Assembly: GCA_016927125.1 (NCBI GenBank)
Contig: JAFGNG010000085.1
Coordinates: 1 to 33,919 of the forward strand
Reading direction: 5' to 3'
Source: Planctomycetota bacterium
Lineage (GTDB): Bacteria > Planctomycetota > SZUA-567 > JAFGNG01
Length of the DNA stretch: 33,919 nucleotides
A model generated the notes under the pieces. The model made no database searches. It saw only the letters and a list, made by a program, of their open reading frames with translations, and was not told where the DNA came from. Shown here piece by piece: positions 1-33,919 of this stretch. A program made the position numbers and the translations under genes. Numbering within the stretch: the first letter of the stretch is position 1; the number at the start of each line of letters is the position of its first letter.

Positions 1-1
1 A

Positions 2-931
2 ACCAAGGATTTGAAAAGACAAGCTGAGTTAATTTGGAGCGAGTTTACTGCTAAGGCAATTGTCTTTTTTGCTGTGATTTACCTACTCCATATATCTGTG
101 ATCAAAGCATCTAATCAAGAATCCAATAACTTAGGGATTATGCTGTTAGGTTACATCATTGTTATGGGAATAATCGTTCCTTCTTTATTCTGGACAGGAA
201 TATACAAGAATTCCTTGCTGGACAGATTATTCGGATGGCTAACCCTGCTATGCATTTATATAAACCTCTACCTGAGTGCCTCGCGCATGGCGCTGGCGCT
301 GGCTTTACTCATTCCTTTCTGCATCGCACTTTGGAAATTTCGGAAGCATTGGCTGCGTTGCCTGCTCATCACGGGTATTTTGATTGGAGCTATTGGCGGA
401 GCCGCATTCCTGCGCCGGAGTGAGCACTTCTCCCTTGATAAAATCAAGCTTGATCTCAAGGTCAGGCGGTTTATCTGGCAGGGCGCGGAAGAGATATTCT
501 TAGAACATCCAATGCTCGGTTGTGGGTACGGCACCAAGTCATTCCATCGCAACTGGCCGTTCGAGCCGCCTTATAGTCCTGAGCTACAGGATTTCCAGCA
601 TATCTTCAGTCATGCACATAACCTCTGGTGGCATTTGCTGGCGACGCAGGGGGTGGTGGGATTCCTAGCCTTTAATGCCTTATGGGTGGCAGTGGTGTAT
701 TATCTAACCAAACCTGTCCGCAGAAACCTGCCGCCGACAGAAGCAGGCACCCAGCCTGCCTATGCTACAGTCTTCAATACCCCGGTGTTGTTTATCTCCC
801 TTCTCGGGATGCTGATCCTGCAGTTCAACGGCATTCTAACCCTGCCCCTGCAGGGTTGTAATGAGATTCTTTATTGGCTGGTAGCAGGCCTTGGACTCGC
901 GGGATTGAAGCTCTCTGCCGATAATAAGTAG
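2..931 (+). CDS. O-antigen ligase/polymerase-family (Wzy_C-type) polytopic membrane protein; the 5' end probably lies outside the window
   Basis: The frame is open from nt 2, with no in-frame stop before the TTG at 11. Several hydrophobic helices are followed by the loop motif FSHAHNLWWHLLATQGVVGF (H-x-H-N...G-x-x-G), typical of WaaL/Wzy_C proteins. Stop TAG is at 929-931. Confidence 0.7.
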   Translation, partial: TKDLKRQAELIWSEFTAKAIVFFAVIYLLHISVIKASNQESNNLGIMLLGYIIVMGIIVPSLFWTGIYKNSLLDRLFGWLTLLCIYINLYLSASRMALALALLIPFCIALWKFRKHWLRCLLITGILIGAIGGAAFLRRSEHFSLDKIKLDLKVRRFIWQGAEEIFLEHPMLGCGYGTKSFHRNWPFEPPYSPELQDFQHIFSHAHNLWWHLLATQGVVGFLAFNALWVAVVYYLTKPVRRNLPPTEAGTQPAYATVFNTPVLFISLLGMLILQFNGILTLPLQGCNEILYWLVAGLGLAGLKLSADNK

Positions 932-952
932 ATGTGTTTAAAGGAATTTAGT

Positions 953-2110
953 ATGCGCGAACTGATTCTCGGCATAGACGCGTCCAACATCCGCGCGGGC
1001 GGGGGATTAACCCACCTGCGACAAACCCTTGAGGCTGCCCAGCCGGACAAGCACGGCATCGGGACAGTGATTGTCTGGAGCGGGAGCCAGACCCTGCGCG
1101 TCCTGCCGGAGCGTGACTGGCTCATTAAGACCGCGGTTCCCATGCTGGATGGCCCATTGCCGATGCGGCTCCTCTGGCAGCAGTTGCTCCTGCCGTACTG
1201 CCTGCGAGAAAGCGGCTGTGACATCCTCTTCAGCCCGGGCGGGACCTTGCCACGTTGTATTAAAATCCCGGCTGTAGTAATGCCGCAAAACCTCCTTGTT
1301 TTTGATGAGATTGAAGCGGACCGTTACAAGCCAAATAGCTTCATGCGTTACCGCCTACGCTTGTTGCACCGTTCCCAGAGCAAATCCTTGAGGCGCGCTA
1401 ACGGGATTGTCTTCCTGACTGAGTTCGCGAAGAAGGCCATTATACCTTCTTGGCATAATCCTGAAGCTCAGAGCGTGATTGTGCCCCATGGAATTGAGGA
1501 ACGCTTCTTTGCCGCTCCGCGGAAGGCCAGAGAATTCTCCGAGTGTTCGGAAGAGAATCCCTTCCACTTGCTGTATGTAAGCATTATAGATGTATACAAG
1601 CACCAGTGGCATGTGGCGGAAGCAGTGGCAGAACTTAGGAAAGAAGGCATCCCGGTTGAGATTTCATTTGTCGGCCCCGCTTACGAACCTGCTCTTAAAC
1701 GTTTACAGGCTGCCATCGCAAAGCTCGATCCGCAGGGGAAGTTTCTGCATTACCCCGGACCGCTGCCATTTGAGGAACTTCATGCGGCTTACCAACAGGC
1801 GGATGCATTTGCCTTTGCCTCCAGTTGCGAGAACCTGCCGATTATCCTGCTGGAAGCCATGGCCTCAGGGTTACCGATTGCCTGCAGTAAGCGCGGGCCA
1901 ATGCCGGGGGTCCTGGGGAAGGCCGGGGAGTATTTCGATCCTGAAAGCCCGGAAGAGATCACTACTGCCTTGCAGCGTCTGATCATGTCCCCTGAACTAC
2001 GCGAAAAGCTGGCACAGGTATCTTACCAGAAGGCGCGTGGTTATACCTGGGAGAAATGTGCCGACGGTCTTTTTGCGTTTCTCAGCAGAATTGCCAGAAA
2101 GAAGGATTAA
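953..2110 (+). CDS. Glycosyltransferase family 4 (GT-B, Glycos_transf_1 type)
   Basis: C-terminal GT4 signature ...NLPIILLEAMASGLPIACSKRGPMPGVLGKAGEYFDPESPEEI. I prefer the ATG at 953 (MRELILGIDAS) because AAGGA at 941-945 lies 7 nt upstream. The alternative ATG at 932 abuts the previous stop. Confidence 0.85.
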   Translation: MRELILGIDASNIRAGGGLTHLRQTLEAAQPDKHGIGTVIVWSGSQTLRVLPERDWLIKTAVPMLDGPLPMRLLWQQLLLPYCLRESGCDILFSPGGTLPRCIKIPAVVMPQNLLVFDEIEADRYKPNSFMRYRLRLLHRSQSKSLRRANGIVFLTEFAKKAIIPSWHNPEAQSVIVPHGIEERFFAAPRKAREFSECSEENPFHLLYVSIIDVYKHQWHVAEAVAELRKEGIPVEISFVGPAYEPALKRLQAAIAKLDPQGKFLHYPGPLPFEELHAAYQQADAFAFASSCENLPIILLEAMASGLPIACSKRGPMPGVLGKAGEYFDPESPEEITTALQRLIMSPELREKLAQVSYQKARGYTWEKCADGLFAFLSRIARKKD

Positions 2111-2116
2111 TTACGT

Positions 2117-4033
2117 ATGTGCGGGATAGCCGGATTCGCAGGACAATTTGAGCCTGAACTCCTTGGGCGCATGAGCATGGCGATGGCGCACCGGGGGCCG
2201 GATGATGAAGGCAAGTGGCATGACCCCGAAGCCGCTATTGGGCTCTGTCACCGACGGTTGTCAATTATTGATCTTTCCCCCTGTGGACATCAACCAATGT
2301 GGGATGCAACCCGTCGGGCGGTGATAGCTTATAATGGCGAACTGTATAATTATCGTGAACTCCGCGAAGAATTAATTAAAAGTGGCTATAAATTTCAGAG
2401 TAAGTCAGACACCGAGGTGTTCCTGAATCTCTACCTACGTGACGGTGTGGCGATGTTGACAAAGCTGAACGGCATCTTCGCCTTTGCGATCTGGGACACA
2501 AAGGATAAGTCGCTCTTCCTTGCCCGGGACGGCGTCGGCGTTAAACCACTTTATATTTCGCAAACTCCGAAGGGCTTTATCTTTGCCAGTGAGATTAAGA
2601 GCCTGCTGCAAAGCAATGATGTCAACCGAAACCTCAGTCCTGAGGCAATTCACTATCATTTATCCTATCTTTGGAGCCCAGCGCCCACCACCATCCTGAA
2701 AGATGTTGAAAAGTTGGAGCCGGGATACGCCTTGATTGTAAAGCACTGCAAGGTTACTAAGAAATGGTGTTTCTATGACCTCCCATATGATCAAGAGATT
2801 ATTCCCATAACTGTCAAGGAAGCCGAAGAAGAACTCCGGGAAAGGCTTAACCAGGCGGTCAAGCGACAAATGGTGGCGGATGTCCCGGTCGGCGCCTTTC
2901 TTTCCGGCGGGCTTGATTCCAGCGCGGTAGTGGCAATGGCACGAAAATATACCGACGCGGAAAAGCTGCAATGCTTTACGATTGGCTTCAAGGATAATGC
3001 CGGGAAGTGGGAGGGCTTTGCCGAAGACCTTCCTTATGCTGAACGGGTGGCAAAGCATCTGGGGGTGGATCTCCACACCATCAAGGTCGGGCCGGAGATG
3101 TCAAATAAGTTACCGGAGATGCTTTATCACCTGGATGAACCGCAGGCAGATCCCGCGCCGATTAACGCCCTCTTTATCAGCCAGCTTGCGAGGGAACATA
3201 ATATCAAGGTCTTGCTCTCTGGAGCGGGCGGGGACGATATCTTTACCGGTTACCGGCGGCACCATGCCTTGCTGCTGGAACGTTACTGGCGATGGTTGCC
3301 GAAAAAGGTTCGCGCCATGATGAGCAGGATAGCTGGTAAGATCCCCCAGGGTGGCTACATATCCCGGCGGTTTGCAAAAGCATTCCAGTACGCGGATCTA
3401 GACGCGGATGACCGCCTGGCCAGTTATTTCCGCTGGCTGACTCCCTCCATACAACAACAATTATATAGCAAGGAGATGGCGCGCCAACTTGCTTCTCGGG
3501 ATATTCAGGACCCCTTGGTGAAGTCATTGTCTCGGCTGCCGGAGAGTACCTCGGCTTTAAACCGGATGCTCTACCTTGAGGGCAAGCATTTCCTGCCGGA
3601 TCACAACTTGAACTACACCGACAAGATGAGCATGGCCTGCGGAGTTGAGGTGCGAGTGCCGCTTTTAGACCCGGAATTGGTGTCCTGGACTTCCCGATTA
3701 CCGTTGAGATTTAAACAGAGGGGAAGCTGCGGTAAATGGATATTTAAAAGAGCGATGGAACCGCTTTTACCTCGCGAAGTTATCTATCGTCCGAAGACCG
3801 GCTTTGGCGCGCCACTCAGGAGGTGGCTGCGCGACGAACTGCGGGAAATAGTAATAGATACTCTTTCGGAAAGAGCGCTCAATAACCGGGGGATTTTTAA
3901 CCCCGCAGCAGTCAATAAGTTATTGCACAATGATCGCACCGGCAGGATCGATGCGGCCTATCCGATCTTCCAGATGGTTTGCATTGAATTGTGGTGCCGC
4001 ATCTTTATTGATCAAAAGGTCCCGGCAATCTAA
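2117..4033 (+). CDS. asnB: Asparagine synthase (glutamine-hydrolysing) family amidotransferase embedded in a polysaccharide locus (WbpG/WbpS-like context)
   Basis: N-terminal MCGIAGF (Ntn Cys2 nucleophile, nt 2120-2122). PP-loop SGGLDSS at nt 2903-2923. 638 aa, the typical AsnB-family length. Confidence 0.9.
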   Translation: MCGIAGFAGQFEPELLGRMSMAMAHRGPDDEGKWHDPEAAIGLCHRRLSIIDLSPCGHQPMWDATRRAVIAYNGELYNYRELREELIKSGYKFQSKSDTEVFLNLYLRDGVAMLTKLNGIFAFAIWDTKDKSLFLARDGVGVKPLYISQTPKGFIFASEIKSLLQSNDVNRNLSPEAIHYHLSYLWSPAPTTILKDVEKLEPGYALIVKHCKVTKKWCFYDLPYDQEIIPITVKEAEEELRERLNQAVKRQMVADVPVGAFLSGGLDSSAVVAMARKYTDAEKLQCFTIGFKDNAGKWEGFAEDLPYAERVAKHLGVDLHTIKVGPEMSNKLPEMLYHLDEPQADPAPINALFISQLAREHNIKVLLSGAGGDDIFTGYRRHHALLLERYWRWLPKKVRAMMSRIAGKIPQGGYISRRFAKAFQYADLDADDRLASYFRWLTPSIQQQLYSKEMARQLASRDIQDPLVKSLSRLPESTSALNRMLYLEGKHFLPDHNLNYTDKMSMACGVEVRVPLLDPELVSWTSRLPLRFKQRGSCGKWIFKRAMEPLLPREVIYRPKTGFGAPLRRWLRDELREIVIDTLSERALNNRGIFNPAAVNKLLHNDRTGRIDAAYPIFQMVCIELWCRIFIDQKVPAI

Positions 4034-4065
4034 GGGATAGCTAAAAGTCAGCGGAGGGAATTTAC

Positions 4066-4542
4066 TTGAGCAAGAAAAACCGCCGTTGGCTGATTATCTG
4101 TATAATTCTCTTCCTGCCCTGGCTGATTCGAGCGCCGCGCAATCTCCAGAAGAATATCGACAAGCTCGAACTCCCCCTTACCTGGCAAATGACCCCAACG
4201 GAAAGAAAGATCCACTTCCTTAAAGCACAGATGGAAGAGCTGGGCGATGATTATTTCGCTATGCTACTCGCGGCCGACCGTTACCGCGAGGGCAGGCGGA
4301 TCTCCTTCAGGGTGAATATGCCTGAGAACCTGACTGAAGCAGAGAAAATTGATATGATGCTTTATCGTGGCTTTGCCCCGAAGTATGCATCATACTGGCT
4401 CAGTCCCTGCCGACCGCCAGCACCAGGCAAGCAAGCCGATTTGGAGCTTTACTACCGCTGCGAACCTCCCAAGGATAATGGCAGGATAGTAGAGATAATT
4501 CCCTCCACCCCGTCTTCCTACCTAGTGGAGACTGCCCCATGA
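4066..4542 (+). CDS. Hypothetical protein with a single N-terminal membrane anchor
   Basis: TTG start 7 nt downstream of GGAGGG (4053-4058). N-terminal KKNRRWLIICIILFLPWLI anchor. The stop overlaps the next start (ATGA at 4539-4542). I recognise no family. Confidence 0.55.
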   Translation: MSKKNRRWLIICIILFLPWLIRAPRNLQKNIDKLELPLTWQMTPTERKIHFLKAQMEELGDDYFAMLLAADRYREGRRISFRVNMPENLTEAEKIDMMLYRGFAPKYASYWLSPCRPPAPGKQADLELYYRCEPPKDNGRIVEIIPSTPSSYLVETAP

Positions 4543-5990
4543 CCCCGGTGGTTGCTTTCCTCACCTACGCCTTGCTGGTTTACCTGCTGGGACTGGGATT
4601 CCTGGGAATTATCTCCCGGCGTGAGTCTATGGATACGATTTTAAAGCATGCGCTTGCCTTCCCCGTGGGGATGGGTTTTGTTCTCATTATCAGCCTGGGA
4701 AGCCTGCTGCTGGGCTATCTTATCAACTGGCCAACCATGCTGATAGTGGCGGTTATTATGCTAATAATTGCCAACCTCAGACGAGGAAGTAAAATTGATA
4801 GTTCGATATTAAAAGAATGTTCTAATAAAAAGTCTGTAGACAATCTGCGCTGGTACGAATGGATACTTTCAATCTTTATTATTATTGAATCAGGCTATCT
4901 CCTCTTTGCAACCTTCTGGCGACCGGTTTGCCGTAATGATGACTGGGTGCAGTGGGCGGGCAATGCCAAGTATTTGTTTTTTCAAGGGTTGACCGACAAG
5001 AGTTACTTTGCCGAGAACCTGCGCAGCAACTACCCGCTCTTTATTGCCTCTAATGAAGTTACTTTCAGTAAGCTGCTTGGAGAGTGGAGTGATTTTGCCT
5101 GTAAATCATTCCTGGTCTTGTTGGTCCTGAGCTTCGCGCTCTTTCTCTATCGTTATCTTTGTAAACAATATAGCCGAACCCTCGCTCTGGCCTTTACCTT
5201 TGTCTTTATAACGTTGCCGTTTTATGGCGAGGTAGCCAAGGACGGCACCGGGGAAATCCCGGCTTCGCTCTATCTTGTCTTGACCGGCATCTTCATGCTA
5301 TCATTTATACAGGAACAGAAAATCTACCAACTAATTCTGGCCGCCTTCTTCGGGGGGGTGCTTTGCGGAGTAAAGGCGGAGGGAGTAGCCGCACTGGTGG
5401 CATTAACCACCGTCTTTATCTTTATGCTAATGAGGAGTAAAAGCCGTTGGCTGGTCCCGGGCCTTTGTATCCTGGTTTTCGCATTGCTCTTTACCATGCC
5501 GTGGCGGTCCCTGCAAGAGCAGGGGGAGTGCAAGCAGTCCCGGATCAGTTTTTTCAGCGATCCGGAGGAGGAGTCCCACGTGGATTTAAAATGGCTGGCC
5601 CAGACGCAGAGTTACCTGGAAATCTCAAAAACCTTTCTAGATTATGCCATACCACTGGACAGTAAAATAAAACGGTCGGTTTGGGTATTTGGGGCGTACT
5701 TCTATCTAGCCCTGGCATATTGGCTCGTGTGGGGACGCAAGGATAAGGAATCTTTGGGCCTCTTATTGATGATTGCGGCGGTGGCGTTGATCTACGCTTT
5801 TGCCGCCTATACCACGCGCTGGCCCTCTGAACTTCGCCGACTGTTGACACACACTATCGGTTTAGACATACTTTTTATTGTAAGACAGGTTGCCTTGGCT
5901 ACCGGCTGCACGCGGCCGGAGAGGGAAATTAGTAGCGAAATTCCAAATAATGGCGGGTTAATCCATGAAACAGGTTTTTCAAAGTCTTAA
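4539..5990 (+). CDS. Polytopic integral membrane protein, GT-C-like glycosyltransferase or polymerase candidate
   Basis: About 11-12 hydrophobic helices across 483 aa. A loop motif RSNYPLFIASNE resembles the (H/Y)PPL loop of ArnT/PMT-type GT-C enzymes. Translationally coupled to the upstream gene. The family assignment is tentative. Confidence 0.65.
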   Translation: MTPVVAFLTYALLVYLLGLGFLGIISRRESMDTILKHALAFPVGMGFVLIISLGSLLLGYLINWPTMLIVAVIMLIIANLRRGSKIDSSILKECSNKKSVDNLRWYEWILSIFIIIESGYLLFATFWRPVCRNDDWVQWAGNAKYLFFQGLTDKSYFAENLRSNYPLFIASNEVTFSKLLGEWSDFACKSFLVLLVLSFALFLYRYLCKQYSRTLALAFTFVFITLPFYGEVAKDGTGEIPASLYLVLTGIFMLSFIQEQKIYQLILAAFFGGVLCGVKAEGVAALVALTTVFIFMLMRSKSRWLVPGLCILVFALLFTMPWRSLQEQGECKQSRISFFSDPEEESHVDLKWLAQTQSYLEISKTFLDYAIPLDSKIKRSVWVFGAYFYLALAYWLVWGRKDKESLGLLLMIAAVALIYAFAAYTTRWPSELRRLLTHTIGLDILFIVRQVALATGCTRPEREISSEIPNNGGLIHETGFSKS

Positions 5991-8109
5991 AACCGGCGAA
6001 ACAAGTTTAACCGATGTGCCTGCCCCGCAGGTCAAGCCTGGGCATGTACTGATTCGAACCCGGAACAGCCTGATCTCTGCTGGCACTGAGAGGATGCTGG
6101 TTGAGTTCGGCAAGGCCAATCTCCTGGACAAGGCACGGCAGCAACCGGAAAAGGTTTTGCAGATGCTGGACAAAATCCGCACCGACGGCCTTTTGCCAAC
6201 CCTTGACGCGGTGAAGAGCAAGCTGGACAGTCCCTTGCCGCTGGGGTACTGCAACGCGGGCGTGGTGATCGGCGTAGGCGAGGGCGTGGAGGGGATCAAG
6301 CCCGGCGACCGGGTTGCCTCAAACGGCCCTCATGCTGAGATAGTTTGTGTGCCTAAAAACCTCTGTGCTAAGATTCCCGGAGATGTTGATGACGAAGCCG
6401 CCGCCTTTACCGTTGCCGGGGCGATTGCGCTCCAGAGCGTACGCCTTGCCAAACCGGAATTGGGCGAAACCATTGTTGTCACTGGCTTAGGATTGATCGG
6501 CCTGCTGGTCGTGCAGCTCTTGCGGGCCAGTGGTTGCCGGGTGTTGGCGATAGATTTTAATGATGCCAGGCTTTCACTGGCAGGGAATTTCGGTGCTGAA
6601 GTCATCAAGTTGACGGAAACAGACAGCCCGATTAACGCGGCTATGCAATTCTCAAGAGGGTTGGGCGTAGACGCGGTGATTATCGCTGCCAGCACCAAGA
6701 GCAGTAAGCCTCTGCAACAGGCTGCCGAGATGTGCCGCGTCCGCGGGCGGGTAGTGTTGGTCGGGGCGGTGGGCATGGAACTGAAACGCGAGCCGCTCTA
6801 CCAGAAAGAAATTACTGTCCAGGTGTCTTGCTCTTACGGCCCCGGCAGGTATGACCCGTCTTATGAAGAGGAAGGCAATGATTACCCCCTTGGCTATGTG
6901 CGCTGGACCGAGCAGAGAAACCTGGAAGCATTCTTGTTAATGCTGGCGCAAAAGAGAGTGGATATAACTCCCCTCATAACCCATCGCTATGCACTTGAGA
7001 AAACTCATGAGGCGTATAAGACTCTGACTGATGATAATTCCGCACTTGGAATCCTGCTGCAGTATCCCGTGGTTGAGTCCGAGGAAGTGTTACCAAGCAA
7101 GATCTCAATGCCAAACGCTTCAGCTATTTCTATGCACAAGGCTACGAAAGAGAATGTGCCGACACTTGGCTGGATTGGCGCAGGCAACTATGCCCAGCGG
7201 ATCCTCTTACCGGCTTTTGACAAGGTACCAAATAGCTTTCTTAAGACAATTGTCTCGCGCGGTGGCGATGATGCCGCGCTGGCCGGTAAAAAATACGGAT
7301 TCCATGAAGCCACCACCGAGGTGGATGATATCTTCAAGGATGAAGAGATTGATGCTGTGGTCATTACTACCCGCCATGACAGCCACGCGGAGCTGGTCTG
7401 CAAGGCGTTACGCGCGGGCAAGCATGTCTTTGTGGAAAAACCCCTGGCAATCACTCCTGAGGGCTTGAATGAAATCAAGGCTGCTTATGAAGACAGCAAG
7501 AAAAAACCCTTGCTCATGGCTGGTTTTAACCGCCGCTTTGCCCCCCAGATCATTAAAATTAAAAAATGCCTTGCTAATGAGAAAGCCCCGAAGGCAATGG
7601 TAGCCACTATGAATGCCGGAAAGTTGCCCAGCAACCATTGGCTCTTGAATCCCGATATTGGGGGAGGGCGGATTCTCGGTGAAGCCTGCCATTATATTGA
7701 TCTTTTAAGATTCCTTGCCGGTACGGAAATGGTTTCAGTAAAGGCGACTCCCCTGGGAGATAACTCCTCCTCACTCTGCCAAAGCGCGACTATTATCCTC
7801 TCATTCGCGGATGGTTCTATTGGCACGCTGCATTACCTGGCTAACGGCCATGGGTTACTACCGAAGGAGCGGCTTGAGGTTTTCTGTGGAGGGAAGGTCT
7901 TCCAGCTTGACAATTATCGACGTCTGCGCGGTTACGGGGTTCCTGGCTTCAAGAAGATGAATCTCTGGCGGCAGGATAAAGGGCAGGGTAATTGCGCGAA
8001 AGAATTCGTGCAAGCGATAGTCGATGGTAAAGAATCCCCGATTCCCTACCAAGAACTGATCGAAGTGGCTGAGGTCACTTTCAAAGCGCTGGAGGAGCTA
8101 CGCCGGTGA
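5965..8109 (+). CDS. Bi-domain oxidoreductase: N-terminal Zn-ADH/MDR-like domain fused to a C-terminal Gfo/Idh/MocA domain
   Basis: N-terminus MKQVFQSLKTGETSLTDVPAP and the MDR Rossmann motif VVTGLGLIGLLVVQLL. A second Rossmann motif GWIGAGNYAQRILLPAF and VFVEKPLA (the EKP motif of Gfo/Idh/MocA). The 5' end overlaps the previous gene by 26 nt. Confidence 0.85.
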   Translation: MKQVFQSLKTGETSLTDVPAPQVKPGHVLIRTRNSLISAGTERMLVEFGKANLLDKARQQPEKVLQMLDKIRTDGLLPTLDAVKSKLDSPLPLGYCNAGVVIGVGEGVEGIKPGDRVASNGPHAEIVCVPKNLCAKIPGDVDDEAAAFTVAGAIALQSVRLAKPELGETIVVTGLGLIGLLVVQLLRASGCRVLAIDFNDARLSLAGNFGAEVIKLTETDSPINAAMQFSRGLGVDAVIIAASTKSSKPLQQAAEMCRVRGRVVLVGAVGMELKREPLYQKEITVQVSCSYGPGRYDPSYEEEGNDYPLGYVRWTEQRNLEAFLLMLAQKRVDITPLITHRYALEKTHEAYKTLTDDNSALGILLQYPVVESEEVLPSKISMPNASAISMHKATKENVPTLGWIGAGNYAQRILLPAFDKVPNSFLKTIVSRGGDDAALAGKKYGFHEATTEVDDIFKDEEIDAVVITTRHDSHAELVCKALRAGKHVFVEKPLAITPEGLNEIKAAYEDSKKKPLLMAGFNRRFAPQIIKIKKCLANEKAPKAMVATMNAGKLPSNHWLLNPDIGGGRILGEACHYIDLLRFLAGTEMVSVKATPLGDNSSSLCQSATIILSFADGSIGTLHYLANGHGLLPKERLEVFCGGKVFQLDNYRRLRGYGVPGFKKMNLWRQDKGQGNCAKEFVQAIVDGKESPIPYQELIEVAEVTFKALEELRR

Positions 8110-9743
8110 GCTGGCTGCGGATGTATCACACCCTCCGCTACTTGAAGCCTGTACAGATATATGGGCGCTTGCTGCGGCACCTACCCCGTAGCGGCACCAA
8201 AGTGCGACCGGTGCCTTCCACCCGCCAACCGGTAGCAAGTTGGACTCAACCTGGAAAATACCATCCCACGATGAGCGGCTCGGACCGCTTTTTTCTTTTG
8301 AATGAAGAACATGAGGTTAAGACCAGCCAGGACTGGTCAAATGTGAAGCGCGACCGGCTTTGGCTTTATAACCTGCATTATTTTGATGATCTGAATGCCG
8401 ACGGCGCTGCGGAACGGTTGAAGTGGCATGAGGTGTATATGACCCGCTGGATTAAGGAAAATCCCACTGGCAACGGGCCGGGGTGGGAGCCATACCCAAT
8501 CTCGCGTAGAATCGTCAACTGGATCAAATGGCAACTGGCGGGAAATTCCTTGAAGAATGAAGCCCTACAGAGCCTCGCCCAACAGGCGCGCTATCTAACC
8601 CGGAGGGTTGAATGGCATTTGCTTGGCAATCATATCCTGGCCAACGCCAAGGCCTTGCTCTTTGCTGGGATCTTCTTTCAAGGGAAGGAAGCGGATGCCT
8701 GGCTGCGGCAAGGGTTAGCCATCCTCCACGATGAAGTCCAGGAGCAGGTACTGGCTGATGGCGGGCATTTCGAGCTCAGCCCGATGTACCATGCCATTGT
8801 CCTCGAAGATCTCTTGGACATTCTGAACCTGCTGCGCAGCTATGGTTATGAAGAGTGTTTTGAATGGGATGAAGATTTGTCAGCCATGCTCAGATGGCTT
8901 GAAACCATGTGCCATCCAGACGGGGAGATCGTTCTCTTTAATGATGCGGCCTTCGGGATGGCTTTACCACCCCAGGCACTTTTTGAATATGCTGAAAGAT
9001 TGGAGGTGGAGAAGGACACTATCTCCCTGCCGGAGATGACCTGCCTGGAAGACAGCGGGTATATTCGGCTGCAGCATGGCGGCGCCAATGCCTTTCTGGA
9101 TCTTGCCCCGCTCGGGCCGGATTACCTCCCCGCGCATGGCCACGCCGATACCTTTACCTTTGAACTTTCAGTGCGTGGACAGAGGATGCTGGTGGACAGC
9201 GGCACCTCCTGTTACGGCCAGAGCGCTGAGCGTTTGCGCCAGAGAGGAACGGCTGCGCATAATACACTTACTATCGACGGAGAGGATTCGTCCGAGGTTT
9301 GGGGCGGTTTCCGCGTAGCCAGGCGGGCACGAGTCGGGGATGTGCTGCTCGATTCAAATATAGATACAAGCAAGATTCAGGCTTCGCATGATGGTTATCT
9401 GCGCCTGAGGGGTGTTGGCCTCCATACCCGCAAATGGGAAATGACCAGGAAATCCCTAAAGATTTGCGATGAAATGGAAGGTACTGGCAGCCATAAGATT
9501 GAGCTGGGCTTTCTGGTCCATCCTGAAATCTCCGTCGCCCAGGCAGGCGCGCACCATTTTGAATTGAAGGATGATAATGGCAAGGTAATCGCCACTATTT
9601 ATACAGATGTCGCAATGGCAGCCGCATTGCAGGAACGCACTTATCATCCGGAGTTTGGGTTGTGGTTAAAGACTACCGGGATTTCGGCAAAGAGCGAGGT
9701 CGAATTGCCCGCAAGCTTCAACTCTGAAATCATCTGGGAATAA
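8106..9743 (+). CDS. Heparinase II/III-like family protein, predicted cytoplasmic (no signal peptide)
   Basis: GTG start overlaps the upstream TGA (GTGA at 8106-8109). N-terminus YHTLRYLKPVQIYGRLL. C-terminal-domain motif LPAHGHADTFTFEL (nt ~9134-9166), typical of the Hepar_II_III family. Confidence 0.85.
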   Translation: MSWLRMYHTLRYLKPVQIYGRLLRHLPRSGTKVRPVPSTRQPVASWTQPGKYHPTMSGSDRFFLLNEEHEVKTSQDWSNVKRDRLWLYNLHYFDDLNADGAAERLKWHEVYMTRWIKENPTGNGPGWEPYPISRRIVNWIKWQLAGNSLKNEALQSLAQQARYLTRRVEWHLLGNHILANAKALLFAGIFFQGKEADAWLRQGLAILHDEVQEQVLADGGHFELSPMYHAIVLEDLLDILNLLRSYGYEECFEWDEDLSAMLRWLETMCHPDGEIVLFNDAAFGMALPPQALFEYAERLEVEKDTISLPEMTCLEDSGYIRLQHGGANAFLDLAPLGPDYLPAHGHADTFTFELSVRGQRMLVDSGTSCYGQSAERLRQRGTAAHNTLTIDGEDSSEVWGGFRVARRARVGDVLLDSNIDTSKIQASHDGYLRLRGVGLHTRKWEMTRKSLKICDEMEGTGSHKIELGFLVHPEISVAQAGAHHFELKDDNGKVIATIYTDVAMAAALQERTYHPEFGLWLKTTGISAKSEVELPASFNSEIIWE

Positions 9744-9767
9744 TTATTAGGAATAAAGGCAGCGAAG

Positions 9768-11024
9768 ATGCGGATACTTTTTTTAACTGAAAATTTCCCT
9801 CCCGAAATGAACGCCGCGGCTACTCGCGTCTATGAACGCGCGGCCTATTGGGTGAAGTGGGGCCATAAGGTTACGGTGGTCACCTGCGCGCCAAATTTCC
9901 CGCTAGGCAAAGTTTTTGACGGTTATAAGAACAAGTGGAAGACAATTGAAGTGATGGATGGTATCCGCGTAGTCCGGGTTAAGACCTACATGGCGCCCAA
10001 TTCCGGTACCTTCCCGCGGATGATGGATTTCCTTTCCTTTATGATCACCGGAACCATTGCCGGGCTCTTTCAGGAGAAACCGGATGTGGTTGCAGCGACC
10101 TCCCCGCAATTCTTTTCCGCCATTGCTGGCTGGCTGGTCGGGGGGCTGCGGCGGGTGCCTTTTGTCTTTGAACTGGGAGATCTCTGGCCCGCTTCCATCA
10201 CCGCGGTCGGGGCGATGGAGGATAATTTCTTCCTCCGCCTGATGGAGAAGCTGGAATTATTCCTCTACCGCCGCTCCGCCTGCGTGGCGGCATTGACCCA
10301 ATCCTTTAAGGATGATCTCATCAGCCGCAACATCCCGGCGGATAAAATCGCGGTAGTGATTAACGGCGTGGATTTGCCGAGGTATTCACCTCGGAAACCG
10401 GATCCCGCGCTGGCGAAGGAATGGGAAGTAGAGGGCTGTTTTATCGTGGGTTATATCGGAACCCACGGTATGGCCCACGCGCTGGAAAAAGTGCTCGACG
10501 CCGCCGCAATTTTGCGCAACGATCCGAAGATTCGTTTCCTCTTTGTCGGCCCGGGTGCAGTGCGGGAGGCTTTAATCGCGGAAGCCAAGGGGCGCAAGTT
10601 GGATAATGTAATCTTCGCACCTCCGCAACCCAAGGAAAGGATGCCTGACTTCTGGGGTTTGTGCAATGTGGCGCTGGTTCACCTGAAGGATACCCCGGTA
10701 TTCGAATCCGTAATCCCTTCGAAGATCTTTGAGGCCATGGGAATGGGATTACCGGTCCTGCTATCGGCTCCTGCCGGAGAGGCTAGCCGGATAGTGGTAC
10801 AAGAGGGTATAGGGATTCATCTCCCGCCCGAGAGCCCGATGGAGCTTGCCCAGGCAATCACCCGATTGAAGAATAACCAGACGGAATACCTGAAATTTGC
10901 CCAAGCCAGCTACGCGGCCGCGCCCCACCATAGCCGGGAACGGCAGGCGCGCGAAATGCTGGCAGTCTTACAGGCGGCTGTGGACGGACGCGGCAGCGAA
11001 GCAGCCAAGGCGGTGGTGACATGA
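9768..11024 (+). CDS. wbuB: Glycosyltransferase family 4, WbuB-like
   Basis: N-terminus MRILFLTENFPPEMNAAATRVYERAAYWVKWGHKVTVVTCAPNFPLGKVFDGYKNKW closely matches the characteristic WbuB-type N-terminus. C-terminal GT1 motif SKIFEAMGMGLPVL. Confidence 0.8.
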   Translation: MRILFLTENFPPEMNAAATRVYERAAYWVKWGHKVTVVTCAPNFPLGKVFDGYKNKWKTIEVMDGIRVVRVKTYMAPNSGTFPRMMDFLSFMITGTIAGLFQEKPDVVAATSPQFFSAIAGWLVGGLRRVPFVFELGDLWPASITAVGAMEDNFFLRLMEKLELFLYRRSACVAALTQSFKDDLISRNIPADKIAVVINGVDLPRYSPRKPDPALAKEWEVEGCFIVGYIGTHGMAHALEKVLDAAAILRNDPKIRFLFVGPGAVREALIAEAKGRKLDNVIFAPPQPKERMPDFWGLCNVALVHLKDTPVFESVIPSKIFEAMGMGLPVLLSAPAGEASRIVVQEGIGIHLPPESPMELAQAITRLKNNQTEYLKFAQASYAAAPHHSRERQAREMLAVLQAAVDGRGSEAAKAVVT

Positions 11025-11998
11025 AACAGATCATGGTAACCGGCGCGGATGGCTTTGTCGGCACCGCCCTGTGCAGAAAACTTGTCGCGGATGGCTATGC
11101 AGTCCGGGGCGCGGTCTGGGAACTTGCCTTAGTTACAGATCACAATAAGATTTCCGGCGTGGATTATATTGAAGTTGGCGGAATTGACGGAGAGACGGAT
11201 TGGCGGGATGCAGTTGAAGGGATTGAAACTGTGATTCACCTTGCCGCCCGCGTACATGTAATGCATGAAACCACCGGCGACCCTCTGGCAGAATTCCGAA
11301 AAGTAAATTGTGATGGCAGCGCTAACCTGGCGGCACAATGCGCGGCGATGGATGTCATCCGGCTGGTCTATGTCAGCACGGTAAAGGTGAGCGGCGAGAA
11401 AACAACCGACGAGCCCTTGCATGAAGAAGTAATGGCAAAACCCCAAGAGCCCTATGCCATTTCAAAATGGGAAGCAGAGGAGATTCTTTGTAAAATTTCG
11501 CAGGAAACCGGGCTGGAACTGGTGATTGTCCGCCCGCCACTGATCTATGGCCCGGGCGTAAAAGCGAATTTTCTCAGGATGATCCGGTGGATTGATAAAG
11601 GCTTGCCCCTGCCGCTGGGCGGAATCCATAATAAGCGCAGCCTGATAGGATTGAGCAATTTTGCAGACTTCCTTGCCTTGTGCGCAATGAAACCGGAAGC
11701 AAAAGGAGAAGTCTTTTTTGTCAGCGATGATGATGATGTTTCGACCTCGGAATTATTGCGCCGCGTAGCTGTTGCCCTTGGCAAGCCGTGCAAGATCTTC
11801 TGGTTTCCAAGTATGTTACTCCGCGCTGCTGCCTTGCTGTTGGGGCAGAAAGCGGCGGCGGACCGCCTGCTGGGGTCACTTGAACTGGATATCTCCAAGG
11901 CGAAGACAAAACTCGGATGGCAACCGCCATCCAGCATGGCTGAAGAATTACAGGCCACTGCCGACTGGTATCTTGCTTCCAAAGGAACCGCAACATGA
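11021..11998 (+). CDS. NAD-dependent epimerase/dehydratase (extended SDR), WbpK-like position
   Basis: Rossmann motif VTGADGFVG. Catalytic YxxxK (YAISK). ATGA overlap with the upstream gene at 11021-11024. Confidence 0.85.
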   Translation: MKQIMVTGADGFVGTALCRKLVADGYAVRGAVWELALVTDHNKISGVDYIEVGGIDGETDWRDAVEGIETVIHLAARVHVMHETTGDPLAEFRKVNCDGSANLAAQCAAMDVIRLVYVSTVKVSGEKTTDEPLHEEVMAKPQEPYAISKWEAEEILCKISQETGLELVIVRPPLIYGPGVKANFLRMIRWIDKGLPLPLGGIHNKRSLIGLSNFADFLALCAMKPEAKGEVFFVSDDDDVSTSELLRRVAVALGKPCKIFWFPSMLLRAAALLLGQKAAADRLLGSLELDISKAKTKLGWQPPSSMAEELQATADWYLASKGTAT

Positions 11999-13053
11999 TT
12001 CAGCTTCACTTAGGCATTATCCTATTTTTAGTGATTATTGCCTCCACAATTTTGACCGGATTGCTCCGGCGATATGCTTTAAAAAAGAAACTGATTGATC
12101 ATCCCAATGCGCGCAGCTCCCATGAAGTTCCAACCCCGCGCGGGGGAGGGGCGGCGATAGTAATCACCTGCTTGGCAGGACTCTTTCTTTTACCATATTT
12201 ATACCAGCCCACCGATGAGGTGCTTTATGCCTTATTGGTCGGAGGCCTGCTGGTCGGGGGGATTGGCTTTTGGGACGACCATGGGCATATCCGGGCGAGA
12301 TGGCGGGTGCTGGTGCAGGCGATTGCGGCAGCAGGGTCATTCGCAATAGTTTTTGGCGTGCCTGAATTACAGAATGGGCCTTCTGCCCTGTTCTGGGGCT
12401 GCTTGATATTTATCGCCGCGATCCTTGTGATTGTTTACTTGATCAATATCTATAATTTCATGGATGGGATCGATGGGATTGCTGCGGCAGAAGCGATTAC
12501 CGTGGGGGTTGCCACCGGGATCTTGTTTTATTTTTATAACAATGAATTTGGAGTAATTACAGCCATCGGTTTAGTGGCTTCAGCAGCATCATTGGGTTTC
12601 TTGGTATGGAACTGGCCTCCGGCGAAGATCTTCATGGGAGACTGTGGCAGTGGTTTTCTTGGTTACATCTTTGGTTTCATGATTGCGATCTGTGGGATGT
12701 ATCTATTGTACACAAAATCTGAAAGCGAACTTATCATGTACCTGACCTTGCCATTCCTGCTGGGAGTGTTTATTGTGGATTCGACCGTAACCCTACTGCG
12801 TCGGATCCTGCGATGGGAGAAATTCTGGCTGCCGCACCGGATGCATGCCTACCAGCATTCTTCGAGAAGATGGGGGCACAAGAAGGTGACCGTGGCGGTA
12901 GCATCAATAAATCTTTTCTTCCTCGCGCCCTGCGCCTGGGCGGCATACCACTGGGCGCCTGCCGGGATTTTTATAATGCCCGCTGCATGGATGATCCTGG
13001 CAATTGCCGCCTTGGCCTTGTCCGCGGGCAAGCCGGAAGCAGCGAAAGGGTAA
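11995..13053 (+). CDS. MraY/WecA-family polyprenyl-phosphate N-acetylhexosamine-1-phosphate transferase (initiating transferase, WbpL-like)
   Basis: About 10 TM helices. Motifs IGFWDDHGH and YNFMDGIDGIAA (nt ~12454-12483) are typical of the Glycos_transf_4 family. ATGA overlap at 11995-11998. Confidence 0.85.
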   Translation: MIQLHLGIILFLVIIASTILTGLLRRYALKKKLIDHPNARSSHEVPTPRGGGAAIVITCLAGLFLLPYLYQPTDEVLYALLVGGLLVGGIGFWDDHGHIRARWRVLVQAIAAAGSFAIVFGVPELQNGPSALFWGCLIFIAAILVIVYLINIYNFMDGIDGIAAAEAITVGVATGILFYFYNNEFGVITAIGLVASAASLGFLVWNWPPAKIFMGDCGSGFLGYIFGFMIAICGMYLLYTKSESELIMYLTLPFLLGVFIVDSTVTLLRRILRWEKFWLPHRMHAYQHSSRRWGHKKVTVAVASINLFFLAPCAWAAYHWAPAGIFIMPAAWMILAIAALALSAGKPEAAKG

Positions 13054-13160
13054 GAGTTAATAAAAATCTTGCGCAATACCAGCCTATACTTATACTCTGT
13101 TGAAATCGCGACAGACACTATAATAAGTAACCTTTGATCCATCATTGAGGCCCAAGAGCA

Positions 13161-15071
13161 ATGAAATCAACCTGGCATAAAAGCCTGAACTTCCGGCGTC
13201 CGGCCCTATTTGTGTCGGATATGGTGATAATCCTCTGCGCCTATTACCTGGCATACTGGCTGCGTCTGGATTTGATCCGCGGCGACCAAGCGGCCTATGA
13301 CGCTTACCTGGATACCTTCTGGTACACGATTCCATGGCTTTTGGTGATCAGGTTCTTATGTAGTATCCTGATGCGCCAATATACTTGGGCTTTCCGCCTC
13401 GCCAGCCTGCCGGAGGCTGCAAATCTCGTCAAAGCCGCAATTATCGGCAGTGTGCTCTTCTTCCTGCGCTGGCATCTCTCCGCTGACCTGCTGCAGAAAC
13501 CACCGCTCTCGGTTTATGTAATTGAATTCGCTCTCAGCCTGATGGGGATGGCCTTTGTCCGATTCTTCCCGAGATATTTTTATCAGCAGTATTTTCACAG
13601 CGGACGCGGCTTCATGGCTGATGGAGAAAGCCGCCTGCGCACGCTAATCTTCGGAGCCGGCAGCACCGGCGATTTAATCCTGCGAGATTTGCAGCGTACA
13701 AAGATTTACCCTTACCGGGTAATCGGTCTCATCGATGATAATCCTGCCAAGCGTAATATCTCAATCCACGGCTGCCGGGTGCTGGGATCATCCGATGATC
13801 TGCCGAGGCTGATTCGTAAACATAAAATTGAAAAGATCCTCATTGCCGCACCCGAGATGACCGGCTCACGCTTGCGGCGGATCCTGGACATCTGTTCCAA
13901 CCACCATGTCCAATATAAGATTGTTCCCAACTACGCGGAACTGGTCAGTAAGGGCGATACCGCGCCCATTACCCTGAAGGATCTTCAACCGGAGGATCTC
14001 CTCGACCGCCTGCCGGTGGAATTCGATCATACCCGGATGGCTGCACTATTTCATGACCGTACTCTCCTCGTAACCGGCGCGGCCGGCTCCATCGGCTCGG
14101 AGATCTGCCGGCAGGTTGTCGGGCAGGGAATCAAAAAGCTGGTGGCTGTAGATATTAATGAAAACAACCTCTACTTCCTCAAATTGGAAATTAATGAGCT
14201 TGCCCCCGGCCTTGATCTCAGCATAGAGGTAGCGAGTGTGCGGGATCGCCAGAAAATACAGGAGCTATTCGCCCGGCACCAACCGCATATTGTCTACCAT
14301 GCCGCCGCCCATAAGCATGTTCCGTTGATTGAAAATTGCCCGGAAGAGGCTCTCAAAAATAATGTTCTGGGAACCTTGTATGTCGCGGAAGCAGCGGATC
14401 AGAATGATGTGGAAAGGTTTGTGCTAATCTCCACTGACAAGGCAGTAGGCCCGAGTAGTGTGATGGGGGCAAGCAAACGCTTGGCCGAGGATGTAGTCCG
14501 GGATATGGATCTGCGCAGCAAGACCCGCTTTATGGTGGTCCGCTTCGGCAATGTGCTGGGCTCCAGCGGCAGCCTGGTGCCAATCCTTCAGCGGCAGATC
14601 TCCAAGGGCGGGCCAGTAACCATTACCCATCCGAAGATAACCCGCTTCTTCATGACTATCCAGGAAGCGGTTGGCCTGGTGATTGTCGCTTCCGCCCAGG
14701 ACGAGGGCAACCTCTGCGTACTTGATATGGGGGAACAACTCAATGTCGACCGCCTGGCGCGGCAGATGATCACCCTCTCCGGTTTTATCCCGGATCAAGA
14801 CATCCCAATTATTTACACCGGCTTAAGGCCGGGCGAGAAGATGTTTGAGGAGCTCTTCACCAAGAACGAACAGCGTCGCTCCTCCAGCCATGCCAGGATC
14901 TTCCTGGCTGACGGCGACGCTCCCCGGACAACAATTCCGGAAATGCTTAAGGCACTGGAGGTTACGATAGAGAGCGGGAGAAGAGCGGCGGTTTTCGATT
15001 TCCTCCATCAGCATGTCAAAGATTACCAACCGGTAGAGAACTCCCCTGAGAAGCCTAAATCTGATGATTAA
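13161..15071 (+). CDS. Membrane-anchored nucleotide-sugar 4,6-dehydratase/epimerase (CapD/WbpM/PglF family)
   Basis: Four N-terminal TM helices are followed by two Rossmann-type regions. Motifs LLVTGAAGSIGSEI and ISTDKAVGPSSVMGASKRLAE. 636 aa, as for WbpM/PglF-type proteins. Confidence 0.9.
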   Translation: MKSTWHKSLNFRRPALFVSDMVIILCAYYLAYWLRLDLIRGDQAAYDAYLDTFWYTIPWLLVIRFLCSILMRQYTWAFRLASLPEAANLVKAAIIGSVLFFLRWHLSADLLQKPPLSVYVIEFALSLMGMAFVRFFPRYFYQQYFHSGRGFMADGESRLRTLIFGAGSTGDLILRDLQRTKIYPYRVIGLIDDNPAKRNISIHGCRVLGSSDDLPRLIRKHKIEKILIAAPEMTGSRLRRILDICSNHHVQYKIVPNYAELVSKGDTAPITLKDLQPEDLLDRLPVEFDHTRMAALFHDRTLLVTGAAGSIGSEICRQVVGQGIKKLVAVDINENNLYFLKLEINELAPGLDLSIEVASVRDRQKIQELFARHQPHIVYHAAAHKHVPLIENCPEEALKNNVLGTLYVAEAADQNDVERFVLISTDKAVGPSSVMGASKRLAEDVVRDMDLRSKTRFMVVRFGNVLGSSGSLVPILQRQISKGGPVTITHPKITRFFMTIQEAVGLVIVASAQDEGNLCVLDMGEQLNVDRLARQMITLSGFIPDQDIPIIYTGLRPGEKMFEELFTKNEQRRSSSHARIFLADGDAPRTTIPEMLKALEVTIESGRRAAVFDFLHQHVKDYQPVENSPEKPKSDD

Positions 15072-15137
15072 AGCAACTGACAGCCATGTTTAAAAGCTTC
15101 TCTTTTAGTCCAAGTTGTAGTATTTCTCACAATTTCC

Positions 15138-15165
15138 TTGACAATTTTAAAATTAGGTGTAAAGT
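15138..15165 (+). promoter_or_regulatory. Candidate sigma70-type promoter: TTGACA, 16-nt spacer, TAAAGT
   Basis: TTGACA at 15138-15143 and TAAAGT at 15160-15165, in the only large non-coding gap. Sequence match only. It would imply a ~390-nt leader before the ATG at 15566. Confidence 0.3.
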
Positions 15166-15233
15166 AAAAATCAATAATCAGGTGATGAAGCTCATCGCCC
15201 AGAAACCGGGTTAACCCGAAAAGGAGCAACCTG

Positions 15234-15446
15234 CTAAGTTCGGCATCTTATATTTATGGCATCATTCCAGTCATAGCCCTGATCATACCAGCCGACAATG
15301 CAGACATAAGCTTCACTTGGAGGCAACCCACCATTAAGGCCCATCGGCTTTGAGATCGGGTGCCAGGGATCTATTGCAACAAGTGATGCATATAATGCAA
15401 CGAGAGCAATAAAACCACACCGGCTGGTTAGGGCGAAAATTACCAT
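15234..15446 (-). CDS. Hypothetical small (70 aa) secreted or membrane protein; doubtful gene
   Basis: This is the only ORF in the 494-nt gap and the only minus-strand candidate. It has a hydrophobic N-terminus (MVIFALTSRCGFIALVALYASLVA) and two Cys in the mature part. There is no convincing Shine-Dalgarno and I recognise no family. Confidence 0.25.
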   Translation of the reverse strand: MVIFALTSRCGFIALVALYASLVAIDPWHPISKPMGLNGGLPPSEAYVCIVGWYDQGYDWNDAINIRCRT

Positions 15447-15565
15447 ACAATCTAAAAGTTTTCAGGATCCGAACCTTTATACGGTCGATAACTGGTTTAT
15501 GTGTTTTCAGTTAGGACACATCAAGAGTACAGGATTTTACCGAAAATTGACTTTGGAATAGTGCA

Positions 15566-16570
15566 ATGCTTGCAACCTTGTCCATAGCCAGGAACACACT
15601 GTCCGAGACCTTGCGCCAAAGCGTTTTCGGGGTAGTGCTGCTTGGCGCTGGCTTTTTGATAGCTTCCTCACCCGCCTTCTCCATGTTCACATTCATGGAC
15701 AGCACCAAGCTGGTTCAGGATATGGGGTTGGCTACGATCCTCATTGCCGGGCTGTTTCTCGCCGTCCTATGCTCTATTACCGTTATCAGTAAGGAAATCG
15801 AGGGCAGGACCGCGTTAACAGTCCTGGCCAAGCCCATATCGCGGGGTTCTTTCGTGCTGGGTAAATTCTTAGGCATTTCCGCAGCCATCATTCTGGCAAC
15901 CTGTATCTTAATAGTAGTCCTTCTGCTCACCTTCCGATTTGGCGTGAAGGATGCGGGTTATATTCATCTGAACTGGGATGCGATGATTGGCGTAATCCTC
16001 GCCACCCTCGTGGCGATCTTTATCGGCGTAGCTGATAACTACTTCTTTGGCCGCCCGTTTATGACCACCGCGATCTGGTCGTCGGCTGCGACTTTTACGC
16101 TCTGTTTACTTTTCTTCTGCCTGCGCTACGAAAACGGCGAATTTATAACTACCATCAAAGATTTTGGCTCCGACATCAACTGGCAGATTGCGATTGCGGG
16201 ATTATTGACTATGGAAGCGATATTGATTATGACCGCCATTACCGTGGCTATCAGTACCAGGGGAAATGCGGTTGCCGGGATTATTGCGTGCGCAACCTTC
16301 TTTTCCGGCGGCATGTTATCCGAGTATTTCTTCGGGCGCTTTACGGAAGTCTCGATCTGGGCAAAAGCAGCGTATACCCTCTTCCCGAACCTGCAGATCT
16401 ACTGGGTGACTGAAAGCCAGTTGAAATTCGCGAAATATTATACCGAGTTGATCAATCCGACCATCCCGTTCGATTATGTGGCCATGTCCACACTTTACGC
16501 ATTCTTATATATATGCGCCATCCTCTTATTCGCCCTGGTGCTCTTTGAACGGCGCGAAGTCAGGGAATGA
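15566..16570 (+). CDS. ABC-2-type transporter permease (NosY-like family)
   Basis: 334 aa with ~7-8 TM helices. The N-terminal motif SIARNTLSETLRQSVF also appears in the second permease at 24146 (ALARNTIIQALRMRAA). No ATPase gene is adjacent. Confidence 0.7.
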   Translation: MLATLSIARNTLSETLRQSVFGVVLLGAGFLIASSPAFSMFTFMDSTKLVQDMGLATILIAGLFLAVLCSITVISKEIEGRTALTVLAKPISRGSFVLGKFLGISAAIILATCILIVVLLLTFRFGVKDAGYIHLNWDAMIGVILATLVAIFIGVADNYFFGRPFMTTAIWSSAATFTLCLLFFCLRYENGEFITTIKDFGSDINWQIAIAGLLTMEAILIMTAITVAISTRGNAVAGIIACATFFSGGMLSEYFFGRFTEVSIWAKAAYTLFPNLQIYWVTESQLKFAKYYTELINPTIPFDYVAMSTLYAFLYICAILLFALVLFERREVRE

Positions 16571-16633
16571 TACCTTAATTATATAACAACTTCGCCGCAA
16601 TTGGCAGATGATACATTGAGAAAGGATTTAGCA

Positions 16634-18715
16634 ATGACAGGATCTTTGGGAAAACGCGCGGAGCGTGTGGCGCTGGGCGGATTTTGCCTGACGCTGATCG
16701 GCATGTTTATAATGTGGTATGTTGCATATTACTGCAATTCCATATCCGCACGCGCGGAACTGTTTCACCTCTTGGCTGCCACCCTGGTCTGGGGAATTTC
16801 CACGTTGCACCTCCGGGCGCAGCGCCAGGCGGAAGATGAAAAAGCGGCTCTGGATGAAGCGGAACGCCTGCGCATAGAACAGGGCAAACCCCGCCTCTTT
16901 GACCGGGAAGAAGGAGAAACCGGTATCGCCCAGGTCAGGCTCAAGGACATGGAGCGGTGGGGCGGGCCGATCGCCACAATTATAATTATAGTTCTGCAAT
17001 TATTCGCCGGGGGTTATTTATTATACGCCCTGGCAAACCTGGATAATGCCCCTGGCATTGCTGCCCTGATTGGTATCACCCCCTTTGCGGAACTCAGCAA
17101 TACTACCTTTGCCGGGGCGGCTGCATTTGCCCTCGCGTTCTTCTGTTTTGCGCTCGGGAAATACGCTGCCGGGATGTCCCGTGACAAGCAGGTCGGGATT
17201 CTCCGGGCGGGCGCCGGTTATACCATTAGCTGCGCGCTGATTTGCTTTATCCAGATGATCGCATACGCGATGGCCTATACCGGCTGGCTAACCGGGGAGA
17301 AAATTCTTTCCTGGTTGATCCCGATCATCCTTTTAGCCATGGGGCTGGAAATGGCCATAAACCTGGTCCTTGATTTTTACCGTCCCCGCATCCGCGGCAA
17401 GGAACCCCGCCCCATCTATGACAGCCGCCTTACCGGGCTGTTGGCTGAACCGCAGGGGCTGTTCAAAACCTTTGCCCATACGATGGATTACCAGCTCGGC
17501 TTCAAGGTTTCAGAAACCTGGTTCTTCCAGTTTTTGAACCATGCCATCGCACCACTGATTCTATTTCAACTCCTGTCATTATATCTACTTACCTGCATCT
17601 TGGTTGTCCAGCCGGGGGAGGTGGCGGTGATCGAACTGTGGGGCAGACCCCGGGGGATAGAAACCCTCCCACCCGCACCGCTGTTGAGTGATAGCGCTGC
17701 AGAGAGGGCTGCCAAGGAAGCAGCCTGGGATAATCTCCAGCCTCCGCTCGAACCAGGATTGCATCTGAAGTGGCCCTGGCCAATCGAAATCACGCGCCGG
17801 GTTCCTTGTGAATTGGTACAGGAAATATTTGTCGGCGCTCCCCAGGCTGAGGGACAGGATGAGCCTCTGAAACATGAATCCGCAACTCCCGATGTAGTCT
17901 CGTGGGATCGGGTACATACCAAGGACGAGTTCGCTTACATCATGCCGCTGACCCGTGAGATAAAGACTGAAGTAGAGAATAATGGCGCGGCTGAAACCCC
18001 GGATGTAATGTTTGTATCCGGCGCAATCGCGGTACATTATTCCGCGGGCGGTTCAGCCGCTGATAGCCAGAATCCTAAACGCAGGATCGGCGACATCTAC
18101 CGTTATTTATATCGCTTCGATGATGCCAAGGCCGCAATGATTTCCCTGAGTGAAAGGGAAGTCACCAATTACATGGCAGGCGCGAACTTCTGGAATGTGC
18201 TGGTCGACAAGGTCAAGGAAACCGAAAAAGACCTGACCAGGAGGATCCAACAGGCTGCCGACAGAGCGGGGATCGGGGTGCGGGTGGTCTTTGTCTCGCT
18301 TTCCAATGTCCATCCCCCAGTTGGCGAGGTTGGCAAGGCCTTCCAGGAAGTAGTCTCCGCCCGTGAGAAGATGTTTACTATTATCCACCAGGCAAATGCC
18401 CAGGCAGCGCAGATTCGGGCAAGCTGGCCGGGCAAGGCCCAGACCATGATTAATGAAGCGATCGGCTACCGGGATGAACGGGTCTTGCTCTCGGAAGCGG
18501 AATCCAAGCGCTTTTTAAACCAACTGACGGCTTTTAACGCTGCCCCGAATGTCTATCTCCACCGCGAACGCATGCGCGCTATCGAGGAAGGCATGGAATC
18601 CGCCTTGCGCCTGACGGTAGTGCCGCCGGATACAGTCGCCTTCTTCGATGCCAAGGCTCAGGATACCGCCGGGGTAGTTGGCGAGGCGTTGGGTAAAGAA
18701 TTTAAAAATCCTTAA
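16634..18715 (+). CDS. Polytopic (~7 TM) membrane protein with a C-terminal SPFH/Band-7 domain, HflK-like
   Basis: I prefer the ATG at 16634 (AAAGGA at 16621-16626, 7 nt upstream). The alternative is the TTG at 16601. The SPFH domain starts VVQPGEVAVIELWGRP (nt ~17603), then GLHLKWPWPIE. The HflK-like C-terminus is VHPPVGEVGKAFQEVVSAREK...NEAIGYRDERVLLSEAESKRF. Confidence 0.85.
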   Translation: MTGSLGKRAERVALGGFCLTLIGMFIMWYVAYYCNSISARAELFHLLAATLVWGISTLHLRAQRQAEDEKAALDEAERLRIEQGKPRLFDREEGETGIAQVRLKDMERWGGPIATIIIIVLQLFAGGYLLYALANLDNAPGIAALIGITPFAELSNTTFAGAAAFALAFFCFALGKYAAGMSRDKQVGILRAGAGYTISCALICFIQMIAYAMAYTGWLTGEKILSWLIPIILLAMGLEMAINLVLDFYRPRIRGKEPRPIYDSRLTGLLAEPQGLFKTFAHTMDYQLGFKVSETWFFQFLNHAIAPLILFQLLSLYLLTCILVVQPGEVAVIELWGRPRGIETLPPAPLLSDSAAERAAKEAAWDNLQPPLEPGLHLKWPWPIEITRRVPCELVQEIFVGAPQAEGQDEPLKHESATPDVVSWDRVHTKDEFAYIMPLTREIKTEVENNGAAETPDVMFVSGAIAVHYSAGGSAADSQNPKRRIGDIYRYLYRFDDAKAAMISLSEREVTNYMAGANFWNVLVDKVKETEKDLTRRIQQAADRAGIGVRVVFVSLSNVHPPVGEVGKAFQEVVSAREKMFTIIHQANAQAAQIRASWPGKAQTMINEAIGYRDERVLLSEAESKRFLNQLTAFNAAPNVYLHRERMRAIEEGMESALRLTVVPPDTVAFFDAKAQDTAGVVGEALGKEFKNP

Positions 18716-18768
18716 AATAGGTTTATTTGAAAAATAACTTTTGAAAGTACCAAGTGAAAGGGAATAAC

Positions 18769-19698
18769 ATGGAAACCAAACGAAACAGCTTCTGGACATT
18801 TCTGGTAGCATTTATCCTGATGTCTATCTTCGTGGTCTACCTCTTTGCCTACCAGGTCCCGGCCGGGAAGGTCGGGGTATTGATCCGGCTCGGTGATATC
18901 AAGACCCCGATCGATGAAACCCCGGGATTGAAATTCCGCTTGCCTTGGCCCTTTGATGAAGTGCGGCTCTTGGATATGCGCACCCGGCTCTTTTCAACCA
19001 AGCTGCAGGAATGCCTGACCAAGGATAAACGGAATCTTAATTTCAAGATCACCGCGGGTTGGCGGATTGTCGATCCCAATACCTTTATCAACCGCCTGAA
19101 GACGGTGGAGGAGGCCGAAAAGAGCCTGGTCAGCCGCGTTGACAGCGCGCGCGGGCGGGCAGTCGGCGAGGTCGAGTTACATGATTTGATCAATGAGGAT
19201 TTTAATCTCCAGCAAGAGAAATTCGCCGCTTTTGAAGACAAGATCAAGGAAACCTTGAATCTTGAGCTCAAGCAGGCGGACTGGGGAGTAACCATTGATT
19301 TTCTCACTGTCCAGCAGATCGGATTCCCTCAGCCCACCACCAATGATGTTTTTAAGCGCATGATAGCAGAGCGTTCAGAGGAGAGTAAAAAGATTATTTC
19401 CGAAGGCGAGAGCGAAGGGGAATCGATCGTTTCGAAGGCGGAAGCCGAGAAGCGCAGCCAGCTTGCCCTGGCCGATGCCAAGGCGAGGATTATCCGCGGA
19501 GAAGGTGATGCCGCTGCCGCCAAGCATTATACGATATTCCGACAAAATCCTGAACTCGCCAACTATCTGCGTAGCATCCAGACCCTGCGCAAGGTTATGA
19601 CTGAGCGCACCACCTTGCTTCTGACTACCAAGCAGACACCTTTTGATTTGTTGGAACAAGACGCGGTTCCCGAGGTGAAGATTAACCCCGGTCAATAA
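18769..19698 (+). CDS. hflC: SPFH/Band-7 protein, HflC-like
   Basis: Single N-terminal TM, then QVPAGKVGVLIRLGDIKTP...PGLKFRLPWPFDEV. C-terminal FKRMIAERSEE...ARIIRGEGDAAAAKHY...LANYLRSIQTLRKV parallels E. coli HflC (MRAEREA...IMRGEGDAEAAK...FYAFIRSLRAY). I prefer the ATG at 18769 over the GTG at 18754 because of the upstream AAAGGGA. Confidence 0.85.
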   Translation: METKRNSFWTFLVAFILMSIFVVYLFAYQVPAGKVGVLIRLGDIKTPIDETPGLKFRLPWPFDEVRLLDMRTRLFSTKLQECLTKDKRNLNFKITAGWRIVDPNTFINRLKTVEEAEKSLVSRVDSARGRAVGEVELHDLINEDFNLQQEKFAAFEDKIKETLNLELKQADWGVTIDFLTVQQIGFPQPTTNDVFKRMIAERSEESKKIISEGESEGESIVSKAEAEKRSQLALADAKARIIRGEGDAAAAKHYTIFRQNPELANYLRSIQTLRKVMTERTTLLLTTKQTPFDLLEQDAVPEVKINPGQ

Positions 19699-19761
19699 TA
19701 AATAGTAAACTGGATTCGCCTGTTGTAATTTTGGTGAAAGAAAGCAGATGAGGATTTATCG

Positions 19762-20898
19762 ATGACAGAAAATCATAATCATAATCCTGCTGAGCCCCCC
19801 CTGGAGAAAAACCGCTACCAGGAAGCTCAGGAACAGGCCTCGCAGAGCCTCTCTGACGCCCTGCAAACCAGTTTTTCCGTTCTCAGGATTGGAATGGTGC
19901 TGGTAATTATCTTCTTCTTCTTGCGTGGCTTCTTTGTGGTCAGCCCCGGAACCGTCGTCTTAAAGACCCGGTTTGGCGCTTATATCCGCGAAGAAGGCAA
20001 GGTTAAGGAATATACCGAAGGCGGCTTATATTACGCGATTCCGCTGCTGGAAAAGATGGAAGTTATTGATCTTACCAGCAAAACTATCAAACTGGCCAAA
20101 GAATTTACCGTCCCGGAAGATTTCCAAAAGAGATTCAGAGAATATGAACTTGGTGATCTTCGGCCCGGGATCGATGGCTATACCATCACTGGTGACACCA
20201 ATATCCTGCATACAGTCTGGGAATTGGAATACCGGGTAACCGATCCCTACCGCTACCGGGTGTCCTTCCAGGAGAAAGATACGGGTGAACGGAACCTGCA
20301 GACCGGCCAGCCGGTTTACCGCTCCGGACCGGAACAGCTCCTGCGGGAAGCTTTCCGCAACGCGGTGGTGCGGGTATCAGCGGGCATTGCAATTGATGAT
20401 GCGCTGACCAACCGGAATTACCAGTCCCGCATCCTGAGCTTGACCCAGAAAAACCTCTGGCAGTATGATTGCGGGATTGAACTCGTGGAGGTCCGTAATG
20501 AAAGCGCCAAGCCGCCCCAACCCACCGAAGCCGCCTTCAATGCTGTTACCCAGGCCAAGAGCATCAAGGAAACCATGAAGAGCAACGCCGAGGGTGACGC
20601 CCGGACTATTCTTGAAAAGGCCAAGGGCAGGGCAAACGCGATTATCCATGAGGCAGAATCTTATAAGACCGAGATTGTCGAATCGGCGCGTTCCGACGCC
20701 CAAGTCATATTCGATCTCCTGCAGAAATTCCCGAATGACTCGCAAGGGTTGAATATTTATCTGCAACAATACCACCAGGAGATCCTGGCAGAGATTTTAC
20801 AAAAGACCAAGGTCAGAATAGTCCGGCCGGGCCCGACCTGGTACATGACCGGCCCGCCCCTGGAAGAACTCAGCGGACTCATGGAAGCAACAAAATAA
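19762..20898 (+). CDS. hflK: SPFH/Band-7 protein, HflK-like
   Basis: GAGGA lies 7 nt upstream of the ATG. Polar N-terminal tail, one TM, FFVVSPGTVVLKTRFGAY. HflK-like C-terminus PPQPTEAAFNAVTQAKSIKE...AEGDARTILEKAKGRANAIIHEAESYKTEIV. Confidence 0.8.
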   Translation: MTENHNHNPAEPPLEKNRYQEAQEQASQSLSDALQTSFSVLRIGMVLVIIFFFLRGFFVVSPGTVVLKTRFGAYIREEGKVKEYTEGGLYYAIPLLEKMEVIDLTSKTIKLAKEFTVPEDFQKRFREYELGDLRPGIDGYTITGDTNILHTVWELEYRVTDPYRYRVSFQEKDTGERNLQTGQPVYRSGPEQLLREAFRNAVVRVSAGIAIDDALTNRNYQSRILSLTQKNLWQYDCGIELVEVRNESAKPPQPTEAAFNAVTQAKSIKETMKSNAEGDARTILEKAKGRANAIIHEAESYKTEIVESARSDAQVIFDLLQKFPNDSQGLNIYLQQYHQEILAEILQKTKVRIVRPGPTWYMTGPPLEELSGLMEATK

Positions 20899-20934
20899 CA
20901 CAGGATTATAAAAGCCAGAGGGCTTTAAGTTATA

Positions 20935-22872
20935 ATGAAAGGAAAACGCCAAATGACAAGTTGTACACCCCAAACCGCTGCCTGTGGCTGTCCCTTACAT
21001 GACAGCGCGGAAGATCGCCAGCGATTGACTATTATCCGCCTGATCCTGACCTTCCTGGGCGGGGCATTAATAATCAATAGTTTCATTGCCGAATGGATCT
21101 TTACCGCCGACCCACAACGCGCCTCTTTTTCCGCCATGATTGGCGCCATCCTGCTGGGCGGGCCGCTAATCTGGAAATCTATCAAGGATTTGATGTTGGG
21201 GCATTTCCGTATGACAGAGCTGGCGTCGTTGGCGATCCTGGCCAGCTTTACCAGCGGACTCTATACCGAGGCCGGGCTGGTTGCTTTCTTCCTACAGCTC
21301 GGCCAGCTTATCGAGAGCCGGACAGCCCTCGGGGCCCAGGCCAGTATCGAAGGCTTGATTCGCCTGACCCCGACTACCGCGCACCTGGTTAGCGATGGCG
21401 CCGAGCACGATGTCGAGGTAATCTCCCTTAAAAAGGGCGATATTATCCGGGTACGTCCGGGCGAGAATATTCCGGCTGATGGCATTATCACCTCCGGCGC
21501 TACCAGCATCAATGAAGCCAGCGTCACCGGTGAAAGCCTGCCAGTTGATAAAGGACCTGATGAGATCGTCTTTGCCGGCACGGAAAACTACACCGGCGCT
21601 ATCGACATCAAGGTTACCACCGTTGGGGAAGACACTACCCTCGGTAAGGTCCGGCACCTGATTATGGAAGCGGAGCGCACCCGCCTGCCGGTCATGCAGA
21701 TTATTGATAAGTATGTGCATTGGTACACCCCGGTGATTCTTATGCTGTCGGCGATCATCCTTTTCTTCTCCGGCGAACCGAGCTATGCCATCGCCGCGCT
21801 GGTGGTGTCCTGCCCCTGCGCGCTGGTAATGGCTACGCCGACGGCGATGGTAGCGGGGTTGACCAGCGCCGCCCGGCTCGGAATTTTAATTAAAAACGTT
21901 GCCCACCTTGAAGCGGCCGGGGAGATTACCGCAGTGGTATGCGACAAGACCGGCACGCTTACCACCGGCGAACTTGCGGTCAGCCGCCTCTCTCCATTAG
22001 AAGGCATTGAGCCCGCGCAATTGCTTTATACTGCGGCCAGCGCTGAGCGCCATAGTAATCACCCGGTTGCCCGCGCGCTTCTGCGGGTCGCCCAGGAGGC
22101 CCGGCTCGAGCTGGGAGAGCCGACAGAATTCATTGAAGCCGGCGGCAAGGGTATTACCGCCACGCTTGATGGCAAGAAATACGCGATCGGACGCGAGAGC
22201 TTCCTGAAGGAACAAAAGGTTGATTTCTCCAAGCTGTCAGAACCCGAACTCAAGGAGAGTGAAGGCTTCAGTACAATCTATGTCGCTGAAAATGGCGTCT
22301 GCCTGGGTTGGATTGGGCTCGAAGACCATACCCGCCCGGAAGCCCGCCAGGCTACCGATGAATTACGAGAAGCCGGCATCCGGCATATCACCATGCTTAC
22401 CGGCGACCGCTGGGGGGTGGCGAAGCGCGTTGCTGGTGAGCTGGGCTGTGATGAGGTGGTGGCGGAATGCCTGCCTGCGCAGAAGCTCGAGTTGGTGGAA
22501 GAAATGAAGAAGAACCATCTCTCCGTTGCGGTTGTGGGTGACGGCGTCAACGACGCACCCGCTCTCGCTGCCGGCGATCTCGGCATTGCCATGGGGGCAG
22601 CGGGCAGCGATATCGCAGTCAACTCAGCCTCCATTGCTTTGATGAGCAATGATCTGAGAAGGCTGCCTTTCCTGGTGCGGCTTTCCCGCCTGGTGAGGAA
22701 GGTGGTTTATCAAAACCTGGTATTCGGGATTCTCTTTATTGTAATCGGTATCACCCTCTCTGCGTACGGCAAAATTACCCCGATTATGGCTGCCGTGCTG
22801 CATTGCCTGGGCTCGGTCCCGGTTATTTTTAACTCCGCCCGGATTGTCCGTTATGGTGAAGAACTAAGCTGA
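20935..22872 (+). CDS. Heavy-metal-translocating P1B-type ATPase without a classical HMA domain
   Basis: CPC in TM6 (TGC CCC TGC, 21811-21819). DKTGTLT (from 21943). SNHPVARA (HP motif). GDGVNDAPAL hinge. The alternative start ATG at 20953 has AAAGGA 9 nt upstream and may be the true start. Confidence 0.9.
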   Translation: MKGKRQMTSCTPQTAACGCPLHDSAEDRQRLTIIRLILTFLGGALIINSFIAEWIFTADPQRASFSAMIGAILLGGPLIWKSIKDLMLGHFRMTELASLAILASFTSGLYTEAGLVAFFLQLGQLIESRTALGAQASIEGLIRLTPTTAHLVSDGAEHDVEVISLKKGDIIRVRPGENIPADGIITSGATSINEASVTGESLPVDKGPDEIVFAGTENYTGAIDIKVTTVGEDTTLGKVRHLIMEAERTRLPVMQIIDKYVHWYTPVILMLSAIILFFSGEPSYAIAALVVSCPCALVMATPTAMVAGLTSAARLGILIKNVAHLEAAGEITAVVCDKTGTLTTGELAVSRLSPLEGIEPAQLLYTAASAERHSNHPVARALLRVAQEARLELGEPTEFIEAGGKGITATLDGKKYAIGRESFLKEQKVDFSKLSEPELKESEGFSTIYVAENGVCLGWIGLEDHTRPEARQATDELREAGIRHITMLTGDRWGVAKRVAGELGCDEVVAECLPAQKLELVEEMKKNHLSVAVVGDGVNDAPALAAGDLGIAMGAAGSDIAVNSASIALMSNDLRRLPFLVRLSRLVRKVVYQNLVFGILFIVIGITLSAYGKITPIMAAVLHCLGSVPVIFNSARIVRYGEELS

Positions 22873-22883
22873 AGGGATATACT

Positions 22884-24092
22884 GTGGATGAACCTATAAT
22901 CCAAACCCACGAAGTTGTGAAAGTCTTCAAGGACTTTTGGCATCGCCCCCGGGTAAAAGCGGTTGACAACCTGACCCTGTCGGTATCAAGGGGAGAGGTC
23001 TACGGCCTGTTGGGGCCCAATGGCAGCGGCAAGAGCACAACCATCAAGATGCTTCTGGGCTTGCTGTTTCCAACCAGCGGCCAGATTGCGATCTTCGGCA
23101 AGCCGCCATCAGATGTGGCAGTGAAAAAGAGGATTGGGTTCCTCCCCGAGGAAAGCTACCTCTATCCCTACCTGAATGCGGTTGAGACCTTGGATTTCTA
23201 TGGCCGGCTCTTTAGTCTGCCGGGCGCGGAAAGAAAACGCCGCGTGGAATCGCTCCTGCGCATGACCGGACTGTCCGGCGCGCGGGGACGTCTTCTCAGG
23301 GAATATTCTAAGGGCATGGCGCGGAGGATAGGGATTGCACAGGCCATGATTAATGACCCGGAATTGATTATTCTGGATGAACCCACTACCGGCTTGGATC
23401 CGCTCGGTACGAGGGAGATTAAAGATCTTATCCTGGAACTAAAAGATAAGGGCAAGACGGTCTTGTTATGCAGCCATCTCTTAGCAGATGTTGAAGATGT
23501 CTGCGACCGCGTCGGGATTCTCTACGGCGGGCGTCTGCAAGCCGAAGGCCAGACCACGGAGTTATTACGGCAGGATCGCCAGACTCAAATTACCGCGGAA
23601 CTGGATGATAAAACTCTGCAGGAAGCCTTGGCGTTAATCAGAAAACGCCAAGGCGATGCCATCCCGATCAAGGTAGCACCCCCGATCGAAAGGTTGGAAA
23701 ATTTCTTCCTGAGAGTGGTGGAAGAGGCGAGAACTGCGGAACAACCTACCAGCGGGGTAGAGGAAGCGGTCTCTGGCCTGGACTTCCTAAGTGATGCGGA
23801 CAAAGACAAAGTGGATGTGTTTAACCGTTTAAGCGCGCCAAAACCCCTGCCTGTCAAGGTTATGCCGGTTGCTTCGCCAGCAGGGACGACGAAGAAACCT
23901 TCTGGTACGAAAACCGCGGAACAGAAAATCCTGAGCAACCTTACTGCGCCTCGAAGCATGGAAACCAAACCTGAACCTAAGAAGAAGACAGCCGGTAAAT
24001 CCGAGGCTGGTAAACCCCTGCAGGCCGATAGCAAGGTGTTAAATCGATTGCTGGATCAAGATTCCAGCAAACGGCAAACAGACAAGAAGTAA
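22884..24092 (+). CDS. ABC transporter ATP-binding protein (ABC-2/CcmA-type) with a ~115-aa Lys/Pro-rich C-terminal tail
   Basis: GTG start 6 nt after GAAGGGA. Walker A GPNGSGKST. Signature YSKGMARRIG. Walker B LIILDEPTTGLD. H-loop LCSHLL. The tail begins at about nt 23730. Confidence 0.9.
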   Translation: MDEPIIQTHEVVKVFKDFWHRPRVKAVDNLTLSVSRGEVYGLLGPNGSGKSTTIKMLLGLLFPTSGQIAIFGKPPSDVAVKKRIGFLPEESYLYPYLNAVETLDFYGRLFSLPGAERKRRVESLLRMTGLSGARGRLLREYSKGMARRIGIAQAMINDPELIILDEPTTGLDPLGTREIKDLILELKDKGKTVLLCSHLLADVEDVCDRVGILYGGRLQAEGQTTELLRQDRQTQITAELDDKTLQEALALIRKRQGDAIPIKVAPPIERLENFFLRVVEEARTAEQPTSGVEEAVSGLDFLSDADKDKVDVFNRLSAPKPLPVKVMPVASPAGTTKKPSGTKTAEQKILSNLTAPRSMETKPEPKKKTAGKSEAGKPLQADSKVLNRLLDQDSSKRQTDKK

Positions 24093-24145
24093 TACCGGCA
24101 AATAACGGGCGGTTTGCCCGAGATGGATTTATCTTAAAGGTAGTT

Positions 24146-25723
24146 GTGATTATGGGAATTATCTGGGCACTGGCCCGCAATACTATCATTCAGGCCTTAC
24201 GAATGCGTGCGGCTTTGGTTTTGATTGTTCTCTTCTTTATCGCTGCGCCCGTGCTGCTTTTCAATGTGGGGGAGGATAACGCGGATGATGTCCGCACTCC
24301 GCGCTTACTTCGGATCGAGGCCGATGGCACCCAGGAAGGCGAGGTCAAGCTGCTCTTAACCTACAGCGTGACCATTGCCTCGATTCTGCTCATCGTCTTG
24401 ACTATCCTCTTGTCAGCGAGTGTGCTGGATGTAGAGATCGTCAAGAAATACGCCTTTCTTATCTGCTCCAAACCGGTCCGTCGATGGCAGATCATGGTCG
24501 GCAAGTGGCTCGGGATAGTTTTGCTGAACACTGCGCTGCTGTTTATTATGGGGATATTAATCCTCTGCGAGGTCTGGTACTTTTCCAGAACCGATCCCGC
24601 CTTCCCGGAAGGGCGTGAAAAGCTAATGGCAAAAGTGCTTACCAGCCGCATCAGCATCCGCCCAGACACCCTGGATGTACAGAAAGAATATGAAAAATTA
24701 AGACTGGAATTATTAAAAGAAGGTGTTAAAAATGAAAACATTGATAAGCAATTGCTCCAGCCACAAATAAAGAACTACTTCGAGGAATGCACCACTGAAG
24801 TACCGCCGATGGGCGTACAATCCTTCACCCTCAAGGGTGTACCTATAGCGGAAAACCCTGAAGAAACCTTCTATACTTTCCGGTATAAACTCTATTCCGC
24901 TAAGGCAACAGATTTACCCCTCTATGGCCGCTGGCGGTTTGTAAAAAAAACCGAGAAAAAATATGGCGAAGTCTATAGCCGGAGTAAGGAAAGTGAAATT
25001 GAAGAATTTCCGATCCCGGCTTCGCTGGTCGATGATAATGGAGAGATCTTCGTTGAATTCCAAAATTTGACTATTGGCAACCCTGATGATCCTAATCCCA
25101 AGAATCGCATTCCTCATACCGTTACCTTCAGCTTGACCAAAGGCGTGGAATTATTGGCGTACAAGGAATCCGGACTCGGGAATTTTCTGAAATCGCTCAG
25201 TAGTGCCGGGGTGGTAAGGGATTTGGCCGAAGTTTTGCCTTTTATAATCAATTTCTTCAAAGCCTTGCTCCTGCTCTTAATCCGGCTGATGATGATCGCC
25301 GCGATCGGCGTAGCCGCTACCTCATTAGTACACTTTCCGGTCGCAATTCTGGTTTTATTGCTGGTCGTCTTCCTGGGCTCCACCCGGGATGTTTACGCCA
25401 ATATTTTGGTCCAGACAATCCGGCGTGAAAAAGCTGAGCCCACCCCGGAATTCGAAGCCGGTGAGATAGCCAAGGACACCGCGATATCGTTATATAATGA
25501 AGTTGGCAAACCTGCCTGGAAATTTATTCTAAAAGTGATTACCAAGGTCCCTCCCAGGTTTGAAGATACCAACCCGATTCCAGATTTTACTGTAGGAAGA
25601 GAAATCAGCTGGTCCCGGGTTATGGCTCAGGTCTTCATGGATTTAATCCTGCGAGGAGGGATAGTATTTGGCCTCGGGATTTTCTTGTTCTATCGCCGGG
25701 AAATCGGACGACCTGAGCTTTAA
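24146..25723 (+). CDS. ABC-2-type permease-like membrane protein with a large (~225 aa) extracytoplasmic insertion
   Basis: N-terminal ARNTIIQALR motif and ...SVLDVEIVKKYAFLICSKPVRRWQIMVGKWLG..., typical of ABC-2 permeases. A hydrophilic insert lies between the TM clusters (nt ~24600-25260). The start could be the GTG at 24146 or the ATG at 24152 (AAAGG at 24136-24140). Confidence 0.7.
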   Translation: MIMGIIWALARNTIIQALRMRAALVLIVLFFIAAPVLLFNVGEDNADDVRTPRLLRIEADGTQEGEVKLLLTYSVTIASILLIVLTILLSASVLDVEIVKKYAFLICSKPVRRWQIMVGKWLGIVLLNTALLFIMGILILCEVWYFSRTDPAFPEGREKLMAKVLTSRISIRPDTLDVQKEYEKLRLELLKEGVKNENIDKQLLQPQIKNYFEECTTEVPPMGVQSFTLKGVPIAENPEETFYTFRYKLYSAKATDLPLYGRWRFVKKTEKKYGEVYSRSKESEIEEFPIPASLVDDNGEIFVEFQNLTIGNPDDPNPKNRIPHTVTFSLTKGVELLAYKESGLGNFLKSLSSAGVVRDLAEVLPFIINFFKALLLLLIRLMMIAAIGVAATSLVHFPVAILVLLLVVFLGSTRDVYANILVQTIRREKAEPTPEFEAGEIAKDTAISLYNEVGKPAWKFILKVITKVPPRFEDTNPIPDFTVGREISWSRVMAQVFMDLILRGGIVFGLGIFLFYRREIGRPEL

Positions 25724-25750
25724 ATGCTGCAATGAAAAATTTACTTTGTA

Positions 25751-27979
25751 GTGAATAATACTATACGGAGTTTTGCATTGTCAGAATATAAACGAACCCT
25801 ACCCTGGACATTATGGATAGCCCTCCTCAGCCTGTTTGCTGCGGTAGTAATCTTTTCGGTAGTGGCTTATACCACCAATCCGGTTTTCCTGGCGGGAATC
25901 CCAGTCCCTGCGCTGCTTCTCTGGGGCCTGGCAAGGGGAAAGCGTTGGGCGTATCTTCTTACGATCGTCGTGTCGATTGGCAGTATGATCTTTGCATTAT
26001 ATTATGAATCTTCCACCGCTGCGATGTTCAGGTTTTTTACAATTTTGCCGGTCTTAATCCCGGTCTTACTTTGCACCTGGTTTTTCTTCCCCAAAACAGG
26101 ATTAGCCACCGAAACTTATCCTAATCCCCCGAATCCGGCCAGGAAGAAGCAGTTTATTTGTTGCCTGCTTGCCGTCGCCCTTTTGATTGGAGCGATGCAA
26201 ACCCTGGAGCCCACTATTACACTCCGTGACAAATACAATCTGTCCGTGAATCCTGTGAGTGAGGGGGTGCCGCCCGAGATCGTCCTGGCAACCACCTTCC
26301 TGGGTGGATTTCGCAGCATCTTTATTGATGTCCTCTGGTTGCGGGCCATGGCGATGAAGCAGGAAGGCAATTATTTTGAAATGGTCCAGCTGTATGACTG
26401 GATCACCAATATGCAACCCCATTACGCGCAGGTTTGGAGTTTTATTGCTTGGGACCTGGCGTACAATGTCTCGGTTGATTATCAAGACCTTGAAGATCGC
26501 TGGTTCTGGATCTATCGCGGCATTCGTTACCTTCGCGACAAGGGTATTCCGGCAAACCGTAATGTATCTTCCCTTTATCTCGACCTGGCCTGGATTTTTG
26601 AACACAAACTTGGCGCAACCATGGACTATGCCCACCAGATCTATCGGGTTAAGTGGTGGCGGATGATGCAGGAGGCGCTTAAAGGTTCTGGGGAACGCGA
26701 ACAGCTCGAAGCGCTGGTCGACATACCTGATGATCTTGGAGGGGTACAAAAGTATCTTAATGAGATCATGAATTACCCTGATAATACTGACACCTTGCGA
26801 CAGGACAAAAATGTTGATCAAGCCGCCACCTTCCTGACTGATAACGGAATTGATCTCTTCGCTGAATACACCGGCTTATCAGATTTCCCGGAAGAGTATC
26901 CGGAGAATGTCCAGCAATACCTCAAAACCAAGGAAGCAATCGAAGCCTTTAAGACCATTCGCCTTTACCGGATAAAAAACTGGTTGGCTAATAACTTAAA
27001 GGAAAATACTGCGCAACAGTTGATTGAGATTAAAGAGAACTTGGCGCGATTGAAGCTGGAGCCGGAACTGATGCTTAACGTTACCAAGAACTTTGGGCCG
27101 TTGGATTGGCGCGGGTGCGACGCTCACAGTATGTACTGGGTATCCAAGGGACGGGAAATTCGGGTTTACCAGTTATCCCAGAAGCAGTTGCGGGAGAGCC
27201 TTGATTACAAGATGATGGACATCAGGTTCGAACGGCGCCTGTATAACTGTATGCAGGAACTTCTCCGTCGGGGCCGCTTCATGATAACCTCTGATGGCTA
27301 CACCTACACGATTCCGGACTACCGCTTCATCGAACCTACGCTGCGATACTTCCGGAAGGTTCTGAAAGAGGTCCGGTCAAGTCGCTCGCAAGCGGGCCGG
27401 GAGCTTAATGGCAAAGGGATACAATCCTGCTACATGTACCTCCTGGAAAGATGTATCTTTATGTATTACTTCAACGGTCAGATTAACATTGCGGATCGCT
27501 ACCTTGAGTACATGCGCGAGGAAGCACCGTTAAACCCGAACTTCCAGGTTACCGCGGAGCAGTTTGTCAGGAATAATATTGCGCAATGGATTAGCGATAT
27601 GACGCCTAATCGTTATCACACCATGGTCGAGGGTATGATCCGATGGAGTTTTATTGATCTTGCCCAGGGTGATTACGCCAGTGCGGCAAACCGCGAGAAA
27701 GAGATCCACTTGCTTGAAGAATACGCCCAAAAGCGCTGGCCTTACGATCCCGAAAATAAGGAAGACCAGTTTAAATACCTTGCCCCCCTCGAAGACCTAT
27801 CCTCGGACATGTTGGTGCGGATCCTAGACGGTAAGGAACCAGGCTTTAGCCCGGCAATGCGTCAGCGATTGGAGAAGGCCTTAGGCCCAGAAAAGATCAA
27901 AAACGCCAGGAAGAGAGTCGAGCAAAAAGCCGGTTTCATCAACAATTTAAAGGATAAACCTGTAGCCACAGGGCAGTAA
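25751..27979 (+). CDS. Hypothetical 742-aa membrane-anchored protein with a large aromatic-rich helical domain
   Basis: GTG start with a weak RBS. About 5-6 N-terminal TM helices, then ~550 aa of soluble sequence rich in W/Y (WITNMQPHYAQVWSFIAWDLAYNVSVDY, RWFWIYRGIRYLRD, IYRVKWWRMMQEAL). I recognise no family. Confidence 0.7.
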   Translation: MNNTIRSFALSEYKRTLPWTLWIALLSLFAAVVIFSVVAYTTNPVFLAGIPVPALLLWGLARGKRWAYLLTIVVSIGSMIFALYYESSTAAMFRFFTILPVLIPVLLCTWFFFPKTGLATETYPNPPNPARKKQFICCLLAVALLIGAMQTLEPTITLRDKYNLSVNPVSEGVPPEIVLATTFLGGFRSIFIDVLWLRAMAMKQEGNYFEMVQLYDWITNMQPHYAQVWSFIAWDLAYNVSVDYQDLEDRWFWIYRGIRYLRDKGIPANRNVSSLYLDLAWIFEHKLGATMDYAHQIYRVKWWRMMQEALKGSGEREQLEALVDIPDDLGGVQKYLNEIMNYPDNTDTLRQDKNVDQAATFLTDNGIDLFAEYTGLSDFPEEYPENVQQYLKTKEAIEAFKTIRLYRIKNWLANNLKENTAQQLIEIKENLARLKLEPELMLNVTKNFGPLDWRGCDAHSMYWVSKGREIRVYQLSQKQLRESLDYKMMDIRFERRLYNCMQELLRRGRFMITSDGYTYTIPDYRFIEPTLRYFRKVLKEVRSSRSQAGRELNGKGIQSCYMYLLERCIFMYYFNGQINIADRYLEYMREEAPLNPNFQVTAEQFVRNNIAQWISDMTPNRYHTMVEGMIRWSFIDLAQGDYASAANREKEIHLLEEYAQKRWPYDPENKEDQFKYLAPLEDLSSDMLVRILDGKEPGFSPAMRQRLEKALGPEKIKNARKRVEQKAGFINNLKDKPVATGQ

Positions 27980-28003
27980 TAAAAGAATTAAAAGCGAAAT
28001 CTC

Positions 28004-28032
28004 TTGAGCCTTTCAATCCGGATCGGTAGAAT
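28004..28032 (+). promoter_or_regulatory. Candidate sigma70-type promoter: TTGAGC, 17-nt spacer, TAGAAT
   Basis: TTGAGC at 28004-28009 and TAGAAT at 28027-28032, in the 98-nt gap upstream of the lipoprotein gene. Sequence match only. Confidence 0.4.
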
Positions 28033-28077
28033 TCTCCCTGCAGTTTTCGAGTAGGCAACTTTGAAAGGTGAATTCAT

Positions 28078-28980
28078 TTGAATCGTCGTCTGCTTATCGC
28101 CCTCGCATTATGTATCATCCTGCCAGGGTGTGCGTTACCGTGGGGTGAAAGCGAAAGCGAGCCTCCACCGGTTCTTGACACTATTCCAGAAGCGGAATTA
28201 ATCCCCTCCCAGAGAGCCTCGGAACTCGTAAAGCTGGCGGTCGCGCCTGCCTCCACGCTTAATGGCCTGGAGATCCAGGGAAAACTAAAGGCTGAAGATG
28301 CAAGCGAAAATGATTTCAACCTCCGTTGTGTAATCCAGCTTTTGATGGAGAGGCCGGCAAAGTTACGCCTCGCTGCCACCAAGGGTTTGAATACCGAAAT
28401 CATGGATCTCTCCATGATTAATGATTCGCTGGATGTCTGGCTGCCAACTAAGAATATCCTCTATCGCGGCAGAGTTCGCGACCTTGCTACCAGCGGTATG
28501 GATTTCCATCCCAACGAGATTGTTGAACAACTACTGTTTCCAGTAGAAGAATTCAATACAATGGCATGGGGCATAGTCTCTGACACGGATGATTTCATCA
28601 TCGTAATGGAAGTAAGTTCAAATCGTTATAAAAACCGCCTCACCATTGACAACGAAACCGGTGTACTTATTAGGCGCGAGATAATTGGCCCGGATGGGCT
28701 GGTCTACCTTGAATCGACCTTTTCCAAGCACAAGGAAATCAAAAAACATCCAGAACTCAACCTCTTTCCCCATCAAGTGCAACTGTGGTTCCCCCAGGAG
28801 AAGCGCAAATTGCTCTTTTACCGGCTGAGCATCATGCCCAATCCGGACACCTCCGAAAAAGATTACCGCTTTGTCGCTCCCGAGGATGCCGTCATTAAGT
28901 CCCTTAACGTACAGGAACAGGTTGATATTGCCTCTGCTCTCCAGGAGGTTGAGGAAACTACGGAGGAAGGCGGGCAATGA
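28078..28980 (+). CDS. Lipoprotein, LolB/DUF4292-like (tentative)
   Basis: TTG start 7 nt after AAGGTG. Signal peptide with lipobox L-P-G-C (Cys18, nt 28129-28131). The mature part resembles LolA/LolB-fold proteins (LRCVIQLLMERPAKLRLAATKGLNTEIMDLSMINDSLDVWLPTKNILYRG). ATGA overlap with the next gene. Confidence 0.7.
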   Translation: MNRRLLIALALCIILPGCALPWGESESEPPPVLDTIPEAELIPSQRASELVKLAVAPASTLNGLEIQGKLKAEDASENDFNLRCVIQLLMERPAKLRLAATKGLNTEIMDLSMINDSLDVWLPTKNILYRGRVRDLATSGMDFHPNEIVEQLLFPVEEFNTMAWGIVSDTDDFIIVMEVSSNRYKNRLTIDNETGVLIRREIIGPDGLVYLESTFSKHKEIKKHPELNLFPHQVQLWFPQEKRKLLFYRLSIMPNPDTSEKDYRFVAPEDAVIKSLNVQEQVDIASALQEVEETTEEGGQ

Positions 28981-31900
28981 TTCATAAGATTCTGGCAAAA
29001 TGTGGCCATATCGCCTGCACCCAGTACCGGGCGGTTCTCTTTGCGGCTATTATTCTCACCATTCTTGCGCTGGTGCCACCCATCTTCTTTGTGGAAAGCA
29101 AGTTTTCCGCTTCGGTAAGTAAACTTCTGCCGACCGACAATGAATCCGCCAAAGCTTTTAACCGTGCCCTAAACGATTTCGGGACCGCTGATGAGGTCTT
29201 CGTCCTCTTCCGGCTGGCAGATGCCGAAGATGTAGAGGGGGTTGGCCAATATGTTGTTGAACTTGCTGATAAGTTGCGGGATTTGCCGGATTTCCAGGAC
29301 GCTTATTGCCGGACCATCCGCCCCGAGGAAAAAGGCTTTCTCGAGGATGAATTAATGGCACGCGGACTGCTTTATCTTCCCCCTGAAGGAATTGCTGAGG
29401 TTAAGGAAAAGCTTACCCAGCCGAATATCGCCCGTGCTACCAAGAAAACCTTCACCAAGATAACCAGCCCCGGACTGGATAGGATAGTTGAAGGCAAGGA
29501 ATCCCAGACATTTTTACTGCAGCTCGGCGTCGGGGAAATCTTCCAGAAGCATCTGCGGGCGGCATATAGCAATCTTGGCGAAAACGGTGATAACGGCTTA
29601 TTGGTATCTTATGATAACGGGCCGGATGATAAACAATCCGGCGGTGCAGTTATCCTGCTTGCCGCCCAACCGCAAGCGCCGGCCCAGCGCCTGGAATACG
29701 CCAATCGAATTATGGATATTGTCCGCGAAGAGACCTTTAAAATATTCGGTGAACAAGAAGTAAGTCCTGAGTGGCGAAGCCCGGTGGTGTGGTGGAATCC
29801 CTCAACCTGGAACCTGAGGCGGGAGCCAATCCAGGGTAAAATGCCCCCCGCCTTGGCCAAAAAGGTTCAGGTCAGCTTCGGAGGCGGCTATGAAGTCTCC
29901 ATGCGCTATACCCAGAATCTTTCCTCCAGCCTGAAATCGACCTTTATTACTAGTTTAATCGGGGTCCTGCTACTCTTCGGGTATTGCTACCGGCGGTATG
30001 GCGTAGCTCTCTACGTCGGGGTACCCCTGGTGATGGTGGTCTGCTGGACCATGGGCGCCGGATGGCTATTATTTGGCAAGCTGAACGTGATTTCCTGTGC
30101 CTTTGCTGCAGTTCTGGTAGGCTTGGGCGTCGATTACGCTGTCCATATCTATAACCGTTATATTGAGGAGCGCGGCGCCGGCCGGGCGGTCGAGGAGAGT
30201 TTTATTACCTCTCTCAAACAAACCGGCAGTGGGGTTGTCGTCGGGATGTTGACGACCGCGATGTCATTTATGGCGCTAATGGTAACCCGTTTCAAGGGGT
30301 TGTCGCAATTTGGCACCCTCGCCGCCCTGGGGTTGGCCCTGGCCTTACCGGCAATGATCTTTGTCCTGCCCGCGTTGGTAGTCTGGCGCTCCAAGCGCGG
30401 GGATGGCGAACATCGGCGGGCGCTCAGGTCGACAACCTTTTATCTGCCCCAACTCTCCACCTTCCTTTCCAGGTTCCCATATCTGGTCGCAATCATAGGT
30501 GTGGGGCTGGCGGTTGTTTCGGGAATCTATATCGCTTATGATCCAAGTTCCGTCCGTTTTGATGAACGCCTCGCCAGCCTTCGTCCCAGTGGGGACCCGG
30601 TCTTTAAACTTGGACAGGAAATCTCGGAACGCTTCTCCCGCAAAAGCCCAGCAAGGATTATGGCTATTATTCCGGGGAATACCGAAGCCGAGGCCATGGA
30701 TAACGCGTCCGAGGTTTTAGAAAAGCTGAAAGTTATTAAAGCCGAGGGGATCTTGAAGGATTTTGAAATCCTTAACCAGTTTATCCCATCGCCTCAGGAG
30801 CAGGAGAAGCGGCTTAAGGAAATTGCCGCCATCGACTTCGGTTTGGCGGCAAGTGAACTAAAACAACAATTGGACAAATACGGTCTTGCGGAATCAGTGT
30901 TTAAAGACGTTTTTCAGTTTTTTGGCAATCATAAGAATCTGAATGAGAATTTTCCCGTGATACTACCCACCAGCTTCAAGCATACCCCAGCTTGGCGTCT
31001 GATGCAACGGCTGGTGGGCAGGCATAAGGTCCGCTATCGGGTTGATACGAGCGAGACACCCAATGCCTGGGAGCAGCTTGCCGCTGGGAATAAATTGATT
31101 ATCTCGGAATTGCCCACTACCCGCGAGGGCGGGTATTTCTTTACCGACGGGATTCCAATAGACGCGGCCTCTATTGATTATCTCGAATCAGTTGGAATTC
31201 CTGAAATAAATCTCACAATTGAGAACAAAGAAGGCCTAGGTCAGAATGATATCAAGCGGGAAAAAGTCACCCTTGCCGAAGTGCGCAAGCTACTCGCCAA
31301 TAATCCGAAGCGGGTATATTTTGCGGGCACTGTCATGAAGAATGGCGAGCCACTTCTCAGTACCGGCATTGAAATTACTACAGACCTCCTGGTATTTCTT
31401 GATAAATCCAATTGTCGCGATGTTGGGGTTTTCGGCGAAGGTTGGAGCACGTTGGCTTATCTTTATCCCCCCGCGGATGAAACCAGTGAAATTTCAGACC
31501 AATGGATCTCATCCCTGAGAGATAATCTTGGGGAAGACAACCAGAAGGTTCTGCTTACCAGCACCATGCTGGTTGCCCATGACCTCGCCACCGTGGTTAA
31601 AGAGGATTTCTTCCATATTTCCATCGCCGTCTGCATCATCGCCGCCCTGGTGCTTGCAATCTGCTATCGGAATGTTACCCGGGTAGTCTTCTCACTTTTG
31701 CCGATTGGACTGGCCTTGTTTTATCTCTTCGGCATTATGGGCATTGCCAATATTTCCTTTAATTTTATCAATGTTTTGGTAGTTCCGGTAATTATCGGCC
31801 TCGGGGTGGATAATGGCATCCATCTGGTGCACCGTTTCCAGGAATCAAATCATGACATTCGCCCGATGGTTACAGATACCGGCAGGGCGATCGTGATTAC

Positions 31901-32084
31901 CAACCTCACCAGCATGATCGGCTTTGGCTCCCTCTGGATGGGCAGTTATGACGGCCTTACCAGCATGGGAATGCTGACCGTTCTGGGATTGAGCATGTCA
32001 ATGTTTGCTTCCCTGATTGTTCTACCAGCCCTGCTGTATGTATTCCGCGGGTTTTTTAAGAATAATTCCGCCTTTAAAACGTGA
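28977..32084 (+). CDS. RND-superfamily exporter of the MMPL/HpnN type (COG1033-like)
   Basis: 1035 aa with a duplicated architecture: TM, large periplasmic domain, then a 5-TM bundle, twice. Each TM bundle carries a paired motif: LGVDYAVHIYNRYIEE and LGVDNGIHLVHRFQES. Confidence 0.85.
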   Translation: MIHKILAKCGHIACTQYRAVLFAAIILTILALVPPIFFVESKFSASVSKLLPTDNESAKAFNRALNDFGTADEVFVLFRLADAEDVEGVGQYVVELADKLRDLPDFQDAYCRTIRPEEKGFLEDELMARGLLYLPPEGIAEVKEKLTQPNIARATKKTFTKITSPGLDRIVEGKESQTFLLQLGVGEIFQKHLRAAYSNLGENGDNGLLVSYDNGPDDKQSGGAVILLAAQPQAPAQRLEYANRIMDIVREETFKIFGEQEVSPEWRSPVVWWNPSTWNLRREPIQGKMPPALAKKVQVSFGGGYEVSMRYTQNLSSSLKSTFITSLIGVLLLFGYCYRRYGVALYVGVPLVMVVCWTMGAGWLLFGKLNVISCAFAAVLVGLGVDYAVHIYNRYIEERGAGRAVEESFITSLKQTGSGVVVGMLTTAMSFMALMVTRFKGLSQFGTLAALGLALALPAMIFVLPALVVWRSKRGDGEHRRALRSTTFYLPQLSTFLSRFPYLVAIIGVGLAVVSGIYIAYDPSSVRFDERLASLRPSGDPVFKLGQEISERFSRKSPARIMAIIPGNTEAEAMDNASEVLEKLKVIKAEGILKDFEILNQFIPSPQEQEKRLKEIAAIDFGLAASELKQQLDKYGLAESVFKDVFQFFGNHKNLNENFPVILPTSFKHTPAWRLMQRLVGRHKVRYRVDTSETPNAWEQLAAGNKLIISELPTTREGGYFFTDGIPIDAASIDYLESVGIPEINLTIENKEGLGQNDIKREKVTLAEVRKLLANNPKRVYFAGTVMKNGEPLLSTGIEITTDLLVFLDKSNCRDVGVFGEGWSTLAYLYPPADETSEISDQWISSLRDNLGEDNQKVLLTSTMLVAHDLATVVKEDFFHISIAVCIIAALVLAICYRNVTRVVFSLLPIGLALFYLFGIMGIANISFNFINVLVVPVIIGLGVDNGIHLVHRFQESNHDIRPMVTDTGRAIVITNLTSMIGFGSLWMGSYDGLTSMGMLTVLGLSMSMFASLIVLPALLYVFRGFFKNNSAFKT

Positions 32085-32245
32085 TTCCAGCAGGAACGGC
32101 ATATATTTCCGACATAACAATAATGATGTGAACTCATGGACATTGCCCATGATATTTATATAATAATTTATACAACATTGTGACAAAGAATTAAGTTTAA
32201 ACCTGTAAATGACGAATAAATTAAAAGGTTATTTGGAGTATTAAT

Positions 32246-33139
32246 ATGAAGATATGTCAAATATTAGCTTTCTCATTAATGCTGGCAATCTTTTGTTCCA
32301 GTGTGATTGCTGGTGAAGTATTTTGTGCCTTGGACGAGTTACCGGATAAAAGCCCCCCGACCGTCTTATCTGATGAAGAAATTGATAGTTATCTGACTGC
32401 CACCTTTAAGCGCCATGAAAACCTGAAATGGTTTTCTGCATTTATGACCCAAACAAAAAGCGGCGGAATTTTTAAGCGCCCGGTTGTTCAGAGTGGCGAG
32501 CTCAAGGTTGAACTCCCGGACCACATGCTCCTGGATATGTCTGAAGATGGCGTGATGATCGTCGCCGATGGAAAATACTTCTGGATTTATGACACTGATC
32601 TTGATGAAGTCGAACGCTATAAAGCCGAGCGTTGGAATACCAAGGGCCAGGCGAAAGCAGAAGCCAAAAACCTTGATATGGCTGCATTGTTACTGGGCGC
32701 TGATGTTAAAACCGTGGAAGAGATGCGGGAATTCTACAATATTACCGCCACCTTCAATAATGGGATTGTCAATTATGTCTTGTTTCCCCTGAAGGGCGAG
32801 CCGGCGGAGAGATACAGCAAGATAGAAATCTCCCTTGCCGATGATGCGCTCCTGCCCCTGCGCACGGTAATGACGGCCAAGCCCAAAGCAGGGGACACCC
32901 AGCCTCCGGCGGTAGTAGAATACCTGCTCACCGCTTTTGGTAGCAATCTTTCAGGCTTGCCCCCATTTGAGAAAACCGCCTTTATCTTCCCCTTGACCGA
33001 GGACATCGAGGTTCACGATATGGATCCTGATGGCGGCGAAACCATTGTGCCATATGAAACTGTTAAAAAAGAACTAGCTGAGCAGGCAGCCGCTTGCGAA
33101 GAAAATGAACCGGACAACAGTGTACAGGAGAGGGAATGA
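32246..33139 (+). CDS. Periplasmic LolA-like (outer-membrane lipoprotein carrier fold) protein
   Basis: GGAG lies 8 nt upstream of the ATG. Type I signal peptide MKICQILAFSLMLAIFCSSVIAGEV. LolA-like pattern FSAFMTQTKSGGIFKRPVVQSGELKVELPDHMLLDM...IVADGKYFWIYDTDLDEV. Acidic C-terminal tail. Confidence 0.65.
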   Translation: MKICQILAFSLMLAIFCSSVIAGEVFCALDELPDKSPPTVLSDEEIDSYLTATFKRHENLKWFSAFMTQTKSGGIFKRPVVQSGELKVELPDHMLLDMSEDGVMIVADGKYFWIYDTDLDEVERYKAERWNTKGQAKAEAKNLDMAALLLGADVKTVEEMREFYNITATFNNGIVNYVLFPLKGEPAERYSKIEISLADDALLPLRTVMTAKPKAGDTQPPAVVEYLLTAFGSNLSGLPPFEKTAFIFPLTEDIEVHDMDPDGGETIVPYETVKKELAEQAAACEENEPDNSVQERE

Positions 33140-33627
33140 ACGAGAGAGAAACCGCAATCCTGGCTGGTGAGTATCAAATTATTAATGCCAGCGGTAGCTT
33201 GAATGGACGGAGCTCGGAATCACAGGAATTGAAAAGCGTCCTGAACCGGGCAGGGGACTCTTTGATCCAAGGCAACTATATAATCAATCTTTCCGATGTG
33301 GATTACATTGATTCCAGCACCATGGGTATGTTTGTCCGCTTCCTCTACCAGTTGCAGGCTGCTGAGAAAAAACTTGTTCTGCTATCGCCTCCCGAATCCA
33401 TAAGCGAGGTCTTGCGGATGACTGGCCTGCAGGAATTAATGCCGATCGCTGATACTGAGGAGCAGGCTTGCGAATTGCTCGGGGTCGAGCGCCGCCGTCT
33501 GGCTGGCAAGTCAGAGGATGTGAATTATGCCCAACTCGAGAAAGAACTGGAGGAGCTGATTATCTGCTCCGGAGAATCTGGTAGCCAGAAAGAATCGCCT
33601 CAATTGCAGAAGATTTTGGGGAGGTAG
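33136..33627 (+). CDS. STAS-domain protein (anti-sigma-factor-antagonist/MlaB-like fold) with an acidic C-terminal extension
   Basis: ATGA overlap with the LolA-like gene (33136-33139). STAS core YIINLSDVDYIDSSTMGMFVRFLYQLQAAEKKLVLLSPPESISEVLRMTGL. No signal peptide. Confidence 0.8.
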   Translation: MNERETAILAGEYQIINASGSLNGRSSESQELKSVLNRAGDSLIQGNYIINLSDVDYIDSSTMGMFVRFLYQLQAAEKKLVLLSPPESISEVLRMTGLQELMPIADTEEQACELLGVERRRLAGKSEDVNYAQLEKELEELIICSGESGSQKESPQLQKILGR

Positions 33628-33729
33628 TTATTGGAGAACTTGTCTAAGACATAACCTGAGAGATATATCTAACACACGTTAAATTTAGAAGATATGACCT
33701 AAAAAATCTTTTTGTTTTGCGGTTTTCAC

Positions 33730-33758
33730 TGGACATGAGGCGCTGCAATTAGTATATT
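33730..33758 (+). promoter_or_regulatory. Candidate sigma70-type promoter for tRNA-Asn: TGGACA, 17-nt spacer, TATATT
   Basis: TGGACA at 33730-33735 and TATATT at 33753-33758, about 30 nt upstream of the tRNA 5' end. Confidence 0.45.
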
Positions 33759-33789
33759 ATGCAAGCTGTTAGAAGAGGTAAAAACTTAT

Positions 33790-33865
33790 TCCCCTGTAGC
33801 TCAGTTGGTAGAGCAATGGACTGTTAATCCATGTGTCCCAAGTTCGAGTCTTGGTGGGGGAGCCA
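33790..33865 (+). tRNA. tRNA-Asn (anticodon GUU), CCA encoded
   Basis: Folded by hand. Acceptor stem TCCCCTG/TGGGGGA (two G-U pairs). D arm GCTC-AGTTGGTA-GAGC. Anticodon arm ATGGA-CTGTTAA-TCCAT (GTT at positions 34-36). Variable loop GTGTC. T arm CCAAG-TTCGAGT-CTTGG. Discriminator G plus CCA. Very similar to E. coli tRNA-Asn. Confidence 0.95.
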
Positions 33866-33873
33866 AAAATCAT

Positions 33874-33898
33874 ACGCCGTCCAATGGGCGGCGTTTTT
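33874..33898 (+). terminator. Rho-independent terminator downstream of tRNA-Asn
   Basis: Stem ACGCCG (33874-33879) pairs with CGGCGT (33889-33894). It is extendable by CC/GG pairs in the loop and is followed by TTTTT. Confidence 0.7.
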
Positions 33899-33919
33899 GT
33901 TAACAGGGGGGTATTTTTC

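Follow-up and report, generated by a model that had tools for sequence, protein, structure and literature searches.

Within the window, the whole 33,919-nt stretch of DNA that was analysed, eight open reading frames on the + strand were confirmed at positions 15566-27979. These are labelled A to H in gene order and, together with a promoter candidate, are as follows:

15138..15165, + strand: sigma-70-like promoter candidate, TTGACA-16-TAAAGT (consensus scan, 10/12 matches; weak)
15566..16570, + strand: A, ABC-2 permease, NosY-like, 334 aa (PF12679)
16634..18715, + strand: B, 7-TM N-terminal domain plus HflK-like SPFH domain, 693 aa (Band_7, TIGR01933)
18769..19698, + strand: C, HflC-like SPFH protein, one N-terminal TM helix (Band_7, TIGR01932)
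19762..20898, + strand: D, HflK-like SPFH protein, one TM helix (Band_7, TIGR01933)
20935..22872, + strand: E, predicted CPC-type P1B metal-exporting ATPase (TIGR01525)
22884..24092, + strand: F, ABC ATPase of the DrrA/NosF/ABCA type (ABC_tran, TIGR01188)
24146..25723, + strand: G, second ABC-2 permease, with a ~230-aa periplasmic insert (family profile versus NosY)
25751..27979, + strand: H, membrane-anchored alpha-solenoid (TPR-like) protein (AF2 model)

With the start codons of the initial annotation, the gaps from A to H are 63, 53, 63, 36, 11, 53, and 27 nt, and the ORF coordinates thus agree with its description of eight consecutive same-strand genes separated by 11-63 nt. Alternative starts are present for B (a TTG at 16601, which would give a 704-aa protein) and for C (a GTG at 18754). 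The promoter candidate sits in the 494-nt gap 5' of A; in an Rfam search of the whole window, no riboswitch or other Rfam element was found in this leader, and the sole match is a tRNA at 33790-33862. Domain searches of the major ORFs of the window detected neither FtsH nor NfeD nor any other protease domain, as had been annotated. The cluster is flanked by polysaccharide genes upstream and by MMPL, LolA-like, and STAS genes downstream; the flanking genes were rejected as members because none recurs beside the cluster in the loci described below. A reading of the locus as a defence system was also rejected, since a PADLOC scan gave only generic P-loop matches, to F.

Relatives of B are found in at least 592 species-level genomes. 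The contig scan keeps the best 80 of at least 592 loci. In all, 86 loci were fetched for comparison, and 71 are informative, in that at least four genes of the module were detected downstream of A. The order B-C-D-(E)-F-G-H is collinear and on the same strand in 71/71, and A lies directly upstream of B, on either strand, in 77/77 loci; A is inverted in 63/82, with its adjacency kept. C is present in 78/79 loci, F in 59/60, G in 55/56, E in 59/62, and H in 49/52. The junctions are tight or overlapping, with stop/start overlaps at B-C, C-D, F-G, and G-H. Among the fetched loci, the carriers are Planctomycetota and Verrucomicrobiota, and the flanking genes are wholly different between lineages while the module is retained across both phyla. 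Recurrence of the neighbourhood beyond close relatives, which the initial annotation had named as a test of its proposal, is therefore borne out, and the cluster appears to be a conserved inner-membrane module of these two phyla. When the ORFs flanking the module in these loci were clustered, no other family was recurrent across lineages, and neither a protease nor NfeD was seen; GNAT, ACP, FabA, and KAS genes upstream of Phycisphaerae-type loci were discarded as lineage-specific synteny. Full-text literature searches returned no description of the module or of such a gene combination, so that, as far as these searches show, the composition is indeed undescribed.

The eight genes are not equally constant. 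A, B, C, D, F, and G constitute the invariant core, whereas E and H are usual accessories that have been lost in some lineages (E in loci L082, L083, and L086; H in L068, L070, and L086). Furthermore, E has moved upstream in L085, with cluster linkage kept, and a Brocadiia contig (L016) carries only A-B-C before the context changes. Since some lineages do without E or H, the module could be a set of more loosely associated sub-units. The same losses, which leave the rest in place, and the A-B-C arrangement of L016 would be compatible with the idea that the cluster consists of three uncoupled units, namely the SPFH trio, a metal pump, and an ABC-2 exporter together with H, kept side by side by inherited synteny. 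However, the persistence of the module across two phyla with completely different flanks, the survival of adjacency through rearrangements, the stop/start overlaps, and the splitting of the core (the SPFH trio plus A, F, and G) in L016 only all argue against this idea, which we regard as unlikely.

Verrucomicrobiota are monophyletic in 6/6 gene trees, which suggests that the module is vertically inherited. In the same trees, metagenome-assembled genomes (MAGs) labelled 'Pirellulales' are intermixed with Phycisphaerae. All of the carriers seen are MAGs; no cultured carrier was identified, and a look-up of cluster members gave metagenomic entries alone. A few matches carry the labels of non-PVC MAGs (Limnocylindrales, Baltobacteraceae, and Paceibacterota), and these could be binning errors.

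It had been proposed that A and G are paralogous halves of one transporter served by the single ATPase. A is matched by PF12679 (ABC2_membrane_2) with 45.9 bits, above the cutoff, and its family profile matches NosY (7o0y_D) with an E value of 0.019. The same Pfam model is sub-threshold on the G of the window (20.9 versus 27.2) and is matched by 15/16 G orthologues, and the G family profile matches NosY with an E value of 3.5e-9. In the TM map of G, the insert of ~230 aa lies between TM3 and TM4, at about residues 141-372. The paralogy is upheld by hhalign (98.9%, residues 208-334 of A versus 370-522 of G), and the N-terminal motif (I/L)ARNT(L/I)xxxLR, noted earlier in both proteins, is present in the window copies as IARNTLSETLR in A and LARNTIIQALR in G and is conserved across both families. 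The two genes are separated by 7575 nt, in line with the ~7.6 kb first given, and always co-occur with F. F gives 110 bits with ABC_tran and 216 bits with TIGR01188, has a Walker A motif in 57/57 sequences, and ends in a low-complexity C-terminal tail of ~150 aa. Its best solved matches are the nucleotide-binding domains of eukaryotic ABCA proteins (237 bits), and NosF is the first named prokaryotic one (174.6 bits). The paralogy of A and G and their constant co-occurrence with F fit a single heterodimeric transporter predicted to comprise A, G, and F.

A, G, and F together have what characterises a NosFY-type system, that is, a permease with PF12679 or the NosY fold and a NosF-like ATPase. 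For A and G, the one solved protein with significant similarity is NosY, from the NosDFY(L) system (7O0Y) that functions in copper handling and the maturation of N2O reductase, and in both systems an ABC-2 transporter and a periplasmic domain occur in a transition-metal context. The likeness is nevertheless remote, given the E value of the G profile and the sub-threshold Pfam match of the window G. Unlike NosDFY(L), the module has no NosD (periplasmic beta-helix), NosL, or NosZ domain in any window ORF, its permease would be a heterodimer of paralogues, and its periplasmic part is built into G as an insert.

E scores 533 bits with TIGR01525 (cutoff 346) and has the full P1B core found in CopA (3RFU, 7R0G) and ZntA (4UMV), to which it aligns with 336 and 281 bits, respectively: DKTGT is present in 59/59 sequences, the TM4 Cys tripeptide CPC in 57/59, and TGES is likewise carried. 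The catalytic motifs of both E and F are intact. Identity of E across the phyla is 54-61%, and its N-terminal tail is rich in Cys and His; in contrast to CopA and ZntA, it lacks an HMA domain. P1B-1 (Cu+) ATPases are recognised by YN(x)4P in TM5 and MxxSS in TM6, and P1B-2 (Zn2+/Cd2+) ATPases by a Lys in TM5 and DxG in TM6. Both assignments were rejected for E: TM5 has neither the copper-type YN, which is replaced by F-I in the alignment with CopA, nor the zinc-type Lys, and TM6 reads LH(F/C)xGS, with a conserved His (LHxxGS) in place of MSS or DxG. This TM6 motif, as LHxx(G/S)(S/T), is found in 50/59 sequences. Assignment to P1B-4, which has SPC in TM4 and HEGxT, or to P1B-6, which has N-X18-H-N-X-(S/T) between TM5 and TM6 (PMC13460109), fails as well, since TM4 of E is (S/A)CPC and the Asn-His spacing is ~28 residues, followed by HxxGS. 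E thus matches none of the motif subtypes checked (P1B-1, P1B-2, P1B-4, and P1B-6), and CPC combined with a His in TM6 would represent an uncharacterised P1B-ATPase signature.

A P1B ATPase with such a tail, and the intermixing of 'Pirellulales' and Phycisphaerae in the gene trees, would also be consistent with a heavy-metal resistance island that moves horizontally and has accessory membrane proteins. However, the flanks of the fetched loci contain no recurrent integrase, transposase, or repeat context, no compositional anomaly was seen, and the cluster has no linked metal sensor or regulator. In addition, monophyly at the level of the phylum is seen in all six trees, and the pump is a dispensable part rather than the core. 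An island of this kind is therefore highly improbable.

The product of the last gene, H, had been called an orphan, a label that does not hold, as its family comprises 22 database matches and 47 loci. The window copy has no Pfam, NCBIfam, or PDB sequence match, and across 16 orthologues there is no Pfam match beyond faint TPR ones. Its AF2 model is all-helical (pLDDT 79), and Foldseek returned generic TPR solenoids alone, with TM-scores below 0.25, so a more specific fold was dropped; as modelled, H is a membrane-anchored, TPR-like alpha-solenoid. At its N-terminus, H carries an additional TM bundle that is lineage-specific.

The remaining three proteins carry SPFH domains. PF01145 (Band_7) is above its cutoff in B (35.3 bits, in the C-terminal half of the protein), C (89.4 bits), and D (55.1 bits), and hhalign indicates that the three are homologous to one another (99.9% for B versus D). 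The best PDB match of C is E. coli HflC (E value 3e-22) and that of D is E. coli HflK (3e-12), whereas a Foldseek search with the B model matched HflK, HflC, stomatin, and erlin. All three fall under the equivalog cutoffs: C is just under that of TIGR01932 (hflC), with 127.4 versus 134.4 bits, and D and B give 95 and 91 bits with TIGR01933 (hflK), for which the cutoff is 159.4. C and D each have one TM helix and B has seven, by hydropathy and in its AF2 model, which also shows the SPFH domain, a long coiled coil, and C-terminal strands; the last two are elements used in cage closure. With orientation taken from the positive-inside rule only, a periplasmic location is predicted for all three SPFH domains.

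Of the 801 representative clusters in which the 7-TM domain of B occurs, the best 150 consist mostly of proteins of 600-870 aa, which are long enough for an SPFH half. The domain is new and family-specific, found so far only in proteins of SPFH-carrying length. In Foldseek comparisons, the bundle resembles YiiP and ZnT in fold only (target-normalised TM-score 0.5-0.59). Cation diffusion facilitators are distinguished by a Cation_efflux domain and by DxxxD/HxxxD metal sites in TM2 and TM5. The B domain has no Pfam match even at an E value of 10, no conserved polar residue in TM2, and no D/H-type one in TM5; identity as a cation diffusion facilitator was rejected, and the modelled fold is at best a lead, with sequence and site conservation unsupportive.

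The initial annotation had taken the lack of ftsH as an argument against a protease role. This argument is weak, since HflC and HflK of E. coli are the proteins that C and D resemble most. Moreover, hflK-hflC and ftsH are unlinked in E. coli too, and the absence of ftsH from the cluster is therefore uninformative. Thus B, C, and D could be the HflK/HflC of this lineage, modulating an FtsH encoded elsewhere, with the ABC and P1B proteins as co-regulated neighbours or quality-control substrates. Both the score of C close to the HflC equivalog cutoff and the best PDB matches, which are components of FtsH complexes, agree with this. The trio might also fill a role reported as missing, as canonical HflKC (SPFH3) is not listed for three Planctomycetes genomes (Hinderhofer 2009). 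However, such an explanation would not account for the invariable adjacency of the ABC genes, the adjacency of A after inversion, the linkage of E after its relocation, or the existence of a third paralogue whose own 7-TM domain hardly ever occurs outside such loci. We consider it fairly unlikely but still a serious alternative; it and a ring around transporters are not mutually exclusive.

Taken together, these results have led to a model, to which we assign a probability of roughly 50%, in which the three SPFH proteins B, C, and D assemble with one another on the periplasmic side of the membrane, as a ring or cage like that of HflK/C. The assembly would mark off a patch of membrane and thereby hold or regulate the ABC machine encoded beside it, along with the metal pump in lineages that have one. 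Both the exit of the pump and the ectodomain of G would then lead into the periplasmic space inside the ring. Because the ring would enclose co-encoded transporters, the SPFH 'client' would be encoded within its own operon rather than being FtsH alone. Physical coupling of the SPFH proteins with the transporters is inferred from gene linkage. A more elaborate version, in which the cage is a periplasmic metal-handling nano-compartment, a 'metallation chamber' characteristic of PVC bacteria, is quite doubtful. Here, the atypical pump E would deliver a transition metal to the interior of the cage of B, C, and D, the NosFY-like ABC system would act as an ATP-driven mechanotransducer through the G ectodomain and perhaps H, and the metal would be handed to envelope clients or sequestered.

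Several known systems share features with the proposed ring. The E. coli HflK/HflC-FtsH complex (7VHP, 7WI3, 9CZ2) provides the best solved relatives of B, C, and D, and in both cases adjacent paralogous genes encode predicted periplasmic SPFH domains; B likewise has the coiled coil and the C-terminal strands. However, the module has three paralogues rather than two, all under the equivalog cutoffs, the 7-TM domain of B is found in no other architecture among the best 150 of the 801 clusters, and the SPFH genes are linked to an ABC-2 system and usually a P1B ATPase, not to hfq-hflX. Stomatin cages have been found to enclose AQP1 and UT-B (PMC12407830), and prokaryotic SPFH proteins have operon-encoded partners, as in the stomatin-NfeD operons (PMC2636767). 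An SPFH oligomer that encloses or regulates transport proteins would be shared with the module, as are partners encoded in the operon. In contrast to those systems, the module has no NfeD domain in the window and no small recurrent partner family in the fetched flanks, its partners are primary active transporters of the same operon, and its SPFH proteins, which belong to the HflK/C type, have a predicted periplasmic orientation. In M. tuberculosis, PacL scaffolds cluster the P1B ATPases CtpC/G/V in 'effluxosomes' (PMC13460109). The co-encoding of putative membrane scaffolds, which are small in the case of PacL, with P1B ATPases, and the notion that gathering pumps in membrane platforms is important, would be common to both. 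However, PacL is a DUF1490/DUF6110 protein unrelated to SPFH, with no such Pfam match in the cluster, and in the module the pump is accessory and the ABC-2 system is the constant partner.

Among the proteins that bacterial SPFH assemblies (HflK/C, flotillin, and stomatin) may enclose, FtsH is, to our knowledge, the only well-established client. Since the candidate clients here are operon-encoded and conserved in two phyla and hundreds of species, the existence of an HflK/C-type cage dedicated to primary transporters is directly testable. In addition, the module places a NosFY-like ABC system widely outside the context of N2O reductase.

All of the large ORFs of the 33.9-kb window lie on the + strand, and the eight consecutive ORFs that the initial annotation had described as a cluster were found where it placed them, separated from A to H, when its start codons are used, by 63, 53, 63, 36, 11, 53, and 27 nt. 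Its domain calls were upheld by Pfam and NCBIfam, and a search of every major window ORF for a protease, NfeD, or FtsH domain found none, as it had stated.

Genes of the module, with strand and Pfam/NCBIfam assignment
A, 15566-16570, +, ABC-2 permease (ABC2_membrane_2, 45.9 bits)
B, 16634-18715, +, HflK-like (N-terminal half polytopic, plus Band_7)
C, 18769-19698, +, HflC-like (Band_7; TIGR01932 hflC, 127.4 bits versus a cutoff of 134.4)
D, 19762-20898, +, HflK-like (Band_7; 95 bits)
E, 20935-22872, +, P1B ATPase (TIGR01525, 533 bits)
F, 22884-24092, +, ABC ATPase of the DrrA/GldA/NodI type
G, 24146-25723, +, ABC-2 permease (ABC2_membrane_2 match below threshold)
H, 25751-27979, +, 742-aa protein (no Pfam/NCBIfam match)

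The 494 nt of intergenic DNA that precede A (15072-15565) match no Rfam family; they contain a candidate sigma-70-like site, strong by its sequence, at 15138-15165, which as a promoter would imply a leader of ~400 nt for A.

A word-indexed protein search yielded 135 relatives of B, mostly in Planctomycetota and Verrucomicrobiota MAGs, and when one genome per GTDB species was scanned with a profile, at least 592 genomes proved to hold a B relative. The best 80 of these, together with six loci from contig look-ups, were analyzed (fetched loci are designated L), and all of the carriers seen are MAGs. When all window proteins were used as tblastn queries, the order and strand of B-C-D-E-F-G-H were kept in 71 of the 71 loci having at least four module genes detected downstream of A; thus, the neighborhood recurs, which was the test that the initial annotation had proposed. 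Where the contig is long enough, A is present in 77/77 loci, C in 78/79, D in 69/74, E in 59/62, F in 59/60, G in 55/56, and H in 49/52, and neighboring genes lie close together or overlap. Of the five loci in which D was missed, four (L008, L018, L063, and L079) leave room for a gene between C and E; on inspection, that space in L008 holds a 422-aa ORF. The fifth is L084, where a 1009-aa B paralogue (L084:22-3051; 7-TM plus SPFH) with an extra SMC_N-like C-terminal region has no module around it.

Other exceptions involve rearrangement or loss. A is co-directional in the lineage of the window, in Brocadiia, and in Verrucomicrobiota, and is divergent in 63 of 82 loci, adjacent in every case. 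In L085, an E orthologue (54% identity, ACPC and TM6 His motifs kept) lies upstream of A, within the cluster, and in L016 the module is interrupted after C. E is missing from L082, L083, and L086, and H from L068, L070, and L086. Because of these exceptions, the invariant core is taken to be the SPFH trio (B, C, and D) with A, F, and G, while E and H are frequent accessories. Since adjacency outlasts rearrangement, the pattern argues for selection on linkage; that the genes are instead independent units in frozen synteny is rather improbable. In the fetched loci, the genes that flank the module in the window are not found to accompany it, and clustering of all flanking ORFs gave neither a protease nor any further family common across lineages. 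In the divergent-A lineages (L008:2704-8833 and equivalents in about 20-40 loci), a conserved set of genes is found upstream, encoding a GNAT acetyltransferase, an ACP, a FabA-like dehydratase, two ketoacyl synthases, and SerRS.

Record titles place the carriers in Phycisphaerae, Sedimentisphaerales, Brocadiia, "Pirellulales", and Verrucomicrobiota. All six gene trees recover Verrucomicrobiota as monophyletic, and three of them do so for Brocadiia, a pattern that suggests vertical inheritance of the module at the phylum level. That the module is a mobile metal-resistance island is very improbable. In each of the six trees, MAGs labeled "uncultured Pirellulales" (among L005-L078) are intermixed with Phycisphaerae and Sedimentisphaerales, whose inverted A orientation they share; this is likely a problem of labeling or binning rather than gene transfer, and the labels of some MAGs seem unreliable.

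B, C, and D are homologous to one another (hhalign, 99.3-99.9%). The best solved relative of C is E. coli HflC (E 3e-22), and that of D and B is HflK (E 3e-12 and 1.4e-9, respectively). The positive-inside rule would put the SPFH domain of each in the periplasm. Hydropathy and an AlphaFold2 model (pLDDT 75.5) give B seven TM helices, and the model also shows an SPFH domain, a coiled-coil helix of 72 residues, and strands at the C terminus; the top Foldseek matches are HflK, HflC, stomatin, and erlin. The 7-TM domain has matches in 801 representative clusters, and proteins in the best 150 of these are mostly 600-870 aa, enough for the SPFH half, with the shorter ones looking like fragments. Conservation within it is highest in a TM6 stripe (E250/N254/D258) and in the cytoplasmic motif YRPR...DSRL...DYQFGFKVSxTW. 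In Foldseek, the bundle (B residues 1-335, window 16634-17605) comes nearest to the CDF zinc transporters YiiP and ZnT, with a target-normalised TM-score of 0.5-0.59. However, this apparent, model-based likeness finds no support at the sequence level: the bundle carries no Cation_efflux signal and no conserved CDF metal-site residues.

The two permeases are homologous (hhalign, 98.9%), and the N-terminal motif that the initial annotation saw in both, IARNTLSETLR in A and LARNTIIQALR in G, is kept across both families. G has three TM helices, ~230 residues, and three further TM helices. Among solved structures, the A and G profiles find only NosY (E 0.019 and 3.5e-9, respectively). The best solved matches of F are eukaryotic ABCA nucleotide-binding domains (237 bits), and the first named prokaryotic one is NosF (174.6 bits); its Walker A, Walker B, and signature motifs are intact. 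F also has a tail of ~150 aa (residues ~250-402, window 23640-24092) that its translation shows to be rich in Lys, Pro, Thr, and Glu, and tblastn coverage of F varies between 66% and 100% among the loci.

E stands out clearly as the most conserved module gene, with 54-61% identity across loci, compared with about 50% for F and 25-35% for the SPFH proteins, the permeases, and H. E retains DKTGT, TGES, and CPC, and 50 of 59 E sequences have a His- or Cys-rich N-terminal tail. Signatures of Cu-type or Zn-type pumps are absent from its TM5 and TM6, there being a conserved TM6 His instead, and it fits neither the P1B-4 nor the P1B-6 motifs as given in PMC13460109. H is an all-helical TPR-like solenoid following at least one TM anchor.

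Taken together, the composition, homology, conservation, linkage through rearrangement, and intact catalytic motifs observed here are best accounted for by a model, with a probability of roughly 0.5, in which B, C, and D would assemble at the periplasmic face into a hetero-oligomeric ring of the HflK/C type. This ring would corral or regulate the ABC-2 machine encoded with it, as well as the metal pump E in loci that have one; such co-assembly and enclosure, like the substrates of the module, are what we infer. Stomatin cages enclose AQP1 and UT-B (PMC12407830), PacL scaffolds cluster P1B ATPases (PMC13460109), and in E. coli, HflKC influences how stable IspG, TonB, and other proteins are (PMC12005517). 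By analogy with these precedents, an SPFH ring around transporters would be reasonable and not new in kind.

The main rival, which we regard as possible but distinctly less probable, holds that the trio is this lineage's HflKC and that its partner FtsH is encoded at an unlinked site. The initial annotation had argued against a protease role from the absence of ftsH, a weak argument, because hflKC is not linked to ftsH in E. coli either.

As the initial annotation supposed, full-text literature searches found no description of the module's composition; the operon partners described in a 2009 SPFH survey are of the NfeD type only (PMC2636767). The components are all from known families. The novelty lies in the way they are hard-wired together, in a third HflK paralogue that has a 7-TM domain dedicated to it, and in a P1B signature that is unclassified.

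Elsewhere in the window, a long polysaccharide or O-antigen-type biosynthesis cluster (11-15071, +) encodes Wzy_C, GT1/GT4 glycosyltransferases, an AsnB-like amidotransferase, PMT_2, a fused ADH/GFO oxidoreductase, a heparinase II/III-like protein, an epimerase, a WecA-like GT4, and Polysacc_synt_2; it shows no linkage to the module in the other fetched loci. A three-gene row (28078-33139, +), likewise not kept beside the module in those loci, encodes a DUF4292/LolB-like lipoprotein, an HpnN/BstA-like RND (MMPL) transporter, and a LolA-like protein, and is a candidate hopanoid, sterol, or lipid trafficking set. It is followed by a STAS-domain protein (33136-33627) and then a tRNA gene (33790-33862).

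Follow-up and report, generated by a model that had tools for sequence, protein, structure and literature searches.

A LolA/LolB-like relay that may be wired to an RND lipid exporter in a class of Planctomycetota

The sole LolA-type carrier and the sole LolB-type lipoprotein of a planctomycete genome flank the gene of a predicted proton-driven lipid pump, an arrangement which suggests, without proving, a route for greasy cargo to the outer membrane. The window analyzed here is a stretch of 33,919 nucleotides that constitutes an entire contig, and genes beyond its ends were examinable in relatives only. Our preferred reading, held with moderate confidence and drawn from sequence comparisons and predicted structures, is that an RND lipid exporter feeds, and is wired into, the LolA/LolB-like relay of this lineage, with a pump cargo other than a hopanoid. 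All findings are compatible with a general shuttle of lipids or lipoproteins from the inner to the outer membrane, a possibility already raised in the preliminary description of this locus.

LolB was long thought to be missing outside beta- and gamma-Proteobacteria. For other bacteria, the last step of lipoprotein transport to the outer membrane is a recognized gap in knowledge (PMC9963962, PMC11784454), and LolB-like proteins in Bacteroidota were recognized only in 2025–2026 (PMC11885536, PMC13103446). The locus offers candidates for both roles, LolA and LolB, in this planctomycete class, and links them genetically to one of two partners, an RND lipid pump or lgt, whose product acts first in lipoprotein maturation. 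If the pump does load the same relay, this would represent a new way of moving lipids to the outer membrane, and would explain what MMPL pumps and LolA-like proteins, a widespread but unstudied pairing, do together; if it does not, having identified the only LolA and LolB candidates in the lineage would still be useful for annotation.

Layout of the locus

The module comprises four genes, here designated A to D, listed below with associated features of the window.

28078..28980, + strand: gene A, 300-aa ORF; LolB-like (DUF4292-type) lipoprotein, LolA/LolB superfamily
28120..28131, + strand: lipobox L-P-G-C, A residues 15–18; Cys18 is the predicted lipidation site
28977..32084, + strand: gene B, 1035-aa ORF; MMPL/HAE3-type RND exporter with 12 transmembrane segments (TM)
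30132..30134, + strand: codon of Asp386 in the TM4 motif GLGVDY of B; aligns with HpnN D344 (residue-by-residue alignment to 5khn)
32137..32164, + strand: promoter-like site TGGACA-16-TATAAT, 11/12 consensus matches; pattern match only
32246..33139, + strand: gene C, 297-aa ORF; secreted LolA-fold carrier (predicted)
33136..33627, + strand: gene D, 163-aa ORF; cytoplasmic STAS protein of anti-sigma-antagonist type
33313..33315, + strand: codon of D Ser60, invariant in a six-sequence alignment
33790..33865, + strand: tRNA-Asn (GTT), from ARAGORN
33874–33894: terminator-like hairpin 3' of the tRNA-Asn, from a terminator scan

Four genes in two translationally coupled pairs had been described for this locus, and both the ORFs and the couplings are confirmed in the sequence: read directly from the letters, an ATGA joins the stop of A to the start of B at 28977–28980, and another joins the stop of C to the start of D at 33136–33139. 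A starts with a TTG codon, and the ribosome-binding site AAAGGTGA is located 8 nt upstream. The 161-bp gap between B and C is AT-rich and holds the promoter-like site, with which a transcription of C–D separate from A–B would be consistent. As initially reported, no biosynthetic genes are in view: the window holds no ketosynthase (KS), ACP, or hopanoid gene. The tRNA-Asn and the hairpin mark the end of both the gene array and the contig.

Predicted proteins of the module

B matches Pfam MMPL (PF03176, 2e-34) over two stretches, and its hydropathy profile indicates 12 TM with periplasmic loops at about residues 39–318 and 515–869. Its best PDB match is HpnN (5khn, E = 1e-23), and the alignment to this structure superimposes not only Asp386 on D344, which we take to be a proton-relay residue, but also T978/S979 on T818/T819, whose roles we presume likewise, while a second motif, GLGVDN, is found in the C-terminal half. 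With two MMPL halves, 12 TM, and these aligned residues, B would be an intact-looking, proton-driven HpnN/MmpL-like RND exporter, in agreement with its original assignment. Scores against individual families were all below cut-off, i.e., 254.9 bits against 751.85 for HpnN TIGR03480, 140.6 bits against 1100 for HpnN NF052374, 167.2 bits against 1400 for the BstA sterol transporter NF045600, and 198 bits for NCBIfam HAE3.

The N-terminus of A, MNRRLLIALALCIILPGC, includes a signal peptide and the lipobox, whose cysteine is conserved in at least 90% of 104 A-family relatives and whose G-C pair is conserved in an alignment of 20 loci. The predicted model (AlphaFold2, pLDDT 82.8) displays a LolA/LolB-type fold, and it is in this sense, lipobox Cys plus fold, that A is LolB-like: the best Foldseek TM-score was obtained with Porphyromonas gingivalis LolB (9tpm; TMq 0.58, TMt 0.72, rmsd 4.1), E. 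coli LolB yielded a TMt of 0.66–0.69, and the best E-values were for the DUF1329 structure 4z48 and for 3bk5. At the profile level, A is far under the equivalog cut-off for the Lol family and sub-threshold for Pfam DUF4292 (PF14125; 15.8 bits, cut-off 23), a cut-off exceeded by six of its orthologues. Across the family, 44 of the 104 relatives match DUF4292 (E up to 0.01) and 22 match PF17131, while DUF3261 is matched by a single relative and not by A of the window. A literature search on TP0789/TP0790, the namesake of PF17131, gave no functional data.

The AlphaFold2 model of C (pLDDT 82.1) shows the incomplete beta-barrel and helical lid of a LolA protein, and the top 28 Foldseek matches were all genuine LolA structures (E down to 6e-12, TMt 0.70–0.76), with the LprG structures 3mh8 and 3mha also among the fold matches. 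A single N-terminal signal-like hydrophobic segment, along with the lack of a lipobox or any conserved Cys, points to a secreted, soluble protein. C scores above the cut-off of Pfam LolA (PF03548; 27.7 bits, cut-off 23.6) over residues 59–129 only, and well below that of the LolA equivalog TIGR00547 (31.6, cut-off 112). Given this low equivalog score and the extra segments that C carries relative to LolA, it may behave unlike E. coli LolA. A and C are themselves related (hhalign probability 93.7%). Overall, the LolA and LolB/DUF4292 assignments of the preliminary description both held in profile and structure searches, the latter through the structure search and the profile matches of orthologues.

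D matches Pfam STAS (1e-12) and has no hydrophobic segment, as expected from its earlier description as a cytoplasmic STAS protein. It exceeds the cut-off of the anti-sigma-factor antagonist family TIGR00377 (59.4, cut-off 53.45) and falls short of that of MlaB NF033618 (22.9, cut-off 90); an MlaB-like role was ruled out based on this low score and on the lack of an ABC ATPase in the module. In the six-sequence alignment, the C-terminal tail is conserved and Ser60 is part of a Y-[IV]-[DN]-S-x-x-x-G motif, which reads DSSTMG in D of the window. Judging from this motif, Ser60 presumably occupies the position of the phosphorylated serine in SpoIIAA-type STAS proteins (SpoIIAA S58).

Conservation across the class

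Word-indexed homologue searches retrieved one relative for C and zero for A; profiles built from related loci were used instead, and genes in relatives were located by six-frame HMM searches. Of 20 loci drawn from the whole class, A adjoins B in 19 and C comes after B in 15; D occurs in only 4 and is confined to this family. The conserved unit is therefore A–B, usually with C, rather than the four genes first described. The same A-B-C-D order was found on an unrelated metagenome contig. B was detected in 60 of 61 relatives and the C family in 58, in most of which it is single-copy. No protein of this genome other than C matches PF03548, most matches to this profile in the 61 relatives are C orthologues, and every DUF4292 match across the 61 genomes is an A orthologue. 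The module is a core feature of the class, near-universal and single-copy. Because 7–8 candidates were scored per genome and this metagenome-assembled genome is 73% complete, statements of "only one" have lower confidence here; they hold in five one-contig genomes with an estimated completeness of ~90–91%.

The linkage of C to the pump is looser than that of A. C is detachable, with a near-consensus promoter-like site of its own: it is detached from B in three genera (g7, g8, g15), and in a fourth (g6) A, B, and C are all unlinked, so that a physical coupling of B and C is not obligatory. The genera with a detached C also have a longer B (by ~130 aa) and, between A and B, an additional small membrane protein; in these cases, B may work without C. 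Other planctomycete lineages encode A-like and C-like genes without a B-like gene. The conserved gene order could stem from a co-regulation of envelope functions and not from a shared pathway. If so, A and C would be the LolB and LolA for lipoproteins, and B an independent lipid or solvent exporter, sharing an operon for regulation with no handover of cargo. The unlinked and detached genes, the promoter-like site ahead of C, and the lineages without B all speak for this explanation. We still consider it improbable, as the adjacency of A and B has outlasted class-level divergence and is translationally coupled in places, and as LolA-like proteins are linked to, or fused with, MMPL pumps in independent lineages (PMC6304351), e.g., in Thalassolituus TOL_3187, where MMPL and LolA-like domains are found in one protein.

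When away from the pump, C can immediately follow a same-strand lgt, as in 8 genomes from 3 genera, which strengthens the shuttle reading. Of 61 genomes, 60 have lgt and all have a LolC/E-like FtsX permease, with an ABC ATPase adjoining the permease in both genomes checked (this one and G007). These data also bear on whether B itself could extract lipoproteins from the inner membrane, as a proton-driven alternative or supplement to LolCDE, in which case A-B-C would represent a full RND-based Lol pathway. Although the two genes around B are the genome's only LolB-like and LolA-like ones, and although the trio is conserved, we regard this as very unlikely given the permease in every genome, the ATPase alongside it where checked, and the persistence of A-like and C-like genes in lineages of the phylum that lack B. 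We also know of no RND pump that moves lipoproteins.

Comparison with known export systems

Aryl-polyene and flexirubin genes are known to be accompanied by trios made up of a LolB-like lipoprotein, an RND pump, and a LolA-like carrier, with LolA2/LolB2 in the flexirubin locus of Flavobacterium johnsoniae (PMC11885536). A-B-C is a variant of this ApeLMN/flexirubin-type trio: the module shares with ApeL/ApeM/ApeN and LolA2/LolB2 the LolB-like lipoprotein, the secreted LolA-like carrier, and, for aryl-polyene clusters, the RND exporter, and the carriage of lipids to the outer membrane is a proposal in both cases. Unlike these clusters, however, the module includes no KS, ACP, or pigment genes; A is DUF4292-like and not DUF3261, B is HAE3/HpnN-like, C is the only LolA of the genome and not an extra paralogue, and the whole is a near-universal, single-copy core of the class. 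The KS/ACP cluster and DUF3261 lipoprotein that define ApeLMN membership are thus both missing. No KS or ACP gene is next to the module in the window or in related loci L047 and L059–L061; a FabF-like ketosynthase three genes upstream in L059/L060 is separated by unrelated genes and not conserved. Module flanks in relatives are unrelated housekeeping genes. An aryl-polyene/flexirubin arm was rejected, as no KS/ACP genes travel with the module in these loci.

HpnN (PDB 5KHN, 6WU0) is the best solved-structure relative of B, with which it shares a 12-TM, two-loop architecture and the residues aligning with D344 and T818/T819. B is however ~150 aa longer, its second periplasmic loop being larger, and the hopanoid context is lacking: neither this genome nor 36 of the 37 genomes of the order, five of them one-contig genomes ~90–91% complete, encode squalene-hopene cyclase, and a hopanoid cargo was rejected for the order. 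To our knowledge, HpnN has not been described with LolA/LolB-like partners. In syntenic loci of relatives, the exporter is not part of a hopanoid or aryl-polyene cluster, and the preliminary reading was upheld on this point.

These comparisons frame another explanation, in which A-B-C would be a lipid-only export arm of the ApeLMN/flexirubin/HpnN type, carrying one specific non-protein lipid, whose biosynthesis genes are elsewhere, to the outer membrane, while lipoproteins take another route. The known trios, the A-B-C order kept across the class, and the similarity of B to a hopanoid transporter are all in its favor. We nevertheless consider it unlikely: biosynthetic genes travel with the module in no locus examined, the cyclase is rare in the order, the module is core rather than accessory, C moves next to lgt, and, with most PF03548 and all DUF4292 matches being C and A orthologues, there is no alternative LolA/DUF4292 protein for the LolF/D-like transporter.

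The Lol pathway (LolCDE or LolDF, LolA, LolB, and the LolB-like proteins of Bacteroidota; PMC11885536, PMC13103446) resembles the module in that C combines a LolA fold with a signal peptide and A is a LolB-like lipoprotein, with C linked to lgt in three genera and a LolC/E-like permease in every genome searched. The module differs in that C and A are far below equivalog cut-offs and in that an RND pump is encoded between them, an arrangement not described for any Lol system.

A further parallel is LprG-Rv1410c (P55) of Mycobacterium tuberculosis, in which a lipid-binding lipoprotein and a proton-driven transporter are encoded in one operon and move lipids outward. Unlike the module, this system uses an MFS and not an RND transporter, has no soluble LolA-like partner, and operates in a mycobacterial envelope.

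Proposed mechanism

In our preferred reading of a relay fed by the exporter, C and A would form the general LolA/LolB-type relay of the lineage for acyl-anchored cargo, with C shielding the acyl chains in the periplasm and lipoprotein A taking over the cargo and inserting it into the outer membrane. Lipoproteins would be loaded into this relay by a LolF/LolD-like ABC pair encoded elsewhere, while the pump cargo in this order would be neither a hopanoid nor made by a neighboring polyketide cluster. D probably acts as a modulator via phosphorylation-dependent partner switching, and would be dispensable in most relatives. More speculatively, and with a rather low probability in our estimation, the periplasmic and outer-membrane steps of lipoprotein trafficking in this class, with a sole LolA and a DUF4292-type LolB, could be hard-wired to the proton-driven RND pump. 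Two motors would then load a single relay, with lipoproteins coming from an ABC transporter and a bulk membrane lipid, or even lipoproteins as well, from the pump, which would make for a hybrid trans-envelope route unlike Lol, Lpt, or Mla as described.

Two minor observations concern the surroundings of the module and the pump. A link to the SPFH/ABC-2 block upstream was considered and rejected, since it is restricted to the family, where a 742-aa neighbor is 44% identical in relative G002, and missing in the rest of the order. Finally, a pattern scan of genome contigs with B returned a 21%-identical Treponema locus as its sole match.

Layout of the locus and its encoded proteins

The 33.9-kb contig, which makes up the entire window and stems from a 73% complete metagenome-assembled genome (MAG), carries all of its confident genes on the + strand. 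The four open reading frames of the preliminary description were recovered at exactly the positions it had listed, and both of the ATGA start/stop overlaps it reported were found in the sequence itself.

Features of the window (genes on the + strand)
1–15071, +: polysaccharide or O-antigen-type cluster, co-oriented with the module (Wzy_C ligase, GT1/GT4 glycosyltransferases, asparagine synthase, PMT_2-like protein, GFO/ADH fusion, heparinase II/III-like protein, epimerase, WecA-type GT4, Polysacc_synt_2)
25751–27979, +: unannotated membrane protein, 742 aa, last of the SPFH/ABC-2 block
28078–28980, +: A, lipoprotein, 300 aa; N-terminus MNRRLLIALALCIILPGC, a signal peptide with an L-P-G-C lipobox
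28977–32084, +: B, MMPL/HAE3-type RND exporter, 1035 aa
32084–32246: AT-rich B–C gap, 161 bp
32134–32152: small hairpin
32137–32164: sigma-70-like promoter match (11/12), overlapping the hairpin
32246–33139, +: C, secreted LolA-fold carrier, 297 aa
33136–33627, +: D, STAS protein, 163 aa
End of the gene array: tRNA-Asn, then a terminator-like hairpin

B contains 12 predicted transmembrane segments and two large periplasmic loops (residues ~39–318 and ~515–869). It matched the Pfam MMPL model (2e-34), and its nearest NCBIfam models were HpnN, HAE3, and BstA, with scores far under all of their cut-offs. When B was aligned to HpnN (5khn), Asp386 in the motif GLGVDY paired with D344, and Thr978/Ser979 paired with T818/T819, residues which we take to form the HpnN proton relay; a second motif, GLGVDN, lies in the C-terminal half. 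Judged by its sequence, B looks like a functional pump. C has one N-terminal hydrophobic segment and no conserved cysteine, and the promoter-like site in the B–C gap suggests that C and D may be transcribed apart from A and B.

D, which is devoid of hydrophobic segments, matched Pfam STAS (1e-12) and falls in the anti-sigma-antagonist superfamily of NCBIfam. In D and five relatives, Ser60 is invariant within Y-[IV]-[DN]-S-x-x-x-G (DSSTMG in the window), presumably at the phospho-serine position of SpoIIAA, and the acidic C-terminal tail is conserved in all six (D-V-[DN]-Y ... E-[IL]-E ... L-x-[KR]-[IL]-[LV], the end usually followed by G). An MlaB identity was rejected, as the MlaB model failed and the module includes no ABC partner. 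D is best regarded as a probable lineage-specific regulator outside the module core.

A and C adopt LolA/LolB-type folds

In Pfam, C scored just over the LolA threshold (27.7 bits, cut-off 23.6), and A reached only 15.8 bits against DUF4292 (cut-off 23), a threshold passed by six A orthologues in relatives. Alignments of A and C were built from 20 related loci, and the structures of both were then predicted (pLDDT 82–83). The first 28 structure matches of the C model were all genuine LolA proteins (E down to 6e-12; TMt 0.70–0.76). The A model matched the LolA/LolB superfamily, with the top TM-score for the recently solved LolB of P. gingivalis (TMt 0.72, rmsd 4.1 Å) and the best E-values for DUF1329 and a "lipoprotein-sorting" protein, and the A and C profiles are mutually related (hhalign 93.7%). 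Searching 1.84 billion proteins with the A profile yielded 2,307 representatives; among 104 of these that were sampled, we found matches to DUF4292 (44), PF17131 (22), LolA (6), and DUF3261 (1), and conservation of the lipobox cysteine was at least 90%. Given these structure searches, the A-family profile matches, and the six orthologues over the DUF4292 threshold, the LolA and LolB/DUF4292 folds first assigned from sequence hold.

Conservation, neighborhood, and candidate cargo

B was found in 60 of 61 related genomes. Across 20 loci of 14–20 kb taken from the whole class, A immediately precedes B in 19 and C immediately follows it in 15, and D is present in only four. The order A-B-C-D recurs on an unrelated metagenome contig, where an AraC regulator and glycan-degradation genes come first, and other module loci have 2-oxoacid dehydrogenase genes as neighbors or are bordered by a YebC-type and a SIS-domain gene. 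The upstream SPFH/ABC-2 block adjoins the module only inside the family: a counterpart of its last gene, the 742-aa membrane protein (also at L063:648-2738, a related locus), directly precedes A in a second genus of the family (44% identity over 656 aa), but elsewhere in the order A has different neighbors.

No ketosynthase/ACP, hopanoid, or pigment cluster accompanies the module in the related loci inspected, in line with the earlier reading of an export module free of biosynthetic genes. Neither this genome nor any other of its family has squalene-hopene cyclase, and across the order 36 of the 37 genomes lack it, among them five one-contig genomes with an estimated completeness of ~90–91%. 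Hopanoids are thus excluded as the conserved cargo in the order; a sister family with larger genomes does have the cyclase.

An apparently unique carrier pair, linked to the pump or to lgt

C provides the one Pfam LolA match in this genome, and C orthologues account for the majority of such matches in the 61 relatives, where the C profile was positive in 58 genomes, single copy in most of them. All DUF4292 matches in these genomes are A orthologues. Lgt is encoded in 60 of the 61, and every one encodes a LolC/E-like permease of the FtsX/MacB type, scoring under the curated LolCE cut-off; in the two genomes checked, this one (LolF-like permease at C173:797-2068) and G007, an ABC ATPase adjoins it. 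C and A thus seem to be the sole LolA and LolB of the lineage. In three genera (g7, g8, and g15; eight genomes, five single-contig), C is away from the pump and directly follows lgt, with the same orientation, in a ScpB-Lgt-C-SIS array.

A SIS_2-domain gene of ~195–215 aa, whose product may be GmhA-like, follows C in both settings, i.e., the A-B-C-SIS order of the large-genome sister family and the lgt-C-SIS order of g8 (L051:7420-9905; L059/L060:13855-15292; L036; L037), so that the C-SIS pair is older than either the pump or the lgt linkage.

In the rest of the phylum, linkage between A-like and C-like genes is the exception. Several lineages that have both lack a B-like gene at E up to 1e-8, and others retain an A-B or B-C pair. 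In three genomes of family f38, which belongs to another class (G091:C1, G177:C1, G264:C2), a consistent 18–21 kb separates a B-like exporter from a second C-like gene in the same chromosome region, with the A-like gene far off.

The simplest account of these facts would be that C and A correspond to LolA and LolB in planctomycetes, that a LolF/D-like ABC transporter can supply lipoproteins to their relay, and that the RND exporter is set between their genes in this class because it shares that relay for a lipid cargo. The folds, the gene linkages, and the uniqueness of A and C are established by the analysis; which way transfer runs, what is carried, where A resides, and that B touches C at all are inferred. 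The boldest reading, one LolA/LolB relay loaded by two different motors, is rather improbable. An obligatory coupling of B and C is weakened by the detachability of C, by genus g6, in which the A, B, and C genes are all unlinked, and by the 11/12 promoter-like site before C. For the same reasons, two other explanations stay alive, namely that the module is a dedicated lipid-only export arm, or that A and C are merely co-located with B. Where C is detached, B carries a ~120-aa insertion in the first periplasmic loop, just before TM2, and a membrane protein of 135–144 aa is encoded between A and B. In g8, whose genomes have C next to lgt, B reaches 1160–1170 aa and the intervening protein is conserved, without a Pfam match:

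L027:8963-9397, membrane protein between A and B
L028:8202-8609, membrane protein between A and B
L029:11591-12004, membrane protein between A and B

Both changes hint at compensation for the detachment of C. Overall, the analysis confirms the layout given in the preliminary description and supports its suggestion of a possible lipid or lipoprotein shuttle, and the module appears to couple a Lol-like carrier pair with an RND exporter.

Comparison with known systems and with accessory cassettes

The three-part logic of A-B-C is the same as in ApeL/M/N and in LolA2/LolB2 of the flexirubin locus, whose lipid routes are proposed and untested (PMC11885536), and a Thalassolituus protein with MMPL and LolA-like domains in one polypeptide (PMC6304351) shows such an association within a single chain. 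Unlike these systems, the module is without biosynthetic companions and is a single-copy core element found almost throughout the class, its carrier pair is the genome's only LolA/LolB-like pair, and its carrier alternates between pump and lgt. According to reviews, LolB is unrecognized outside beta- and gamma-Proteobacteria (PMC9963962, PMC11784454), and neither PVC bacteria nor RND pumps are mentioned in the Bacteroidota LolB papers searched.

PF17131 LolA_like proteins are sporadic among the relatives (9 of 61), in separate cassettes that we therefore consider accessory. One of these, an unrelated envelope cassette outside the window in the same genome (C63:31907-37101), encodes a 935-aa MMPL pump, a 289-aa PF17131 LolA_like protein (188 bits), and a 491-aa protein with a signal peptide, apparently an outer-membrane barrel. 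In two genera of the family (G004:C249:1535-4568 and G003:C92:8208-11236), a tandem pair of LolC/E-like permease genes is followed by a PF17131 LolA_like gene, a putatively ABC-driven carrier cassette distinct from the A-B-C-D module.
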